Source: a virus (taxonomy: Duplodnaviria; Heunggongvirae; Uroviricota; Caudoviricetes). Taken from it: a DNA stretch of 64,000 nt. Positions within the stretch are counted from its first letter, which is position 1. The number at the start of each line of letters is the position of its first letter. Positions 1 to 64,000 of this stretch are shown in pieces. Below the pieces are notes generated by a model. That model had not been told where the DNA came from, searched no databases, and saw only the letters and a program-made list of their open reading frames with translations. The DNA is taken from the IMG/VR virus record IMGVR_UViG_3300050187_000003, positions 11,576 through 75,575 of that record. One strand, given 5' to 3'. Made by a program: the position numbers and the translations under genes.

Positions 1-129
1 GCGCCGAGCAGGCCGGCGGCGACCGCGGCCGCGACGGCGGCGTGGCGCAGGTTGGTGGTGATGGTCCGGCTGCTCGACGGCAGGTAGATCATTGGGGTCC
101 CCCTCTGGGTGGCGGCTGAGGGGGTCATG
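1..129 (-). CDS. partial CDS, N-terminus of secreted/membrane protein (continues off window)
   Basis: Reverse strand ATG near 129 (alt 102) gives MTPSAATQRGTPMIYLPSSSRTITTNLRHAAVAAAVAAGLLG, a hydrophobic signal-like N-terminus; the ORF runs off the window start. Confidence 0.3.
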
Positions 130-361
130 AGAGTCGTGGGCCGCGTGCCCACGCCACCGGCTGTCCGGCCTGCACAATCCCAACCGGCCGACTGACTCGC
201 ACTGGTGACAGATCAGTGCTACGGCGTCACTTACTGTCACGTTAACGGGGTGTTACGGCGTGCAAATTCCACGGACAGTGACCGCCAAAAGTGACCGCCG
301 TCACTGAACGGCAGACCCGGTGCGCAGACTGCGAGAGGACAGACCACTCCGGTCAGTCCGG

Positions 362-577
362 TCAGTCTGGGACGAACACACCCCGACCGGGCTCGCCTCT
401 GACGACGCCCTGCGCGCTGAGGATGAGCATCACCCGCTGCGCCGTCGACCGCGAAACGCTGTACAGGTCGGCCAGTTCGGTGTAGCTGGGCAGGCGAGAT
501 CCCGGCGGGTGCTCGCCCGATCGGATGCGGGCGGCCAGGTCGGCGGCGATCTCGTGCGCTGTCAAGCGGCGGGGCAT
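362..577 (-). CDS. short GntR-type winged-HTH protein (71 aa, HTH domain only)
   Basis: ORF translation LPSYTELADLYSVSRSTAQRVMLILSAQGVVRGEPGRGVFV matches the GntR N-terminal wHTH pattern. There is no effector domain, so it is either a mini-regulator or truncated. Confidence 0.5.
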   Translation of the reverse strand: MPRRLTAHEIAADLAARIRSGEHPPGSRLPSYTELADLYSVSRSTAQRVMLILSAQGVVRGEPGRGVFVPD

Positions 578-620
578 GTGTCTCCTGAGTCGGCCCGGCC
601 ATGATCGCTACCGCAGAAGA

Positions 621-646
621 TCAGGTCAATGTTCCCGTTGACCTGA
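621..646. promoter_or_regulatory. perfect inverted repeat TCAGGTCAA-N8-TTGACCTGA upstream of the GntR-like gene
   Basis: Seen directly: 9-bp arms with an 8-bp spacer, about 45 bp upstream of the 577 start codon. Candidate operator, or possibly an att-related site. Confidence 0.35.
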
Positions 647-997
647 TGAACCAGGTGAATCTAGTCTGCGGAACGTGACGGCGCGGTGATCCTGAGTCGG
701 CAACCCGGGGCCGCCGCGTCGTCCCCCATCTGTCCGGCACCCGAGGTACCCCCGTGCTGCGGGTGCCGGACCCCCCTCTCCTCGCACGGAGGCGACGATG
801 GTCATCCGCGACTGCGGCCGCGACTTCCCCGGCGACAGGCACCCGCGTCCCACCCAACCCCAACCCCCACCGCCGGCCGGCGGCCCGCTGCCGGGTGACC
901 CGTGCGACGGCGACGACCAGGCCCAAGCCGCCATCAACGCGGCCGCCGCACGCTGGGGTGCGGCGGCCGACAGCGGGCCGGACAGCCGGTGACCGGC

Positions 998-1225
998 ATG
1001 GACGACGGGCCCCAGGGCCCGGTGCTGCCGATCGACCTCGACGACGCGGCAGCGTCCATCCTCACGCTGCATCACGGCCCACCGCCACCACTGTGGCCAC
1101 GCTGCACCCGCTGCACCGGCGACGGCTGCACTGCGCTGACGTGGGCTGCCGTGCACCGTGCGGCACGCCGGGATGAGCTGGTCGCGGCAGGGGTGCGGGG
1201 GCATCCACTCCTAGCCTGGCCGTGA
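998..1225 (+). CDS. hypothetical small protein
   Basis: Internal Met of ORF 902..1225 (MDDGPQGPVLPIDLDD...). It is followed directly by the strong hairpin at 1243-1278. Coding status uncertain. Confidence 0.25.
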   Translation: MDDGPQGPVLPIDLDDAAASILTLHHGPPPPLWPRCTRCTGDGCTALTWAAVHRAARRDELVAAGVRGHPLLAWP

Positions 1226-1242
1226 CAGACCCCCCGGACAGC

Positions 1243-1278
1243 AAGATGCGCCCCCAACCCTGAGGGGTTGGGGGCGCA
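1243..1278. terminator. bidirectional intrinsic-terminator-like hairpin (16-bp perfect stem, 4-nt loop)
   Basis: GATGCGCCCCCAACCC-tgag-GGGTTGGGGGCGCATC lies between the convergent gene ends at 1225 (+) and 1279 (-). It probably marks the end of the prophage lysis operon. Confidence 0.6.
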
Positions 1279-1572
1279 TCAGTGAAGGGCGGCGACCGAG
1301 GTCGCCGCCGGTGGGCCGCCACCGCTGCTGGTGGCGGCCGGGAGGCTCGCGACCAGAGCGGGGATGGCCATCACCCTGGTGACGGCGCCGGTGACCGCGA
1401 CCACACCGGCGACGGCCGGCACAGTGTCGATCCCGGCCTCGACCGCCGCGAGCGGGATCAGCGGCAACGCGGCGATCGCGGCCGCGACGGCGGTCCGCAG
1501 AGTCGCCCGCCAGGGATGGCGGCACTGCGTCACGACAGTGGTGGGCATCATGTCCTCCTCAGGTTTTCGCAC
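1279..1572 (-). CDS. small membrane protein, holin candidate (2 predicted TM helices)
   Basis: 97-aa ORF with two hydrophobic segments (AVAAAIAALPLIPLAAV; VAGVVAVTGAVTRVMAIPALVA). Last gene of the lysis cassette, downstream of the endolysin. Confidence 0.4.
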   Translation of the reverse strand: MRKPEEDMMPTTVVTQCRHPWRATLRTAVAAAIAALPLIPLAAVEAGIDTVPAVAGVVAVTGAVTRVMAIPALVASLPAATSSGGGPPAATSVAALH

Positions 1573-1591
1573 GGGCTGGCGGGGGCGGCGG

Positions 1592-1846
1592 TCAGGCGGT
1601 GATGCGGGGCAGCAGCCCCACCGCCAGGGCAGCCACCGCGATCAGCACCGACATCGTCGGCAACGGCCACAGCCGGCGCTCAACCGTCCGGATCCGCTCC
1701 TCGTGGTCGGCCAGGTCGTCACGCACCGCCGTCTGCTGCTCGATCAGCACGTCGACGCGGCCGGTCAACCGGACCACGGCGTCGTAGATTTCGCGGCCGG
1801 TGATATGCACCGCGAGGGGGTCGCCCAGCGGCGGGCTGGGCATCAC
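1592..1846 (-). CDS. lysis-associated small protein with C-terminal TM anchor (holin/spanin-like candidate)
   Basis: 84 aa with a charged coiled N-terminal part and C-terminal MSVLIAVAALAVGLLP. Its start overlaps the endolysin stop (1843-1846). Confidence 0.35.
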   Translation of the reverse strand: MMPSPPLGDPLAVHITGREIYDAVVRLTGRVDVLIEQQTAVRDDLADHEERIRTVERRLWPLPTMSVLIAVAALAVGLLPRITA

Positions 1847-2526
1847 GTGCCGGCCGGCGGCGGCGCAGTCGGGCCGAGGCGGCGGGCGATCTCATCCACC
1901 ACCTCGCCGGCATCCAGACGACCCGCCTGCGCATCCTCCACCAGCCGGCGGATCGCCTCCGTCTCCCAACGGGCCGTCAGGCCCTGTTTGAGAAGGTCCT
2001 GCACCCGGGGCGGCGGGTCCGGCCACCCCGCCGCCGACGACGGAACACGGGTGTCGAGCAGCTCCCGCGCGATCGCAGCACAATCCTGCGGTGTGATGGG
2101 CACGATGTCCTCCTGGGGGGATGCGGGCGGTGGCCACAGCTGCCACGAGCTGGTGTCGTCGTAGGGTCCCGTCGAGCGGCCGTCGCGGCCGACGCCGACG
2201 GAGACGTGCACATGGGTGGCGTGCGGGTTGGAGCCGGAGTAGGGGCGCCACTCCTGGCCGGCAGACGCGATCCGCCGGTTGAAGATCACATATTTCAGCG
2301 CCGGATGGCCGCTGGTGCGCACCCGGTCGGCGAACCAGCCGAGGTCGAGACCCTTGTCGGCGAGCACGTCGACGGCGCACACCACACCCCGCGGGTTGGG
2401 GTTGTGGTCGGACCAGCCGGACGCGTGGGCCTGGTCGCCCAACGTCCACACGGTGGTGCCGGGCATCCGGGCACGGATCTCCGCCCGCAACACGACCAGA
2501 GACCCGGCCAAACGCCACGACATCAC
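1843..2526 (-). CDS. endolysin, peptidase M15-like (L-Ala-D-Glu peptidase type)
   Basis: Motifs SDHNPNPRGVVCAVD (SxHxxGxAxD-like) and HATHVHVSV (HxH) are typical of VanY/M15 peptidase lysin domains. Sits next to the holin candidates at the end of the structural module. Confidence 0.55.
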   Translation of the reverse strand: MMSWRLAGSLVVLRAEIRARMPGTTVWTLGDQAHASGWSDHNPNPRGVVCAVDVLADKGLDLGWFADRVRTSGHPALKYVIFNRRIASAGQEWRPYSGSNPHATHVHVSVGVGRDGRSTGPYDDTSSWQLWPPPASPQEDIVPITPQDCAAIARELLDTRVPSSAAGWPDPPPRVQDLLKQGLTARWETEAIRRLVEDAQAGRLDAGEVVDEIARRLGPTAPPPAGT

Positions 2527-2960
2527 ACCACCTCGAAAACGGTGACGGTCAGCCGGGTGTGACCGGCGTTGATTTCCATGTTCGCGGGCAGGGTTCCTCG
2601 CAGTGCGAGCGTGTGTGATCCGGCGGTGGCCAGGGTGCCCATCCAGTTCTGGCCGACGGTGCCACGGTCGTTGGCCGTGGCCGCACCCACCTGGAACAAC
2701 GCCTTGCCACCAGCCTCAACACCGTCAACGAACAGCAGACCCTCTCCGGCGGTTGTGGTGCCCGACCCGGCGGTGTCGAAGTCGAAGTTGGCCACGGCCG
2801 TCCACACCGCACCGTCGGTTTCGGTGGTGAGGGTGATCGACGCGCCGGTGATCGCCGTCGCGGTCACCGAACCCACCAAGTCCGACGAACACGACGCATG
2901 GTAAGTGTTTGGTTGAATTCGGTTGAACTGGTCGGCGGTGACCAGTGCTCCAGCATCCAT
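2523..2960 (-). CDS. hypothetical tail/fibre-associated structural protein
   Basis: 145-aa Thr/Gly/Ala-rich beta-type sequence between the minor tail protein and the lysin. Start overlaps the upstream stop. Confidence 0.4.
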   Translation of the reverse strand: MDAGALVTADQFNRIQPNTYHASCSSDLVGSVTATAITGASITLTTETDGAVWTAVANFDFDTAGSGTTTAGEGLLFVDGVEAGGKALFQVGAATANDRGTVGQNWMGTLATAGSHTLALRGTLPANMEINAGHTRLTVTVFEVV

Positions 2961-2975
2961 CAGGATGCTCTCCTC

Positions 2976-5159
2976 TCATCGGGCCAAACGCCACGGAGAC
3001 GCCACGGAGACGCCACTGCCGGCGGGGATGGTGATCTCGACGCCGTCGACGGGCGTTTGCGAAACGGTGATCGTCTGCGGGTCAGATGATCCCGTGCAGG
3101 CGGTGGCGGTCAGCCTGACCCCGCCGACCAGCACGTCAAAAGGAAAATTGGCGCTGTCAGTGGTCCACAGTGCCACCGTGCCGGCCGACCGCTGCACGCT
3201 CAGCGCCGTGTCGACGCCGGAGTCGAAATCAGCGGTGGTCTCCGACCCGGCCGTGTCCAGGCGGGTGGTGGTGCCGAGCACACCCACGGTCCACGGCTGG
3301 GCTGGGCGGCCCCACACCGCCGCGTCCCACACCGTCCCGGACTGCCACGTCTCCTCACCACCGGTGACCACAATCTCGGCGTCACCGGGCGGGTGCTGGG
3401 TCGGCAGGTTCGTGGCGAGCACCAAGGTGCCGGGGCGGACGGTCAGCCACTGCGTGATCAGCGACGGCGTGGCGTGAAGTTTGATCGCGATCCGGTCATA
3501 CCGTGGGCTTTCGTCCGTGCCCAGGTGCACCTGCCAGGAGGCGATGGCCGTCAGCCCGGTGTCGTCGACCAGGGCGTAGTCGTCCTGTCCGGGCAGCCTG
3601 CCGTGCCCGTCCACGTGCGCCTGGTCGACCGCCGTTGCGGCGGATCCGCCCGGCCGGCGGGCCGTCCACTGGTTGCGCATGTCGGCGGTGCTGGCCGGGA
3701 TCGGTCGGATGCCGGCCGGCACCTCCCTGGCCGACCCGTCCAGAGTGAGCACTGTGGACGGGTTGTAGCGGTGCTGACGGGGTATCAGCTCCAACCCCCA
3801 GCCGCCCAACTCATCGCCGAGGATCCCCCCGTCGACGAGCACACACGCATCGACCAGGGCGAGGTCGGTAGCCGCCGGCTGGTAGCCCATCCTGCTGATG
3901 TGTGCGGCGTCGACGGTGTCCACGACGGTCAGCGGGATGGTCGACGCGGAACACACCCGCACGATGCGGTCGACAGCGGTCTCACGCCAGAACGCCACTG
4001 TGGCGTTGCCGGTCAGCAGTCCGTAGCTGTCGCCGGCGTAGGCCGGCACCCAGGAGGGTGGCGAGGTGCCCTCCCACACCTGCACCTCGCCGATCCCGTG
4101 CACGCCGGTCGTCGACGCGCCGGCGGGGTTGAGGGTGACGGTGGCCGGCCAGCCCAGCGTCGACGACGTGACAGTGGCGGTCCAGGGTCCGCCGCCGCCG
4201 GGGGTGACATCACCCTGCGACGCGCCGTTGATCAGCAACTGCACCGAAATGTTGGAACCACTCTGGACGGCGGTCACCCGCCATTCGAAAAACGCGATGA
4301 AACTGGTGCCATCTTCGACGATCACGACGCTGTCGCGGCGCAGCTGGGTGTTGAAATTGGGACTGCCGGTGAGGCGAATGTCCCACACCGCACCGGTGGA
4401 ATCTGACCACTCGGCCAGGATGTAGGGGTTTGTTGCACCGGCGGCTGTCGCCTCTTCGGCGAAAAACTGCACCGTCCACGCCACCGGACTGATGCTGCCG
4501 GCCGCCGGCACGGGCCCGGTCAGGCGGCCACCGCCGGACAGGTCCGGCACGCTGCCCATGCCCTGCAAACCCGGATCGTTCGCCGCGAACTGGACGTCAC
4601 CGGTGGCGGTCAGGGGTGGGTGGCCGGGAATTCCGGATGCGCAACGGCCCGCATCCTGGCCGTCGTTGCACGGCCAGTAGGCGAGCAGCGTCTCGTCCTG
4701 GTCGGCGGAGGTGATGTCCTGGCCCAACGCCGTCGTCGTCGGCCGCTCACCCTGGTCGAGGAGGCCGGAGATGGAGGTGGCGGTGATCCGGGTGAGGGCG
4801 TGTTTGGCCGATCCGCCGGGCCACTCCACCGGCCACCCGGAATCAACGAAACCGCGGAACCTGACCACGAAGCCCGACCCGCTGTCGATGGCCCACTCGA
4901 CGGGCACACCGTTGACCAGGTGCGGGTAGTGCGGGCTGGCCGGGTGGCCCCAGGTGAACCGGCCATCGGCGTTGCGCAACGCCAGCGACAGGGTGTGTGG
5001 CTGGCGGCCGGTGGCGTTGCGGTCCCGCCCCCAGACGTGCCGCACCGGCGTGGAGGCGTGCAACCAGGCGGTGATGTCGGTCCACGACCAGGACGACGGG
5101 TCCGCGGCGCGGTCCGCGCCGAACGCCGCCCGCAACCGGGGTGTGAAAAGGACGCTCAC
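2976..5159 (-). CDS. minor tail protein (large, 727 aa)
   Basis: Directly downstream of the tape measure gene with a 4-nt stop/start overlap. Large size and beta-rich composition are typical of siphovirus distal-tail/minor tail proteins. Confidence 0.55.
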   Translation of the reverse strand: MSVLFTPRLRAAFGADRAADPSSWSWTDITAWLHASTPVRHVWGRDRNATGRQPHTLSLALRNADGRFTWGHPASPHYPHLVNGVPVEWAIDSGSGFVVRFRGFVDSGWPVEWPGGSAKHALTRITATSISGLLDQGERPTTTALGQDITSADQDETLLAYWPCNDGQDAGRCASGIPGHPPLTATGDVQFAANDPGLQGMGSVPDLSGGGRLTGPVPAAGSISPVAWTVQFFAEEATAAGATNPYILAEWSDSTGAVWDIRLTGSPNFNTQLRRDSVVIVEDGTSFIAFFEWRVTAVQSGSNISVQLLINGASQGDVTPGGGGPWTATVTSSTLGWPATVTLNPAGASTTGVHGIGEVQVWEGTSPPSWVPAYAGDSYGLLTGNATVAFWRETAVDRIVRVCSASTIPLTVVDTVDAAHISRMGYQPAATDLALVDACVLVDGGILGDELGGWGLELIPRQHRYNPSTVLTLDGSAREVPAGIRPIPASTADMRNQWTARRPGGSAATAVDQAHVDGHGRLPGQDDYALVDDTGLTAIASWQVHLGTDESPRYDRIAIKLHATPSLITQWLTVRPGTLVLATNLPTQHPPGDAEIVVTGGEETWQSGTVWDAAVWGRPAQPWTVGVLGTTTRLDTAGSETTADFDSGVDTALSVQRSAGTVALWTTDSANFPFDVLVGGVRLTATACTGSSDPQTITVSQTPVDGVEITIPAGSGVSVASPWRLAR

Positions 5160-7156
5160 GACCAGCCCCCGCCGGACTGCGGTGACAGGTGCCGCACCAC
5201 ATCCCCACCAGCCCTGAGACGGATGTCGTCGCGCAAACCGGCAACAATCCCATCGCCCCGAATTTTGAGGGTGATGGTGGTTTCGGCGTGCCCACTGCCA
5301 CCGCGGCCGGCGTCTGACAGGGGTTGCACCTGCGCACCACGTGGAAGGTGCAGCATCTCCGGCCCTGCCTCGCCGACGATGGCCATACCGGCGGCGCGAA
5401 TGTTACCGCCCTTCGCCAACATGGGCATCCGCGGCATGCTGAACCCGTTGCCGCCAACCCCGGGCACCCAATCAGGCAGGCTGAATCTGAGCCTGCCAGG
5501 ACCGTTGTTCCACATCCGTGAAATGGCGTTGAAACCAGCCCTGAATGGTGCGGTAATAATGCCACCAAGGGCGGAAAACGCCTCTCTCATCCGGCCTGGC
5601 AGCATTTTCAGCCAGTCCCACGTTTTGACAGCTGCACCCTTGATGCCAGCCCACACGGCTACCACTGCCCGTCCGACACCAGTCCAAAATCCGGAAAACA
5701 CCGTCCACCATGTTTGGGCAAGGCGGATAACAGTGTCGAAAACGAGTGTCCAGCCGGCGACGATCCAGTCCACGGCCCATTGGAACACGGCGACGACCGC
5801 GGTCCAGGTGGCCTGCCAGGCGGTTTGAAACCAGGTCGTCTGGGTGGCCACCCAGACGATGGCGGCGACCAGGGCGATGACCGCCAGGACAATCCAGGTG
5901 ATCGGGCTGGTCCACAGTGCCAGGTTCAGCACGACTTGGACGGCGGCCCAGACTTTGAGGGCGCCGATGATCAGCACGATGGCCCCGGCGAGCACGCCGA
6001 GCCCCACGGAGAGGGGGCCCACCCAGCCACTGTTCTCACTGAGCCAGCCGAAGGTGGCCTGGAGGTGGGGGACCGCGGCGGCGAGTTTTTCGATCAACGC
6101 GGCCTGCACCTGGTTCTTGAACGCCTGCAACTGCTGGCCAGCGTCTTTTTCGAAGGTTTCCGCCATCTCGGCAGCCGCGCCACCTGCGTCGGTCATTCCC
6201 TCGCCCAGACCGGCAAGGGAATCAAGGAACGCTGGGATGTCCGCCTTGTTCATGTCCTCCAGTGGGGTGCCGAACAAGGCGATGGCGGTGTTGGCTCGGT
6301 CGGCCGGGTCTTTGATGGACTGCAACCCGCCGACGATCTTCCCGAATGCGGCCTGCGCGGTGTCGCCTCCAGTGAGCAAATCGTTGGCCATCATGTGCGC
6401 GTCGAGGCCGATCGCGTCGAAAGCACCCGCCGTTTTATCGGACATGTCAGTAGCCAGCAATGTGAGTTCTTTGATGACGTCGCCGGTTTTGTCGATGCCG
6501 TAGGTGCCCTTTTGTGCGCCACGTGCGAGCAGTTCGAATGCCTGCGGGCCGTCGAAACCGAGGGCGGCGAAGAAGGTGCCGTACTCTTCGGCCGCATCCA
6601 AAATGTCTTCACGAAATTTGGGGCCGACCCGCTGTGATGTGCGGGCGATCAGGTCGAGCGCCTGCGTGCCGTCCTTGGCCAGTCCGTCGCGCATCACCAC
6701 CCCGGCCACACCGACGGCCTGACTCAGGTCAAACTCGAACGTCCTGGACAGGGCTTGTGCTTTGACCGTGAGGTCTTCCAGCATCTGCGCGTTCTGCGAG
6801 CCACCGGTCAGCCCGGAGCCGAAGACAGCGGAGGCGTCGGCCATGGCCTCGTCGATCGTCTGCGTGAAGCCACGCCCGAAGCTGCCGGCAGCGGCTGCCC
6901 CGGCAGCCTCTGCTGCCGCTGGGTCGCCGAGCTGGTTGCGCAGCTTCGCCTGCGCGCTGGACAGGTTCATGGCGGAGACGAGACCGGCGCCAATCCCGGC
7001 AGCGATCGCGGCACCGGCCACGGCGGCGCCGGCTTTCAGCGATTCGGCGTGCCGGTTGAACGCGCCCTTCGCCTTGTCAAGGTCGCGTTCGAACCGCCCG
7101 TGATCCGCCTTGAGGATCGTCGACAACTCACCGAGGACAAGCGCCACTGTCGCCAC
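5156..7156 (-). CDS. tail tape measure protein
   Basis: 666 aa with a long Ala/Gly-rich helical N-terminal half, internal hydrophobic segments (GWVGPLSVGLGVLAGAIVLIIGAL...) and a C-terminal region. Positioned after the tail assembly chaperones. Confidence 0.7.
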   Translation of the reverse strand: MATVALVLGELSTILKADHGRFERDLDKAKGAFNRHAESLKAGAAVAGAAIAAGIGAGLVSAMNLSSAQAKLRNQLGDPAAAEAAGAAAAGSFGRGFTQTIDEAMADASAVFGSGLTGGSQNAQMLEDLTVKAQALSRTFEFDLSQAVGVAGVVMRDGLAKDGTQALDLIARTSQRVGPKFREDILDAAEEYGTFFAALGFDGPQAFELLARGAQKGTYGIDKTGDVIKELTLLATDMSDKTAGAFDAIGLDAHMMANDLLTGGDTAQAAFGKIVGGLQSIKDPADRANTAIALFGTPLEDMNKADIPAFLDSLAGLGEGMTDAGGAAAEMAETFEKDAGQQLQAFKNQVQAALIEKLAAAVPHLQATFGWLSENSGWVGPLSVGLGVLAGAIVLIIGALKVWAAVQVVLNLALWTSPITWIVLAVIALVAAIVWVATQTTWFQTAWQATWTAVVAVFQWAVDWIVAGWTLVFDTVIRLAQTWWTVFSGFWTGVGRAVVAVWAGIKGAAVKTWDWLKMLPGRMREAFSALGGIITAPFRAGFNAISRMWNNGPGRLRFSLPDWVPGVGGNGFSMPRMPMLAKGGNIRAAGMAIVGEAGPEMLHLPRGAQVQPLSDAGRGGSGHAETTITLKIRGDGIVAGLRDDIRLRAGGDVVRHLSPQSGGGWS

Positions 7157-7263
7157 CTTCCCTTGTTGTCGGATCTTGGACTTGGTGCGGGGCGGGGATT
7201 GACCGTGGTGGGTAGGGTGCCGACCGGACCGCCACCACCGGACTCACTACTCAGGAGGACTGC

Positions 7264-7728
7264 GTGTCGTACCCGCAGCAGCCATATGGACAGCCCCAGC
7301 AGCCCCAGCAGCCACAGCAGGGTCAGGTCTACGGCCAGCCACCAGCACCGCCGGCGAAGCCGAAGAAGAAGGGCAACCCCGTCGTTGGCGCGCTCGCCCT
7401 GGTCGTCATCGCCGGACTGCTGGTCCTCTGCGGCGGTATCGCCGTCACCCAGCTCGGCGGCGGTGAACCGGAAGACCCGGTGACCGCCGACCGCAGCTTC
7501 GACGCGGAGGTGATGTGCCAGGAGCCGATCAAGCAGCGGCTGAAGGCACCGGCGACGGCGGAGTTTCCGCGCGCTGAAGTGGTCAAGAACGGGTCGATCT
7601 ACACCGTCACCGGTGGCGTCGACGCGGAGAACGTAGTCGGCGCGCAGATCCGCACCGACTACGTGTGCGTCATCGAGGACAACGGCGACGACACGTGGAC
7701 GACGATTCGGGTCGACCTCGCCGAGTAG
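7264..7728 (+). CDS. moron: membrane protein with Pro/Gln-rich N-terminus, one TM helix and an extracytoplasmic Cys-containing domain
   Basis: GTG start preceded by AGGAGGA. Opposite strand to the flanking tail genes, inserted between the chaperone and tape measure genes. Sequence reads QPQQPQQ...VVGALALVVIAGLLVLCGGIAV followed by a soluble domain. Confidence 0.55.
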   Translation: MSYPQQPYGQPQQPQQPQQGQVYGQPPAPPAKPKKKGNPVVGALALVVIAGLLVLCGGIAVTQLGGGEPEDPVTADRSFDAEVMCQEPIKQRLKAPATAEFPRAEVVKNGSIYTVTGGVDAENVVGAQIRTDYVCVIEDNGDDTWTTIRVDLAE

Positions 7729-8486
7729 CTACCCCTGCTGCTCGTCTGGGCTGAGGGCCCGCTGCAACCTCGACTCGATACTCAGTAGGCCGACGATCCG
7801 GGCCTGCAACCAACGCCACGACCGGGACCGCATCAGGTCCCGGTCGTCCGCGTCGATCTGGTAGTGCTGATGCAGGTCAGCCTCGATCAGCTCCCAGTGG
7901 CCGAGGATTTCCCCCCAGCTCACCCCTTCGCCGCGCCGCGCCCGGTCGACTTCTTCGGGAATTTCGTACCACTCGAAGTAGCCGGTTTCCGGGTGCCGCT
8001 GGCCGCGGCCGTACGGCTCCCGCCAGTCTTGGCCGGGGCCGCCTTCTTCGCCCTGCGTTGCGCCCGGTTGCCCGGGCGCAGCGCTTCCGGGCGGCCACCC
8101 GACCGCCACCACCGGGCGGCCGCGCTCTCGCCGCCCAGGATGTAGAAATAGACGGTCATCGCGCAGTACTCCACATAGGCGTCCGGCACCCCGGCCACCA
8201 CCATCCGGTCGTACGCGCCACCCAACACCCTCTGCGACAGCGTGAGGTGCCGGTCGCCGGGCAGGTCGGGCAGGGCGTCGATCGCCGCCGCGGCCGCTTT
8301 CAGCTCGTCTTCGCTTGACTCCTCGGAGACGCTGCCCGTCGTCTGGGCGACCAGCCGACACCACAGCCCCAGCTCCGCGCTGGCCAGCGGGACCGTGTAG
8401 CGACGCTCGGTACCGTCGCGGTCGGGAACCCCGGCCAGGATGAGGCCGGGGTCGAAGTAGCCGGTGAGGCCGTCAAATTCGGGCAT
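7729..8486 (-). CDS. tail assembly chaperone fusion product via putative -1 programmed frameshift (G-T-like)
   Basis: The overlapping -1 frame ORF (7729..8364) has a convincing C-terminal segment (GYFEWYEIPEEVDRARRGEGVSWGEILGHWELIEADLHQHYQID...). Heptamer CCCGGGC (X_XXY_YYZ in the zero frame) lies near 8070-8076, and GC3 switches frame around there. Confidence 0.4.
7920..8486 (-). CDS. tail assembly chaperone (G-like ORF)
   Basis: ORF between the major tail and tape measure genes. Starts at MPEFDGLTGYFDP..., with the start overlapping the major tail stop. Confidence 0.5.
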   Translation of the reverse strand: MPEFDGLTGYFDPGLILAGVPDRDGTERRYTVPLASAELGLWCRLVAQTTGSVSEESSEDELKAAAAAIDALPDLPGDRHLTLSQRVLGGAYDRMVVAGVPDAYVEYCAMTVYFYILGGESAAARWWRSGGRPEALRPGNRAQRRAKKAAPAKTGGSRTAAASGTRKPATSSGTKFPKKSTGRGAAKG

Positions 8487-9250
8487 CAGGTGTAGATGTA
8501 GTTGTCGGCCGCCGTGTCCGCGCTCTGGCCGGCGGCGGTGGTGACCCGCACGGCGACGGTGCCGGTGCCGGCCGGGGCCACCGCCACGATGTGCGAGTCC
8601 GAGACGACATCCCACTGCACGACCGCAACAGCGCCGAAGTCCACGTCGGTGACACCATCCGTCCCGTTGGGCATGAAGTGCTGGCCGAAAATCTCCACGA
8701 GGGTGCCGCCGGCTTCCACACCGGTTGCCGGGTCCAGGCCGGTCACCGTCGGCAACAGGGAGCCGGCCGGGTTGGTGATGTCGGCCAGGCCGCCCTGGCC
8801 CTGGAGCACGATGTCGAGGGTGTCGCGTCCCTTGCCACCCGGCATCGACCAGGACTTCACATAGGCTCGGCCTTCGTGGTTGTGGCCGTCGTCCAGGCCC
8901 TCGCGCTCGTAGAACCGGACGCCGAACTCGGCCTGCTCCACCCGGCTGGCGCGGTGGGCCTTGAATTGTGCGCGGAGGAACGCTTGGACGGTGTCGACCG
9001 CGGTCTGGGCTAGGTTGGTGCTGTAGGCGAGCTTGATCTCCAGCCGCCAGTTGTAGCCGGTGTTCGTCTCCCGCATCGCCCCCGCATCCGAGTACATTTC
9101 GTCTTCCTCGGTGCGCATCTCTTCGATGAGCTTCGCCTCTTCGACTCCGAACAGCTGGTTGTAGGCCGACGCCGGGTAGATGGCGGTGTCGAGGTCGATG
9201 CGGTGTGACCGCGCGAGCTGGGTCACGCGGGTGGTGGGGGTCGTCGCCAT
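8486..9250 (-). CDS. major tail protein with C-terminal Ig-like (Big-type) domain
   Basis: 254 aa. C-terminal segment ...DVDFGAVAVVQWDVVSDSHIVAVAPAGTGTVAVRVTTAAGQSAD is characteristic of Ig-like domains on major tail proteins. Strong RBS AGGAGAG upstream. Confidence 0.6.
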   Translation of the reverse strand: MATTPTTRVTQLARSHRIDLDTAIYPASAYNQLFGVEEAKLIEEMRTEEDEMYSDAGAMRETNTGYNWRLEIKLAYSTNLAQTAVDTVQAFLRAQFKAHRASRVEQAEFGVRFYEREGLDDGHNHEGRAYVKSWSMPGGKGRDTLDIVLQGQGGLADITNPAGSLLPTVTGLDPATGVEAGGTLVEIFGQHFMPNGTDGVTDVDFGAVAVVQWDVVSDSHIVAVAPAGTGTVAVRVTTAAGQSADTAADNYIYT

Positions 9251-9311
9251 GACGCCTCGCTCTCCTGGTTAGACGGAGAGTCGAATCACCCGACTCCCCT
9301 TACGAAGGTTG

Positions 9312-9327
9312 CAGCGCGCATGCGCTG
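9312..9327. other. intergenic hairpin (CAGCGC-gcat-GCGCTG) upstream of the major tail gene
   Basis: Seen directly in the 122-bp gap between the tail terminator and major tail genes. No T-run follows, so it is an RNA-processing or stability element rather than a terminator. Confidence 0.3.
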
Positions 9328-9372
9328 GACGAATGTTGCTCGCCACGTGATGGCCACCCCGCGCCAAGGGAA

Positions 9373-9810
9373 TCAGTCTAGTCGATGCGCGGTGGCCCTC
9401 ATCGCCTCGATGTAGAAATTCTCGGACCGAGACCACCGCCCGTTCGTGTCGGTGCCGAGGCTGGTGTACGACTGCCGCCACATGTCCACGATGGACACGC
9501 CGTTGAGGGTGCGCCGGCCGGAGCTGTCGAGCAGGTCGAACACCTCGTCCGCCAGGTCGTCGCAGTCGCGCGGATCGGTGCCGGCCCGAACCCGGATCTG
9601 GACGGCGGACAGGTGATCCTGCATGCCGCGCAAGGGGGTGCCGATCGGGTACGGGGCGAGGGTGATCAGCTTGTCCGGGGCCTGCGGGATGGCCCGGATG
9701 ACGATGGCGGTCTCGGCGTCCAGGTAGGCGCCGGTGGGTCGCCAGTCCCCGACGCCGGCGGCGTCGAGATGCTCGGCCAGGCCGGTCAGGAGGTCGGTCG
9801 TCCAGCCCAT
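9373..9810 (-). CDS. tail terminator protein
   Basis: 145 aa immediately upstream of the major tail gene, in the position and size typical of siphovirus tail terminators. Confidence 0.45.
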   Translation of the reverse strand: MGWTTDLLTGLAEHLDAAGVGDWRPTGAYLDAETAIVIRAIPQAPDKLITLAPYPIGTPLRGMQDHLSAVQIRVRAGTDPRDCDDLADEVFDLLDSSGRRTLNGVSIVDMWRQSYTSLGTDTNGRWSRSENFYIEAMRATAHRLD

Positions 9811-9811
9811 C

Positions 9812-10207
9812 TCAGCCTCCCAGCGGCTCGCCGGCGGCCTTCGCGATCAGGGCCAGCATGACGTCGCGTTCCTCGTGCATCGGCAGTTCGAGGTACTTGG
9901 CCTTGCGGCCTTCGTCGTGGCGGAGCGTCTGGTCTTCGTGCTGGCGTACCGCGTAGCTCCGATCGAAGCTGACCGCTGTTGCGCCACGGGCGTCGTCGCG
10001 GGACACCTCACCGCTGCGTTCGAGGTCGCCCTCCTCGTGGGGCACCAGCTCGCTCGACACCTGGAGCAGGTGTTCGGCGGCCAGCTCCAGCCCGTCCATG
10101 GTGGCGTCGGCGAGGATTGCCGCGATGCGGTCGCCGTTCCACTCCAGATCCAGCGCCATCGCGTCACTCCAGGCTGATTTCGAGGTGTTCGGGCAGCCCA
10201 AGGCCAT
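9812..10207 (-). CDS. head-tail joining protein (HK97 gp10-like, tail-attachment)
   Basis: Segment MALDLEWNGDRIAAILADATMDGLELAAEHLLQVSSELVP resembles the HK97 gp10 family. Position in the connector gene block supports it. Confidence 0.4.
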   Translation of the reverse strand: MALGCPNTSKSAWSDAMALDLEWNGDRIAAILADATMDGLELAAEHLLQVSSELVPHEEGDLERSGEVSRDDARGATAVSFDRSYAVRQHEDQTLRHDEGRKAKYLELPMHEERDVMLALIAKAAGEPLGG

Positions 10208-10511
10208 GGTCCGTCAGCCGGGACACGGCGAGCACCCGGGCGGCGGGACGATCAGGCACGGTGACTCTGCTCCCGGCCGGGCAGACCGTGTCCACCGGGG
10301 CGAACACGGTGCTGCTGGAGACCTGCTCGGCGCCGGCGGCGTCCTGGGTTTGCACCCGGACGAGCCGGCGGGTGTCCTCCACCACGCACGGCGTCACCGG
10401 TACGGCCGCGGCGAACACGTCGCCGAACGCCCCGGACCCCTGGTACGCCTGCACCTGCACGGTCGCCGGGGAAGGGATCGACGATACGCAGAACTCCTCC
10501 CACGTCGTCAC
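10164..10511 (-). CDS. head-tail adaptor / head closure protein
   Basis: 115-aa ORF in the connector block between capsid-side genes and the tail terminator. Confidence 0.35.
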   Translation of the reverse strand: MTTWEEFCVSSIPSPATVQVQAYQGSGAFGDVFAAAVPVTPCVVEDTRRLVRVQTQDAAGAEQVSSSTVFAPVDTVCPAGSRVTVPDRPAARVLAVSRLTDHGLGLPEHLEISLE

Positions 10512-10521
10512 AGCGCCTGCC

Positions 10522-11205
10522 TCACCATGTTTGTGGGCCGCCGCCGGTCAGTCCGGCCTGTTGCAGCAGTCGCCACGCCTGCGGGGACCAGTCGCCGCGC
10601 GGCCCAACCCCCGCACCGCCGGTACCGCCCAACGTTTGACGCTGTACCGCCAGCTTCCCAAGGGTGAAACTGGCGGGGCGGCCGGCGCCGACCAGGTTGG
10701 TGTCACCGGAGGCGCGTGCCCAGTCCGCCTGCGCGCACGTCGCGTCCAGCAGCGCTGCGATCACCGCGGCGGCGGTGGGCATGCCGTCGTCGTCGACGTC
10801 GTAGCAGGCGGTCAGCAGCATCTCGTCAACCAGCCTGCTTGCTTCGGCCAGGGCGCGGCGGGCACCAGATGGTGGTGCGGCACGCAGCCAGGTGGCCAGA
10901 TCAGCGGTGCTGGCGTACACGCGGGCACCGGCGGGCACGGCGGTCGGGTCAGGGGCGACGAGCACGGTGTTGCGTTGCTTGCCGGTGCCCGTGCCCGTGA
11001 CCGTCCACCGTTCCAGCCACTCGCCGGCCGTGGTCAGCTCAAATGGGTTGCTGGCCCAGGTGGCACCACCATCGGAGCTGGCAACCGCCGGGGCTGTGGT
11101 GGTGCCATCCGGGGCGATCACGGCGAGGGTGACGGCGGTGGTGGCGTCGAATGGCACCACGGTGAGCGTGGCGATGCGCCAGTCGCCCACGTCGGGCTGG
11201 GTCAC
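10522..11205 (-). CDS. hypothetical head-tail connector-region protein
   Basis: 227 aa, Ala/Thr-rich, within the structural operon. Confidence 0.35.
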   Translation of the reverse strand: MTQPDVGDWRIATLTVVPFDATTAVTLAVIAPDGTTTAPAVASSDGGATWASNPFELTTAGEWLERWTVTGTGTGKQRNTVLVAPDPTAVPAGARVYASTADLATWLRAAPPSGARRALAEASRLVDEMLLTACYDVDDDGMPTAAAVIAALLDATCAQADWARASGDTNLVGAGRPASFTLGKLAVQRQTLGGTGGAGVGPRGDWSPQAWRLLQQAGLTGGGPQTW

Positions 11206-11214
11206 GGTTGCCTC

Positions 11215-12192
11215 TCAGGTGCCGGATGCGGTCAGGGTTGAGGCGGCCTGCCCGGATGCGGTCAGGGTCGACTGCTGTCCGGATGCGGTCAGGGTGCCGG
11301 GAACCGGCGTCGCGAGGCGGCGGGCCTGGATGACCAGCACCCGGCCGGCGCGGATGACCGGTGGGGCGGTGACGACCAGTGGTGGTGTCGACTCTCCCCC
11401 CACTGGTGGTGGCGGATCGGCGAGACTCGCCCGCCAGATGATCGGCGCCGCCAGCAGCGGTCGCTTCGCTGGCACCACCACCACCAGCGGTGGTGGTGTG
11501 GTGATGTCGGACAGGCCACCGCGCGCGATGACCGCTGGGCGTGGCCGGGCTGACCGGGCCGGTGCGGCGACCACGATCGGCGCCGGCCTGGTCTCGGCCG
11601 GCGGATCGGCCAACGTGGACCGGACGATGATCGGCGTGTTCGGTACGGATCGGCCGAGTCGCGCCGGTGCCACGACCGGCGTGGGACGAACCACCGACGA
11701 CGCATCGAACACCACGTCAGCGAAATAGGACGACTGCTGTCCGGATGTGATCTCCGGAAATCCGTCGCCAACGTGGATGCGTCCGTTGCCATACGGTGAT
11801 CCGGACTGCGGCGCGGTCAGGTTGCCGTTGGTGACGCCCGCTGAGGTGAAGAAGTTCGTGGTCAGCACGAACCGGTCCGGTGTCACGTAGCAGGCCACGT
11901 AGTAGCTGCCCGCGGTCACCGAGACGCCGCCGGCCAGCGCCACCGTGTTCCACGCCGCCGCCGTCAGCGACCCGAACGTGGCCCGCCCCAACTCGACGCC
12001 TGCCGACTCTCCGGTGATCGAGTACAGCAGCCCGACGAACGCCGATGATGGTGCGGTGACCGGCGCGAACACACGAATATGTGTCACGGTGCCGTTCACG
12101 GCTGGTGTCCACACGGTGCCCAGCGTGTATTGCGTGGCGTCGGAGACATCGCCGGCGGCCGGCGTCTGAGTGGTGAAGATCGACTCGGCCAC
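11215..12192 (-). CDS. structural protein with N-terminal DUF4082-like beta domain, Pro-rich linker and C-terminal TLTASGQ tandem repeats
   Basis: N-terminal segment LGTVWTPAVNGTVTHIRVFAP...LLYSITG...SYYVACYVT...NGNLTAPQSGSPYGNGRIHVG fits the DUF4082 pattern. A long PPxV-rich linker follows. The C-terminus is encoded by a 27/30-bp tandem repeat (11215-11300). Confidence 0.45.
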   Translation of the reverse strand: MAESIFTTQTPAAGDVSDATQYTLGTVWTPAVNGTVTHIRVFAPVTAPSSAFVGLLYSITGESAGVELGRATFGSLTAAAWNTVALAGGVSVTAGSYYVACYVTPDRFVLTTNFFTSAGVTNGNLTAPQSGSPYGNGRIHVGDGFPEITSGQQSSYFADVVFDASSVVRPTPVVAPARLGRSVPNTPIIVRSTLADPPAETRPAPIVVAAPARSARPRPAVIARGGLSDITTPPPLVVVVPAKRPLLAAPIIWRASLADPPPPVGGESTPPLVVTAPPVIRAGRVLVIQARRLATPVPGTLTASGQQSTLTASGQAASTLTASGT

Positions 12193-12211
12193 CGGGGCTA
12201 CCTCAGCAGCC

Positions 12212-12682
12212 TCAGCAGCGTTCGAACCACAGCGCGGCCTGCACGTTCACCACGGCGGGCGCCGTGCAACGGATTACGAACCCGTTCGACACCGCACTGT
12301 CCGGGGTGTCGCCGAGCGGAAAATCGAGGATGACCAAACCGCCGTTGGGGGTGAGAGTCCAGTTGTCAACTGGCGTCAACACGGTCGGCTCCGCCGTCCA
12401 GTTCCGGGCCGCGGTGAATCCGGCCACGATCGACCGGCCGTACGCCTGCACAGGCGTGATGCTGGTGGAGTTGGTGCCGGGGCCGTTCGTAGCGAACGTC
12501 GCGACGCACAGCTCTACCAGCACCGGCACCGCCGACGCGGTCACACCGTCGAAACCGATGCGCAGCTTTTTCAGGTCGACGCCGAACGTTGACGGCGACG
12601 ACACACCAATGACGCTCTTCGCTGTCGCGGCGGACAGAGCGACCGTGGTGCCGGTGCTCGCAGTGTATCCAGCTTTAGCCAT
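12212..12682 (-). CDS. hypothetical structural protein (156 aa)
   Basis: Real start MAKAGYTAS... lies inside the longer ORF 12212..13456. Ser/Thr/Ala-rich beta-type sequence. Confidence 0.4.
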   Translation of the reverse strand: MAKAGYTASTGTTVALSAATAKSVIGVSSPSTFGVDLKKLRIGFDGVTASAVPVLVELCVATFATNGPGTNSTSITPVQAYGRSIVAGFTAARNWTAEPTVLTPVDNWTLTPNGGLVILDFPLGDTPDSAVSNGFVIRCTAPAVVNVQAALWFERC

Positions 12683-12750
12683 GATATGCCCATCTGTGGG
12701 TGTATCTCCCGGTCCGGCTGCGCAGCCGGACCGGGAGAGGAGCTGATCGG

Positions 12751-13335
12751 TCAGGTGATGATCACGCGCGGCACGAACGTCTTGGCGGTCGGCGTCGCGA
12801 TCGTGGCCGGCGCCGTGGTGGTCAGCGCCGACCCGGACGAGACGCTGAGGTTGCGCTCGCCGGTGACGACGGCGGGGTGGCCGATCGCCCCCAGCAGCGT
12901 GCACACCGACGTCGAGTTGACCATCACCGACGCCCAGTAGATGCCGGACGTGGTGATCGTCTGCGCTGTGGCGAGGGCGAGGGTCTTGGTGGTGTTCGCC
13001 GCCCACGCGGTCGAGGTCTGGTCGGCGGTCTGCGCGAGCAGCGCCGGCGTCGCCGCGCTGCTGAACAGGGCGAACCACCAGTTGGCGGGGGTTCCCACGG
13101 CGGTCGCCCCCGACCGGAAGGACAGGTTGGTGATGACGTCTCCGGCGTGAAGGTAGACCGCTACGGAGGTCATGACGGCGTCGGCCAGGGCGACGTGGCC
13201 GGTGTCGCCGGCGTCGTCGGTGAGGCCGGTCCGGGGCAGGTTGGACCGCCAGAAGGTGTCCGGCGACGCCGGGTCGGCAGCGTTGAGGTAGCCGAGGGCG
13301 TCGCGGATGTTGCGGGTGTAGCCACCGAGCTGCAT
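12751..13335 (-). CDS. hypothetical structural protein (194 aa)
   Basis: ORF with plausible protein-like sequence downstream of the capsid genes. The overlapping long ORF in the other frame (12212..13456 N-terminal part) is Arg/His-rich junk. Confidence 0.45.
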   Translation of the reverse strand: MQLGGYTRNIRDALGYLNAADPASPDTFWRSNLPRTGLTDDAGDTGHVALADAVMTSVAVYLHAGDVITNLSFRSGATAVGTPANWWFALFSSAATPALLAQTADQTSTAWAANTTKTLALATAQTITTSGIYWASVMVNSTSVCTLLGAIGHPAVVTGERNLSVSSGSALTTTAPATIATPTAKTFVPRVIIT

Positions 13336-13338
13336 CGC

Positions 13339-13701
13339 TCAGTCCTCCTTCGGGCCGAGGATCAGCTCGGCCAGCTCGTCGCGCTTGAACGCGGACGCAT
13401 CTTCGAGGGTGAGCCGCTTCTCGCCGGCCGCCTCGCTGGTCACGAACGCGACCCATGCGTCCTTGGTCGCACCCCGGGCCGGCGGCTCGACCTGCTCCGG
13501 CTCGACCTGCTCGGCGGCGACCGGTACCGGCTCCAGGGTGGTGACCGGCTCGACGCGGTAGTCCTTGCGGCGGAAGTAGGCGAGGGCCTTACGTCCGGCC
13601 GGCATACCGTCATCGACGGTCGCCTCACTCTTGGCGAACGCGACCCCCGCGACGACGCCGGTGAACTCCGGCGTCGGAGTGGTGACCTTGAACAGCGTCA
13701 T
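13339..13701 (-). CDS. hypothetical protein directly downstream of major capsid (head decoration candidate)
   Basis: MTLFKVTTPTPEFTGVVAGVAFAK... The ATG overlaps the capsid stop (ATGA). Confidence 0.4.
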   Translation of the reverse strand: MTLFKVTTPTPEFTGVVAGVAFAKSEATVDDGMPAGRKALAYFRRKDYRVEPVTTLEPVPVAAEQVEPEQVEPPARGATKDAWVAFVTSEAAGEKRLTLEDASAFKRDELAELILGPKED

Positions 13702-14762
13702 CACTGCACCTTGACCTTCCGGAGGACACCGCACGCCTTGGTGTTCTTCAGCACCAGGGCGACCGGACCCATCTCGACCTCGTAGGTCTTGTTCGCGCCC
13801 GGCTCGTTCATGCGCGGCATGTACGTTTCGACCAACGGCTTGCCCGCCACGGCCGCACCGTGAAGCGCGTCCATGCCGAACGTCGCCGCGTAGATGTCGG
13901 TCAGGCCGGTGATGGTGCTGCCGCCTCCACCTTCGTCGGCGTCGGCCGAGTAGATCGATACGATCGGGCTGGAGCCCTGCACGCCGTTGCCGAGGTCGAC
14001 CAGCGCCCAGTCGCCGTAGCGCTGGATCCGTCGGCCCAGGTCGTCCTTGTCCTCGGTGTAGAGGCCGGCCCAGCGGGCGAGGGCCCGGATCCGGGTGACG
14101 CTCTTGGTGTTGCCGAGGAGTGCCTTCTCGCCGGGTGGAACGACGCCAGGAGTGCCCTGGTCGCCGCCGCCGGTCTTGGACGGGGTGATCTCGGCCAACA
14201 TCTCGTCGAGCCGGTCCAGGGCGGCCATCGCAAGGGTCTGGCTGACGATGGTGCCGATGGTCCAGTCGAGGTAGCCGGCCGTGACCCCGTTGTCGAGGGG
14301 GTCGTACTCGGTGGTCGTGCCGGTCAGGCTCTTGTCGAGGCCGTCGAAGCCGAGCGCATTCACGGCGACATCGCCGTTGATCAGCTCCTCCTGCGCCTTC
14401 TGCTGCACCCCGGTGATGAGCTGCTGCATCTGGAACGTGGCTTCGTTCGTGGCGGCCTGGCCGAGGTTGGCCAGCACGCGGTCGACGTTGAAGGATCCGC
14501 CGAGGGGCTTGAGGTCGACGGTGTACCGCTCGCGCGCGGCCTGCCCCGGGGTGTACTCGGCGTTGATCGCCCGGAACTCGGCCCCGCGGGGGGTCGTGAG
14601 TCGGGTGTAGCCGTAGGTAAGGGTCGAGCCGCCGGTGGGGTTGACGGTGTCGTCCCAGACGATGCGGTCCAGAAGCCAGGAGTACCGCCGCAGGTTGTCG
14701 ATGACTGCGAATGCGACATCGTCCTGCACGTTCACCTGGGCCTGGGCGAGGGTGATAGCCAC
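13701..14762 (-). CDS. major capsid protein (HK97-fold type)
   Basis: 353 aa, positioned after the scaffold gene. Sequence features are typical of HK97-like capsid proteins (N-terminal delta-like region, ...GNTKSVTRIRALARWAGLYTEDK..., C-terminal ...PVALVLKNTKACGVLRKVKVQ). Confidence 0.65.
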   Translation of the reverse strand: MAITLAQAQVNVQDDVAFAVIDNLRRYSWLLDRIVWDDTVNPTGGSTLTYGYTRLTTPRGAEFRAINAEYTPGQAARERYTVDLKPLGGSFNVDRVLANLGQAATNEATFQMQQLITGVQQKAQEELINGDVAVNALGFDGLDKSLTGTTTEYDPLDNGVTAGYLDWTIGTIVSQTLAMAALDRLDEMLAEITPSKTGGGDQGTPGVVPPGEKALLGNTKSVTRIRALARWAGLYTEDKDDLGRRIQRYGDWALVDLGNGVQGSSPIVSIYSADADEGGGGSTITGLTDIYAATFGMDALHGAAVAGKPLVETYMPRMNEPGANKTYEVEMGPVALVLKNTKACGVLRKVKVQ

Positions 14763-14790
14763 GGTTGGCTACTCCTGTCCTGGTTGGTGG

Positions 14791-15414
14791 TTACTGCCCG
14801 TTGAGGCGGGCGGTGAGTGCGGCGCCGAGCGACGTGGGTCGCTGCCGACCGTTGTTGCCGCCGCCGTGGTCTGCCCCTTGGCGGGCCGGCCCTTGGCCTC
14901 CCGGGGCAGTGGCGGCGAGTTTCGGGTTGGCCTTGATGGCCTTCTTCATGGCGGCTACGACCTGGTCGTCGTAGTCGGCCGCCTCTGGGTCCAGCTCCTT
15001 GACGGTGTCGCGGAAGGTCGCGGAGTCGATGACGGCCACGGGGTCGGCGCCGGCCTTGTCGGCGTTCTCCCGTACGGCCAGCCTCAGGCTCTTGTCGCGG
15101 AACTTCTGGTCTTTCTGGTCCCGATCGGCTGCGGCGGTCTTGAGTTGTTCGGCCGGGTCTTCGTTGCCGCCGGGGGTGAGTCCGGCCGCTTTGAGGATCG
15201 CGTCGGTCCGCTCCTTGGCGGCCTTCGCCTCCGCCTTGGCTTTCTTCTCGGCTTCGCGGGCGGCGGCGATGCTGCGCTTGGCCCGGTCGGCGTCGAAGTC
15301 GCCATCGATCTTCGGCCCGTCGGCGGTGTCTGCGTCACTGCTGCCGGACTTACCGGCATCGTCGGAGCCTCCACCGTTGTCGCCAGGGTTGTCCGGATCA
15401 TCGTCGAGGTGCAT
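14791..15414 (-). CDS. capsid scaffolding protein
   Basis: 207 aa, highly charged and Ala/Lys/Glu/Asp-rich helical protein between the MuF-like and capsid genes. RBS AGGAGG upstream. Confidence 0.55.
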   Translation of the reverse strand: MHLDDDPDNPGDNGGGSDDAGKSGSSDADTADGPKIDGDFDADRAKRSIAAAREAEKKAKAEAKAAKERTDAILKAAGLTPGGNEDPAEQLKTAAADRDQKDQKFRDKSLRLAVRENADKAGADPVAVIDSATFRDTVKELDPEAADYDDQVVAAMKKAIKANPKLAATAPGGQGPARQGADHGGGNNGRQRPTSLGAALTARLNGQ

Positions 15415-15639
15415 CGATCGGCCTCCTTGAGGCGGTCGCGGGGTTGGGTGGTGCTTGCCGTGGCCTACCTTGAGGTCACGGAGACTCGTCGTCGGCCCGC
15501 GCGGCCGGGCCGACGCCCGGGGGCAGTGGGCGGTTCGGATCCACCGGCGGCCGGTGGTCGTAGCGTTGCGGCTGAGTGGGGGCGGCCTGTCGGCCCTGCG
15601 CCGACGTCGGCCGGTGACGGTCAGGATCAGCAGGGTTGG

Positions 15640-17544
15640 TCATGGTCGGGTCACCTCCACATCGACACGGCGGTACCCGTCCACCACACCATGATCGGCG
15701 ACCACGCGGTACCGCAGACCGCGCTCCAGCATGATTTCGGCCTCGGCGGCGACCTCGCGCGTGGACGCGTCGCCCAGGTCGGACAAGCGGATGGCGCCGG
15801 TGCCGCGGGGGACGAGGAGCCGCATCACGATGCCACCGCGGCCGGGCCCGCGTGGGTGGCCGAACCGTTCGGCGACGGCGGTGTCGGCGGTGCTGGATCC
15901 GTAGGCCCGGTCGGTCCACGTCCAGCCGGTGACGTCCTGGGTGGCCCAGTCCGCGCCGAACGCGGGGGTGGGTCGGAATCCGCGCTCGACGACGACGTCG
16001 CCGTTGAGGTGGGACGCGGCGAGGATGGCGTCCAGTGCGTCGACCTTCTCGGCGATCTCGGCGGTCGTGGCGGAGGCCCGGAGCTGGTCGTTGATGTCCT
16101 GGAACCAGGATCCGCGGTAGTCGGCGAGCGCGTAGGCGGCTGCCAGTCGGGGGCGGCGGTCGAGGCCACCGCCGAGGAGTTCGGGCGCTGGGCCGGTGGT
16201 GAGTCTGATCGGGGCGGTGTCCAGGGCTGCCTGGCGGGTGGCGGCGGCGGCGAACGGGTCGACTGGTGCGGGTGGCGGCGGGCGCGGTGTGACTGGTGCC
16301 GGTCGGGGCGGTGTGGGTGGCGTCAAGTCCTCGGCTTGGATGGGTGAGCCGGGTCCGCCGGTGAGCGGCCGGGGCTGCGAAACACCTGGGCCACCGGTGC
16401 GCGGGCCGGGGATGTTGCCGGCGCCGATCTGCTCGCGGTAGCTCAGCCGCTTCAGCTCGGGGTTGGCGGCGAGGTGCTTGCGCATCTCGCCCTGCCATGC
16501 GCGGACCTTCCCGCGTGCGCCCGCAGCGGCGGCCGGGTCCAGGGCGCTGGCTTCGCGTTCCTTCCACTTCCGGATGCCGCGCTCGATCTCGCGCTGCCGC
16601 TCCTTCGCCCGGTAGCCGTCCGGGTTCTCGGTCGGCCGAGTCGGCCGGCGGGTCGCACCGGGCAGAAACGCCCTGGCGGCATGTGAACAATTTGGGTGGA
16701 ATAGTCCAGCCGCGCGGGCCGCGGCCAGGCTGCCGGCGATGTCCACTGTGACCGTGCCGGCGCCCACCATCGAGGGCAGCTCCACCCGGCCCCGGATGCC
16801 GCCGGAGATGGAAAGGATCTTGCTTTCCCAGGGTCGACATTTTGGACATTCTCGGGGTGAATCGGACACGATGACCGTGTCCACACCGAGGCTGGTCAGC
16901 CGGTCCGTTTGGCCCTGCACAGCGGCCCGCTGCGTGACGGTCCGCGTGGCCATCTCCACATAGGAGGAGAGCCTCCACCGACGACCCGCGCTGTCGACGA
17001 AGGACGTGACACCCTGGTCGACCAGCCGCTGGTAGGCGTGCTGTGCGGCCTGCCTCCGGGTCTGCCCACCGGCGATGCTGACCGCGGTCGCCTGCTGGAT
17101 CACCTCGCGGTAGACGTCGAGCACGTGCCTGAGGACGTTGCTGTGCCGGGCCCCAATGTCGTCGACCAGGGCTGCGGCGAGGGACTCGACCGCAGCCACG
17201 CGGGGCACCTGCTGGATGACCGCGGCGAGCCGGCCCGCGTCCGGGTCACCGCGCAGCAGCGACGCCGGGAGGCCGACCGTGGCCAGGCCCTGCCCGGACC
17301 GGTAGGCGGCGGCGAGGGTGGACCGGATCTGGTCGGCGCCGGCCGCCTGGACGAGGCCGAGGACCCGCTCCGTTGCGGCGCGGAGGGTGGCCAGGGCGCC
17401 GAGTCGGGTGACGGCCCAGTCGGGTGCGTCCATGCCGGCCCGGAGCCGGCGGGTGATCTCCCGCAGGATCGCCTGCTCCGCCTCCTGGTAGAGACCGACG
17501 GTCGACGCCGTCACCGCTTCGATCTGGTCGCCGGTGAGCGCCAT
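15640..17544 (-). CDS. MuF-like minor capsid (head morphogenesis) protein fused to a C-terminal ADP-ribosyltransferase-like toxin domain
   Basis: MuF core segment ...RRWRLSSYVEMATRTVTQRAAVQGQTDRLTSLGVDTVIVSDSPRECPKCRPWESKILSI is followed by a Pro-rich linker. The C-terminal domain carries R/S/E-type ART motif candidates: YRGSW, YGSSTAD (STS-like) and AEAEIM (ExE-like). Confidence 0.55.
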   Translation of the reverse strand: MALTGDQIEAVTASTVGLYQEAEQAILREITRRLRAGMDAPDWAVTRLGALATLRAATERVLGLVQAAGADQIRSTLAAAYRSGQGLATVGLPASLLRGDPDAGRLAAVIQQVPRVAAVESLAAALVDDIGARHSNVLRHVLDVYREVIQQATAVSIAGGQTRRQAAQHAYQRLVDQGVTSFVDSAGRRWRLSSYVEMATRTVTQRAAVQGQTDRLTSLGVDTVIVSDSPRECPKCRPWESKILSISGGIRGRVELPSMVGAGTVTVDIAGSLAAARAAGLFHPNCSHAARAFLPGATRRPTRPTENPDGYRAKERQREIERGIRKWKEREASALDPAAAAGARGKVRAWQGEMRKHLAANPELKRLSYREQIGAGNIPGPRTGGPGVSQPRPLTGGPGSPIQAEDLTPPTPPRPAPVTPRPPPPAPVDPFAAAATRQAALDTAPIRLTTGPAPELLGGGLDRRPRLAAAYALADYRGSWFQDINDQLRASATTAEIAEKVDALDAILAASHLNGDVVVERGFRPTPAFGADWATQDVTGWTWTDRAYGSSTADTAVAERFGHPRGPGRGGIVMRLLVPRGTGAIRLSDLGDASTREVAAEAEIMLERGLRYRVVADHGVVDGYRRVDVEVTRP

Positions 17545-17548
17545 CGGG

Positions 17549-19165
17549 TCACTCCTCTACCGGCGGGCCTCCGCCTCCCTGCGGGTCGCCCGGGGGCGGG
17601 TTGTTGCCGGCCAGCGCACCCAACGCCGGGCCGACCTCCACCGTGGGCGGTGCGGCGTCGGCGATCCGGGCGACCTCCTCCCGGACCTGGATGTCGTCCC
17701 AGTCGGGGTGCACCATCCGCACGCGGGTCTCCGCTGAGACGGCCTCGGCGGCGTGGAGGAGTTGCAGGGTGCGCGCGACCGTCTCCGGCGTCTCACTGAC
17801 CGAGTCGCCGAACTCGACGTTCGGCCTGACCGGCTCCACTGCGGCGCCGAGCTGGGCGCGCTCCACGGCGAGGTGCAGCTCGACGTACTCCGCGATCGCC
17901 GGGCCCCAGGCGACGATCCGGTTGCCGCGGGTCGTGAAGCTCATGCGCTCGCGCGACTGGACCTCCGTCGCCGTCACCGCGACGTCGCCCTCGTCACCCA
18001 GGGTCTGCGAGGAGAGACCGGCGTGGCGCATCGCGACCTTGGTCAGTTCATCGATCGTGGCCCGGTGTTCTTCGACGCGGATGGCGAACTGGCTGATGGT
18101 GATGCCGGTGCCGCTGTCGGGTAGCGCGTTGACGGCGGCCCAGATTTCCCGTTCGGCGTCGAAGGTTGCGCCGGCACCGGGGCCGTTCGACTGGTGGAGC
18201 ATGTAGCTGGGGACGATGACTCGGCCGCGGCCGAGGCGCAGGTCCCGCATCCAGGACGTCCACGCCTCGTCGACCGCATCGAACCACTGCTCGGATCCGT
18301 CGAAGTCGCTGCGGCCCAGGTACTTCAGCATCGGCGCGGTGCGCCAGCGGCGTTGTGGGCCGGAGTTGGGGACGCGGACGACGTCCAGGCGATCGAGGCC
18401 GGTCGCCTGGCTGCTGTCCTGGTCGACATCCTCGGCGAGGTAGGAGGCGCCGTCGTGCTCGGTCAGCGGAATCGCGCGGCCGAGCTGGTCGGGGGTGCCC
18501 TCGTGGAGCTGGTAGACGATCCGGCCGACGCCGTTGATGACCTCGTGATGTTCAAGCAGGCGGACGACGGTGTTGCCGGAGCGGTCCAGCTCGGACCAGA
18601 AGGTGACGTCGATCAGCTTGCCCCAGCGCAGGTTTGGCAGGGCGCCGTCGGCGTGCACGACGCTGGGGAATGCTTTGTTCGACATCACCTCCTTGTCGAC
18701 GACCGGGCGGAGGTAGACGTCGCCGAGCACGCTGTTGGCCTCGGCAGCGTGCAACAGCAGGGAGTGCAGGCCGTCCTCGATCAGCTCATCGAGGCGGGTC
18801 TGAACCTCGGCGTCCTCGTGCGTGATCTGCGGCGGCTCGGAGAAGATCAGGTTGGCGACGGTGGCGGTGAGGTCGGCGGGGAGTGGGCAGTGCAGGCGGG
18901 CGTCGCGGGTGCCGACGGGTGGTGGGTTGCCCCACAGCCAGCGTGACAGGGTGCCGATGAGTCCGCCGGCGTACTGGCCGGCACGGACGCGTTCGCTTGG
19001 GCTGAGGGTGCGGTTGTTGGCTGCCCGGTTGAGGTACACCTCGCGGAGCCGGTCGGGGTCGCCGACGTACCACGCATCCCAGTCGCGGTAGGCGGTGTAG
19101 GCGGGTTGGTGGGCGGGTGGCGGCCAGGCGCCGCCGGTCGGGATCGGCACCGGGCCTCCATCCAA
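17549..19165 (-). CDS. portal protein
   Basis: 538 aa between the terminase large subunit and the MuF-like gene. Size and position are typical of a portal. Confidence 0.65.
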   Translation of the reverse strand: MDGGPVPIPTGGAWPPPAHQPAYTAYRDWDAWYVGDPDRLREVYLNRAANNRTLSPSERVRAGQYAGGLIGTLSRWLWGNPPPVGTRDARLHCPLPADLTATVANLIFSEPPQITHEDAEVQTRLDELIEDGLHSLLLHAAEANSVLGDVYLRPVVDKEVMSNKAFPSVVHADGALPNLRWGKLIDVTFWSELDRSGNTVVRLLEHHEVINGVGRIVYQLHEGTPDQLGRAIPLTEHDGASYLAEDVDQDSSQATGLDRLDVVRVPNSGPQRRWRTAPMLKYLGRSDFDGSEQWFDAVDEAWTSWMRDLRLGRGRVIVPSYMLHQSNGPGAGATFDAEREIWAAVNALPDSGTGITISQFAIRVEEHRATIDELTKVAMRHAGLSSQTLGDEGDVAVTATEVQSRERMSFTTRGNRIVAWGPAIAEYVELHLAVERAQLGAAVEPVRPNVEFGDSVSETPETVARTLQLLHAAEAVSAETRVRMVHPDWDDIQVREEVARIADAAPPTVEVGPALGALAGNNPPPGDPQGGGGPPVEE

Positions 19166-19212
19166 GTCAGGCCAGGCTGGCCAGGGTCAGCGGGTTGACC
19201 GCGCACGCGTCA

Positions 19213-19479
19213 TCAGACGCGCGGCGGCCAGTGCCAGCTACCACCGGCCGGGGCGTCCGAATCGTCGAACGGCACCGACTGGTTGAAGAACAGGCCGGTC
19301 GGGTTGAGGACGCACAGGTCGACGTGCGGCACACCGTGCTCCGGCACCGGGTCTCCGTCGCGGACGGCGGTGACGATCGCGGCCCGGGGCTCCGAGGTGA
19401 ACGCCTGGGTGCCGTCCGGGCGTGGCGGGGTGCCGTGGCTGACGTATTGGACGATCCGGCCGACGGTCGGCTTCTGCAC
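19213..19479 (-). CDS. hypothetical protein (88 aa)
   Basis: Small ORF between the terminase large subunit and portal genes. Confidence 0.3.
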   Translation of the reverse strand: MQKPTVGRIVQYVSHGTPPRPDGTQAFTSEPRAAIVTAVRDGDPVPEHGVPHVDLCVLNPTGLFFNQSVPFDDSDAPAGGSWHWPPRV

Positions 19480-19495
19480 GTGGTGCTCCTTCGGG

Positions 19496-20785
19496 TCAGG
19501 CCGCGAGGGTGACGGCGCTCCGGAGCAGCGGCCGCCAGAGCACTTCGGGCGTTTTTATGGCATATCTAGCAGCATCGATGCTGTGGTCGTCTGCCTTGAT
19601 CGGGGCGTCTGAACCGTCCCGGTCGACGGCCTTGTCATCCCAGGCGTAGCCGGGGATCTCTTCGATCAGGCCCTTGCATGACTGGTGCACGCGGAGCTGG
19701 TCGTTGCCGAGCAGGCTCGACATGAGCCGGATCCCGTCGAGGACGGAGTTGTCGGCGGCCGCCGAGGTCATGCCGTCCTCGATCAGCTGGAGCCGCAGCG
19801 ACCGGGCGGACGGGTCGACAACGGTCCACTCCGGGGCCAGGCCGGTGAGCCCGGTCGTGCCGGGCACTTCCAGGGCGCCGAGCCAGCGGCGGAGTTCGCG
19901 GGAGAGGCCGCGGTCGGTGAGCTGGCGGCGGGCGATGGCCGGGTCGTGCCGCCACTCGTGGGTCAGGTAGAGCCGTCCGTCGCGGCCGGCGCCGAGGATG
20001 AGGGCGGCGGTGGCGTTGCGGGTGCCGTAGTCGATGCCGATGCTGATCCAGCGGTGGATTTCCGGCAGGACTGGGATGACGTGGCGGTCTTCGTCCCACA
20101 TGTCGAAGACGGCGCCTTCGGCCTGGACCCAGTTGCCGAGGATGAACCGCTTGTACCACAGGCCGACGTACTCGATCTTGAGGTCGGCGACGTACGCGGG
20201 GTCGAGGTGCGGGTTGTCGTCGAGGGTGCTGTGCCAGGTACGCAGGTTCAGCTCGCCGACGCGTTGCAGGTACTTCTTGCGGAGCCAGTGGGCTGGGCTG
20301 TCGGGGTTGGTGGTGCCGAACAGCTGCGCGCCGGCCACGCTCAGCCGGGCGAGGACCTGGGTGAAGAACGCCTCCGGGATGGTGGTCAGTTCGTCGCCGT
20401 AGGCCAGGCACAGCGTCATGCCCCGGACCTTCGGCTCCGCCTTCGCGTCGTTGGCGCCCAGGACGTCGACCTCGCGGCCGAGGATGGTGCCGGTGGGTGC
20501 GCCCGTATTGTACCTGGTCAGCCTGGCCAGGGGGCCGAACAGGGCCGGGTCGGTGAGCACGGAGAACACGTTTCGGTTGACGGCCTCGCGGGTCTTGCCG
20601 AAGAGCAGGACCCTGCCCGATGTCGGCGCGGCGGCGACGGCGAGCAGGAACCGCAGCAGCGACGCGACCGTCTTGCCGGACCTGACCGAGCCCTGCCAGA
20701 TGTTGAGGCGGGCCGTGGACTCGACCACCGAGCGGAGGTGGATCGGGGACAGCGACCGGGTGACGACGTCGAGGTCAACCGGCAT
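19496..20785 (-). CDS. terminase large subunit
   Basis: Walker A WQGSVRSGKT lies near the N-terminus, with the ATPase and C-terminal nuclease-type regions after it. The likely start MPVDLDVV... is internal to ORF 19496..20869, which would otherwise overlap the small subunit by about 95 nt. Confidence 0.65.
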   Translation of the reverse strand: MPVDLDVVTRSLSPIHLRSVVESTARLNIWQGSVRSGKTVASLLRFLLAVAAAPTSGRVLLFGKTREAVNRNVFSVLTDPALFGPLARLTRYNTGAPTGTILGREVDVLGANDAKAEPKVRGMTLCLAYGDELTTIPEAFFTQVLARLSVAGAQLFGTTNPDSPAHWLRKKYLQRVGELNLRTWHSTLDDNPHLDPAYVADLKIEYVGLWYKRFILGNWVQAEGAVFDMWDEDRHVIPVLPEIHRWISIGIDYGTRNATAALILGAGRDGRLYLTHEWRHDPAIARRQLTDRGLSRELRRWLGALEVPGTTGLTGLAPEWTVVDPSARSLRLQLIEDGMTSAAADNSVLDGIRLMSSLLGNDQLRVHQSCKGLIEEIPGYAWDDKAVDRDGSDAPIKADDHSIDAARYAIKTPEVLWRPLLRSAVTLAA

Positions 20786-21233
20786 CGGACTCGGGCCCGG
20801 TGAGCTGGTCGTAGGCGGCGCCCAGGCCGCGGGCGAGGGCTCCGAGCATGCTCTTCGCGGCGTCAACACCAGGGTCGGCGTCGTGCTTGGTCAGGGCGAG
20901 ATGCTTGTCAATGAAGATGCCGTAGGCTATGGCCCAGCCCTTGGCGTCGTTGCCGTTTTCGGCGGTGAGGATGCTGGAGCGTAGGACGGTTGCGACGCCA
21001 ATCGTGCCGGTTGCCTCAGTTGCCCGGGCGGACCGGTTGTCGGCCTGGACGGCCTCGGTCGCCTTTTTGGTCGTTGATCGGTCAAACGGTGTCGAGATGC
21101 CTGCTTCGGCGGCGATGTTGGTGACGCTGGCCTTGCTGACCCCGTGGTCTCGGGCAATTTGGGCCCGGCTTTTCTGGCCTGCGCGGATGTCGTCTGCGCA
21201 GGCTGCGCGGATGTTGTCGGGGATCCGGGTCAT
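20775..21233 (-). CDS. terminase small subunit (HTH DNA-binding)
   Basis: 152 aa with an N-terminal HTH (KSRAQIARDHGVSKASVTNIAAEAG), immediately upstream of and overlapping the large subunit. Confidence 0.45.
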   Translation of the reverse strand: MTRIPDNIRAACADDIRAGQKSRAQIARDHGVSKASVTNIAAEAGISTPFDRSTTKKATEAVQADNRSARATEATGTIGVATVLRSSILTAENGNDAKGWAIAYGIFIDKHLALTKHDADPGVDAAKSMLGALARGLGAAYDQLTGPESDAG

Positions 21234-21306
21234 GGGTCACCTCCGCCGACCCTTGGCCGGTCTGGCTGTCGGCGGCGCGCCTTGCGCGCTACCGCTGTGC
21301 GTTCGG

Positions 21307-21380
21307 TGGCGGAGGCGTGATTTGAACACGCGGCCTCTGGGTTGTTGACCCAGCGAGCTACCGGGCTGCTCTACTCCGCT
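21307..21380 (-). tRNA. tRNA-like element: canonical D- and T-arms, atypical anticodon loop (TCAACAA, anticodon AAC, C33) and an A1:C72 acceptor mismatch
   Basis: Minus-strand sequence AGCGGAG-TA-GAGC-AGCCCGGTA-GCTC-G-CTGGG-TCAACAA-CCCAG-AGGCC-GCGTG-TTCAAAT-CACGC-CTCCGCC-A folds as a cloverleaf. No encoded CCA. Either a phage tRNA or a pseudo-tRNA/att remnant. Confidence 0.35.
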
Positions 21381-21539
21381 CCGGGTGGTGTGGGCCGGCG
21401 GTCCGCCACGGTGCCGCCGGCCCGACCACCACCGTGCCCGCACGCCAACCCCGGGGACTGCGGGCCTGGGGTTGGCTACAGCCCGGGAGCGGCGAGGCTC
21501 GACCGGGCTGCATGTGGGCACTTCCCCGGACGCTGCCGA

Positions 21540-22373
21540 TCACGCCTCGGGCGTGCGCAGCGGCGACCGAGGTCTTAGCTGGGAGCCGACGGCTTCCAGC
21601 TGCTCATTGACTGTTCCGAAGTGTCGGACCAGCATCTCTGTGTGCGCCAGCAGCTCGGGGTGCACGCGGAACCACTCGCCGTTGCGGGTGATCCGGTGCG
21701 CCTCGAACTGGTGGTGTCGCATCCGCTCCAGGTCGAGCGGTCCGGGTTCGAGCGCCAGCACCTCGTCATGGGGTAGGGCGTCGAGCCGGGAGCGGACGTT
21801 CACCGAGTGCCCGATCTTGATGCGGTCACTGAACCGGACGTAGTACACAAACGGCTGCCGGACCAGGGGCGGCGCGTCGGGCGAGCGCGGGGGCGGCGGG
21901 GGCTCCGGAGGCAGCTCCCAGACCTGGGTCAAGTGATCGTTCCAGTGGTGGAACGCGGCCCGCATGTGGTCTCGGCAGATCCGAAACGGGGCATCGGGGA
22001 CGGCGAAGCGGTTGCACTCCTGGCCGTTGTCCCGGAGAACGGTGCAGCGGGGGCGCCTCTGTTTCTGGGCAGGGTCCGTCTGCGGTTTTGTTGGGAGATT
22101 GTGCCCCGGCGTGGTGATCTTCTGCAACTCTCCGACGTGTCGGGCGCGTCCGCGTGGTTCCAGGCGGGCACGCCGTTCGGCGTACGCTACGTCCACATAT
22201 CGGTAGATGTTGCTGCGTCCGCCGTACCGGCCAGCGGGCTTGAGGAGGCCGCGTTTCGTCCAGTCGCGGATCATGTCCTCGGTGATGTCGTCGCCGAGGC
22301 GGGCGGCGGCTTCGGCGGTGGTGACGTACTGGACGCCGTCGACTACGAGGTAGCCCGGGTTAGGCTCGGTCAT
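21540..22373 (-). CDS. DNA-binding HTH (MerR/Xis-like) + GIY-YIG (T5orf172-type) nuclease domain protein
   Basis: N-terminal segment YVTTAEAAARLGDDITEDMIRDWTKRGLL is HTH-like. C-terminal segment FVYYVRFSDRIKIGHSVNVRSRLDAL matches GIY-YIG motifs. Adjacent to the terminase small subunit. Confidence 0.45.
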   Translation of the reverse strand: MTEPNPGYLVVDGVQYVTTAEAAARLGDDITEDMIRDWTKRGLLKPAGRYGGRSNIYRYVDVAYAERRARLEPRGRARHVGELQKITTPGHNLPTKPQTDPAQKQRRPRCTVLRDNGQECNRFAVPDAPFRICRDHMRAAFHHWNDHLTQVWELPPEPPPPPRSPDAPPLVRQPFVYYVRFSDRIKIGHSVNVRSRLDALPHDEVLALEPGPLDLERMRHHQFEAHRITRNGEWFRVHPELLAHTEMLVRHFGTVNEQLEAVGSQLRPRSPLRTPEA

Positions 22374-22451
22374 GTCGACCTCTCATCAGGTTGGCCATGC
22401 CCCGGGGCCGTTCGCAGCGGTCGCCGGGGTCTTTCGCGTTCGGGGCCGATT

Positions 22452-22787
22452 TTACCGTCCACGTACGACATTCCCGGCCGCTCCGCAGGTTGGGCACTGG
22501 TACCCCGTCGGTGGTGCCCCGTCGCACCGTGGGACGTCTTCGGCAAGCTCGGTGACCGAGCAGCCGAAGACGTCCGCAAGCGCGAACAACTCATTGGCTG
22601 TGATGTTCGTCGTCTGCCGGCTTCTGCTCTCGCGGTTGTAGATGATCACGGCGCTGGTCGGATAGCCCGCTTCTGTGAGGCGGCGGGCGAGTTCTTCCCC
22701 TGACCAGCCCCGGACCTTCCGCAGGCGGCGGGCGTTGGCGATCACCCGGCCGGAGATCTGAGATGGCGTGGTCTGGTCGGCGGTCAT
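22452..22787 (-). CDS. XRE-family HTH transcriptional regulator
   Basis: Segment ISGRVIANARRLRKVRGWSGEELARRLTEAGYPTSAVIIYNRE is a classic XRE HTH. The ATG overlaps the upstream stop (ATGA). Confidence 0.5.
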   Translation of the reverse strand: MTADQTTPSQISGRVIANARRLRKVRGWSGEELARRLTEAGYPTSAVIIYNRESRSRQTTNITANELFALADVFGCSVTELAEDVPRCDGAPPTGYQCPTCGAAGNVVRGR

Positions 22788-23410
22788 CAGGCGGCCTTCC
22801 TGTCGGTGGCGGTCAGGGTGGTGCGGAGCCAGATGTGCGGTGCGCCCTGCTCCCGGACGGGCATTCGGCAGGGGCATCCGTTGCCGGTGCAGGTGCATCC
22901 GGTGCCGCAGGTGATCGTCCACCGGTCGCGGGGGCCGGCGTCGTGGAGCTGGAGGAGGCGGACTCCGCAGGCGGGGCAGTCGCCGGGCCAGGCGGTCAAC
23001 CGGGGCGGGGGCGGCAGGGCGGTGTCGATCCGGGCGGTGAGTGCGCGGAAAAGTTGGGCGGCGGCTGCGGCGACGTCCGGGTGGAGGCGGGGGATGAGGG
23101 GCTGGAGGCGGGTCAGCGGGTCGATGGGGCTGGTCGGGGTGAGTTGGTCGGCGAGTCCGTGGAGGGTGGTGCCGACGAACACCGCAAGGTCGGCGAGGGG
23201 GTCGTGGTCGTGGCTGGTGTCGAGGAGGGCGAGGGTGCCGACGGGGTCGCCGTGCCCGCCCAGCGAGGATCGGCGGCCGAGTGCGCAGGAGCGGAGGCCG
23301 TCTGCGCCGTCGGGGACGGCGCGGCGGTGCTGGATGGTGCGGTGGAGGCGGCGGCGGGTGGTGTGGAGGGTCCAGGCGGTGGTGTGGGCGTGGAGGTTGT
23401 GGGGGTGCAT
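22787..23410 (-). CDS. Cys-rich putative zinc-finger protein
   Basis: C-terminal segment WPGDCPACG...WTITCGTGCTCTGNGCPC has high GC3 in this frame. RBS GAGAGG before the ATG. Contains copy 1 of the 36-bp repeat. Confidence 0.4.
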   Translation of the reverse strand: MHPHNLHAHTTAWTLHTTRRRLHRTIQHRRAVPDGADGLRSCALGRRSSLGGHGDPVGTLALLDTSHDHDPLADLAVFVGTTLHGLADQLTPTSPIDPLTRLQPLIPRLHPDVAAAAAQLFRALTARIDTALPPPPRLTAWPGDCPACGVRLLQLHDAGPRDRWTITCGTGCTCTGNGCPCRMPVREQGAPHIWLRTTLTATDRKAA

Positions 23411-23583
23411 GGCGGCCTCTCGGGGGGTTGGGGCCGGCCGCCCCGGGTGGGCGGCCGGCGGTGGTGGTGGTTAGCCGGCCCACAGCCAGGTGAGGCCGGC
23501 GGCGAGGGTGAGGGTGAGGGTGGCGGCGGCGAGGAGTTCGCCGCAGCCACGGGTGTGCGGTGTGGGACCACGCTCCGAGCTGC

Positions 23584-24930
23584 TCATGGCGTCCAGCCGT
23601 CCTGGTCGGCGGCGAACCGTTGGGCGAGGGCGGCGGCGTAGCCGCCCCGGTACGCCTGCCGGGCTGCCTCTCGGAGGATGTCGAGCTGAACCGAGGACCA
23701 TCCGTCGACGCCCTGTCGCAGCCCGCGTACGAGGGCGTGGAGCTGGTCGTCGGGGATGTCCTGGACCTGCGACGGTGCCGCAGGTGATCGTCCACCGGTC
23801 GCGGGGGCAGCGAGATCGGAGCGGGCCTCCATCAACTGAGCACGGGCGGCGGCCAGCTCGGCGATGAGCCAGCGGACCGCGTCGTCCGGCTCGCCGGACG
23901 GGATGTCCAGCCAGTGGGAGCAGTCGGCGGGCCACAGGGCGCCACGCAGCGTCAGGTCGGCGTTGCGCCGGTCGCGGAGTTCGGTCCAGGCCGCCCATCC
24001 CTGACGGGCGGCCTGGAGGGCGGTGCACCCCGACGCACCGGGGGAGGGGTGATCGGCCGGCAGCGGCGAGCTGAGCGGGCCGGAGGGCTCCCGATCCGGG
24101 CCGGCCGCATCCGCCGCCGCCCGCCTCTGGGCGTTGCTGGGGTCCGGTCCGACGGTTACCCACCCGTCGGCATGGGGGGTGGGGGTTTCGTCGGCCAGGG
24201 GGCCGCTGGGCGGGCTGGCGGCCCCCTGGGCGTGCGGTGGCGGAACCGGGGTCCCGTCGGTTGGGCGGAGGAGGCGGACGAGGGCGGCGGCGAACGGGTC
24301 GTGTGGGGCGGTGACCGCACTGTCGTGCCAGGCGTCGTGCCAGGCGTCGAGCAGCATCGAGACGGCCTCGGCCCGTTCGTCGTCGTTGAGGGCGTCGGCC
24401 AGGGCGTGGCGGGTGTTGGCGAGGAGGTTTTCGGCGGTGACCCAGTTGTCGTCGTCGAGGTTCTCCTCCACGCAACGCGGCAGGTTCTCCTGCGCACAAC
24501 GCGGCTGCACGGTGTCGTGGTTGCTCCACGCCTGGGCGGCCTGGTCGGCCAGGTCGCGGAGGCGGACGAGCAGTGTGCCGTTGCGGCGGATCTCGCGGGC
24601 CTGGGCGAGGCGCACGCCGTCGATCTCGGCGAGGCGTTGGCGGGCATGGGCCAGTTCGGCGGCGAGGCGGTCGCGCTCTTGCTCTGCGGTGGTGATGCGG
24701 TCGAGGAGGTCGTTGGTGATGGTCGGCTGGTGGTCGGTCATGGGGTGGTCCTCTCGGCTCTGTTGGCGGGTGTCCTGGCATCTGCGGTGCCAGGCGGTGG
24801 GGGTGGGCGGCCAGGTGGGCCAGGGGTCGGGTTCGGGTTCGGGTGGGTGGGCTTGGGCGCGGGTGATGGCGGTCTGCGCGGAGGCGTGGGCTTGGCGCTC
24901 GCGGGCGGTCCGGTGCCGAGGCGCGGTCAT
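23584..24930 (-). CDS. hypothetical coiled-coil protein (early region)
   Basis: High GC3 throughout. Convincing helical sequence (...LLDRITTAEQERDRLAAELAHARQRLAEIDGVRLAQAREIRRNGTLLVRLRDLADQAAQ...). Start MTAPRH... is preceded by an AGGAAC RBS. Contains copy 2 of the 36-bp repeat. Confidence 0.4.
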   Translation of the reverse strand: MTAPRHRTARERQAHASAQTAITRAQAHPPEPEPDPWPTWPPTPTAWHRRCQDTRQQSREDHPMTDHQPTITNDLLDRITTAEQERDRLAAELAHARQRLAEIDGVRLAQAREIRRNGTLLVRLRDLADQAAQAWSNHDTVQPRCAQENLPRCVEENLDDDNWVTAENLLANTRHALADALNDDERAEAVSMLLDAWHDAWHDSAVTAPHDPFAAALVRLLRPTDGTPVPPPHAQGAASPPSGPLADETPTPHADGWVTVGPDPSNAQRRAAADAAGPDREPSGPLSSPLPADHPSPGASGCTALQAARQGWAAWTELRDRRNADLTLRGALWPADCSHWLDIPSGEPDDAVRWLIAELAAARAQLMEARSDLAAPATGGRSPAAPSQVQDIPDDQLHALVRGLRQGVDGWSSVQLDILREAARQAYRGGYAAALAQRFAADQDGWTP

Positions 24931-25121
24931 CCGGGTTCCTGGTCGGGTGCCGCGAGCTGTTCGCTTCGGCAGAGTGCGCAGTTGTGGGCGAGTTGGCCGC
25001 GGTGGCGTCGGCAGCGCTGTGCCTCGTCCTGCCGGGCGCGGCGGTCGGTTTCCCACCGCTCGCGGGTCTTGCGGGCTTCGGCGCAGCGCCCGCCAGGTCG
25101 CGTACACCCGCCACACGCCGG

Positions 25122-25997
25122 TCACGCAGCTACTCCTGACCTGCACCCGTACGGCGAACAGCCGTCCGGATCGCCCAGCTCAGCGAGAGCATCGAAAATG
25201 TCCGGAGACCGGTCGGACCACTCCTTGCGCGTGACCCGGTTGATCGGTGCGATGGACAGCGGCACCCGAGACCGGTGCAGAAAAGCTTCTCCGTTGAGAG
25301 GCAGACCACGTGCCCCCCCCTTTCGGATTGCCTCATCGAACGCAACCGCGTCGGCCCACTCGTCTGGGTGGTTGTCGCGTAGATCCCTCCACTGGGCGTT
25401 GCCGTGGAACGGGCATCCGATGCAGGCTGACTTGGCGGTATCGCCCCAACCTCTGGCGTCAAGCCACCGCTGGCAGTCCTTGCGGGACATGCCGAGGTCA
25501 AGCAGCGGGTACCGCTTGGTGATGTAGGAGACGCCGTGGTTGTCGGATACGCGATGAATTTCGTCGACGGTGAAGCCGATCCATTGTTCGGCGGTACGCC
25601 CCTTGGGCACGCGCCTGAAGTCGGGGGCTGCAGCGCCGAGAAGCTCGCGGACCTTTCGACCGATCGGTGCCAGCTTGTACTCCGATGTGCACTGTCTGCG
25701 TCCCATGCCTTCGCTTCCGTCGGGGTTCCGGACAAAGTAGGGCACGGACGCGTACCGGTGGGCCGGGTCGAGCGAGTCGAAGCGCAGGTTGCCTTTGCTG
25801 ACTCGGTAAAGGGGGATGTTGGCTGCGTCGAGGACGGCGGCGATGCGGTCGAGTTGCTGGTAGACGCGGCGTGGCTCCCAGCCGGTGTCGGCGAAGATTG
25901 CGCCGTCCAGGCCGGGCAGGGTGCCGTCGGCGGCCATGAGCGCCAGCACGGTGCTCTGTACGCCGGCGCCGAGGGACAGGAGTCGGGTGGTGGTCAC
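25122..25997 (-). CDS. PAPS-reductase-like PP-loop ATP pyrophosphatase family protein (phage type, Cys-rich C-terminal region)
   Basis: N-terminal P-loop-like segment LLSLGAGVQSTVLALMAA (the SGGxDS-type position) and Cys motifs (CIGCPFH; CSPYGC). This family recurs in actinophage early regions. Confidence 0.5.
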   Translation of the reverse strand: MTTTRLLSLGAGVQSTVLALMAADGTLPGLDGAIFADTGWEPRRVYQQLDRIAAVLDAANIPLYRVSKGNLRFDSLDPAHRYASVPYFVRNPDGSEGMGRRQCTSEYKLAPIGRKVRELLGAAAPDFRRVPKGRTAEQWIGFTVDEIHRVSDNHGVSYITKRYPLLDLGMSRKDCQRWLDARGWGDTAKSACIGCPFHGNAQWRDLRDNHPDEWADAVAFDEAIRKGGARGLPLNGEAFLHRSRVPLSIAPINRVTRKEWSDRSPDIFDALAELGDPDGCSPYGCRSGVAA

Positions 25998-26245
25998 GCT
26001 GCTACCTCCTTCGGGGGTGCGGCCGGTGCGGCGAGTTGGTCGTGTTCGGGGCGTCCCGCCTCAGCCGCAGGCGTGTGGTCGGGGCAGCGGGGGCCGCACG
26101 GAAACAGCCGGGCCGGACCGTGGCAGTGGTCGTAGGCGCACACCAGTGCAGGCTTCGGCGGCCGGGCCGGGCCGGAACCGGTGTGCGCCGTGGTGGGCTG
26201 TCTGCGGCTTCGGGCCTCAGCCAACGACACCACCCGGCCCGTCAC
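25994..26245 (-). CDS. small Cys/His-rich protein (zinc-binding candidate)
   Basis: CAYDHCHGPARLFPCGPRCPDH. Start and stop are coupled (ATGA overlaps) to both neighbouring genes. Confidence 0.3.
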   Translation of the reverse strand: MTGRVVSLAEARSRRQPTTAHTGSGPARPPKPALVCAYDHCHGPARLFPCGPRCPDHTPAAEAGRPEHDQLAAPAAPPKEVAA

Positions 26246-26499
26246 GCCGCCACCCCCGACGGCTGGACCCGCACATCAGCCGGGCACTGCTCGTCCAACC
26301 AGCACAACACCCGTACCAGCGTCGACTGGTTGTATCCCCTGCCCGCCTCGAACCGGGACAACGCTGCCTGTGACACACCGATCTGGTCGGCAGCCTCGTA
26401 CTGGGTCAGGCGGAGAATCGCGCGCATGTCGGCGACCAGCAGGGGCAGCCGGTCGAGAACATCGGTGACGTTTCGGTAGCCGACGGCCTGGACGCTCAC
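26242..26499 (-). CDS. XRE-family HTH regulator
   Basis: GTG start preceded by GGGAGGTG. HTH segment LRLTQYEAADQIGVSQAALSRFEAGRGYNQSTLVRVL. Confidence 0.5.
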   Translation of the reverse strand: MSVQAVGYRNVTDVLDRLPLLVADMRAILRLTQYEAADQIGVSQAALSRFEAGRGYNQSTLVRVLCWLDEQCPADVRVQPSGVAA

Positions 26500-26681
26500 G
26501 CCGGCACCTCCCGCCGGGTCTCGTGGTGGGGCGGGCATTCGACCGAATGCCCGCAAGGGTGACCGATCGACAACACCAGGCCGTCACGGGCGGCGATCCG
26601 GGTGCCATCTGCGGAGAGCGTGACTGTCCGGCCTTCGCGGACGAAGAAGTCCGTGGCGAGCCAGTTCCAGCAGACCAACAT
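26496..26681 (-). CDS. small hypothetical protein (about 61 aa)
   Basis: MLVCWNWLATDFFVREGRTVTLSADGTRIAARDG... Its start overlaps the upstream stop and its stop overlaps the next GTG start, so it sits in a chain of translationally coupled genes. Confidence 0.25.
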   Translation of the reverse strand: MLVCWNWLATDFFVREGRTVTLSADGTRIAARDGLVLSIGHPCGHSVECPPHHETRREVPA

Positions 26682-27439
26682 CACGCCACCGCCGACGGCC
26701 GTGGCGACACGAACCGGGCCAACTCGAACTGGGCAACCACCCCGCTCACCTCGCCGCGCCGACCCGCGCGGGCCTTCGCCACAACCAGGTTGTCCCGGTT
26801 CGTAGATGCGAACCGGGACAGCATCACCACGGCGTCGGAAATCTCGGCCATCTGCCGCGACGGCAGATGATGCAGCATCGGGTGGCGCCATGCGTCGCGG
26901 ACCTGAGTGGTGACTACTACTGCGGCGTCCTTACTGTTGGCGATCTTCCGCAGCTCCTCTACGGCTTCGTAGCTGCGGAAGAAGGGGCTGTCCACGGCGA
27001 TGAGCCGGGCAGACGACTCGCGGACGAACCCCATGACGGTGGCTGCCGTCCGCGCCTCAATGACGGCGAGCGGGGCGGCGTTCCACGCAGGCTGCGCGGC
27101 GTGTAGACGCGTCGCCTCGGCCACGTCGGGTGCCGTCGTGTTCGGTACCGGCACCTCGGCCATGCCGGCGAGGATCCGGTTGTCTCGCTGAACGGGGTTG
27201 TACTCGCCGTCGATCAGCAGCGTAGGCACCCCCCGGTTGACGGCGTTGGCGCGGACGATCGTGTCGACCAGGGTGGTCTTTCCGGAGGCTGCGGATCCGG
27301 CGATCAGGTTGACGGTGCCGGGCCGGAAGCCACCGCCGAGGAGCGCGTCGAGCTCGGGCAGGCTGGTGGTGTAGCGATCAGGGGTCATGACAGTTCTCCT
27401 CGGGGCGGGGGTTGATGGGGTGGGGTAGGCGGTCATCAC
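26681..27439 (-). CDS. RecA-like / DnaB-C-terminal-like ATPase (KaiC/RadA superfamily)
   Basis: Walker A LIAGSAASGKTTL and Walker-B-like LLIDGEYNP. Lies directly downstream of DnaB. Confidence 0.45.
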   Translation of the reverse strand: MMTAYPTPSTPAPRRTVMTPDRYTTSLPELDALLGGGFRPGTVNLIAGSAASGKTTLVDTIVRANAVNRGVPTLLIDGEYNPVQRDNRILAGMAEVPVPNTTAPDVAEATRLHAAQPAWNAAPLAVIEARTAATVMGFVRESSARLIAVDSPFFRSYEAVEELRKIANSKDAAVVVTTQVRDAWRHPMLHHLPSRQMAEISDAVVMLSRFASTNRDNLVVAKARAGRRGEVSGVVAQFELARFVSPRPSAVA

Positions 27440-28767
27440 ACGATCGCCATGTCCACGAACCGCGACTTGTCCAGCTGTGCGGCGACTGTGACCTTGCCTT
27501 TGGTCGCCGACCGGGCTTTCAGGACAAAGACGTCGGCTTCGCCCATGCGTGGCGATTCGTGGTCGTAGTAGTCAGGCCGGTACAAGCCCAAGACCACGTT
27601 CGACGCATTGGCGATCGCCCGTGACCCACGCAGGTCACCTAGCTGTGGTTCTTTGTCCGTGCGGGTGTCGGCGTTGCCGTTGGCCTGGGAGGCTGCGATC
27701 ACGGGAACGTCGAGGTTGCCGGCCATGTTTTTCAGCCCTTGGCTGACGTCGCTGATCTGTTCCTGTTCGGTGTTGCCCCGCTTTGACGGCCGCACCAGCT
27801 GGTTGTAGTCGACGATCACCGCGTCCAAGCCGTGCTTGGCCGCTAGGACCCGGCAGTAGCCTTCCATCTGCTTGACGGTGATCTCGGACTGGTCGCACAG
27901 GAACAGCGGCGCTGTCGACATGGGGCCGAGGACGTTCGACATCCGCGACCAGTGGCGTTCGTCGAGGTCGCCGTCGCGAATGAAGCGGTAGGGGACGCCG
28001 GACTCTGCCGACAGGATGCGTTCGAACAACTCGTCGCAGGCCATTTCGAGGCTGAAGTGGGCCACCGTGTACTTTTTCTTGATCGACAGGTGCCGGGAGA
28101 TGTCGGTGAGGAAGAGCGACTTTCCGCCGCCGGTAGGCGCGACAACGGTGATCAGCTGCTTCTTCCGCAGCCCACCCAACATCTTGTCCAGGTCGATGAA
28201 CCCAGTCGGTAGGCCAGCGGGTGTGTCTTTGCGTTGCTCGATCGCGTCCAGGCGGTCGTTGACGAGTTCCCCCAACTGGACCATGACGCCGTTGGTGTTG
28301 CGGACTGGCCGGATCTGCTGGATGAGTTCCTCTGCCAGCGTGTGGGCCTGCTCCGATGTCCACCCTGAGGAGGTGGCGGCGTTGGTGATGCGGATACCGG
28401 CGGCCTGTAGGCGGCGGCGGGTCGCCATCTCCAAGACCCGGTCGACGTAGTAGCCGGCCTGCGCGACGGTCGGTACTGCGGCGACGCATCTGTGCAGGAA
28501 AAGCACGCCTCCGTCGTATGCGCCGAGTAGCCCTTGGTCGGCGAGGAACCCAGCCAGCGCCACTGGTTCGGTGGGAACACCGGATTCGTGCGCGGAGACG
28601 ATGTGCTCAAACAGGGTGCCGTGCCGGGGCTGGTAGAAGTCGATCGACCCGAGTTTGACGGCGACATCGTTGACGAGGCTGCTGTCAAGCATGAGCGTAC
28701 CGAGAATGATGCGTTCGGCGGCGATGTCGAAGGCCGGGGCTGCTTCAACGGTGTCGGTAGCGGTCAT
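27436..28767 (-). CDS. dnaB: replicative DNA helicase DnaB
   Basis: 443 aa. N-terminal DnaB domain, Walker A VVAPTGGGKSLFL, and motifs ...AHFSLEM..., ...VIVDYNQL..., ...IAASQANGNADTR... typical of DnaB. Confidence 0.75.
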   Translation of the reverse strand: MTATDTVEAAPAFDIAAERIILGTLMLDSSLVNDVAVKLGSIDFYQPRHGTLFEHIVSAHESGVPTEPVALAGFLADQGLLGAYDGGVLFLHRCVAAVPTVAQAGYYVDRVLEMATRRRLQAAGIRITNAATSSGWTSEQAHTLAEELIQQIRPVRNTNGVMVQLGELVNDRLDAIEQRKDTPAGLPTGFIDLDKMLGGLRKKQLITVVAPTGGGKSLFLTDISRHLSIKKKYTVAHFSLEMACDELFERILSAESGVPYRFIRDGDLDERHWSRMSNVLGPMSTAPLFLCDQSEITVKQMEGYCRVLAAKHGLDAVIVDYNQLVRPSKRGNTEQEQISDVSQGLKNMAGNLDVPVIAASQANGNADTRTDKEPQLGDLRGSRAIANASNVVLGLYRPDYYDHESPRMGEADVFVLKARSATKGKVTVAAQLDKSRFVDMAIV

Positions 28768-30092
28768 CGGGTCTCCTGGGGTAGCGGTGTTTCGCGGCCA
28801 GCGGCGATGGTGCGGGCGTAGTCGGCGAGTTGGTCCGCGGTCAGCCCGCGCTGGTAGAGGGCGCCGAACTGAGCGGTGATTTTCATCAGGTCGTCAACGC
28901 TGTGCCGGCCGGGGGCGACTTGTCGCCAAGCGGTTACGGCGGCGGCGACGGCCGGGTGGGTGCGTTCCCGGACTCGGATTGGCAGGCTGCTGCCGGTGCG
29001 GCAGAGCGGGCACAGCAGCAGGCCGGTGGTGGGGTGGGGGGTTTCACCGGCTGCGGTGCCGTGTTTGCAGTCAGGGTGGGTGCTTTGAAGTCTGAGGATC
29101 TGTTGTTCGAGCTGTTTGGCGCGGTTTTTGCGGATTTCATCGTAGATGGGGGTGAAGCTGCGGTTGCTGGTCATGGTTCGCAGGTAGCTGGCGTTGACGC
29201 GGGTGCCGTAGCGGTTGAGGACGGCGCGGTGGACGGCGGTGGCGTCGTCGGCGGTGGCTTCGGGGTGGCCGGCGGCGTGGAGCCCGTTGAGGATGATCTG
29301 GGTGGCTTGGGGTAGCTGGCTGATGGTTTTGGGGAACAGTGCTGGCTGGCGTCCTCGGTAGGGCTTGTTGAGGGGCGCTACGGGGGGTGTTGGTTTGCGT
29401 TCTGTGTTGGCGGGCTTGTTGGTTGGGTTGGCTGCCGGCGTCGGTGGGGTGGGGGGTTGTGAAGGTTCTCCGCGCAGCGCCGACGGTGTTGGTTCAAGGT
29501 TTAAAAACCTAGAAAAAGGAGAAGGCTCCCCCGTTAGTCCGCCAGGCGGACTAGTTTGGTCCGCCTGGCGGACTAAGGTTTCGTCATCTTGGTCCGCCAG
29601 GCGGACTAACGTTAGTCCGCCTGGCGGACTAACAGGGGCCTCATCTTGGTCCGCCAGGCGGACTAGGTCATCGACGAGCTTCAGGTTCGGACGTCCAGAA
29701 CGCCGTAACGCTCCGTCTACATTTGGTCCGCCTGGCGGACTGGCCTTCGGGGCCTTCCGGCGAGACGAACGCTTCGGCAACGTCACCTCGGCCTCGCCGA
29801 CCGACAGCTGATACCCCGACCGCGCCGTTGCCCCGTCCGCCACCCGCCGAACCCACCCGGCAGCCGTCAACACCTTCATCCACTCGGCAACCGACGACCG
29901 AGCCACCCCGGTCATCGACGCCAGTTGGTCGAGTGTCGGAGCATGGCTCAGCGGAACCTCGGCGGTGCTGGCCACGGACCGGCACAGCAGCGTCAGCATG
30001 ATCAGCCTGCCGGTGCCGTCAATGGAGGACGTGAACACTGCCGATTCCACCTCCCATCTGGTTGTCAAAGGGGGTCTCCTGCTGCTCGTCAT
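28764..30092 (-). CDS. replication initiator protein (N-terminal wHTH; iterons embedded in coding sequence)
   Basis: HTH segment LDQLASMTGVARSSVAEWMKVLTAAGWV. The internal repeated peptide motifs (PPGGLT / LVRLADQ) are encoded by the 15-bp palindromic iterons. Upstream of dnaB, analogous to lambda O/P. Confidence 0.5.
   Translation of the reverse strand: MTSSRRPPLTTRWEVESAVFTSSIDGTGRLIMLTLLCRSVASTAEVPLSHAPTLDQLASMTGVARSSVAEWMKVLTAAGWVRRVADGATARSGYQLSVGEAEVTLPKRSSRRKAPKASPPGGPNVDGALRRSGRPNLKLVDDLVRLADQDEAPVSPPGGLTLVRLADQDDETLVRQADQTSPPGGLTGEPSPFSRFLNLEPTPSALRGEPSQPPTPPTPAANPTNKPANTERKPTPPVAPLNKPYRGRQPALFPKTISQLPQATQIILNGLHAAGHPEATADDATAVHRAVLNRYGTRVNASYLRTMTSNRSFTPIYDEIRKNRAKQLEQQILRLQSTHPDCKHGTAAGETPHPTTGLLLCPLCRTGSSLPIRVRERTHPAVAAAVTAWRQVAPGRHSVDDLMKITAQFGALYQRGLTADQLADYARTIAAGRETPLPQETR
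29495..29745. repeat. origin of replication: AT-rich block plus six copies of the 15-bp palindromic iteron GTCCGCCWGGCGGAC
   Basis: Seen directly. Copies at 29537, 29559, 29592, 29615, 29649 and 29726, with conserved flanks TTRGTCCGCC...GGACTAA. AT-rich GGTTTAAAAACCTAGAAAAAGGA at 29495-29520. Confidence 0.7.
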
Positions 30093-30121
30093 CGGGGGTG
30101 TGCTTGGCGGGGCTAGGCGGC

Positions 30122-30328
30122 CTAGGTGTTGTCCCACCGGGCGAGCCAGTGGCAGGACCACTGGTGGCCGCAGCGGCGGTGCCGGTAGAGGGCGATGAGG
30201 GCGTCGCCTTCGGTGGTGGTGGCGTAGGGGACGACGACGCCGCTCCAGTCCTTGTATGTCTGGCACTTGTCGCTGAACGGCGGGGCGGTTGGCCGGTCCT
30301 TGGCTGCTATCTCGAACGAGTAGGTCAC
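30122..30328 (-). CDS. small zinc-ribbon-like protein
   Basis: GTG start with GGAG upstream. ...YRHRRCGHQWSCHW... plus KCQTYKDW. Confidence 0.3.
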   Translation of the reverse strand: MTYSFEIAAKDRPTAPPFSDKCQTYKDWSGVVVPYATTTEGDALIALYRHRRCGHQWSCHWLARWDNT

Positions 30329-30329
30329 T

Positions 30330-30433
30330 CGGGCTGCTCCCGTCTGCTCAGCGCGAAACTGTTTGATCAAGCTCTCACAAGATCCTACAGGGGAAGGTAC
30401 AGAACTACTACCAGGGAAGGTAGCATGTGAGCC
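30330..30433. promoter_or_regulatory. lower-GC intergenic region with direct repeats (CAGGGGAAGGTA / CAGGGAAGGTAGC) upstream of the plus-strand antitoxin gene
   Basis: Seen directly. Contains TTGATC and an AT-richer stretch. Divergent from the minus-strand replication genes. Confidence 0.35.
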
Positions 30434-30727
30434 ATGACGGTCATCGCAGGGCAACCCCTGCCACGAACTCAGTACGGAAGTCGTTACGATCTGGAGGTGA
30501 CCAGACGCGTAATGATGGGAATCCAGGAGCTGCGACTGCGGCTCAAGGAACGCGTTTCCGCAGTACAGGACGGCATCCACACCGTCTTCACCCGCCACGG
30601 CCGACCCGTTGCCGTGCTCGTCGACATCGACTGGTACCGGCGCGCCGTGGACGCCATCGGCGATGCCCCGCTCGGGTTCGAGAACCCCGAGCCGCTGCCC
30701 GACAGGACATGGAACGACGGCAGCTAG
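30434..30727 (+). CDS. Phd/YefM-family type II antitoxin homolog (orphan; no cognate toxin gene found)
   Basis: Segment IQELRLRLKERVSAVQDGIHTVFTRHGRPVAVLVDIDWYRRAVDAI matches the Phd/YefM fold signature. Start may be at 30434 or at the internal ATGATG near 30512. Plus strand, opposite to the lytic genes. Confidence 0.55.
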   Translation: MTVIAGQPLPRTQYGSRYDLEVTRRVMMGIQELRLRLKERVSAVQDGIHTVFTRHGRPVAVLVDIDWYRRAVDAIGDAPLGFENPEPLPDRTWNDGS

Positions 30728-31543
30728 CCGGTTCACGACGCCACCTGCCCGGTAGTCGGGTTGAGCTCGCCAGGCCGGGCGGCGAGCCGGGTGCGCGGGG
30801 TCTGATCGGAGATAGTCAACGGTGTGCCCCTTTCCGGACGGAGCTACGGGCAGGCTTGAGTGCGGCGAGGATTGCGGCACGGTCGGCCCCCGGTGTGGAA
30901 GCCTCATCGGCCAAACGGTGGGCGCGTTCCCGGACGCGTGTGGGGCTGTCCGCTGTCAACTTCCGGCGGCGTGCCGGCAGCGGGCTAACGACTTGGCGGC
31001 CTCGGCGCAGCATCAGCGGTCCTGTCCGCTGTCGGCTGGCCGCCGTTCGAGTCGGACATCACAGACGAGCCCGGCGCGGGTGTCGGTGTATTCCATCCAG
31101 CCGGGGCCGGACCGAAACTTGCGGTCACGTTCCCGCATCCGGGCCCGAGTCGGGAAAGGTATGGGTGGCCGGTGGCGGGTCGGCGGGACCGTGGTGGACG
31201 ACGCCGATGGTCCACGGCCCGGAAGGAATTGCGCTCATGCCGCAGCCTGGCCGGGGCCGAACTGGTCGAGAATGAGTTGCCGCAGTTGGCTGGCGGACCC
31301 CGGCGTCCCAATGTCGCTATCCGAGTGACACGCGTCGGGTAGTGGCGGTAGGCCGGTGTCTGGCCAGCATGTTCGGCAGCGCGCGCCGTGCGCCAGGTGC
31401 CGGCGGCGAGCGAAGGGGGTGCCGCACGCCAGGACAACGTCAACAGTGAGCATCTGGGTATTCCGTTCTGTCGATGGATGGGTGGGAACGGGGCGGCGCG
31501 GCCCGCCACACGAGCAGACCGCGCCAACCAGCAGGACAGAGGG

Positions 31544-32443
31544 CTACTGTGCTGGCGTCTGCACCGGGTTACCGCCACCCAGGCAGAACCCCGGCTCCCG
31601 GGCATGCTTGTCCGCGAGTTCCAAACAGCGCACCACCGGATCCACATCGGCGTTCGTTTCCGACACCTGCTTCTGAATCTCAGCGTTACGCCGGTCCTGC
31701 TCCAGGTTCTTCGCCGCCAACACCTTCTGCTGGAACGCCTCAATGCTCTGCTGGGTCTTCTCGTCGTAGCGGATGATCCCGATCACCGTCGCCAGCACGT
31801 CAACGTCTCCGCCGATCCGAGCCTCGATGATCGACTGCGCCTTCTCCGCCAGCGGACCGGTCTGCGGTGCCATCACCTGCCCGGTCTCCTCGTTCACGTT
31901 CGCCAACGGGTCGTGGTCGGCGAACGTGTCAAGCAGCGCGTTGACGATGTTCTGGTCGACCCGCGTCCCAACGAAGTTGCCGAAGTCCCGCTTGTACGAC
32001 GCCCACTGCTCCGGTGCCTGAGCCGAGTCGGTCGTCCACTCGACCAGAACGTCCACGCACGCCTTCTGCAGGCCGGCGATCCGCACCCACACGCAGTTGT
32101 TGTCGCCGCGGCGGTCGAACGCCTGCCGTGAGGCGTCCCAGTCGTCGACCTTCTGCCACGGGGCCACCCACTGCAGACCAGGCCCGGTCACCTCACCGGT
32201 GGGCTTGTTCCAGGAGGTGACGATGCCGACGTTGCGGGTCGGCACCGTGTACGCGGATGAGAACAGCAGCAGCACAACGGCTAGGCCGAGTCCGCCGGCG
32301 CCGATGCCCTTGGAGACAGACCGGTTGGAGCCGGTGGTGGTGACGGCTACCGCGAGAGCCAAGGCTCCGGCGACCCCGCAGAGGATGGCGAGGATGAACG
32401 AAACGGGCATCAGGGGTTGACCTTCCGGTAGTTGTTGCGCCAC
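31544..32443 (-). CDS. SPFH/band-7 (stomatin/HflK-like) membrane protein
   Basis: N-terminal TM (FILAILCGVAGALALAVAV), then VPTRNVGIVTSWNKPTGEVTGPGLQWVAPWQKVDDWDASRQ (the SPFH core pattern) and a C-terminal coiled region IEAFQQKVLAAKNLEQDRRNAEIQKQ. Confidence 0.55.
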   Translation of the reverse strand: MAQQLPEGQPLMPVSFILAILCGVAGALALAVAVTTTGSNRSVSKGIGAGGLGLAVVLLLFSSAYTVPTRNVGIVTSWNKPTGEVTGPGLQWVAPWQKVDDWDASRQAFDRRGDNNCVWVRIAGLQKACVDVLVEWTTDSAQAPEQWASYKRDFGNFVGTRVDQNIVNALLDTFADHDPLANVNEETGQVMAPQTGPLAEKAQSIIEARIGGDVDVLATVIGIIRYDEKTQQSIEAFQQKVLAAKNLEQDRRNAEIQKQVSETNADVDPVVRCLELADKHAREPGFCLGGGNPVQTPAQ

Positions 32444-32676
32444 TCGGTGACGCGTTTACGGGTTGGGGTGGTGAGGATGCTGAACTCGCCGGTCAGGTCT
32501 GCTGGCGGCGAGTTCAGGTCGGCGAGAATCTGCTCGGCCTCCCGGCACAACTTGACGCACCGGCGAACCTGCCTGCGGCTGTCGACCCGGCCGGTCGAGC
32601 GGCGGCCAATCACGATGCCGATCGCGTAGCCGACCATGCCGGCGATGCTGATAGCGGCGACGATCGCGAAGCCCAT
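32410..32676 (-). CDS. small membrane protein (N-terminal TM, basic C-terminal tail), co-operonic with the SPFH gene
   Basis: MGFAIVAAISIAGMVGYAIGIVIG... Overlaps the SPFH start by 34 nt, and its start abuts the lipoprotein stop. Confidence 0.4.
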   Translation of the reverse strand: MGFAIVAAISIAGMVGYAIGIVIGRRSTGRVDSRRQVRRCVKLCREAEQILADLNSPPADLTGEFSILTTPTRKRVTEWRNNYRKVNP

Positions 32677-32945
32677 CAGCGTCGAATCCTTGCCGGCTTG
32701 GGGGTGGGCTTGCCGTCCGACCTCGCCACTCCAGCCGCCGTCTTCTTCGGCTGGGCTGTCGGCGTCGGCTTACGGGTAGCTGGCGGTTTGCCGTAGCAGT
32801 CCTCGTCGCCTTCCAACAGGTCGCCGAAGTCGCAGTCCGGCACATCCTCGGCAGGCTGCTGCGGTGTGGCCTTTCCGTCGCAGGCCGCGAGCACCGGGAC
32901 AGCGGCCACGACGCCGGCCATGGCGAGGAAACTTCGGCGGCGCAT
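32676..32945 (-). CDS. Tat-type secreted lipoprotein (89 aa)
   Basis: MRRRSFLAMAGVVAAVPVLAAC: twin-arginine RRxFL motif plus lipobox LAAC. Mature part is Pro/Lys/Thr-rich with a DCDFGDLLEGDEDCYG motif. Confidence 0.5.
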   Translation of the reverse strand: MRRRSFLAMAGVVAAVPVLAACDGKATPQQPAEDVPDCDFGDLLEGDEDCYGKPPATRKPTPTAQPKKTAAGVARSDGKPTPKPARIRR

Positions 32946-33508
32946 CAGAACAACGGCCTGTCGTTGAAGCCGGTGAGCACGTTGTAGATGGCCGCCGTCC
33001 AGCGGCAGTCACCGAGCGCGGTGTGCCGGTCGTATTCGTCCGGGTCTACACCGACCGCACGAGAGATGTCGTCCGACTTCCCGCTCGCCGGCACCGCGCC
33101 GTCTCGGCCGAGTAGCCAGCCTTCCGCCATGTCGATGACGTCCTTGGGCCGGTACCAGCGGGACGGCATGATGCCGTTGACGCGCATCCGTCGGTCCAGG
33201 GTTTCGGTGTCGAACGACGGGTTCGAACCGGCAGCAACCGCACCCCGGAGGTAGCGTTCGGCTTCGGTTAGCGCCTGGAGTTCGCTGACGGCCGAACCCA
33301 TCCCGGTGAATCCGGGGTGCCGCTCGTAGAATCGGCCCACGTTCAGCGCGGTCAGGTCGGCGTTACCGAGGTCGCAGTCCTCGGCGCGGATTATCCACGA
33401 CCGCTCACGTACGCCGCTCTCGTCGCGGCGGATGACGGCGATTTCCCACGGCCGCCGGTCCGGGCCAAGACTCGTCGTCTCACAGTCCAGAAAACACAGA
33501 GGTCTCAC
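32945..33508 (-). CDS. DnaQ-like 3'-5' exonuclease (DEDDh)
   Basis: Exo I FLDCETTSL, Exo II NPSFDTETL and Exo III HTALGDCRWTAAIY motifs. Confidence 0.6.
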   Translation of the reverse strand: MRPLCFLDCETTSLGPDRRPWEIAVIRRDESGVRERSWIIRAEDCDLGNADLTALNVGRFYERHPGFTGMGSAVSELQALTEAERYLRGAVAAGSNPSFDTETLDRRMRVNGIMPSRWYRPKDVIDMAEGWLLGRDGAVPASGKSDDISRAVGVDPDEYDRHTALGDCRWTAAIYNVLTGFNDRPLF

Positions 33509-33517
33509 AACATGCTC

Positions 33518-34369
33518 CTATGCGGCAAGGCCGACATCGCGTCGGCTCAACTGGTTGGCGAGCTCACGAAGCCCGGCGAGGGTCGTCCCCGACAGGCCGT
33601 GCATACGGGCGAACCGGGACGCGCCGCCGCCCCGGCCGCAGTGCCACAACAGCGCAAGCGCCCAGTCCTCACGGGTCGGCAACGCAGACAACGGCAGGTC
33701 CCCTGCCGCTGCCCGTTCGATCGCAACAGGGTCATCGCCGGGTTCCGGCCCATCGCGGCCAGCCAACGACGGTTGCTCGGCCGGGTCGTCAATGTCTTCC
33801 CACGCCAGCGGCGGCGCCCACCCGTACCGTGCCGCCATGTTCACGGCCCGCTTCGACCCGCCAAGCGTCATCGACAAGCGTTCGTACGTGTCGGCGATAG
33901 CCCAGTGGCTGGCTTCGCTGATGGCCGGCGAGGTGGCGTGGGCGAGTTCCCACGCCCACTGAAGATGCCGGTGGCCGCACTGGGTGGCGATGGCAGTCAA
34001 CGTCCAGCCGATGGCGACTAGGGCCTGTACGCGTCGGGTTGCACCGATGGTGGGCACGAGGCCGGCGCGGATGACCGCTGTCGGTTGGACGGCGAGGATC
34101 GCTGCCGCTGTCGACCCGTGGACTACCTTCCTGGGCTGGTAGAGGACGCTGTAGATGGTGTTGTGGGCGAGGTGGGCGTGGCGGGCGATGGCACGCAGGC
34201 TCATGCCGTTTCGCCGAAGGTGATCGATGTGGTCAAGGACTGCTTGGGCTGGCATTTGGGGCTGCCAGGTGCCGGCTTTGATCGCGGCCCTTCTGCGTCG
34301 GTCGTAGGCGGTGGACACTCGTTGGCAGCCGCCGCATCCCGCGACGAACCTGCGGTGGTGGCAACTCAT
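33518..34369 (-). CDS. hypothetical DNA-binding protein with multiple HTH-like segments
   Basis: N-terminal Cys cluster CHHRRFVAGCGGC. HTH-like segments (MSLRAIARHAHLAHNTIYSVL; LSGTTLAGLRELANQL). Between the DnaN and exonuclease genes. Confidence 0.35.
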   Translation of the reverse strand: MSCHHRRFVAGCGGCQRVSTAYDRRRRAAIKAGTWQPQMPAQAVLDHIDHLRRNGMSLRAIARHAHLAHNTIYSVLYQPRKVVHGSTAAAILAVQPTAVIRAGLVPTIGATRRVQALVAIGWTLTAIATQCGHRHLQWAWELAHATSPAISEASHWAIADTYERLSMTLGGSKRAVNMAARYGWAPPLAWEDIDDPAEQPSLAGRDGPEPGDDPVAIERAAAGDLPLSALPTREDWALALLWHCGRGGGASRFARMHGLSGTTLAGLRELANQLSRRDVGLAA

Positions 34370-35520
34370 CGGGTGACCCGGATGGGCCGGATGGGCATGA
34401 TCAGGTAGCGGTAGCTGGTGTCAGGGCTGTCGTCGTCGCCGAGCGGGGCGAGCACTGCCGGTTTGACAGCGTCCACGAACGAGAAGTGCCCCCGCTTCGA
34501 GCCGACCGCGTGGAGGCCGTCGATCAGGTACTGCGGGTTGAAACCGATGGTCAGCGGCTCGCCGGTGAAGGCTGCCTCCATCGCCTCACTGGCCCGGGCA
34601 TCCTCGGTCCCGCCCGCCTCGACAACCAGCCCGTCGGCGCTGAAACTGAGCAGCACCGGCGTAGCGCGTTCGGCGACCAGAGCGACCCGTTTCACCACTT
34701 CGCCCATGTGCGCGACGTCGACGACGGCGGTGGCGTTGACGACGGTCGGGAACAGGCTGCGGACGGGCGGATAGTTGGTGCCGTCCAGCAGTCGGGTGGT
34801 GGTGGTACGAAGGGGTCCGGCGAATCCGGCGACACCGTCCCGGGTGGTTTCGCCGAGTCCGATCCGGACGACCCCGGCGGCTGCCCCGAGGGCTTTGGCG
34901 GCGGCTGCGAGGGTGGACGCTGGCACCAGCGCGGTCAGGTTGATGTTTGCGTCTGTGGGCTGCCATTCGATCTCCCGGACCGCGAGCCGGTACCGGTCGG
35001 TGGCCAGCAGGGACATTTGTCCGGCGGACAGTTCGACGCGGACGCCGGTCATCATCGGCAACGAACCGTCCCGGCCCGCGGCGACCGCGACCTGCGCGAC
35101 GGCGGCGGCGAAGGCCGGCGCGTCGACACCGCCGGCGCTGGCTGGCATGTCCGGCAGCGTCGGGTAGTCCTCCACCGGCATCGTGGGCAGGGTGAATCGT
35201 GCACTGCCACAGACCAGTTCGAGGTGCGCGCCGACCGCTGCGAGGTCGACGGGCTTGGCGGGCAGCGCCTTCGTGATCTCGGCGAGCAGCCGGCCGGACA
35301 CAAGACCATCGAGCCCGTCGTCGTCGGCGCGGGTGACGCCGCCGACGACGACGGTGGTCGACACCTCGTAGTCGAAGCCAGACACCTTCAGGGTGCCGTC
35401 GGAGGTGAGGGTGAGGTGGGCACCGGATAGGACTGGCACCGCCGGCCTGGACGGCAATGCCCTGGCTACCGCGGTGGCCGCGTCGGCAAGTTCCCGGGGG
35501 TCGTTGATACGGACAGTCAT
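34366..35520 (-). CDS. dnaN: DNA polymerase III beta sliding clamp (DnaN)
   Basis: 384 aa. Start MTVRINDPRELADAATAVARALPSRPAVPVLSGAHLTL... has three-domain clamp-like organisation and ends ...YRYLIMPIRPIRVTR. Confidence 0.7.
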   Translation of the reverse strand: MTVRINDPRELADAATAVARALPSRPAVPVLSGAHLTLTSDGTLKVSGFDYEVSTTVVVGGVTRADDDGLDGLVSGRLLAEITKALPAKPVDLAAVGAHLELVCGSARFTLPTMPVEDYPTLPDMPASAGGVDAPAFAAAVAQVAVAAGRDGSLPMMTGVRVELSAGQMSLLATDRYRLAVREIEWQPTDANINLTALVPASTLAAAAKALGAAAGVVRIGLGETTRDGVAGFAGPLRTTTTRLLDGTNYPPVRSLFPTVVNATAVVDVAHMGEVVKRVALVAERATPVLLSFSADGLVVEAGGTEDARASEAMEAAFTGEPLTIGFNPQYLIDGLHAVGSKRGHFSFVDAVKPAVLAPLGDDDSPDTSYRYLIMPIRPIRVTR

Positions 35521-35882
35521 GCGGGCTCTCCCGTGGGGTTTTTGCGGTAGACAAGTCGCAGCGGTCCGGCCTGTTTCAGCAGGTTTTCGCGTTCGCAGGC
35601 GTAGCGGTCGCTGTCGATGAGCACGTTGTTGTCGCCGACATCGACGAGCAACGGGTTGCCGAACCGGTCGACCCACACGTCGCCGTGGATGGGCGGCCAT
35701 TCCGGAGGGGCGACCACGGTTACGGTGACCGATTTTCCGAGGTGTACTTTGATGCCGGTGTCAGGGTCGTCCAGGGTGAGGAGCACCCAGGCGCCGGGTT
35801 GTGAGTCTGCGACCTTGCCCCGGATCGTGACGTCGAGCACGGTGTTCGGCTCGTAGCGGGTCGGCGGGGTGGGCGGACTCAT
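35517..35882 (-). CDS. hypothetical beta-rich protein, paralog of 42015..42317
   Basis: VADSQPGAWVLLTLDDPDTGIKVHLGKSVTVTVVAPPEWPPI is shared with the second copy. RBS GGGAGA upstream. Confidence 0.45.
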   Translation of the reverse strand: MSPPTPPTRYEPNTVLDVTIRGKVADSQPGAWVLLTLDDPDTGIKVHLGKSVTVTVVAPPEWPPIHGDVWVDRFGNPLLVDVGDNNVLIDSDRYACERENLLKQAGPLRLVYRKNPTGEPA

Positions 35883-35940
35883 CAGGATTCTCCCGTGGGC
35901 GTGGTGGTTTTGCGGTGGTTGCCGGCCCAGGCAAAGGCGC

Positions 35941-36309
35941 TCACCGGGATGCCTCATCGGCGGATGCCTGTCGGTGCAGGCTGGTCGCGAGTTGGTCGAG
36001 CTCTTCGGCGTGCTGGGCGGCTGCGGCCAGCCGGCACTCCCACCGGGTGGCATCGCCAACCGCGTCTATTACCTCCAGCCACTCCAGGTCTAGGTCGCCG
36101 TCGTAGCCAGGGTTCGCGCGGTCGACCGGGTGGTCCGCCTCACGGTCGGCGGACAGGGCGGCGTCCAGGCGCAGTTGAGCGGCGGACAGGTAGCGGCGGT
36201 AGCGGCGGACGGTGCACCACAGTTGCTCGGCTGTCGTCAAGGCGTCCCGTACGGCGTCAGGGTGGACGTGGCGCCGGCTACGCGGGACGCCTGGGTGGTG
36301 ATCGGCCAT
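35941..36309 (-). CDS. hypothetical protein (122 aa)
   Basis: Internal start MADHHPGV... with RBS AAAGGAAC. The upstream part of the longer ORF is Arg-rich junk. Confidence 0.35.
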   Translation of the reverse strand: MADHHPGVPRSRRHVHPDAVRDALTTAEQLWCTVRRYRRYLSAAQLRLDAALSADREADHPVDRANPGYDGDLDLEWLEVIDAVGDATRWECRLAAAAQHAEELDQLATSLHRQASADEASR

Positions 36310-36398
36310 GTCAGGTTCCTTTCTGCTGTGCGGTTCGGGCTGGTCGGATACCGCTCGCCCCGGGAGTGCTGGGTCCGGGACTGCGGAACGCCGGCCAG

Positions 36399-36653
36399 TC
36401 AGTCCTGGAGGACGATGGTGGGCTGATCGGGGAGCACCCACACGGCGTCGGCGTGCTTGAGATGTTCGTGGAAACCCATCGGGTCGCTGTCGCCGCTGTC
36501 GAACCAGCGTTCCTCCGGGTTTGCTCCCCACCGACCGGCTTCGGCGTCGTCCCGCCAGACGACCTTGTGCTCGTCGGGGCACACCAGGATGACGATCCTG
36601 GTGCCGTCTGGCGGTTCGGACATGTGGCGGTTGATGGTCTGTTCGGTGTGCAC
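36399..36653 (-). CDS. hypothetical protein (84 aa)
   Basis: Plausible small acidic protein. The start overlaps the upstream stop. Confidence 0.3.
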   Translation of the reverse strand: MHTEQTINRHMSEPPDGTRIVILVCPDEHKVVWRDDAEAGRWGANPEERWFDSGDSDPMGFHEHLKHADAVWVLPDQPTIVLQD

Positions 36654-36656
36654 AGG

Positions 36657-36896
36657 TCAGTCCTCCTCGGGTAGTGCGCGGATCTGGGCGGCGGTGTCCG
36701 CCCAGTCAGTCAGGTCAATGTCGATGTCGTCGGGGGTGAGTGCTGCGGTGGCGGTGTGGCGGCGGCTGATTTCGTCGTCCGCCTCGCAGAGGGGGCAGAC
36801 GCATGCACCCGATCGGATGTCGCGGACGATCTGGGTGAGGATCACAGCTGCGACGGCCAGGGCCAGCGCGACGGCGACCGTCATGGCAGCAGACAT
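36657..36896 (-). CDS. small membrane protein with CxxC motif
   Basis: MSAAMTVAVALALAVAAVILTQIV...ACVCPLCEADDE. Confidence 0.3.
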   Translation of the reverse strand: MSAAMTVAVALALAVAAVILTQIVRDIRSGACVCPLCEADDEISRRHTATAALTPDDIDIDLTDWADTAAQIRALPEED

Positions 36897-37182
36897 CGCG
36901 TCACCACCGGCACCCATGAGGCGTTGCAGGCGCACGACTCGTGTGGGGTCATGGCCCCGCAGCAGGGCAGCTCGCGGGCTGCGGGCCACACGTGGACGGT
37001 GCCGTCTCGGGTGATGGCCACGCCCTCCACTCCCGGGGGCAGCGGTGTGCTGGTCGGGGTTTCCATGTCCCGCGAATAGCCAACCCCCGTGTCGGCGCCG
37101 CTCACCGGTCGGCCCCGACGGACCAGACGATCGCGGCGAGGACCGCCGCTGTCTGGTCCGGGTCCAGCCCGGACACCCTTGA

Positions 37183-37533
37183 TCACGGCGTCACCTCTGG
37201 CGGCTGCCCCGCGCCCCCGCAGCCGACACGCCCTGACCGGACCCGCTCCACCTGATGTGGCTGAATCCGACCCCCAACATCAAGTGCCCACACGTCGCCG
37301 CATCCGGGGCACACCCCGGTCGAATCCGGCTCATCGCCGAGTACAGATGCCGGTAGCGGCGGTATGACCGCGGACAGCCGTTGACATTCGGCACACACCC
37401 GCGCCGGGGGAATCTGGTGAAGTGGGATGGACTGCAACGCCGCACCGCACACCGCCAGACCGGGCTGGACGCTGCGCACCCAGTGCGCAACGGTGGCACC
37501 CTCACGGCCGTATCCGGTCAGCGGTCCAGGCAC
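37183..37533 (-). CDS. hypothetical zinc-ribbon protein
   Basis: CAECQR...CPGCGD Cys4 pattern. Uncertain start. Confidence 0.25.
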   Translation of the reverse strand: MPGPLTGYGREGATVAHWVRSVQPGLAVCGAALQSIPLHQIPPARVCAECQRLSAVIPPLPASVLGDEPDSTGVCPGCGDVWALDVGGRIQPHQVERVRSGRVGCGGAGQPPEVTP

Positions 37534-37850
37534 GACGCCACCTCCTCACTGTGTCGTAACGTGAACCGGTGGACACGCCCGTCAGCCGCGACGACCAGCC
37601 GGACCGGCGTCGTCTGTCCCGTGGCGGTGGTGCCGCGTTCCACCGGGGTGGTACCGCCCCAAATGCCGTACGGCTCACGGCGCTCCACCGCGTACCGCAG
37701 GCACTCGACTTGCACCGGGCAGCGACGGCAGACCCGCTTCGCAGCCGCCGAATTTTTGGCGTTGACGGTCGGCTCAGGGTGGTATAGCGCGGGATCCGCG
37801 CCCCGACACGCGGCGTGTTTCCACCACGGGGCAACGTCGATGACGCTCAC
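37518..37850 (-). CDS. WhiB-like Fe-S transcription factor (copy 2)
   Basis: GTG start with GGAAAGG RBS. ...HAACRGADPALYHP...AKRVCRRCPVQVECLRYAVERREPYGIWGG. Confidence 0.55.
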   Translation of the reverse strand: MSVIDVAPWWKHAACRGADPALYHPEPTVNAKNSAAAKRVCRRCPVQVECLRYAVERREPYGIWGGTTPVERGTTATGQTTPVRLVVAADGRVHRFTLRHSEEVASCLDR

Positions 37851-38137
37851 CGGGCGAACCTTTCCCCTGTGCGGCGATTGACGTCGCGCCGTTCGTCTTC
37901 GGAGAGTCCACCCCACACCCCGGAGTCCTGCCCGGTGTCCAGCGCCCACCGCAGGCACTCGTTGCTCACCGGGCAGCGACGGCAAACAGATTTCGCCTGC
38001 TCGACCTGCTGGATGGCCGGCCCGGACGTTCCGACCGGGAAGAACAACTCTGGGGGTTCGTTGCGGCAAACGGCGTGGTGCTGCCAGTGTCCGATGGATG
38101 TGCTGTTGTGGTGGTTTCGGACGTTGCCGTACCGCAT
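37847..38137 (-). CDS. WhiB-like Fe-S transcription factor (copy 1)
   Basis: ...HAVCRNEPPELFFP...AKSVCRRCPVSNECLRWALDTGQDSGVWGGLSEDERR. Its stop overlaps the GTG of copy 2. Confidence 0.55.
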   Translation of the reverse strand: MRYGNVRNHHNSTSIGHWQHHAVCRNEPPELFFPVGTSGPAIQQVEQAKSVCRRCPVSNECLRWALDTGQDSGVWGGLSEDERRDVNRRTGERFAR

Positions 38138-38145
38138 GCCCCGGC

Positions 38146-38664
38146 TCACCGCAGAACCCCGTTCGCGACAGCCAACAACACATCGGCGTGACACGCCTCG
38201 GACAGTGGACACCAGCACGCCAAGTCCCGGCCAGCGAGCTCGGCGCGCACCATCTCCGGCGTTACATACTCGCGGCGACGAGACTTCACCGGCCCCGTCC
38301 AGTAGCCGAGGAACCGTCCGCCTGGCGACGCGGCCAGCATCGACGGTGTGGGATCACCCAGCAGTGCACGCCGATGCGTTTCGACGCACTCGGCGCGGGT
38401 CATGTACCGCACCTTGTGTCGTGTGACCCGGCCGTCGGGGTGGTGGATGTCGTGGTCGTCGCCGTCGGCGGAAACCCGGCCTTCGTACTCCCACTCCGCT
38501 GCCGGGTCGATACCGCCCGGCACGCGGGCGAGACCGGTGTAGGTGCGGTGCCCGAACGGGTTGCCCCACTTGGTGGGGCGGCCGACGTAGATGGCGCCTT
38601 CCGGCATTCGCCAGCCGGCGGCGCGGCTGCGCTGGACACGGCGGGGCAGGGTCGTGATGGTCAT
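38146..38664 (-). CDS. DUF4326-like domain protein
   Basis: C-terminal motif GRDLACWCPLSEACHADVLLAVANG is typical of DUF4326. Internal start MTITTL... Confidence 0.5.
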   Translation of the reverse strand: MTITTLPRRVQRSRAAGWRMPEGAIYVGRPTKWGNPFGHRTYTGLARVPGGIDPAAEWEYEGRVSADGDDHDIHHPDGRVTRHKVRYMTRAECVETHRRALLGDPTPSMLAASPGGRFLGYWTGPVKSRRREYVTPEMVRAELAGRDLACWCPLSEACHADVLLAVANGVLR

Positions 38665-38924
38665 CGGCTGGTTTCCTTCCATGCGGCGGGACGGCAATAG
38701 CGGAGCCACATTGCGGCCGGCAGCAGCGCCGCCAACCCGACAACCAGGCCGGGCGCAGGGAAACCGGCCAGTACGGTCAGCAGCCCGGACACGGCCAGGC
38801 AGCCGGTAGAGGCCAGCCACAGGCGACCCTCAGCGGGCCGTCCGGCCTCGAAGAATCCGCCGAGTGACGTCAGGATGCCGGCGGCCAGCATGGCGACTGC
38901 TGCGGCGGTGAACGTGAACGTCAT
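38661..38924 (-). CDS. small membrane protein (3 predicted TM segments)
   Basis: MTFTFTAAAVAMLAAGILTSLGGFF...LAVSGLLTVLAGF...LVVGLAALLPAAMWL. Confidence 0.35.
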   Translation of the reverse strand: MTFTFTAAAVAMLAAGILTSLGGFFEAGRPAEGRLWLASTGCLAVSGLLTVLAGFPAPGLVVGLAALLPAAMWLRYCRPAAWKETSR

Positions 38925-40036
38925 GCCGGCACCGCCACGACCGCGGCCGGGAACTCGTCCCACGTGCGGCCGTCCAACTCGCGGCCAGCACGCCCTCTGA
39001 CGACCCGCCACGGCCGGTCCCGGTCCCACGCGCTGGTGCCATTGACGACGTCCCAGTCCATGAACGTGTCGGCGGGCATCTGCGATGGCGGTACGTGATC
39101 ACCCCACTGCTTCAGGAAAAAGGGGGTGCCAGCGGCGGTCACCTGGTCTCGTAGGTCGCGTACCCAAGCGAGTTCCATCGGCCGGGACTTCGGCCCGGTC
39201 TCACCGCCGACGACAACCCAACCCAGGCTGGCCCGGCGCTCCCATGCCCCTCCGACGCGCTCCATGCCATCGATGTGCGCGCCATCCGGGGCGTCCAGCA
39301 GCGGATCGGTGACCGGCCGCGTCCACGCTAGGTGTTCGCTCAGGTCGACGTGCCCGAGTAGCGGCTCCATCGACAGCCACCGCACAGCAGCCGGGGTGCC
39401 CAGCAGTGCCGGGATACGCAGGTCGGCGGTCTTCTGATCCTCCACCGACACACCCACATGCAGATTCGGCAACGGCCAGCCGTGGATCACTGATTCGATC
39501 TGGTCCCACAGCACGGCGTTCTTCCGGCGCTGGTACTCGGCGGCCACCCGGCGGGGGACCTGCACCCCGTCGACCTCACCGGCTGCCAGTAGGTACGCCT
39601 GGTCGAGAACCTGGATGCGGAACGATGGCGAGTTCAGCAGCGATCGCATCCGACAGTGCCGCTTCGTCAACAGCTGAAAAGTGTGCTGCGGCGCCATCGC
39701 CATGACGGCGAACACCTGGGCGATGAAGGTCTCGGGGACGTCCTTGTGGAACAGGTCGGACTGCGAGTTGACGAAGATTCGCTGCGGTTTGCGGACCTTC
39801 AACGGGTCGGCCAGACGGCCCGGGAGGAGGTTGATGCGGCCGGTCCAGTCGAGGCGTCCGTCGCGACGTTCGGTGAGCCCGGCGAACGCGGTGGAGATTT
39901 TCGGGTTGGGGTGGCCGGCTCGGATGGTCGCGGTGTTGATGGCGTAGCAGCCGTCACATCCGGCGGACACGCGTTCGCAGCCGAGTAACGCATTCCATGT
40001 CAGATCGGCCCATTCTATGCGGGTCTGGGTGCTCAT
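38921..40036 (-). CDS. phage Gp37/Gp68-family protein (DUF5131-like)
   Basis: MSTQTRIEWADLTWNALLGCERVSAGCDGCYAI... is the conserved N-terminus of this family. 371 aa. Confidence 0.55.
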   Translation of the reverse strand: MSTQTRIEWADLTWNALLGCERVSAGCDGCYAINTATIRAGHPNPKISTAFAGLTERRDGRLDWTGRINLLPGRLADPLKVRKPQRIFVNSQSDLFHKDVPETFIAQVFAVMAMAPQHTFQLLTKRHCRMRSLLNSPSFRIQVLDQAYLLAAGEVDGVQVPRRVAAEYQRRKNAVLWDQIESVIHGWPLPNLHVGVSVEDQKTADLRIPALLGTPAAVRWLSMEPLLGHVDLSEHLAWTRPVTDPLLDAPDGAHIDGMERVGGAWERRASLGWVVVGGETGPKSRPMELAWVRDLRDQVTAAGTPFFLKQWGDHVPPSQMPADTFMDWDVVNGTSAWDRDRPWRVVRGRAGRELDGRTWDEFPAAVVAVPA

Positions 40037-40047
40037 CGGGGGTCTCC

Positions 40048-40302
40048 TCAGTGGTCTGGGTTGGTGAGGTGGGCGCAGCAGCCGGCGAGCCATCCGCCTT
40101 CGCCGTCGGCCCGGATCAGGTCTCCGGCGGCGAACGGCTGGTCGCACACACATCTGCCGGGCCAGCGGGCCGCGATGATCGGCCCGGGACCTTCGCCGTC
40201 ACCGCGGCGGGTGGTCGCCGGTTCGGCGTCGAGGTCGGGGATGTTGCGGCAGTGGGCGCAGCCCGACTTGAAAAGCTCGGTCAACTCGCATAGGTCATCC
40301 AC
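40048..40302 (-). CDS. small Cys-rich protein
   Basis: CAHCR...CVCD...CCAH pattern. 84 aa. Confidence 0.3.
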   Translation of the reverse strand: MDDLCELTELFKSGCAHCRNIPDLDAEPATTRRGDGEGPGPIIAARWPGRCVCDQPFAAGDLIRADGEGGWLAGCCAHLTNPDH

Positions 40303-40948
40303 GGTCCACCGCCGTGCAGTCCAGGCACTCGCCGGTCACATCCGGTGCCGGCATCCCGTGGATTGCGGCAGCTACCTCGTCGTTGGTGATGTCGCCGAGG
40401 AACCGCCCGCAGCCGTTGCAGGCCCGTTTCACCGTGAACCGGCGGCCGGTTGCGGTACGCACCTCCGGTGTCCACGTCCGACCCGGCGGAACACCTTCGA
40501 GGTCAACGACAGTGACGGTGACGTTGCCGCGAGGCGGTGCCGGGTCGTGCACATCAAGGTGGTAGCCGTCGAGATACTTCGGGTTGTCGTCCGGGATCAG
40601 CCCGTAGCCGACGGCCGCTGCCCCATTCGATTTGCCGGACGGCATCCGAACGAACGGCGGCCCGAACCCGTCGACGATGGCTTTGCAGGTGGGCCGCAGG
40701 TTGTCGGGGTCACGCAGGTTGCTGTTCGGCGGCTGGATGATGATGTCGATCCGAACCCGGCGCAGCCCGGTGGGGAGCTTCGCCTGTTTCGCGGAGGCCC
40801 ACGTGGCGGTGCGCCACGAGGACACGGCGGCGGCGTGGGTGTGCCGGTTGCGGCGGTGGTTCGCGGAGATGAACTCGGCAGGCGGTGGGAGGTTGACCGT
40901 CCAGATGCGGGGCTTGAAGGACACGGCGGTCATCGGGCACCACGCCAC
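40295..40948 (-). CDS. RusA-like Holliday junction resolvase
   Basis: VRIDIIIQPPNSNLRDPDNLRPTCKAIVDGF...LIPDDNPKYL matches the RusA catalytic Asp pattern. Confidence 0.45.
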   Translation of the reverse strand: MAWCPMTAVSFKPRIWTVNLPPPAEFISANHRRNRHTHAAAVSSWRTATWASAKQAKLPTGLRRVRIDIIIQPPNSNLRDPDNLRPTCKAIVDGFGPPFVRMPSGKSNGAAAVGYGLIPDDNPKYLDGYHLDVHDPAPPRGNVTVTVVDLEGVPPGRTWTPEVRTATGRRFTVKRACNGCGRFLGDITNDEVAAAIHGMPAPDVTGECLDCTAVDRG

Positions 40949-41433
40949 TCGGCAACCGGGTCGAGTTGCGCTGTGACAGCCTCAACCGTTTTCGCGGTGG
41001 GCGTCCACACCCCGAGCGCCCCACGGCAGTGCACCGGGTGTTTCAGTGGGCGCACACGGGTCAGGACCAGATGCACGGCCTGGCGGGTGCTGCGGGGGCC
41101 GTGGTGCCACAGCTCACCCCACGGCTGGCAGCAACCCGCCGGATGTGTGTGGTTGACGTCGATTAGTTCGGCGTGGTGTACGTCAACGAGTTCGGCGACG
41201 GCGATGACCGCGCCGAGCGGACGCCCGGCGCTGGCGTTGGCGCCCCGCAGCGCCCGGACACGCGGGTCCGACTCGGCGTGCACGTCGACCTTGCGGCCGG
41301 CGTGGATGAGCAGCGGTCCACGCCATTCGGTTCCGGCGCCCCGGTTCTCCACCCTCTTCGCGGCGTCCGCAGTGGTGGCGATGCAGGACGCCCATGGCTC
41401 CTGAACGGTGATCGCCCGGTGATGCCCGGTCAT
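40930..41433 (-). CDS. ASCH-domain (PUA-like) protein
   Basis: ITVQEPWASCIATTADAAKRVENRGAGTEWRGPLLIHAG fits the ASCH pattern. Confidence 0.4.
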   Translation of the reverse strand: MTGHHRAITVQEPWASCIATTADAAKRVENRGAGTEWRGPLLIHAGRKVDVHAESDPRVRALRGANASAGRPLGAVIAVAELVDVHHAELIDVNHTHPAGCCQPWGELWHHGPRSTRQAVHLVLTRVRPLKHPVHCRGALGVWTPTAKTVEAVTAQLDPVAEWRGAR

Positions 41434-41500
41434 CGGGCACCGTCCAGGGCTGCGGCCGGCATCGGCCCTGCGATGACGCACAAGTCACGCAGCCAGGACA

Positions 41501-41746
41501 TCACGCCACCGCCTCAACGTTGTGCGGGCACCGGGCCAGCATCAGCGGGTAGAACTCCCGCCCGTACCGAACGTGGTCGACATGCACCACGTGCACCCCT
41601 CGGGCGCGGGCGTGGCGCTCATCGACCCGGGTGTCGTACATGGCGTCCCACGCGGCTTCTTCGGTTCGGCAGCGCGAGGTCTGCTCCACCAGCCCGAACG
41701 GGCATTCGCAGGCGTTGAGAAACACGAAGTGCCAGCGGGCCATCAC
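41501..41746 (-). CDS. hypothetical protein (81 aa)
   Basis: ORF only. Confidence 0.25.
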   Translation of the reverse strand: MMARWHFVFLNACECPFGLVEQTSRCRTEEAAWDAMYDTRVDERHARARGVHVVHVDHVRYGREFYPLMLARCPHNVEAVA

Positions 41747-42051
41747 GCCTCCTTCGGGGCGGCGTACTCGGCCAGCGCTTCGTCGAGCCCGACGACCCGA
41801 CCCGGCTTGTAGTCCCGCGCGTATCCGCGTGGCGCCGCCGTCACGACCCCGTCGGCGTCGAGCTCGAAGTAGTCGTACGTGGTGGTCTGCGACGTCGACG
41901 TGCCCCGAGTGGACGCCAGCACGCGGATCAGGTACCCGCCGTTATTGCGCCGGGCCACGGCCGGGCAGAACTTCTCGCCCCAGAAGTAGCTGGCCAACTG
42001 GAAGCGGCGATCGATCATGGAGAACGGGATGGTCGGCACGGTCTTGGGCAT
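41743..42051 (-). CDS. hypothetical protein (about 102 aa)
   Basis: Internal start MPKTVPTIPFSMIDRRFQLASYFWGEKF... Confidence 0.3.
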   Translation of the reverse strand: MPKTVPTIPFSMIDRRFQLASYFWGEKFCPAVARRNNGGYLIRVLASTRGTSTSQTTTYDYFELDADGVVTAAPRGYARDYKPGRVVGLDEALAEYAAPKEA

Positions 42052-42317
42052 GGTTGCCTCCTCAGGCGGTAGGGAAGTCGGCACCCGCAGGCGCCGGAAG
42101 GGCAGATAGGAACGTGACGCCAGTCCGGAGTGTCCTCGATCGGCGGCCACTCCGGCGGGGCAACCACGGTGACGGTGACCCCTTCACCGAGGTACACCTT
42201 GATCGGGTCCTGGGTGGGCAGGTCGAGCACCACCCAGGCTCCGGGCTCGGAGTCGACGATCCGGCCTTCCACTGTGACCTTGGCGAGGGTTTTGTTCTCG
42301 TAGCTGATCTCGGCCAT
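42015..42317 (-). CDS. hypothetical beta-rich protein, paralog of 35517..35882 (divergent C-terminus)
   Basis: VDSEPGAWVVLDLPTQDPIKVYLGEGVTVTVVAPPEWPPI is shared with the other copy. The DNA is about 75% identical over roughly 130 bp. Confidence 0.4.
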   Translation of the reverse strand: MAEISYENKTLAKVTVEGRIVDSEPGAWVVLDLPTQDPIKVYLGEGVTVTVVAPPEWPPIEDTPDWRHVPICPSGACGCRLPYRLRRQPCPRPCRPSRSP

Positions 42318-42877
42318 CAGACCGCCTCCTTCGCCTGCTGCTCGGCCGCCTCAACAGCCTCCAACGCGGCGTGGAACTCCGACAGGCGACGCGGCGTCCA
42401 CGTGCACGTCGCCGACGAGTTGAGCAAGTCGCCCGGCTTGCCCCGGTAGCAGGCCCACAGCGTCCCGTCCTGCTCGAAGATCACCGGCTCGTAGTTCAGG
42501 ACCCGCCCGCCGCCGGCCGGGCGGGTCGAGAAACGGGGCAGACCATGACCGGTCAGAACAGCGCGGACGTCCGACGGCTGATGCGCCTCCAACCAGGCAC
42601 GGGCGTTGTCGCCCGGCATGCCGCGACGGGGTTCCAGGTTGCCGCGCACAAGACGCCACCCGTCGGGCACTTGGCCGCTGCCGTCCGGGATCAGGGCGAT
42701 AATCCGGTCGCGGGCGTGGAAGATGCCCTGGCGGACGATGGTGCCCTTGGCGCCGGGCATGGCGTCGATTGCGGCCCGCATCGTCTGGTGGTGGGCGTGT
42801 TCGGCGGTCATCGTGTCCCGCCAGGCGGCGAGCGCAGCCGGGTCGGTGGTGGAGTAGGCGTACCGGTCGCTCATCAC
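42317..42877 (-). CDS. hypothetical protein (186 aa)
   Basis: ORF with protein-like composition. Start overlaps the upstream stop. Confidence 0.35.
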   Translation of the reverse strand: MMSDRYAYSTTDPAALAAWRDTMTAEHAHHQTMRAAIDAMPGAKGTIVRQGIFHARDRIIALIPDGSGQVPDGWRLVRGNLEPRRGMPGDNARAWLEAHQPSDVRAVLTGHGLPRFSTRPAGGGRVLNYEPVIFEQDGTLWACYRGKPGDLLNSSATCTWTPRRLSEFHAALEAVEAAEQQAKEAV

Positions 42878-43287
42878 GCCACCCGCCGCCCGGCGTCCTG
42901 CGCCAACTCGTACAGCCGCTCGTGTTCCTCGCCCGACAGCGCCTCCGCCTTGTCCTCGAACTGGGCTGCGTGCTCGCTGGCGGTCTCACCGTCCAACTCC
43001 TTCAGCCGGGGGTCGTCGAGGTAGCGGCACGGGTAGTTCTCGACCGCGTAGTCGTTGCCCTCGTTCTCGCGCTTGTGCAGGTGCATCAGCGCCGCGCCCT
43101 TGTCGATGTCGGACATGTCGTCCCAGCCGGGCAGGGAGATGAACGCGAGCCGGTCGGCTGCGGCTACGAACGTCCGGGCTGCCTCGACCAGGGCCGCGTC
43201 GGAGGTGTCTTGGCTTGCGGTGTGCGCCTGGAGCGCGGTGCGGGCGTCGGCTACGGCAGTTCGGGCTTCGGCCAGATCGTTGGTCAT
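42874..43287 (-). CDS. hypothetical acidic helical protein (137 aa)
   Basis: ORF, start/stop coupled to its neighbour. Confidence 0.35.
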   Translation of the reverse strand: MTNDLAEARTAVADARTALQAHTASQDTSDAALVEAARTFVAAADRLAFISLPGWDDMSDIDKGAALMHLHKRENEGNDYAVENYPCRYLDDPRLKELDGETASEHAAQFEDKAEALSGEEHERLYELAQDAGRRVA

Positions 43288-43323
43288 TGGTTGCCTCCTG
43301 GGGCGTTGGGTGGGGGGAGGGTG

Positions 43324-43824
43324 CTACCTGGAGCTGGTGGCGGTGGAGCGGACGATGCGCTGCACCGGAATCCCGGCCGTTGTCATGCGGCGGATGCAGT
43401 CAGCGGTGCCCGACGAGTTGTCGAGATGGAAGGCAACACCCCGGTCGGGGTTGTCGGCGACCATCACCCCGTTGCGGTAGTTGCCGGCGGCCGGGCAGTA
43501 CCCGGTGCCGTCAGTGCGGATACGGCGATGCTGTGGCCGGCAGCCGGTCTGGCAGGGTGCCGACCAGTCCGCCGGGTACACCCGCTCCGACACGTCCAGC
43601 GGGTGCGGCAGGTCGTGCACCCAGCGGTGGGCCAGCCAGTCCCCTGACCGGGCCGGGATACGACCGGTAGCCGGATCAGGTTTCGGGTAGCAGCCGCCGT
43701 GCATCACGACAAGGCCGGAAGCGCCTTGGGTGACAGCGCTGCTGGCGTAGCCGTCCAAGACGTCACGGAGCAGCCCGGCATCCGTCCAGGCACGAGAAGC
43801 GGTCACCAGCAGACGGAAGATCAT
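43324..43824 (-). CDS. DUF2493 / SLOG-family (YspA-like) protein
   Basis: LLVTASRAWTD...GLVVMHGGC...WAHRW...AAGNYRNGVMV matches the SLOG/DUF2493 pattern. Confidence 0.4.
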   Translation of the reverse strand: MIFRLLVTASRAWTDAGLLRDVLDGYASSAVTQGASGLVVMHGGCYPKPDPATGRIPARSGDWLAHRWVHDLPHPLDVSERVYPADWSAPCQTGCRPQHRRIRTDGTGYCPAAGNYRNGVMVADNPDRGVAFHLDNSSGTADCIRRMTTAGIPVQRIVRSTATSSR

Positions 43825-44336
43825 GCCGCTGCTCCTGCCGGCTTGTCGGCGTACCGGCCGTCAACGGTCAGGTACACCCACCGGGACCCGGCCAGCAGCA
43901 CCGCCACCTGCGCCGGGTTGTCGGTCGAGCGGAGAATCCAGCCGCCCTCAGCCCGGTAGGTGCGCGGCCGGGAGTGGACCATCCCGTGACAGCCGGAACT
44001 ACCGGACCCGCACAGCAGGATCAGGTTGGTAGGGGAGTTATTGACCCCATGCGACTTCAGCACCCGATGGTGTACCGACCAGCCGAAGCCGCGACCCGCC
44101 GGCCACAAGATGGTTCCGCAGCGGACACAGCATCCCTGGTCGTGGCCCCACACCAGGCGGACGGTCGCCTCATCCGGGCCGCTGTCAGCCGGCCGGCGCG
44201 ACCGCTTCGACCGGGGCTTTCGGGTCAGCGCCGAGCCGGGGGAAAACGTCGACCACGGCACGGTGCCGTCAGCAGCCAGCCGGGCACGGCGCTTCGGCGA
44301 CATCGCAGCCAGCGACGTCTTACGCAGCAGACTCAC
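43821..44336 (-). CDS. HNH endonuclease
   Basis: CVRCG...HHRVLKSHGVNNSPTNLILLCGSGSSGCHGMVH shows the HNH motifs. Confidence 0.55.
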   Translation of the reverse strand: MSLLRKTSLAAMSPKRRARLAADGTVPWSTFSPGSALTRKPRSKRSRRPADSGPDEATVRLVWGHDQGCCVRCGTILWPAGRGFGWSVHHRVLKSHGVNNSPTNLILLCGSGSSGCHGMVHSRPRTYRAEGGWILRSTDNPAQVAVLLAGSRWVYLTVDGRYADKPAGAAA

Positions 44337-44527
44337 GACCGCTCACCACCGGCCGTGTCACGAACGAACTGGGGCAGGTCGTTGCCGACGACGTCGCGGT
44401 ACGCCTCGGCCATGCCCCGATAGCGGACAGCCGTAGCGACATCGAGTGTTTCCCACGCTTCCCGTGCCAGCCGCTCATAGGTGCGCTGCTTCGCAGTGAT
44501 TTGTGCTGCGAGAGGTGCCAGGTTCAC
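44333..44527 (-). CDS. hypothetical protein (64 aa)
   Basis: ORF, coupled to its neighbours. Confidence 0.25.
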   Translation of the reverse strand: MNLAPLAAQITAKQRTYERLAREAWETLDVATAVRYRGMAEAYRDVVGNDLPQFVRDTAGGERS

Positions 44528-45624
44528 GACGCCACCTGCGTCTTCTTGGCTTCTTCCATCGCGCCCAGGAACCGGCGCATGTCATCCGCCGACGCCTCAT
44601 CCGACGACCTGCCCACCAGTTGGCAGAAGCTCCGCTCCAACTCGGCCTTGTCATCCCACGGCGACTCCGCCAGGATCTGCCCCCACAGGCTGTCCAACTC
44701 GTCGACCACCACCGCGTCCACCGGGGCGACCGGACCAGGCGAGGACGAAGCAGGTTGGGCTGCTCGGATCGCCGCCGCCTTCTGCTCGAACATCACCCGC
44801 AGATCCGCCGGGATCTCCCCACCGTGCGAACCCTTCACCTGCTCGGCCAGCCCATACAGGGCGTTCAAGTTCTTCGCCGCATCGATCAGCGACGGGTAGT
44901 CCACTGCGGCGGCGATCGCCGTCCGGACCTCACCCGCCACCGCCGCGCTATTCCGGGCCGCGATCAGGTCCTGCACCCGGCCGGACATCAACTGCTTCGG
45001 CGTCAACGCATCCACATGCAGCGTCGGCACCGCGAAGTTGAACGTCTTCGCCTCACCGTTGACCTGCCGGGTTACCGTCCGCTGATCCAGCACGAGCCGG
45101 GCCGGGATCGCCCCTTGCGCCATCGCCAACAACTGGGCAACACCAGGCAGCTCGACGGCCGCGTAGTAGGAGCCGGTGTCGACCCGCCACGCGCCCAAGC
45201 CGGGAACGTCTTCCAGCATCACCCGCAGCCGGGTGTGCATCTTGCAGTCCCGCGCCTCCGGGTCACACAGGCACGCCGACTTCGTGATCTTCTCATGCTG
45301 GCCATCGCAGCGCCGCAGACAGCCGCCCTTCGACCACATCTCGTACCACTGGTTGTCGGACGGGTCCTGCGGCGGCACCACCACCGGCACCTCGCTGGTG
45401 TTGGTGATGACCTGCCACTGGCCGGCACCCTTCGGCGGCTGCCACGGCTGGACGGAGCCGCCGTACAACTCGGCGATCCGCTCGATCAGCGCCTTCCGGG
45501 GCGAGGTGAACCGGAGCCGGTCCAACTTGCCCGGCCGGGTCTTGCCGCTCGCCGTCTGAACGAGGACACCGAGCCGGATACGGCCGACCTCGGTCTGCTG
45601 CTGTTGGAGCTGAATGATCGGCAT
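44524..45624 (-). CDS. hypothetical protein, candidate recombination partner (SSAP-like by synteny) of the adjacent exonuclease
   Basis: 366 aa. N-terminal beta-rich region with a Cys cluster (GGCLRRCDGQHEKITKSACLCDPEARDCKMH). Directly downstream of the Cas4-like exonuclease, with start/stop overlap. Function is inferred from position only. Confidence 0.35.
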   Translation of the reverse strand: MPIIQLQQQQTEVGRIRLGVLVQTASGKTRPGKLDRLRFTSPRKALIERIAELYGGSVQPWQPPKGAGQWQVITNTSEVPVVVPPQDPSDNQWYEMWSKGGCLRRCDGQHEKITKSACLCDPEARDCKMHTRLRVMLEDVPGLGAWRVDTGSYYAAVELPGVAQLLAMAQGAIPARLVLDQRTVTRQVNGEAKTFNFAVPTLHVDALTPKQLMSGRVQDLIAARNSAAVAGEVRTAIAAAVDYPSLIDAAKNLNALYGLAEQVKGSHGGEIPADLRVMFEQKAAAIRAAQPASSSPGPVAPVDAVVVDELDSLWGQILAESPWDDKAELERSFCQLVGRSSDEASADDMRRFLGAMEEAKKTQVAS

Positions 45625-46499
45625 CAGGATTCCTTCGGGAGGTTCACGGGACGGGACAGGACAGTCCCGAGAGGAGAGGTCAGGCCCTCAACGACACGAA
45701 GCATGTGGACAAACTTGGCGTGGTTCTCCGGGGTCAGATGCACCTCACGCATCTGCACCTTGTCCGGCCGGACGTGCAGAATCAGGCCGGCCTGCACCGG
45801 CGGCATCGGCAACTCCGACCCGTCCGGCAGCAACACTGCGTCGGCGCCCGCGTAGGCGTTGACCTGCCAGCCCTCCGAGTGGGCGAGGTGCTTGCCGGAC
45901 TTGATGTCGTCCACCACCGCCAGCCCGGCGAGGTGCTTCAGCTTCGGCGGCAGCGGCGAGTCGTCGGGGAACCGCAGGATGCCGTCGAGCGTGCCGGCGT
46001 ACCCCCACTTACGGGAGATCACCGTCATCTCGGCTGCCTCGAACTGCGGCCGGTACAGGCGACGCCACCGCCGGTACCGGGCAACGTAGGGGGCGATGTC
46101 GTCATCGACGTGGAAGCCTTCGCCGAACAGTTCCATCTGCTCGGCGGCGTCGTGGATACGGCGGCCACGGTCACCGGCGTCGTCACGAACCTGGTTGTGC
46201 TGGTTCGCCAGCCAGTACACGGCGCAGTCGGGGCACTGCCCGCAGGCGTTGTCGGTGCGGGTGGCGTTGCACGGCAGGTTACGGGAGCAGCGGTTCAGCC
46301 ACGGCAACCGATCGACGGCGGCCTGGGCAGCGAGTCGCGCGGACCAGTCGGGTAGCCCGAACTTGGCGATGTAGCCGAGGACGGTGGTGACGGAGATGAA
46401 CCGTTCGCCGGTGACGGGGTGGATGTAGTAGCGGGAGCCGGTGTGCGGGTCGGTTTCGGCGTTGGCCGGACCGGCGGGTTTCTCGGCGGTGACTGTCAT
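45624..46499 (-). CDS. PD-(D/E)XK exonuclease, Cas4/RecB-like with 4-Cys cluster
   Basis: ...CSRNLPCNATRTDNACGQCPDC... plus PDDEXK-like core (...VVDDIKSGK...). Internal start MTVTAEKPAGPAN... Confidence 0.5.
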   Translation of the reverse strand: MTVTAEKPAGPANAETDPHTGSRYYIHPVTGERFISVTTVLGYIAKFGLPDWSARLAAQAAVDRLPWLNRCSRNLPCNATRTDNACGQCPDCAVYWLANQHNQVRDDAGDRGRRIHDAAEQMELFGEGFHVDDDIAPYVARYRRWRRLYRPQFEAAEMTVISRKWGYAGTLDGILRFPDDSPLPPKLKHLAGLAVVDDIKSGKHLAHSEGWQVNAYAGADAVLLPDGSELPMPPVQAGLILHVRPDKVQMREVHLTPENHAKFVHMLRVVEGLTSPLGTVLSRPVNLPKES

Positions 46500-46657
46500 C
46501 GGCTTCCCGCCTGCCTTTCGTTGCTGTTGTCGCTGGGCTTCTTGCTGTGGCAGTCGCATGCGTTCAGGTCGCGGGCGCAGCCGACGCACACCTGCTTGTG
46601 GCCGTTGCGGATGCGGGCCGCATTCACAAGTTGCGGGTAGTCGCCGATGTCGGTCAC
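46496..46657 (-). CDS. possible small Cys-rich ORF (53 aa)
   Basis: GTG start. VTDIGDYPQLVNAARIRNGHKQVCVGCARDLNACDCHSKK... The stop overlaps the exonuclease ATG. Confidence 0.2.
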   Translation of the reverse strand: MTDIGDYPQLVNAARIRNGHKQVCVGCARDLNACDCHSKKPSDNSNERQAGSR

Positions 46658-46949
46658 CGGGCACCGCCCGTCTTCGCCCGCACGTGCGCCTCACCAGCCG
46701 CCTGGGCGTGTCCGGCAGACAGCAGGCCGGCGCGGCGGGCACGCCGGACAGCGATCCGCCAACGCGGGTGGCCTTCCGACACCCACACCCGGTAGTCGGC
46801 CACGAAGTCGGCGTCGGACCTGGTCAACCTGGGGTGGTCGATGTGGATGCCGTGTGCCCGTGCCCGCTCGTAGCAGGCGGTGCACCGCAGGCGTGCCCGA
46901 TGCCGGCGGTCAGGGTGACAGGCCGGACGGCGGCGGCTCAGGACCGCGC

Positions 46950-47384
46950 TCACAGCAGCCACCTCGCGTCGTCGCCGCCGTAGCCGCGCCGCACCGGACG
47001 GTCGCCGTCGTTGAGGTCCAGGCCCGCAGCCGCTTGGGCGACCCACGACGTGTCGAACGGATACGGATCGGTAGTCACCACTCCCAACGCCTTCGCCAAC
47101 CGCAGCAACCCGGCAATACCGTGCTGCCTGAGCCAGCCCACGTCCAAAGTCACTGACGCGTCGTCTCGACCAACCTCGGCCTCGTACAGAACATGGCCTG
47201 ACAACGTGGTCGGCGAGTCCATCCACGCCTTGATGACCTCGTTACCGCGCGTCCACTCGTGTACCCGCAAGAGGTCGCCGTCGCAGCCGCAACTGCATCC
47301 CTCCTGATGCCAGCGGGTTGTGTGTCGCCACCCGCTGACACGAAGGCTCTGCATCAGCCTGCGGATTTGCGTCGGGGAGATCAT
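46950..47384 (-). CDS. hypothetical protein (144 aa)
   Basis: Internal start MISPTQIRRLMQSLRVSGW... Confidence 0.35.
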   Translation of the reverse strand: MISPTQIRRLMQSLRVSGWRHTTRWHQEGCSCGCDGDLLRVHEWTRGNEVIKAWMDSPTTLSGHVLYEAEVGRDDASVTLDVGWLRQHGIAGLLRLAKALGVVTTDPYPFDTSWVAQAAAGLDLNDGDRPVRRGYGGDDARWLL

Positions 47385-47710
47385 CGGCCGCCATCCTGCG
47401 ATCCGCGCTGGACGCGTGCCCCGATCTCGCAGCACGGTTCGTCGGGTTCGTCCGCGCATTCGGCACAGCAGTCGAGGTCTTCCTTCGGCTCACCGGCCAG
47501 GTACGACAGCACCGCCTGCGCCATGACCTGCATACCGGCGTTGTAGCCCTTGCCGTGCTCCGACAGGCCAGGGCCTTGGAAGATCGGCGGGGGACCGGAC
47601 GCGTAGCTGTTGCACAGCCGGACCACGTGGCGAAGCGCGTCACGCATCTGCTCGGCGGTCATCTGGTTGACCTGCTCCGGGCTCACCGCGCCCAGCTCGG
47701 CGGCGCTCAC
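47381..47710 (-). CDS. hypothetical protein (109 aa)
   Basis: ORF with a C-terminal acidic Cys cluster DCCAECADEPDEPCCE. Confidence 0.3.
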   Translation of the reverse strand: MSAAELGAVSPEQVNQMTAEQMRDALRHVVRLCNSYASGPPPIFQGPGLSEHGKGYNAGMQVMAQAVLSYLAGEPKEDLDCCAECADEPDEPCCEIGARVQRGSQDGGR

Positions 47711-48051
47711 CTGGTCACCGCCGGCCGGTCGGTCAGCGCGGTGCGCACCGCGCTGAGGATCAGCCCGGAGAGGGCGTCACGGTCCGCCGGGTCCGGCAGT
47801 CGCTGCACCACGTCGAGCAGCAGGTGCAGCGACACCACCGACGCGGCGGCACCATCGCCAAGCGAGCAGGCCAGCGACAGGGCAATCCACTGCTGGACAG
47901 GGAGGTCGCGGGCCGCACCGGCGGCCAGGTCCATGTGCAGGCCGCGCCAGTCGACGGCGGCCACCGCGTCGACGGTGTCAATCAGGGAGGCGACGTCGGC
48001 TTCGCGCATGTAGCGGCCCGGCTTGGGGACGGTGTAGCTCACAAGCACCAC
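47707..48051 (-). CDS. hypothetical protein (114 aa)
   Basis: First gene of a leftward operon, next to the divergent control region. Confidence 0.3.
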   Translation of the reverse strand: MVLVSYTVPKPGRYMREADVASLIDTVDAVAAVDWRGLHMDLAAGAARDLPVQQWIALSLACSLGDGAAASVVSLHLLLDVVQRLPDPADRDALSGLILSAVRTALTDRPAVTR

Positions 48052-48142
48052 CTTACGAAATGATCTTCCGAATTTGACTTACGGAACAAGCTTACGATCC
48101 CGGAAGGGATTTCCGCAACAAACTTCCGGTACCCTCTTCGCC
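48052..48142. promoter_or_regulatory. divergent lower-GC control region with repeated TTCCG/CGGAA half-sites
   Basis: Seen directly: TTCCGAATTTGACTTACGGAA and CGGAAGGGATTTCCG inverted repeats. Confidence 0.4.
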
Positions 48143-48415
48143 ATGACCGAGCGAGACGACCCGCTGACCGAACTCGCCGAAGCCTCCACCCGCTTCCGCG
48201 AACTCGACGCGGCACGCAACGCCGCCCACCAGCAGGTCATCTCCGCCGCGCTCAACGCACTCCGACAAGGCCACCAAGCCGGCGACGTCTACCGGCTCGT
48301 GCCCTTCACCAGCACCCACATCCGTGCGATCGCCAGACTGGAAGGCATCCCCGCCAGCCGACCAGGGAAGCGGTCGACCAAACGCAAACCGCCCCCGCCT
48401 AGCGACAACGCCTGA
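48143..48415 (+). CDS. hypothetical plus-strand protein (90 aa), likely lysogeny-expressed/regulatory
   Basis: MTERDDPLTELAEASTRFRELDAARNAAHQQVISAALNALRQ... One of only a few plus-strand genes in the prophage. Preceded by the operator-like repeats. Confidence 0.35.
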   Translation: MTERDDPLTELAEASTRFRELDAARNAAHQQVISAALNALRQGHQAGDVYRLVPFTSTHIRAIARLEGIPASRPGKRSTKRKPPPPSDNA

Positions 48416-48423
48416 CCGGCCCG

Positions 48424-48840
48424 TCACGAAGCCTCGGCCCATTCGGCGAACCACGCCTCCAACGGCACCCGCCGGGCCTCACCAGCACCCGGCACCCGCT
48501 CATCACCCAGGTCGCACGTGCACGCGCAGTAGCCCTCCGGGCTGGTCGGCGGCAAATCCAGCAGCATGATCCGCAGCCCAGCATCAAGCGACCGGCAAAA
48601 CCGGTGCCCACCCCGACGACACCAGCCACACAACACCGCCACCCCCGCCGGCACGTCGACCAGGCCGGCGTCCTCAACGCACAGCGGACACGTCGCATTC
48701 GGCGGCCCGAACGTCAGCCGCCACGCGCACGCGTTGCACACCCGCAGCAACTGGTCATGGCCGCGCTCACACGCCAGATCGACGACGACCACACCGGATG
48801 GGTGCCCACCGTCGACATCGCACGGCTCAGCCACGGCCAC
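48424..48840 (-). CDS. Cys-rich zinc-finger-like protein (138 aa)
   Basis: CERGHDQLLRVCNACAW...CPLC...CGWC...CACTCDLGD. Confidence 0.35.
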   Translation of the reverse strand: MAVAEPCDVDGGHPSGVVVVDLACERGHDQLLRVCNACAWRLTFGPPNATCPLCVEDAGLVDVPAGVAVLCGWCRRGGHRFCRSLDAGLRIMLLDLPPTSPEGYCACTCDLGDERVPGAGEARRVPLEAWFAEWAEAS

Positions 48841-49370
48841 CGCCGACTGGACGTACCCGGCGCGGCTCGAACCGTCGCCATGCCAGCCCCTGCACTTGGC
48901 CGTGCTCGTCTACACCGATCTCGTAGGTGTCGAGCCACACCGCGAACCACGGCCCCACCGGACGACCCCGCACCCCGCCGCCTTCGGTGTCAACCCAGCC
49001 GGCACACCCACAGTCAGCCACGTTGCAGGACTGCTCGATGTGCCGGTCCGGCGCCCGCAACCCGGTGCGCTCCCCGGCAACCACCGGACACGCCTTGGCC
49101 GAGTAGGCGGCGCACTCCGGATGCAGAGCTGCCTCCGCCGTGTACCGCTCCTCCACCTGCACCGCCGTGGCCAGCACCACCACCGGGCGTCCCAACTTTT
49201 GGCCGCATATCTGGCACAACCCGTCGGTTATGCAGCGCAACGCCTTCGACCGAGGAACGGCACCGAACACAGGGCGGCAGTCGGCGAGGGTGACCGACAC
49301 GTGGGGGACAACCCGCCCGCCGACGAGTGGCCGGTGGGCGCAGCGGGCGGGCACGGCAAGGTCAGCCACG
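48827..49370 (-). CDS. hypothetical Cys-rich protein (start uncertain)
   Basis: The C-terminal 170 aa of ORF 48827..49531 are protein-like (...LCQICGQKLGRPVVVLATAVQVEERYTAEAALHPECAAYSAKACP...). Confidence 0.25.
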
Positions 49371-49643
49371 GCGCACCTGCCGCTGCCGGGGGATGACCGC
49401 GGTCGGCATGTCCCCGCGCCGCACGACCCGCGTGAAGTCCGGGTCCACGTACGACGGCGTCTGCCACACCCCGCCCGGCGACGCGTGGCCCGTCTCGAAA
49501 CGCACCACCCGGCGGGCGCGGACCAAACCACGAGGACGCCGACGCCGCTGCCACGACCCGGCCAGCAGCCCGCCAGCCACCCCGATCAACGCCGACCCAG
49601 CCAGGAACGACTCCAACGGAAAAGCCACCATCAACGTCAACAT
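49362..49643 (-). CDS. small membrane protein
   Basis: MLTLMVAFPLESFLAGSALIGVAGGLLAGSW... Confidence 0.25.
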   Translation of the reverse strand: MLTLMVAFPLESFLAGSALIGVAGGLLAGSWQRRRRPRGLVRARRVVRFETGHASPGGVWQTPSYVDPDFTRVVRRGDMPTAVIPRQRQVRRG

Positions 49644-49969
49644 CAGCGGTCGCCCGCCCCGACGCGCATGACAACCGTCTCCGACGGATCCTCAGCCCGA
49701 CCAACACCATGCCCACACAACGTTCCTGTCGCGTGCGGGCGCGGACGGCGTACCCGAACCGGCAACTCCACCGTCACCGCCGCTTCCGGTTCCGGCACCA
49801 ACTGCGGCGGCAACGCCGCCCCGGCGAGCCTCCCCGTCACCGCAATCACAACAGCGCCGGCAGCCAACCCGCCAAGCATCGACCACGTCAACAGATAGCC
49901 GACCAGCTGCGGCAACCCCCACCCAGACCACCACAGAACAGTCGCCAAAGACGACCCCCAGCCGATCAC
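49643..49969 (-). CDS. membrane protein (2 TM)
   Basis: WGSSLATVLWWSGWGLPQLVGYLLTWSMLGGLAAGAVVIAV... Confidence 0.3.
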   Translation of the reverse strand: MIGWGSSLATVLWWSGWGLPQLVGYLLTWSMLGGLAAGAVVIAVTGRLAGAALPPQLVPEPEAAVTVELPVRVRRPRPHATGTLCGHGVGRAEDPSETVVMRVGAGDR

Positions 49970-50379
49970 ACCTGCACCCCGTCCCCGTTGATTGCCGTCT
50001 CATACGGCCGCGTGTGAGCCCGAAACCGGGCAGCCAAATCCGGCGGCAACCCGCCGAGCAGTTCATCCACCGCCCGCAACCGGGCCACCGCACGGTTGCC
50101 GTAACGGCGCTCCACCTCCAACACCCGCCGCTCATCAGCGAGGCGCAACCGAAACGCCTCATCGGCGGCAGCCAACTCGGCCCGCAGCCGAACCGTTTCG
50201 GCACGCCATTCCGCGTTCAACTTGGTGATCTGCCCCCGCAGCCGGTCCGCCTGGGCGTCCACCTCACGGGACTGCCCGCGTTCGAACATCAACTGGGCTC
50301 GCAGCCCGATCACCAAGTCGACCAGCGATCCCTGTCGTGACAGCCACAGCTTGGTGCGCTCCCACCACGACACGCTCAT
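49966..50379 (-). CDS. coiled-coil protein (137 aa)
   Basis: Helical heptad-like sequence with Arg/Glu/Leu/Ala richness. Confidence 0.35.
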   Translation of the reverse strand: MSVSWWERTKLWLSRQGSLVDLVIGLRAQLMFERGQSREVDAQADRLRGQITKLNAEWRAETVRLRAELAAADEAFRLRLADERRVLEVERRYGNRAVARLRAVDELLGGLPPDLAARFRAHTRPYETAINGDGVQV

Positions 50380-50900
50380 ACCGCACGCCGTTCGACCCGA
50401 TGCCGCCCCGACGTCGACCAGGTGTTCGCCAGCTGCGGCACCCGGCGGTGCTGGGCGATCCGCCGTCCATGTAGCCGCGAATCCGCATCCGGACAGCAGA
50501 CCGTGACAGTCGTCGGGGTTGGACGGCGGATCGCCCCGTCCGCCCAGCCCCCAGCCTGGGATTCGGGGTGCGGCAGCAGCCGGTTAGCGGCATCGACCTG
50601 CTCATGCCACACCAACACGGTGTCCGCCACCGGTTTCACCGCGGCGATCACCGCCGTGTCGTGGGCATCCACAGCAGACCTCTGGGATGCCGTGGACTTC
50701 GCTTCGAGCCCGCTACCACGGGTAGTCCAGTAGCGGCGCATCGCCAGTTGGCGGGCCCCGCCGGGCCGCGGCGTCGACATCCGCCGGGGGTCGACGTTGA
50801 CGCCGAGCATCTGCCACAGTGCGCTGATGACGATCGCCGCGATAGCGGCGACAACAGCACCCCACCCCCAGCCGATGATGGTGTCCTCAAGCCCGGTCAC
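50376..50900 (-). CDS. membrane protein (GTG start)
   Basis: VTGLEDTIIGWGWGAVVAAIAAIVISALWQML... Confidence 0.35.
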   Translation of the reverse strand: MTGLEDTIIGWGWGAVVAAIAAIVISALWQMLGVNVDPRRMSTPRPGGARQLAMRRYWTTRGSGLEAKSTASQRSAVDAHDTAVIAAVKPVADTVLVWHEQVDAANRLLPHPESQAGGWADGAIRRPTPTTVTVCCPDADSRLHGRRIAQHRRVPQLANTWSTSGRHRVERRAV

Positions 50901-51054
50901 CGGGTTGCCTCGGCCCGCTGCCCGAAGACATCGTCTGGGATGGCCGGATGGGCGAGCCGGGCTTTGCGTGTGCACACCGCACTGGCCGGACTTCGCCGGG
51001 GGCCGCGCCCCACATCTGAGCCCACCACCAAATCCGTAAACATCAATCAACCTC

Positions 51055-51276
51055 CTAAAAGGGACCCCGGGCCGGGTCCGGGCGACGCCGAAACCTCACG
51101 GGAGTCGGCAAAGAAACCGGGGCCGCCGGATCGGCGACCGTGCCCGTGGCGGCGTACCGCCACACATCAAGGCAGCCGACACGACCATCGACATGAACCC
51201 AGCCGTCAGAAGCACGAGTCGCCGACCGTCCACAATGGCGACATACGTCGATCACCGGCCGCATCAGGCAGCCCAC
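51055..51276 (-). CDS. possible small zinc-ribbon protein
   Basis: CRHCG...C motif. Weak. Confidence 0.2.
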   Translation of the reverse strand: MGCLMRPVIDVCRHCGRSATRASDGWVHVDGRVGCLDVWRYAATGTVADPAAPVSLPTPVRFRRRPDPARGPF

Positions 51277-52208
51277 CCATCCAGCAGAGACAACTGCCCG
51301 ATCTCGCCAAGCCCCCGGGACAACGACGACGCCTGCGTGGACAACGCCTGCTCACGCCACGTCAACGCCCAACGGAAACAGTTCCGACAGTCCGTCTCCC
51401 GGCGCAGCCCTGTCACCGGGTGCGGCCTTGACAGATGCCGGCAGCCCGGACGCATCACCTGCTCATCGCGGGCAACCTTCGACCAGGCTTGGCTGTCCGC
51501 GGTGGACAGCAGATGCCCGGCAACCCGCAGCGCGTTGATAGACACGCCGAAACCGTGCAGTCGCATTCCCAAACCGAGTTCGGCGATGGTGCCCAACACA
51601 CGGGCCACCCCCGTCTGCGAACCACGCCGGCACACCGACCCGACGCCGACCCGCAATCCGGCCAGGTCGACCCCGTTCTGCCGGTACATGTCGACGTGGG
51701 CGACGTACTCCCACGGATGCCAGCCCTGCAAGGTGGGCAGCCAGTTGATGAACGGAAACTCCTCGGCCAGATAGCAGTAGTTCTCGACCGTCAACTCCTG
51801 GTGCTCCCGAACCGTTTTCCCGGTGCGGGCGAGGACCTGCGGCTCACACGGCCAGTCCTGGATGCCAACAAAGTCGGGCATCAACTCCCGCGAGCTGTGG
51901 CCGACCGCCTCGGTGAAGTCGACCCACATCGACCCGTAGTCGTCGGGCCACCGCCTCCACGGGTGATCCCGCCGGCCGTTGCTCAGCATGAGAGCGGCGT
52001 ACGAGTCGCCAGCCCACGGGGTGCCGAACGTCTGCACGGGCCAGTCGTCGCCCTGCCCCTCGTAGACGCTCCTGTATTTAGCCAGGGTGGTGGCGGAGAT
52101 GAACAGCGGCACGGGGGAGTCGCGCAGGTGATGCGGATGCCCGACGCCCAGGTAGAAGCCGAACCGGCACGGACGTCCCGGCTGGGCAGGCGAACACTCC
52201 CTGCTCAT
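51264..52208 (-). CDS. tRNA-guanine transglycosylase (TGT)-superfamily protein, DpdA-like candidate
   Basis: FGFYLGVGHP...PLFISATTL...LHGFGV... plus a C-terminal Cys/His cluster (PGCRH...DCRNC) resembling the TGT zinc site. Confidence 0.4.
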   Translation of the reverse strand: MSRECSPAQPGRPCRFGFYLGVGHPHHLRDSPVPLFISATTLAKYRSVYEGQGDDWPVQTFGTPWAGDSYAALMLSNGRRDHPWRRWPDDYGSMWVDFTEAVGHSSRELMPDFVGIQDWPCEPQVLARTGKTVREHQELTVENYCYLAEEFPFINWLPTLQGWHPWEYVAHVDMYRQNGVDLAGLRVGVGSVCRRGSQTGVARVLGTIAELGLGMRLHGFGVSINALRVAGHLLSTADSQAWSKVARDEQVMRPGCRHLSRPHPVTGLRRETDCRNCFRWALTWREQALSTQASSLSRGLGEIGQLSLLDGWAA

Positions 52209-52474
52209 GTCGGCATCCCGAATGTTCCGGCAAGGCAGAACACCGCTAGCCCGAACACCAGTAGTCCCACGACGAGCAGCGCCGTAGCCCGGACCCGGAC
52301 CCACGTCGACTTCACGTTCACGTCAGACGGCCGACGGGGCAGGCGAATCATGAGCCCGCCTTCGCGGGGGTCTCCGAGGCTGCGCAGTCGGCGTGCGCCA
52401 GCCCGAGCAACTGGCCGGTCAACCAGACAGACGGCTGCCCGAACAGCAGTGGCACCCCGCAGCCTCGTTTGCAC
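52205..52474 (-). CDS. small membrane protein
   Basis: C-terminal ATALLVVGLLVFGLAVFCLAG. Confidence 0.25.
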   Translation of the reverse strand: MQTRLRGATAVRAAVCLVDRPVARAGARRLRSLGDPREGGLMIRLPRRPSDVNVKSTWVRVRATALLVVGLLVFGLAVFCLAGTFGMPT

Positions 52475-52737
52475 ACTGCCCGAACCTGATCGGCCTTAGG
52501 CATCCTGCCTTTCCCGCCGCTCACATCCAGACGCGGCAGCGGACTCACCGGACACCGCCCGGCACCGCAGAAAACCGTATCCCCCAGTACGCGATGTCGG
52601 TCCAGCACGGCAGAATTCGGGGTCCGCGCGGACCGTTCGGGAACGTCGGCGGAGGAAACGTCGGGCGTGTCGGCCCGGGCCGCGGCTGCCGATCACTCTC
52701 ACGAGGCGGCGTATCCGCCGATCGGCTAGCATTCAGG

Positions 52738-53259
52738 TCAGTCAAAGGGGACTCCTTGAGGTCTCAGGTGCCCGCCGGGATCCGACCCCCGGCGGGCACC
52801 ACTCGTTACTCGTTTCCGGGGGGAGAAAGCTGTCGCCGTCCCGGCCGGTACGGCGGTACCGGCCGGGACTTTGCGCCCCGCGGTGAGGTTGGCGGTGGCT
52901 AGCCGGGCGTCGGCCTCACCTGCACAGTCCAGCGGGTGGCATGTGGTGGGGAAGGCGGATGCGGGGGTGCGGCTCGACGTGTCCTGCACATCCCCCTGCG
53001 TCCCGGCCGCCGCTGATTGCGGGATCACACGCTCCGTCAGGGACGGGATCACCGCGGCGGCCGGGACGTTGAGGTCTGCCGACGCCGGGCGTACGGGGGC
53101 CACGCCGGCAGACGACTGGGGTAGTGCGGCGGGAAACGCCGCGGCGGAGGGCCGGTCGGGTACCCAGGTCGGGAACGGCCCACCCCAGTCGATGATCCAT
53201 CCGGCGGACTTCATGGGTTCGGCGCCGCCGGCGGCGGTGATCTGGGCGTGGGGATGCAT
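52738..53259 (-). CDS. hypothetical low-complexity protein
   Basis: ORF only. Ala/Pro-rich. Confidence 0.25.
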   Translation of the reverse strand: MHPHAQITAAGGAEPMKSAGWIIDWGGPFPTWVPDRPSAAAFPAALPQSSAGVAPVRPASADLNVPAAAVIPSLTERVIPQSAAAGTQGDVQDTSSRTPASAFPTTCHPLDCAGEADARLATANLTAGRKVPAGTAVPAGTATAFSPRKRVTSGARRGSDPGGHLRPQGVPFD

Positions 53260-53440
53260 CAGGCGGCCCGTCGGTACGTGGCCGGCCGGGCTGTCGTGAG
53301 GTGCTTGACAGACGCCAGCGGTAGGTGCTCTGGATCCTCAGCGGTCGACGCCAGCCACCGAAGGTGCTCGACCGTCTCGTGGGTGAGCGCAGGCGCGTAC
53401 GCCACGGCCAGGTTCAGCAGATTCTGGTCGGCGGGACTCA

Positions 53441-53683
53441 TCACGCTGCCCGCTGGGCGGCCGTGACGCGCGGGTAGATGTTGTCGATGCCCTCGACATC
53501 GAGGGCATCTGCCATACGGTCAAGGACTGGCAGCGACGGCTGGCAAACGCCGCCGAAGATCCGGTGGAGTTGTTGCCGGCTGAGTCCACACGCCGCGGCC
53601 TGCTCCGCGATGGTGCGATGTCCGCGCTGGACAGCCGCGGCGTGGAAGGCGCAGCGGTCGAAGCGCCGGGATGTAACGGCCAT
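53441..53683 (-). CDS. HTH DNA-binding protein (Cro/excisionase-like), divergent from the cI-like repressor
   Basis: ...HRTIAEQAAACGLSRQQLHRIFGG... is an HTH. First gene of the leftward early operon. Confidence 0.45.
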   Translation of the reverse strand: MAVTSRRFDRCAFHAAAVQRGHRTIAEQAAACGLSRQQLHRIFGGVCQPSLPVLDRMADALDVEGIDNIYPRVTAAQRAA

Positions 53684-53844
53684 GCGACGAACGTAGTCGG
53701 TCGTTGACGCAGTACACAAGGTCGTCGGGGGTCGACTTTTTCTATGCGATGTTGTGGACCTACGACTTGCGGGGCCTGGGACCACAACGCAATCAACCTG
53801 AGAGCCGCCGATGTACACAACCAGTGACGTAACAGCCATGCGAC

Positions 53845-54273
53845 ATGACGGGCAACTTCACCGACTCGTACTATCGCCCCATGACACACGCACGCGATAC
53901 CGGCGGAGTTGACACTCCCGGACGCCGCTTCGCAGTACTCATCTCAGACGCACGCAGCCGCGCGGGCATGACCCAGGAGCAACTCGTCGACGTCTCCGGT
54001 GTCACCCGCCAGACGATCATCAGGTACGAGTCCGGGCGGGCAGTCAACCCCAAACCACTCGACGTCCGCGCAGTTTGCCTCGCACTCGGACTGCACCCCC
54101 GCGAAGCGGCCATCGCACTCGGCTACTGCACTCGCGAGGAAATGGGAGCAGCCACACCATCAGACCCCACCACCGACGAGGTCACAACAATCCTCCAAGA
54201 CACACGCATCCCAGACACAGACCGACAATCCTGGATCCAGTACCTGCGGTACCTGCACAACAAAGCCAGCTAA
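53845..54273 (+). CDS. cI-like XRE-family repressor
   Basis: GMTQEQLVDVSGVTRQTIIRYESG is an HTH. Plus strand, adjacent to the integrase and divergent from the Cro-like gene. Confidence 0.55.
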   Translation: MTGNFTDSYYRPMTHARDTGGVDTPGRRFAVLISDARSRAGMTQEQLVDVSGVTRQTIIRYESGRAVNPKPLDVRAVCLALGLHPREAAIALGYCTREEMGAATPSDPTTDEVTTILQDTRIPDTDRQSWIQYLRYLHNKAS

Positions 54274-55727
54274 ACAGCAAGCCCCGCTGGGGAAACAAGG
54301 CCGTCGCTCCGCCACCGCTCACCCCACGTCACGTCATCGCCACGCCACCGCGACCGGGCCAGCCTCCACACCGACCACCTGCCACCCTTGCCGACCTGAC
54401 CTAACACCAGCGGATCAACCAACGCGCGGATGAACTCCCGTCGGACCCCCACCGGCAGCGACCCCCACCGGCCAGGCACGTCCACGCCCGCGTACTCAGC
54501 CAACACCGGCGGCGTCGACAACACCTCAACCCGCCGCTGCACGGATTCAATCTGCGGAACCAACTTCGACTCGACCGCGGCCAGCGACGCCGCCGAGATC
54601 GGCGAATCCGGGTCAGCCGCCTGCGCCACGAACTCGGACAGCCGATCCTTCAGCCGCCGCAACTCGGCCAGAGCCTCATCGAAGTCCTCCCGCTTCTGCG
54701 GAGGCGCGAACACCCTGGCCGCCGCCGGGTCCTCCAACCTCTGCCTGATCAGGTAGTCCACAGCCGGCTCAATGTCGGACACCCGCACCGACACCCCCCC
54801 GCATCCCCGACGGTGGCAGACGTACCGGGTCGAACGCAGGGTTCGCAACACCCCGCCGCAGCAGCCGCACACCGCGGCCCCGGACAATTCGTGAGCGAGC
54901 GCCGAATCCTGATGATGTCGACGGCCTGGCGCACGCAACAACGCCCGCAGACGGCACTGTTCGTCCTCCGACAGCAGAGCTGGCCACAGCCCATCAGACA
55001 CAACAACACCGTTGTGGACCCGCTTCGCCGCATAGCCGGGGTTGAGCAACAGTCGGGCAATCCCGTGCCCGGTCCACTGTCCGCCCTTCGGGGACAGAAT
55101 TCCCCTCCGGTTGAGGGATTGGGCCTGCGAGTTGAGCGATACCCCCCGCATTGTGTCCTTAGCCAGACGCCGAACCAGGTCCGCCCGGTCCGAGTCCAAG
55201 ACCTGCTCGACCAGATGTCCGCGTTCGTCGTAGACACGGGTGTAGCCGTACATCAGCGGTCCAGGTGGTTTCCCCCTGACCGCCAGGTCCCGTGCGCCGT
55301 CACGGGCGCGTTGCGCGATCACCTCCGACTCCCGTTCCGAAATCATGCCCTCGCGCATCAGCGCCTCACGGTCGCGCTGCCTACGGGGGTCGTAGGTTTC
55401 CGGGTCGCCGCCGAATACCCGGATCAGGGTGCCCTTCTCCCTGCACAGGTCGAGCAGCGCCACCCAGGGGCCCATCTCGCGGGATCCGCGGCTGGTCTCC
55501 CACAGCGACAGCATCCGACAGTGCCCGGAGCTGATGTGTTTCAGCAGGGCGGTGTAGTCGGGTCTTGTCTTGCGGGCGTATCGGGACGCGGACAGGTCCG
55601 GGTCGCACCATGCCCGACCTGGGGTGAGGTTTTCGCGGTCGCAGTCGGCGAGCCAGTCGCGTTCCTGGCGTGCGACGGATCGACCTGCGTCGGCGGTGGA
55701 TTTCCGTAGGTATGCGTCGGAGATCAC
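54270..55727 (-). CDS. int: large serine recombinase (serine integrase)
   Basis: N-terminal resolvase catalytic domain (AYLRKSTAD...R), a recombinase domain, and a Cys-rich zinc ribbon (CGCCGG...CHRRGCGG) with a coiled-coil region. Confidence 0.75.
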   Translation of the reverse strand: MISDAYLRKSTADAGRSVARQERDWLADCDRENLTPGRAWCDPDLSASRYARKTRPDYTALLKHISSGHCRMLSLWETSRGSREMGPWVALLDLCREKGTLIRVFGGDPETYDPRRQRDREALMREGMISERESEVIAQRARDGARDLAVRGKPPGPLMYGYTRVYDERGHLVEQVLDSDRADLVRRLAKDTMRGVSLNSQAQSLNRRGILSPKGGQWTGHGIARLLLNPGYAAKRVHNGVVVSDGLWPALLSEDEQCRLRALLRAPGRRHHQDSALAHELSGAAVCGCCGGVLRTLRSTRYVCHRRGCGGVSVRVSDIEPAVDYLIRQRLEDPAAARVFAPPQKREDFDEALAELRRLKDRLSEFVAQAADPDSPISAASLAAVESKLVPQIESVQRRVEVLSTPPVLAEYAGVDVPGRWGSLPVGVRREFIRALVDPLVLGQVGKGGRWSVWRLARSRWRGDDVTWGERWRSDGLVSPAGLAV

Positions 55728-55790
55728 CCCGGCATGCTATCTGTCTGCCTGTTGCCCGTCTAGCTTGGCGCAGGGACAAGGGGCAGACTC

Positions 55791-56108
55791 TCAACTGGGT
55801 GAAGCCCCCTGTTGTTCCCGCAGGGGGTCCCACTGTCCGGGCCGGTTGCGGCCGTTGATGTGCCGTACCACGCCGGGGGGCTGCCGGTCGCTCTCGCCGT
55901 GGGCGTAGCCCTGCCACCATGCGGACTGTTTGGTTTTGATGGTTGCCTGGTAGACGGCGACCCCGACGGCGAGCATGCCTGAGAAGCACGCGCCGAGGGC
56001 CACGAGAGCGATCCCCCATGTTGCCGTCGGGGTGGGGATGAGGACGCCAACGAACAGTGCCGCTGCGACAGTGGCCGCGGCGACTGTTCGAAGTGTTCGG
56101 GGGTCCAC
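55791..56108 (-). CDS. membrane protein (2 TM), GTG start with AGGAGA RBS
   Basis: VDPRTLRTVAAATVAAALFVGVLIP...WGIALVALGACFSGMLAVGVAVY... Sits between the integrase and the putative att region. Confidence 0.4.
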   Translation of the reverse strand: MDPRTLRTVAAATVAAALFVGVLIPTPTATWGIALVALGACFSGMLAVGVAVYQATIKTKQSAWWQGYAHGESDRQPPGVVRHINGRNRPGQWDPLREQQGASPS

Positions 56109-56399
56109 GGGTTCTCCTGGGAGTGGGGAGGGGGGACGCTGAGCGATCAAGGGTCTCAGGGTAGTGCCTGCGTGCCGGTGGTTGCAGACCCGGCGCTGAG
56201 TAGCACGGCCCCGGGGGTTGAGTAGATCGCCCGTTGGCGTGGGTTGGCCGCGAGTAAGGCTCAGTTAACTTTGCCGTAACCGGCGATGTGCAAATGCCAC
56301 GGCTGAAACGCAATGCGGGCATTTTGGTGCAGTCGTGGATTGATCCCCACCGCTATTGCGTCGCAGATGGCGCAACGACAGGCATCCAGCACTCTCTGT

Positions 56400-56419
56400 G
56401 CCCCGCTCGCTAGCGGGGC
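56400..56419. other. perfect 7-bp stem hairpin GCCCCGC-tcgcta-GCGGGGC in a roughly 480-bp non-coding tract
   Basis: Seen directly. The region 56160-56640 has no convincing ORF. Candidate prophage/host junction (att) region. Confidence 0.3.
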
Positions 56420-56595
56420 AAACTGGAAACGATCTCAACAGGATACCCGACAACTGCCCGACGGTAACCCGCAACCACCAGAAGATCAACTCGTTGATAC
56501 GGCAACACAAAGCGGCCCCGCATCCTGGCTGGACACGAGGCCGCACGGTGGACGCCGACAAAATCCCGGCACCGGACCGCCAGCGCGACAAGATC

Positions 56596-56808
56596 CTAAC
56601 CAGACGGCCGGGACGACAACTCCCCATCCACCGCCCGCAGCAGCGCCAACGTCAACTGGCCGGCCTGGGCCGGCGACGCCGCACCCTTCGGACCCGGCGT
56701 GTCGAACGTACCGGCAGCGAGGTGGGCGGCAACCAGGTCTAAGCCGGCCAGCAGATTGGCCCGCACCTCCTTCAACGCCGCCACCGGCACATGCCCCAAC
56801 CCGGTCAC
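56596..56808 (-). CDS. small protein (70 aa) translationally coupled to the upstream nucleotidyltransferase
   Basis: Its start overlaps the NTase stop. Sequence is helical. Confidence 0.3.
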   Translation of the reverse strand: MTGLGHVPVAALKEVRANLLAGLDLVAAHLAAGTFDTPGPKGAASPAQAGQLTLALLRAVDGELSSRPSG

Positions 56809-57485
56809 GCCGCGTCCAGGTAGGCGACACGCACCCGGCGCAGAAAGTCCACCACCCGCGCCCGATCCGGTACAGCCGGCAACACACTCGCCGTCGCCCC
56901 GAACAGCGCGTCCTCCCGCTCGTACACCGCCAGCATCTGCTCCGACGACATGTCGTCGAACGCGAAGTAGTCGTCGGGGTCGCCGACATGGACTGTCAGG
57001 ACACCGGTCGACAGCAGTTCACGGCCCGACCGCAGCAGCCGAAGAATGTGCCTCGCATGCTTCGTCGTCCGCTTCCGGGTATCAGCGCTGAACGAGCCGT
57101 CACTGCGGCCCGCCAACCGGGCGGCCTGCTGCCGGGCGTACCCGCCGTACGCCGACTTCACCACCTGTTCGGAGAGGAACGCCGACCGCATCCCGACCAA
57201 CTCGGCGCCGAACCGGGGGTCGACGGTTTCCAGCAGCGCCGGGGGTAGGTGCAGCAGTTCGGTGATCGTCGGGTTGCACTTCAAGGCGAGCCGCAGGTAC
57301 TTGCCGACCTCGTGCAATGTCGAGTCCGGCTTGGTGGTGACGAGGGTTTCGCGGGTGCCGTGCCAGTCCAGGCCGGCGACCTCGACGGTGGGGGCGACGA
57401 AGACCCCCAACCTGTCGACGTCGGAACCTTCCCGGGTCAGCCCGTAGGCGGTCGACCCGACGACGCCCTCCAACAGCACGCGCAT
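56805..57485 (-). CDS. nucleotidyltransferase (Pol-beta superfamily, minimal NTase fold at N-terminus)
   Basis: GSTAYGLTREGSDVDRLGVFV matches the GS...DxD NTase signature. A helical domain of about 130 aa follows. Confidence 0.5.
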   Translation of the reverse strand: MRVLLEGVVGSTAYGLTREGSDVDRLGVFVAPTVEVAGLDWHGTRETLVTTKPDSTLHEVGKYLRLALKCNPTITELLHLPPALLETVDPRFGAELVGMRSAFLSEQVVKSAYGGYARQQAARLAGRSDGSFSADTRKRTTKHARHILRLLRSGRELLSTGVLTVHVGDPDDYFAFDDMSSEQMLAVYEREDALFGATASVLPAVPDRARVVDFLRRVRVAYLDAA

Positions 57486-57499
57486 GTCAGAAGTCTACG

Positions 57500-58037
57500 T
57501 CCGCGCACAGCCACCCACAGGAACGCCCTCCGCGATGCCGCCATACTCGGCATGCTCGCCGAGCTCGGTCTGCGTGTCGGTGAGGCCCTGCGTCTCGACC
57601 TGGAGTCGATGCGACACAACCGCGGACACCGCACCGTCCGCGTGACCGGCAAGGGCGGCCAGCAACGGGAACTGCCGATCCCGGCGCCGCTCGGGCGGGC
57701 CCTGGACGCGTGGCTGGCGGTGCGCGGCGACCAACCCGGGCCGCTCTTCGTCACCAGCAGCGGCGCCTGCGTCGACCAGCCGGCCGCGTTCCGCATGGTC
57801 CGCCGGGTCGCCAAAGCCGCCGGACTGCCGAACGCCGAACAGCTGAGCCCGCACTCGCTGCGGCACACCGCAGCGACTGCCGCGCTCGACGAGGGTGCAG
57901 CACTCCGCGACGTCCAGGACATGCTCGGCCATGCCGACCCGCGCACGACTCGCCGGTATGACCGGTCGCGGGGTTCGCTCGACCGAAGCCCCGCGCATCT
58001 GCTTGCCCGGCTGTTCGCCGACGACGGCGAGGGGTGA
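57500..58037 (+). pseudogene. N-terminally truncated tyrosine recombinase (catalytic domain only)
   Basis: ...HRNALRDAAILGMLAELGLRVGEALRL...HSLRHTAAT...LGHADPRTTRRYDR carries the R..HxxR..Y catalytic motifs. No core-binding domain is present, because the upstream frame is antisense to the NTase gene. Confidence 0.5.
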
Positions 58038-58186
58038 CCACCCCTTCCCGTTTCGCTCAGCGACCGTGACCATCCCGGTCCGGCCGTGGAACGGGAAGGG
58101 TCTGCGCGCCGCGCCTTCGGGGGTACGCAAGGTGCCGACTCTCGCTCTCTTGTTGATCTTATTCATCGATGCACGAGGGGGGTACA

Positions 58187-58353
58187 AGGTGTACATGTAC
58201 ACCTGTCCCCCTCGGACCCCGAGAATCGGTTACGCGGAGTAGTCGGCCGACAGCACGCCTGACCTGCGTAAATATAAGTTGATGTTGAAAACGGGGGGAC
58301 TTTCAAGATACGGATGCATGGGTGGCAGGGGTACATGTACACCTGTACACCCC
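58187..58353. repeat. two copies of the 16-mer GTACATGTACACCTGT (the first inside the 18-bp perfect palindrome AGGTGTACATGTACACCT) flanking an AT-richer stretch
   Basis: Seen directly at 58191-58206 and 58331-58346. The first copy is embedded in the roughly 41-bp imperfect palindrome CGAGGGGGGTACAAGGTGTACATGTACACCTGTCCCCCTCGG. Confidence 0.5.
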
Positions 58354-58377
58354 GCGTACCCCTCGCTCCTGACGTGG

Positions 58378-59811
58378 TCATGCAGGCACCGCATCCCCGG
58401 TCGTCAGTACGTTGTCGTCCACGAAGGTCAACCATCCCCGGCCGATGGCGTAGGCGATCGCAGCGTCAAACAGTGGTCGGTCCCGTTTGGCGATCCGCTT
58501 GCGCTCCATCCCTCGCGTGGTTGGGCCGTCTTCCTGAATGTGCCGTGCGATGAGCCGGGCCAGCCGGTCTACGTCGGTGTCTGCGCTGGACTTGGCGAGG
58601 TGCGCTCGTAGCTCCCGCTCGACGTGCGCCTCAGTCTGCTTCTCGAACTTCTCGTTGGCGATGTCCTTCCCCTGTTGGATCAGCCGGTCGCGGACGGAAC
58701 ATGAGGTGTCCCAGATGACCCGGGCTAGCCGCCAATCGTCGAGTGTCACTTTCATGCGGCCGTCGAAGACGGCGAGCAGTCCGGCGACCTTGCACAGCAT
58801 CAGGGAGATGTGCGAGTCCATCGGGTCGTCGATGGCGTCGCCGCGAGCGCGGGTGAGATTGCGCTGCCACAGTTCGGTCCGGATGTCTTCGTGGCAGGTG
58901 ATGGTGCCGGCACCGATGGACCCCTGTTGCATGTCGTCCGGGTCCAGTAGGAGATTGAGCCGTTCAGGCCGCGCCGGGGGTGTGTCCGGGATGTTGGGGT
59001 CGGTGGCGCTGAACCACAGGAACCGCTGGGGGGTGCCGGGGCCGACGTCTGCGAGCAAGGGTTGCGCCGTGTCCGGCTGGTAGCCGATGACCATCCCCAT
59101 TGCGTACTCCCCGCCGGGGAGTAGGCGGGTCGTTTCCTCGCGGGCGTTGGCCTGCCCGAGTGGGGTACCGGCCCATGCGGAGCGAAGCGCAGGGCCGATG
59201 GTGGTTCCGGACCGTTCGATCATCTTCGTCAACGCTTCGCCCTCGTCGAGGAAGAAGAACACGTTGCGCCGGACCAGGTCCCGGACCTTCTCGGTCTTCG
59301 GGTCACCCTTTTTCGGGCCACTCCGGTGGATCTCGCCGGTTTCGCGTTCGATGATGCCCATGTACGCCTCGACCATGCCTTCGCCGGTGCCGAGGCCAAT
59401 GCCGTCGCGGAACATGCCGTCTTGCTGCAGGTAGTGGGGAAGGTTCGGTGCGATTTCCTGCGCGACTTGGCGTGCTGCGGACTTGCCGGCTCCAGATGGA
59501 CCGACGACGGCGCAGAACATGTTAAGGATGCCCGGAGTGAGACCGAAGTCGAACTTGATCTTCGGGTGGATCATCGCAGAGGTGCGGGCGAAGACGTTGG
59601 CGAACACAGCGTCGGCGCTGCGCCCGTAGTAGTGGGCTGCGTCGCGGATCGTGGCGAGGTAGGGGCGTTCCTCCCAGAACGAGGGGGGCAGGTTGGGTAG
59701 CCGCCCGGTGGGCTTGCCCGGCGCCGGGCTGATGCCGACGCCGGGTTGTTCGTCCCAACCGGAGGGCCACAGGTCGGGGTCGAACGCTGCCGTCATTGTC
59801 GCCTCATCCAT
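58378..59811 (-). CDS. P-loop NTPase, DUF3987-like replicative helicase candidate of an integrative element
   Basis: Walker A VVGPSGAGKS and Walker-B-like VFFFLDEGE. The start MDEATMTAAF... overlaps the primase stop. Confidence 0.45.
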   Translation of the reverse strand: MDEATMTAAFDPDLWPSGWDEQPGVGISPAPGKPTGRLPNLPPSFWEERPYLATIRDAAHYYGRSADAVFANVFARTSAMIHPKIKFDFGLTPGILNMFCAVVGPSGAGKSAARQVAQEIAPNLPHYLQQDGMFRDGIGLGTGEGMVEAYMGIIERETGEIHRSGPKKGDPKTEKVRDLVRRNVFFFLDEGEALTKMIERSGTTIGPALRSAWAGTPLGQANAREETTRLLPGGEYAMGMVIGYQPDTAQPLLADVGPGTPQRFLWFSATDPNIPDTPPARPERLNLLLDPDDMQQGSIGAGTITCHEDIRTELWQRNLTRARGDAIDDPMDSHISLMLCKVAGLLAVFDGRMKVTLDDWRLARVIWDTSCSVRDRLIQQGKDIANEKFEKQTEAHVERELRAHLAKSSADTDVDRLARLIARHIQEDGPTTRGMERKRIAKRDRPLFDAAIAYAIGRGWLTFVDDNVLTTGDAVPA

Positions 59812-60641
59812 CAGGCTGGCTGCCGTTCGCGGTTGAGCGCCTGGTCGACGGCGTGGGTGAACGCGGCCGGGCCGAGCTGGGTGTACAGGTCGCGTGCGTC
59901 TTGGCCGTTTGCGGGCCACAAAACTGCGGGGTTGAGCCCGGCGGCCACGAGCCGTTGGTAGGCGCGGCGGCCGGCGGGGTCGTGGTCGGGGACGTGGACC
60001 AGCCGCCGGTAGTTGCCGAGCAGGCGTGCGAGTCGGGCGGTGGGTATGGTCGCCGCTGACCCTGCCCAGGTGGTGGCGTAGATGCCGCGTAGTGCGTCGA
60101 CTGACGATTCGGATTCGACCAGCACCACCGGTTCGTCGAGGGCGACGGCCTGCCGTATCTCGGCCTGCCGGTAGATCGGCAAGTCGGCGAGGCTGACACC
60201 GATGAGTCCGGGAACCAGCCCGCCGGTGGGGGTGCGGGTCTCCCACAGCACCTCTTTCGCCCCAGCCTGGTTACGCCACCTGAACAGCACGGCACGGACG
60301 TAGTCGTGTTGGGCGACCAGCCGGAACCCGCGTGACGCCGGGCTACCCGTCCGCAGGACGACCGGCGGAAACGCGACGGCCAGCCGGACCATGGCGGCGT
60401 AGTCGCCGGGGGTCATGCGCGGCGGGGTGTGGAGACGTGCGGGTGCGCACCGCAGCGCGGCCAGGATTTCGTCCAAGCTGCAGCCGGCAAAGCAGCGCAG
60501 CACGACCTGCCCGGTGCGGCCTTCCCGTACCGACAGGGACGGTGAGCCGTCGCGGTGGGCCGGGCACTGCCGGATCTTGCCGCCGGTCGGCTGGCTTCCT
60601 GCCTGGTCGAGCAGGGCGGACATCCACCGGTAGGCGTTCAT
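59811..60641 (-). CDS. DnaG-like primase (CHC2 zinc finger + Toprim)
   Basis: CPAHRDGSPSLSV is a CHC2 primase zinc finger. Toprim Glu at PVVLVESESSVDAL and the DxD at VPDHDPAG. Confidence 0.55.
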   Translation of the reverse strand: MNAYRWMSALLDQAGSQPTGGKIRQCPAHRDGSPSLSVREGRTGQVVLRCFAGCSLDEILAALRCAPARLHTPPRMTPGDYAAMVRLAVAFPPVVLRTGSPASRGFRLVAQHDYVRAVLFRWRNQAGAKEVLWETRTPTGGLVPGLIGVSLADLPIYRQAEIRQAVALDEPVVLVESESSVDALRGIYATTWAGSAATIPTARLARLLGNYRRLVHVPDHDPAGRRAYQRLVAAGLNPAVLWPANGQDARDLYTQLGPAAFTHAVDQALNRERQPA

Positions 60642-60985
60642 ACGGCCACCGCCGGAAACGTGTCCCTGACCATCCGGTAGTTGCCGAGGTTACGGAACCA
60701 GCCGACCAGCAGGGTCGACTGTGCCCATCCGAGACGGGCGTACAAGTCGTAGGCGGTGCCGTGTAGCGGCCGGTCCGCGCTTCCGTAGGCGTCGAGCACC
60801 CAGCGGACGTCGCCGCTGGTGTCGTCGGCATCGGTGAGGTAGCCGACCAGCCTGGCGATGGTGTGGGCGGTGTTCCAGCCGAGAATCCGGCACATGTCGA
60901 CGGCCAGCGACTCGTAGGCGTGTCCGCCTGCTTCGTCGAGTAGCCGGCGTGCATGGTCAGCCCAGTAGGTAGCGGTGGTGTTCAT
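60638..60985 (-). CDS. hypothetical protein (115 aa)
   Basis: ORF, coupled to the primase. Confidence 0.3.
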   Translation of the reverse strand: MNTTATYWADHARRLLDEAGGHAYESLAVDMCRILGWNTAHTIARLVGYLTDADDTSGDVRWVLDAYGSADRPLHGTAYDLYARLGWAQSTLLVGWFRNLGNYRMVRDTFPAVAV

Positions 60986-61281
60986 GCGGCCACCCGCCCC
61001 ATCCGCCCCATCCGCCGCCGCGCCTCCTGCCGGCGCTGCACTGGGGTCAGCATGTAGGCGCGGCCCCGTACCGGGCAGACCCGTCGTACCCGGCCGGACA
61101 ACAGCCGGGCAGCCTCACCGACTCGGTGAAGGTGCATGCCGGTGCAGTGCGGGCAGCGCAGCACCGCGACGGCCCACAGCGTGCGCCCGCGGCAGGGCGG
61201 ACCAGCGTAGGCGCGGGCCGTGGGTAGCGTTCCTCCGACCGGCGGAAGACCGGCAGCCGGCAGACCGGTTAGTCTGGACAC
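60982..61281 (-). CDS. possible zinc-ribbon protein
   Basis: LRCPHCTGMHLHRV...RVCPVRG. Coupled to its neighbour. Confidence 0.25.
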   Translation of the reverse strand: MSRLTGLPAAGLPPVGGTLPTARAYAGPPCRGRTLWAVAVLRCPHCTGMHLHRVGEAARLLSGRVRRVCPVRGRAYMLTPVQRRQEARRRMGRMGRVAA

Positions 61282-61515
61282 AGACTCGTGCTCCTGATGA
61301 GGTGGAGTGGGGGTCGGCGGTGGCGGTGTGCCGGGGGTTGGTGCCCCGGCCCCGCTTTTTTCGTGCTCATGCGGCGTCTCTCACTGCCCGCTGGCGCATG
61401 ATCCCGACGGGCAGGTCCGGACGCAGCAGGACTGCGAGTCGGATGCGCAGTGCCGGGCTGAGTGGTGGCCGCGGAATCGGGTTCGCCCGGACGTAGGCCC
61501 GGATCTCGTCGCGGG

Positions 61516-61782
61516 TCATGCCGCCGCCTCGGCCATGTCCGCGAGGCGTTCCAGGAGTCGCAGGTAGCGGAGCGCGGACTGTCCGGTCGGTCGGGCGTTC
61601 CCCGTTTCCCACTTCCAAACGGCTCCGAGGCTGACTCCGACCTCCTCCGCGATCTCGTTGAGGCTGACGTTGGCGGACTGCCGGATGCGGCGGGCTTCGC
61701 CACTTGCGGCCAACTGGCGAACCCTGACTAGGCGCTGGAGCTGTGTCATGCCCCAGTCTCGCTTCTTCGCCATTAACTCCAT
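61516..61782 (-). CDS. XRE-family HTH regulator
   Basis: VSLNEIAEEVGVSLGAVWKWETGNARPTGQSALRYLRLLERL. Start at M1 or M12. Confidence 0.5.
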   Translation of the reverse strand: MELMAKKRDWGMTQLQRLVRVRQLAASGEARRIRQSANVSLNEIAEEVGVSLGAVWKWETGNARPTGQSALRYLRLLERLADMAEAAA

Positions 61783-61882
61783 TGTTGCTGTTGGCGAAGC
61801 CGCCCCGGGCTTCCAACGTAGGGTGATGCCTGGGCTAAGCCTGATCTATGACAAGTCGAGGTCAGTGCGGTAGAACTACTCC

Positions 61883-62480
61883 ATGGCCGACCAACCGGAT
61901 GCAGAGCGGTTCTGGCATGTGGACCAGAGACTCTGGGGGATCACCGCCATGTCAACGTCGGCCGCCACCTACCAGGGACTTGAACTGCCCTCCTGGTTCG
62001 ATGCGGCCTACGCGGTCGAAGCGGACAGCCTGACCATCGCGATCCGCGTAAGAGTTCACCCGGAAACCGGCCTCATCCCGGCAGGTGTCACAGTTCACGA
62101 CAACCACCCAACAGCCACCTACCGGGACGCTGTCGCGCTCCTCAAGGGCGTTCCGATGGACAACCTTCTTCACGATGCGGCACTGATGGCTGCCGGAGCA
62201 TGGGCATGGGAACAAGGTCGTCGGGCACTGGGGATCCCGTCCGACCAAGCATGGACAGGACGCGGCCTTTCCGCGGATCACCAGCAGGAACTCGACCGTC
62301 GGGTCGAGAAGGTCCGCGACAAGGCTCACGGCGCCCCCCGGCCGCAGCGCCGCAGATCGACTACGCCCGACCTCCTGCGGGAGGCCGTGTCCGTCTACCG
62401 TGCTGCAGTTGAGACTGGACGCCCGCCTACGGTCGCGGTGTCGGAGTCTTTCCATGTGTCCCACAGGACTGCCGCACCGT
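61883..62480 (+). CDS. hypothetical protein divergent from the XRE regulator (C-terminal end uncertain)
   Basis: ORF 61883..62689. The first roughly 200 aa are protein-like, and the tail becomes Pro/Arg-rich. Confidence 0.3.
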
Positions 62481-62553
62481 CAGCCCGATCGACCTCCACA
62501 TGGCCACGACAGCCCGCCGGTCATCGACCACAAACGCCACCTCGTAGACGCCT

Positions 62554-62871
62554 TCAACGCAGTCCCGGTACAGGCGTTCCTATCAACCCGGCCGAGAACG
62601 AGAACACCTGCCATCCGCCGCCATCGGCGGCGCAGTCACACGGCTCACACTTGCGGACGGTCCCTTGCAGCCCGGCCCGGTTGCCGTGAACGATCCGGGC
62701 ACCGTGCCATGGGATCGGCTCCCACTGCTGGCGGCTGGCCGCGTGGTACAGGCGGTAGGCGGCACGGCGCTGGGTGGTGGCGCGGCGGGCAGCCAGTTCG
62801 GTTGACGCCTTCGCGGCGAGTTCGGCGAGCTCCCGGCCGGTGAGACTGCCAACATCCACACGGGCGGCCAT
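62554..62871 (-). CDS. hypothetical protein
   Basis: Internal start MAARVDVGSLTGRELAELAAK... Confidence 0.25.
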   Translation of the reverse strand: MAARVDVGSLTGRELAELAAKASTELAARRATTQRRAAYRLYHAASRQQWEPIPWHGARIVHGNRAGLQGTVRKCEPCDCAADGGGWQVFSFSAGLIGTPVPGLR

Positions 62872-63128
62872 CAGTGCCACGCCTCGGTGTACAGCTGGGT
62901 GGCCCACCGGTAGCCGGCGTCGTCGGCGTCTGCAGCTTTCGGGCCGTCCACGTGGGTGTCCCAGCGGTGCGTGCCGGCCCGGTCCCCGCACCACGGCGGA
63001 CCGGGCCGGCACCAGGGGTCAGGCCGGGGCGGGCGTACCGCGGAGCACCTCGTGCTCACACGCCTCGGACACCTCGGCCACCACACCCTCGAACGCGCGG
63101 GCGATCACGTCGGCCGGGCGCGGGCCGG

Positions 63129-63845
63129 TCATGTCGGGTCGATGGGTTCGCCGGTGATCGCTTCGACCACGGCGGCCACCAGGTCGCGGGCGACCGGTGG
63201 GGTGACGGCGTTGCCGAGCATCCGGACCTTGTCCCGAATCGAGGTGCCGAGTAGCACGTAGCCGGGCCGGAACGCCATCCCACCGCGGATCTCGTCGACG
63301 GTGAGCATCCGGAACGTGCAGTCCTGCACCGGCACGCGGGTGCCGATCAGGGCGTCACCGGCTACCGAGGTCTGTGCCGGAAGCGGGTCGGTCAGTGCCC
63401 ATTCGCCGAGGTGCTCCCACTTGAGCACGTCGGTGACGTTCTCCACGACCACCGCCCGATATCGATGGACCTCGGTGAACCTCGGGACGTCCTGCATCAG
63501 CATCCGTGACCGGATCGCGGCCTCATCCGGCAACGGCTCATCGTCGTCGGTGAACATGTCGAGCTGCACCGGTTTGCCGTCGTAGTCGACCTTCCGGCCC
63601 TTGGCCACCGACCAGTTGGTGCACTCCGGGGAGAACCAGGCGATGTCCGTGCGCGGGTGCCGGGCCGGGTCGATGCGCTGGATGTCCTCCCGGTCGTGGT
63701 CGGTGTCCGGGAAGTTCGCCTGATGCGTGTCAATCGCGAGCTGCCAGTGGTTCGACGCCATCACCACCCGCACCCCGGGCACCTGGTGCATGCCCGTCGA
63801 CGACCCGCCGGCGCCGCAGAAGTAGTCCGCCACGGTCAACGTCAT
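63129..63845 (-). CDS. DNA (cytosine-5)-methyltransferase-like protein (compact)
   Basis: Motif I DYFCGAGG, ENV (VVVENV) and motif X-like MLGNAVTPP. The PC catalytic motif is non-canonical (SPECTNW). Confidence 0.5.
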   Translation of the reverse strand: MTLTVADYFCGAGGSSTGMHQVPGVRVVMASNHWQLAIDTHQANFPDTDHDREDIQRIDPARHPRTDIAWFSPECTNWSVAKGRKVDYDGKPVQLDMFTDDDEPLPDEAAIRSRMLMQDVPRFTEVHRYRAVVVENVTDVLKWEHLGEWALTDPLPAQTSVAGDALIGTRVPVQDCTFRMLTVDEIRGGMAFRPGYVLLGTSIRDKVRMLGNAVTPPVARDLVAAVVEAITGEPIDPT

Positions 63846-64000
63846 GCCACACCTTGGTTGCGGGAGCGGTCAACGACCTCGTTGGCGATGGACTCGAAGT
63901 CACGGTTGTAGCCGAAGACGGGCGTTCCGCCTTTCAACCTGACCCCGACAGCGCCAGTCCAGCCGCCGCCGGGGTCCGGTTCGATGCGTCCAAGCACCAC
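63843..64000 (-). CDS. partial CDS (C-terminal end), coupled to the methyltransferase start
   Basis: ...GGGWTGAVGVRLKGGTPVFGYNRDFESIANEVVDRSRNQGVA*. ATGA overlap with the downstream gene. Confidence 0.2.

Follow-up and report, generated by a model that had tools for sequence, protein, structure and literature searches.

The locus described here raises the question of why a phage should carry, among its replication genes, a gene for an SPFH protein that is chained to genes for a small transmembrane (TM) protein and a lipoprotein. SPFH proteins are universal membrane organisers, the cage architecture of which has been solved only recently. Viral copies extend from actinophages to giant viruses and, to our knowledge, there is none with a known role.

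Four coupled genes in a replication operon

In the window (the whole stretch of 64,000 nucleotides that was analysed) four open reading frames were confirmed, all on the minus strand. In the order of transcription these encode a DnaQ-like DEDDh 3'-5' exonuclease of 187 amino acids (32945..33508), a small lipoprotein of 89 amino acids (32676..32945), a small bitopic protein of 88 amino acids, referred to below as the partner (32410..32676), and an SPFH (band-7-like) membrane protein of 288 amino acids (31544..32410). The GC3 values of these reading frames, where scored, were 0.81-0.89, which is of the coding type, and the phage that carries the genes has a host of the Micromonospora type. The three junctions within the set are identical, each comprising cTGATG with a one-base overlap; the junction sequences, from the exonuclease to the SPFH gene, are TTCTGATGCGC, CGCTGATGGGC and CCCTGATGCCC, and thus the A of each TGA stop is common to the next ATG. 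The tight translational coupling of four genes proposed in an earlier note on this DNA is therefore confirmed, as are the identities that it gave to the four products (a DEDDh exonuclease, a lipoprotein with a twin-arginine motif, a single-TM protein and an SPFH protein). Its author recognised no described system of this composition, and our literature search likewise found no paper describing one.

The chain extends upstream on the same strand. The exonuclease gene starts at GTG 33508, which is preceded by AGGAG within the gap of 9 nt that separates it from the gene for a helix-turn-helix (HTH) protein of 283 amino acids (33518-34369, minus strand; PHROG 1590 at E 1.6e-47). The HTH gene in turn is joined by an ATGA overlap to that of a DNA polymerase III beta-clamp homologue (34366-35700, minus strand), in which three Pfam beta-clamp domains were matched at E 5e-28 to 9e-21. 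Further replication genes, among them that for DnaB, follow this chain. Beyond the SPFH gene a GC-rich hairpin with a 14 bp stem and no U-tract (31494..31526, minus strand) begins 18 nt past the stop codon. Folding of the RNA from 31470 to 31550 gave -32.8 kcal/mol, but a z of only -1.5 against shuffled sequences, and a consensus terminator scan did not flag the hairpin. It is a candidate terminator that might end the operon, although statistically unsupported, and a scan found no promoter for the operon, so we place the limits of the transcription unit by gene packing.

A divergent SPFH protein

The earlier note gave the SPFH protein 299 residues, which corresponds to a start at GTG 32443. 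This start is not upheld, as ATG 32410 is likelier: the database gene call (P0001) is 288 residues long and 100% identical, the homologues all begin with MPxxF, and ATG 32410 also yields the overlap with the partner gene. At its N-terminus the protein has two hydrophobic helices, which are followed by the SPFH alpha/beta domain and a long C-terminal helix. The cysteine pair C262/C276 is kept in all 32 of the sequences compared, distant phages included, and proteins of the window type have a second conserved pair, C106/C118.

Checked against profiles, the SPFH assignment stood except for a direct Pfam match. The PHROG 200 profile matched residues 10-266 at E 6.6e-34, whereas Pfam Band_7 (PF01145) gave no match to the window protein at E <= 0.1, and NCBIfam likewise none. 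Band_7 does match 28 of 35 homologues that are 40-81% identical (best E 6.4e-14), and PF01145 is assigned to many of the database homologues. When the AlphaFold2 model (mean pLDDT 86.4) was compared with the PDB by Foldseek, the top 50 matches were all SPFH-fold proteins, comprising HflK/C, which led the list (7vhq, E 7.6e-12), prohibitin, erlin, stomatin, flotillin, QmcA and vault; the best viral structural match was the Band-7-like protein of Streptomyces phage StarPlatinum (TM 0.72). The protein that starts at 32410 is thus a divergent member of the SPFH family without a direct Pfam match. A sequence search of the PDB with a profile of the 35 homologues returned no SPFH chain and no HflK/C; the link to PDB structures came from fold comparison only, not from profile-to-sequence search.

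The best structural match, HflK/HflC-FtsH of Escherichia coli (7vhq, 7wi3, 9cz2), has in common with the phage protein a membrane anchor, an SPFH domain, a long helix and, probably, an extracytoplasmic location. The two differ in that HflK and HflC form a tandem pair with one hydrophobic helix, whereas the window has a single SPFH gene with two helices and a shorter coiled coil, and there is no match at the level of sequence. A second SPFH gene, as in an HflK/HflC-like pair, was found neither in the operon nor nearby.

As in HflK/C, the SPFH domain is probably on the outer face of the membrane, judging from sequence features. There is no charge before the first TM helix, and the loop between the two helices carries a net positive charge in 21 of 38 sequences, against a zero or negative charge in the other 17. 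At three further loci (L102-L104) the partner family is found coupled to proteins of the PHROG 200 / weak Band_7 type that are anchored through a lipobox and have to be exported; the link of these variants to the SPFH family is weak, both in profile matches (Band_7 E 0.021, prohibitin E 0.02) and in alignment with the SPFH family by hhalign (E 0.39 and 0.1). The evidence counted for the outer face, comprising the invariant cysteine pair, the uncharged N-terminus, the loop charge and the lipobox-anchored relatives, is soft.

The partner, the lipoprotein and their distribution

The partner has one N-terminal TM helix followed by a basic, Arg/Lys-rich tail of two helices; its AlphaFold2 model (pLDDT 71) contains three helices and no strands. 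No match to the 88 residues was found in Pfam, NCBIfam or PHROG, nor in the PDB by Foldseek. A single-sequence word search returned only the protein itself and a profile was needed for its homologues, which form an unnamed family with members of ~80-97 amino acids in 170 clusters at 50% identity. A tblastn search of sequenced phages found none. The pairing of an SPFH gene with that of a small membrane protein recalls the SPFH-NfeD operons (QmcA-YbbJ, 8z5g; YqiJK; YuaF-FloT), in which two such genes are likewise co-transcribed, and by analogy suggests a scaffold with a client or adaptor. Unlike the NfeD proteins, the window partner has a single TM helix and an all-helical tail with no NfeD or OB-fold signal, and its soluble part is predicted to lie across the membrane from the SPFH domain. 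The search for NfeD that the earlier note had proposed gave no Pfam match for the partner, and its assignment as an NfeD protein was rejected.

Comparison of gene neighbourhoods in 11 related phage-type loci showed the partner and SPFH genes to be coupled in eight (the window, L002, L004, L007 and L095-L098). The one-base overlap, as TGATG or TAATG, occurs in seven of these eight, and it is kept although the proteins are only 20-40% identical. The gene arrangement thus exceeds chance, since the coupling recurs in seven further independent loci. On each of the seven other contigs examined that have a partner homologue (P0122-P0125, P0130, P0132 and P0138) a PHROG-200-type gene lies directly downstream; in L104 the partner gene is directly upstream of its neighbour by position only, the neighbour protein itself being unscanned.

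The lipoprotein adjoins the pair in 5 of the 11 loci (the window, L002, L095, L097 and L098). It begins MRRRSFLA...VLAAC, which combines an RRxFL motif with a lipobox (LAAC); the acidic motif DCDxxD...DC follows, then KPP, and the Pro/Thr/Lys tail is basic. The window protein is a shortened member of its family (PHROG 35987 at E 1.3e-9), in which DCDxxD...DC and KPP are invariant. Its description as a twin-arginine lipoprotein holds for the RRxFL motif and the lipobox but not for Tat export as a family trait: a clear RRxFL is present in only two of five homologues, the lipobox cysteine being invariant, and the Tat models scored below their cut-offs (TAT_signal, 17.1 against 22.7; TIGR01409, 15.0 against 16.7). 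Against sequenced phages tblastn gave only a chance-level match.

The exonuclease matches Pfam RNase_T at 25.7 bits (cut-off 24), PHROG 192 at E 1.9e-23 and the PADLOC DEDDh models at 5.9e-9, which bears out the DnaQ-like assignment, and its motifs are intact (Exo I (DxE), D8/E10; Exo II (NxxxFD), D100; Exo III (Hx4D), H162/D167); phmmer found nothing in the PDB. The exonuclease gene, however, is present in only 3 of the 11 related loci (the window, L002 and L096), at varying positions, indicating that it is a neighbour in the replication operon rather than a fixed member of the set. The fixed four-gene module of the earlier note is therefore not supported, and the exonuclease was rejected as an obligate member.

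An SPFH gene in a phage, the core of what the earlier note had called a non-standard module, proved to be common. By tblastn a homologue was found in 304 phage records (E down to 1e-24), mostly annotated 'band-7-like membrane protein' in actinophages, and structure searching found the fold in many further viruses. The carriers include Mycobacterium myoviruses of ~155 kb, which as a type are predicted to be lytic, phages of Gordonia and Streptomyces of ~115-130 kb, and prophages. When 20 kb of DNA surrounding the locus was compared with phages by Megablast, the sole match was one of 43 bp, and a pattern scan of IMG/VR for the locus retrieved only three loci. The PHROG 200 proteins of actinophages (LeBron gp49, Turret gp27 and prophiGD13-2 gp12) are homologous to the window protein, with which they share two N-terminal hydrophobic helices, an SPFH domain, the C-terminal cysteine pair and a gene position among early or replication genes. 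They are 26-34% identical to it, and differ in having neither TM partner nor lipoprotein and in the second cysteine pair, which is a feature of the window type. Since sequenced phages of Mycobacterium, Gordonia and Streptomyces carry the SPFH gene without the partner, the latter is not required by every member of the family. What is new here is the partnership, the three-gene set of SPFH protein, partner and lipoprotein. The literature on band-7-like phage proteins offers annotation only, or calls their role unclear; LeBron gp49, annotated as Band-7-like with a TM domain, was mildly toxic on overexpression (PMC13148394).

A lone paralogue of the SPFH gene is also present near dnaE in Micromonospora chromosomes. 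Its product is 44-51% identical to the window protein and matches it in architecture, with each of the four conserved cysteines present; unlike the phage gene it is monocistronic, with neither TM partner nor lipoprotein. The chromosomal copies form a tight monophyletic clade (196 of 200 bootstraps), whereas the paraphyly of the phage copies hangs on one viral contig, L012.

Possible roles of the module

The explanation that we favour, with moderate confidence, is that the genes specify a membrane module of the lytic phase, in which an SPFH scaffold and its partner, often with the lipoprotein, enclose a target in the host membrane. The cage, its topology, the time of its expression and its target are what we infer, as follows. 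The membrane genes would be transcribed together with those for replication, in the course of lytic development. The core of the device would be the divergent SPFH protein and its dedicated single-pass partner of ~90 residues, made in a fixed ratio through the stop-start overlap, with the acidic, cysteine-containing lipoprotein as a frequent third component. By analogy with SPFH assemblies of known structure, the scaffold would most likely form a ring- or cage-like oligomer that sets apart an area of the cytoplasmic membrane of the host. This cage would probably stand on the outer face, like that of HflK/C, with the lipoprotein on the same side and the basic helical tail of the partner extending into the cytoplasm. 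During phage replication the device would most probably serve to surround or protect a membrane protein of the host or part of its membrane, candidate targets being a protease of the FtsH type or the pathway of DNA injection used by other phages. The DnaQ-like exonuclease would belong to replication and, although encoded in the same operon, would lie outside the membrane device.

It could be argued that the second of these targets is the true one, and that the trio alters the envelope, early in infection or in lysogens, such that the DNA of a second phage is prevented from entering. Small envelope proteins made by phages for superinfection exclusion include Imm and Sp of T4, Llp of T5 and the lipoprotein Ltp of TP-J34, and lytic phages are well known to express exclusion proteins early. 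The module resembles these in consisting of small phage-made membrane proteins and lipoproteins located in the envelope; in addition, the lipoprotein is predicted to be exported, early expression is likely and the SPFH domain probably faces outward. No sequence or fold kinship to these or to any other known exclusion or defence protein was found, however, and none of them has an SPFH scaffold. In PADLOC none of the three membrane proteins had a match at E <= 1, the exonuclease matching generic DEDDh models only. The position is not that of a moron, which would have its own promoter and the opposite orientation, and phages that differ widely, and infect hosts with different envelopes, have retained the SPFH gene. 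Superinfection exclusion, being one specific target of the favoured explanation, fits inside it; as the actual function we consider it possible but unlikely.

The first target leads to the proposal that the phage SPFH protein controls FtsH as HflK/C do in E. coli, thereby stabilising or degrading a CII-like regulator of the choice between lysis and lysogeny. Although the best structural matches include HflK/C-FtsH complexes and an HflK/C-like outward topology is plausible, the absence of an HflK/HflC pair and of HflK/C from the profile search of the PDB argues against such a gate, no repressor or integrase was seen near the module, and homologues occur in large phages that are predicted to be lytic, where there would be no lysogeny decision to control. 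We therefore regard this proposal as doubtful. The lysogeny-decision and prophage-defence readings of the earlier note are both disfavoured by the chaining to replication genes, the homologues in predicted-lytic myoviruses and the lack of PADLOC matches; a prophage moron or a known defence system was rejected.

It is equally doubtful that the four genes form a true unit in which the basic tail of the partner recruits the exonuclease, or the replisome, to an SPFH membrane patch. Membrane tethering of replication has a precedent in p16.7 of phi29, the module lies inside a replication operon, the partner tail is rich in Arg and Lys, and the exonuclease is coupled or adjacent in three loci; in the Mycobacterium abscessus prophage prophiGD13-2, moreover, the band-7 gene has a DnaQ-like gene as its immediate downstream neighbour. 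The exonuclease, however, is missing from 8 of the 11 loci, its adjacency elsewhere may reflect only a shared early operon, and the partner showed no sign of a DNA-binding fold. That the genes have no joint function, being small early genes without relation to one another that genome compaction has brought side by side, is very improbable: overlapping genes are common in phages, and many sequenced phages, like the Micromonospora chromosomes, have the SPFH gene by itself, but the overlap between partner and SPFH genes survives wide sequence divergence, every contig examined has the partner gene immediately before one of the PHROG-200 type (in L104 by position), and the recurrence of the lipoprotein family beside the pair also disfavours this reading.

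Returning to the membrane module, a bolder version of it, which we put forward tentatively and think unlikely to hold in full, is that lipoprotein, partner and SPFH protein build a viral cage on the outer face that belongs to an unrecognised class and serves early in infection to lock out other phages or to seize a membrane machine of the host, and that the lone SPFH gene conserved in Micromonospora chromosomes is a domesticated phage copy.

The locus provides a defined three-gene unit with which the role of viral SPFH proteins can be probed. It also brings resources for doing so, namely a family of partners that are not NfeD proteins (~170 clusters), natural scaffold variants with a lipid anchor in place of a TM anchor, and a host paralogue for comparison. 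The same genes include those of M. abscessus prophages relevant to phage therapy. If the module excludes phages, or captures a host protease or channel, this would give a function to a gene that is annotated in hundreds of actinophages.

Genome setting of the operon

The window belongs to a phage or prophage in which the minus strand carries nearly all genes. The terminase gene (19496-20869) and the portal, head-morphogenesis and major head genes are at low coordinates; higher up than these structural genes are those encoding DnaB (27436-28767, minus) and the beta-clamp (minus; 34366-35700 as the longest ORF), followed by a separate exonuclease gene (45624-46742). The four ORFs of the earlier note, encoding an exonuclease (33508-32945), a lipoprotein (32945-32676), a transmembrane (TM) protein (32676-32410), hereafter the partner, and an SPFH protein (32410-31544), were confirmed on the minus strand. 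Their overlapping stops and starts are real, as at all three junctions (TTCTGATGCGC, CGCTGATGGGC and CCCTGATGCCC) the A of the TGA stop doubles as the A of the next ATG, a one-base overlap. Upstream of the exonuclease, the clamp gene overlaps that of a 283-aa HTH protein by ATGA, and a gap of 9 bases, AGGAG included, lies between the HTH stop codon and the GTG of the exonuclease. A 14-bp GC hairpin (31494-31526, minus) lies 3' of the SPFH stop; it did not stand out significantly from shuffled sequences (z -1.5) and was not called by a consensus terminator scan.

Several other features of the region were observed. The beta-clamp ORF is extended at its N-terminus by 60 Arg-rich aa, its Pfam match starts at residue 70, and the true start is probably an internal ATG near 35520 (MTVRINDPREL). 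The full DnaB gene is followed by one for a 252-aa DnaB_C/KaiC-like ATPase (26681-27439, minus), a tandem arrangement that recurs in L004, another partner-carrying phage-type locus. Just downstream of the SPFH operon, on the opposite strand, is a Phd/YefM-like antitoxin ORF (30434-30727, plus; 28 bits, cut-off 29.8), an orphan lacking an evident toxin gene beside it; in L002, L004 and L096-L098 this position is likewise taken by small ORFs on the opposite strand. The upper part of the window contains genes for a DpdA homologue (51264-52304, minus; 7-deazapurine DNA modification, E 1.1e-42) and a C5 cytosine methylase fragment (63129-63845, minus), which, with an RlaP-family nucleotidyltransferase (56805-57485, minus), suggest that the phage modifies its own DNA. 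DpdA is found in locus L095 too. A lone tRNA-Val gene (anticodon AAC; 21305-21380, minus) separates the terminase gene from the early region.

The SPFH protein and its partner

The identity proposed for the SPFH ORF stood, while its reported length of 299 aa did not. Translation most likely begins at ATG 32410, giving 288 aa, since the database call for this gene (P0001) gives a 288-aa protein with 100% identity, and all homologues begin 'MPxxF'. The 288-aa protein did not match Pfam Band_7 at E <= 0.1, and a profile of 35 sequences retrieved no SPFH chain from PDB sequences. It matched the band-7-like family PHROG 200 at 6.6e-34, however, and Band_7 was matched by 28 of its 35 aligned homologues (best 6.4e-14); relatives are named 'SPFH domain-containing protein' or 'stomatin' by their sources. 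Furthermore, the top 50 PDB matches of its AlphaFold2 model (pLDDT 86.4) were SPFH-fold proteins only, the best being HflK/C (7vhq, 7.6e-12) and others erlin, prohibitin, stomatin, flotillin, QmcA-YbbJ and vault. Thus, profile, homologues, names and fold agree that this is an SPFH protein. The annotations of all four genes were essentially correct.

The 88-aa partner comprises a single N-terminal hydrophobic helix and then an Arg-rich stretch, and had no family match in Pfam, PHROG, NCBIfam and PADLOC scans. It belongs, on sequence grounds, to a real, unnamed family, because its profile, searched against 1.84 billion representatives, gave 170 clusters (78 at E <= 1e-10), almost all of 80-110 aa; the sequenced-phage collection contained no homologue. 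The usual mate of SPFH genes is NfeD, whose product is a membrane protein carrying an OB-fold at its C-terminus. This identity is ruled out for the partner, as the AlphaFold2 model (20 sequences, pLDDT 71) contains helices at 2-27 (TM), 33-55 and 70-86 and zero strands, Foldseek against the PDB returned nothing, and NfeD profiles did not match.

Component HMMs were run on contigs with close SPFH homologues and on viral and genome loci, and counts refer to the 11 phage-type loci with a visible upstream region. The partner family was present in eight (the window, L002, L004, L007 and L095-L098), and in seven of these the partner stop and the SPFH ATG share one base (CTGATG or CTAATG), an overlap kept despite partner identities of only 20-40% across loci. 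In the reverse test, the partner gene was immediately upstream of a PHROG-200-type gene in 7/7 other partner-carrying contigs examined, and locus L104 has the same arrangement by position. In several related phages the membrane genes are preceded, where the window has its clamp and HTH genes, by a conserved protein of ~210-230 aa (L004 4342-5019, L015 4749-5642, L095 3548-4234, L097 3744-4376, L098 3721-4377) that starts 'M..IPT.E.TGLL.DV..FA' and has no family assignment.

The lipoprotein and predicted topology

The 89-aa lipoprotein contains RRRSFLA, a hydrophobic stretch and a lipobox (LAAC), and scored slightly under the cut-offs of Tat HMMs. Its family occurs in 5/11 loci (the window, L002, L095, L097 and L098), with the lipobox Cys, DCDxxD...DC, KPP and a basic tail with terminal Arg invariant; the window copy is without a ~19-aa segment (GR.VNGKFV.WSWV) found in the others.

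The SPFH protein has hydrophobic helices at 3-24 and 28-52, with no charge ahead of the first. Across 38 family members the inter-helix loop is positive in 21, neutral in 8 and negative in 9, which weakly favours an inside loop and an outside SPFH domain. All 32 of 32 sequences keep a C-terminal Cys pair (C262/C276), the distant copies in phages of Mycobacterium, Gordonia and Streptomyces among them, and the Micromonosporaceae type keeps a second (C106/C118); such conserved pairs are typical of actinobacterial proteins that are exported. In three further loci (L102 4001-5247, L103 4001-5364, L104 3342-4720) a 4-nt overlap links the partner-family gene to one for a protein of 322-362 aa that opens with a lipoprotein signal (LAAC, VTAC, IGAC). 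The scanned variants, L102 and L103, match PHROG 200 weakly (3.7e-8 and 1.8e-4), that of L102 has a weak Band_7 match (E 0.021), and a joint profile of the variants weakly matches prohibitin (E 0.02). Judged by their signals, these variants must be exported. Together, loop charge, Cys pairs and exported lipid-anchored variants favour an HflK/C-like scaffold facing outward, on the lipoprotein's side of the membrane. The TM helix of the partner is followed by an Arg/Lys run, and its tail would be cytoplasmic. A TROVE (Ro60-like) gene is close to the variants in L103 and L104.

Distribution and possible role

The earlier note was wrong to regard a phage-encoded SPFH protein as unusual: tblastn found homologues in 304 sequenced phages (hosts Mycobacterium 257, Streptomyces 26, Gordonia 15, Rhodococcus 5, Mycolicibacterium 1), most annotated 'band-7-like membrane protein'. 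These include ~155-kb myoviruses, a type described as predicted lytic (PMC11783175), ~115-130-kb Gordonia and Streptomyces phages, and M. abscessus prophages. In BFVD the fold occurs in Rhizobium and Vibrio phages and many giant viruses, and SPFH ORFs were reported in T4-like phages in 2006 (PMC1524935). Given this spread, the gene is an ordinary though unexplained actinophage feature. LeBron gp49 (Band-7-like, with a TM domain) was mildly toxic when overexpressed (PMC13148394), a 2026 paper states that why a phage has an SPFH gene 'remains unclear' (PMC13239085), and we found no functional study of a phage SPFH protein in the literature.

A scan of one genome per species gave 137 loci, and among the best 80, which were kept, 78 were chromosomal copies (L017-L094; 44-51% identity), mostly in named Micromonospora species. 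Forty-four adjoin dnaE or an aminotransferase, and additional conserved neighbours link the remaining 34 to these. The chromosomal gene is monocistronic, and partner and lipoprotein HMMs found nothing at the 78 loci. In a neighbour-joining tree the chromosomal copies were monophyletic in 196/200 bootstraps, with very short branches, and the phage copies in 0/200, the sole cause being viral contig L012, which grouped with the chromosomal clade. This paralogue may have been domesticated from a phage, or the phage copies may derive from it.

SPFH homologues are known both from temperate phages and from phages without lysogeny. If it behaves like the SPFH complexes of solved structure, the protein would oligomerise on the outer face of the membrane into a ring or cage, fencing off a patch of membrane or a host membrane protein while the phage grows lytically, a general model that we modestly favour. 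Superinfection exclusion is an unlikely alternative role for the module. Control of lysis or lysogeny through FtsH is less likely still, as there is only one SPFH gene, homologues occur in phages predicted to be lytic, and lysogeny genes are absent nearby. Equally improbable is a membrane tether for replication that includes the exonuclease. This 187-aa protein is a credible nuclease (RNase_T 25.7 bits, cut-off 24; PHROG 192 'DNA polymerase exonuclease subunit' 1.9e-23; PADLOC DEDDh 5.9e-9), with D8/E10, D100 and H162/D167 intact, but is found in only 3/11 loci, in a different position each time: exo-lipo-TM-SPFH in the window, lipo-exo-TM-SPFH in the Plantactinospora prophage (L002) and exo-93aa-TM-SPFH in L096. 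We therefore read it as a recurrent neighbour from a shared replication operon, not a component; of the proposed four-gene module, the TM-SPFH core, plus the lipoprotein, holds. In the M. abscessus prophage prophiGD13-2 (L009, 3351-4758) the gene right after the band-7-like gene is DnaQ-like and belongs to the family of the window exonuclease, an independent recurrence of this adjacency. That the genes have no joint function is barely credible.

It should be emphasized that an SPFH scaffold and a dedicated bitopic partner are made in fixed ratio, often with a small lipoprotein, from a replication-gene operon. As far as we found, the conserved pairing with a non-NfeD partner, the lipid-anchored variants and the host paralogue have no earlier description. 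Thus, while the phage SPFH gene itself was already known, its neighbourhood, a conserved partnership, is new.
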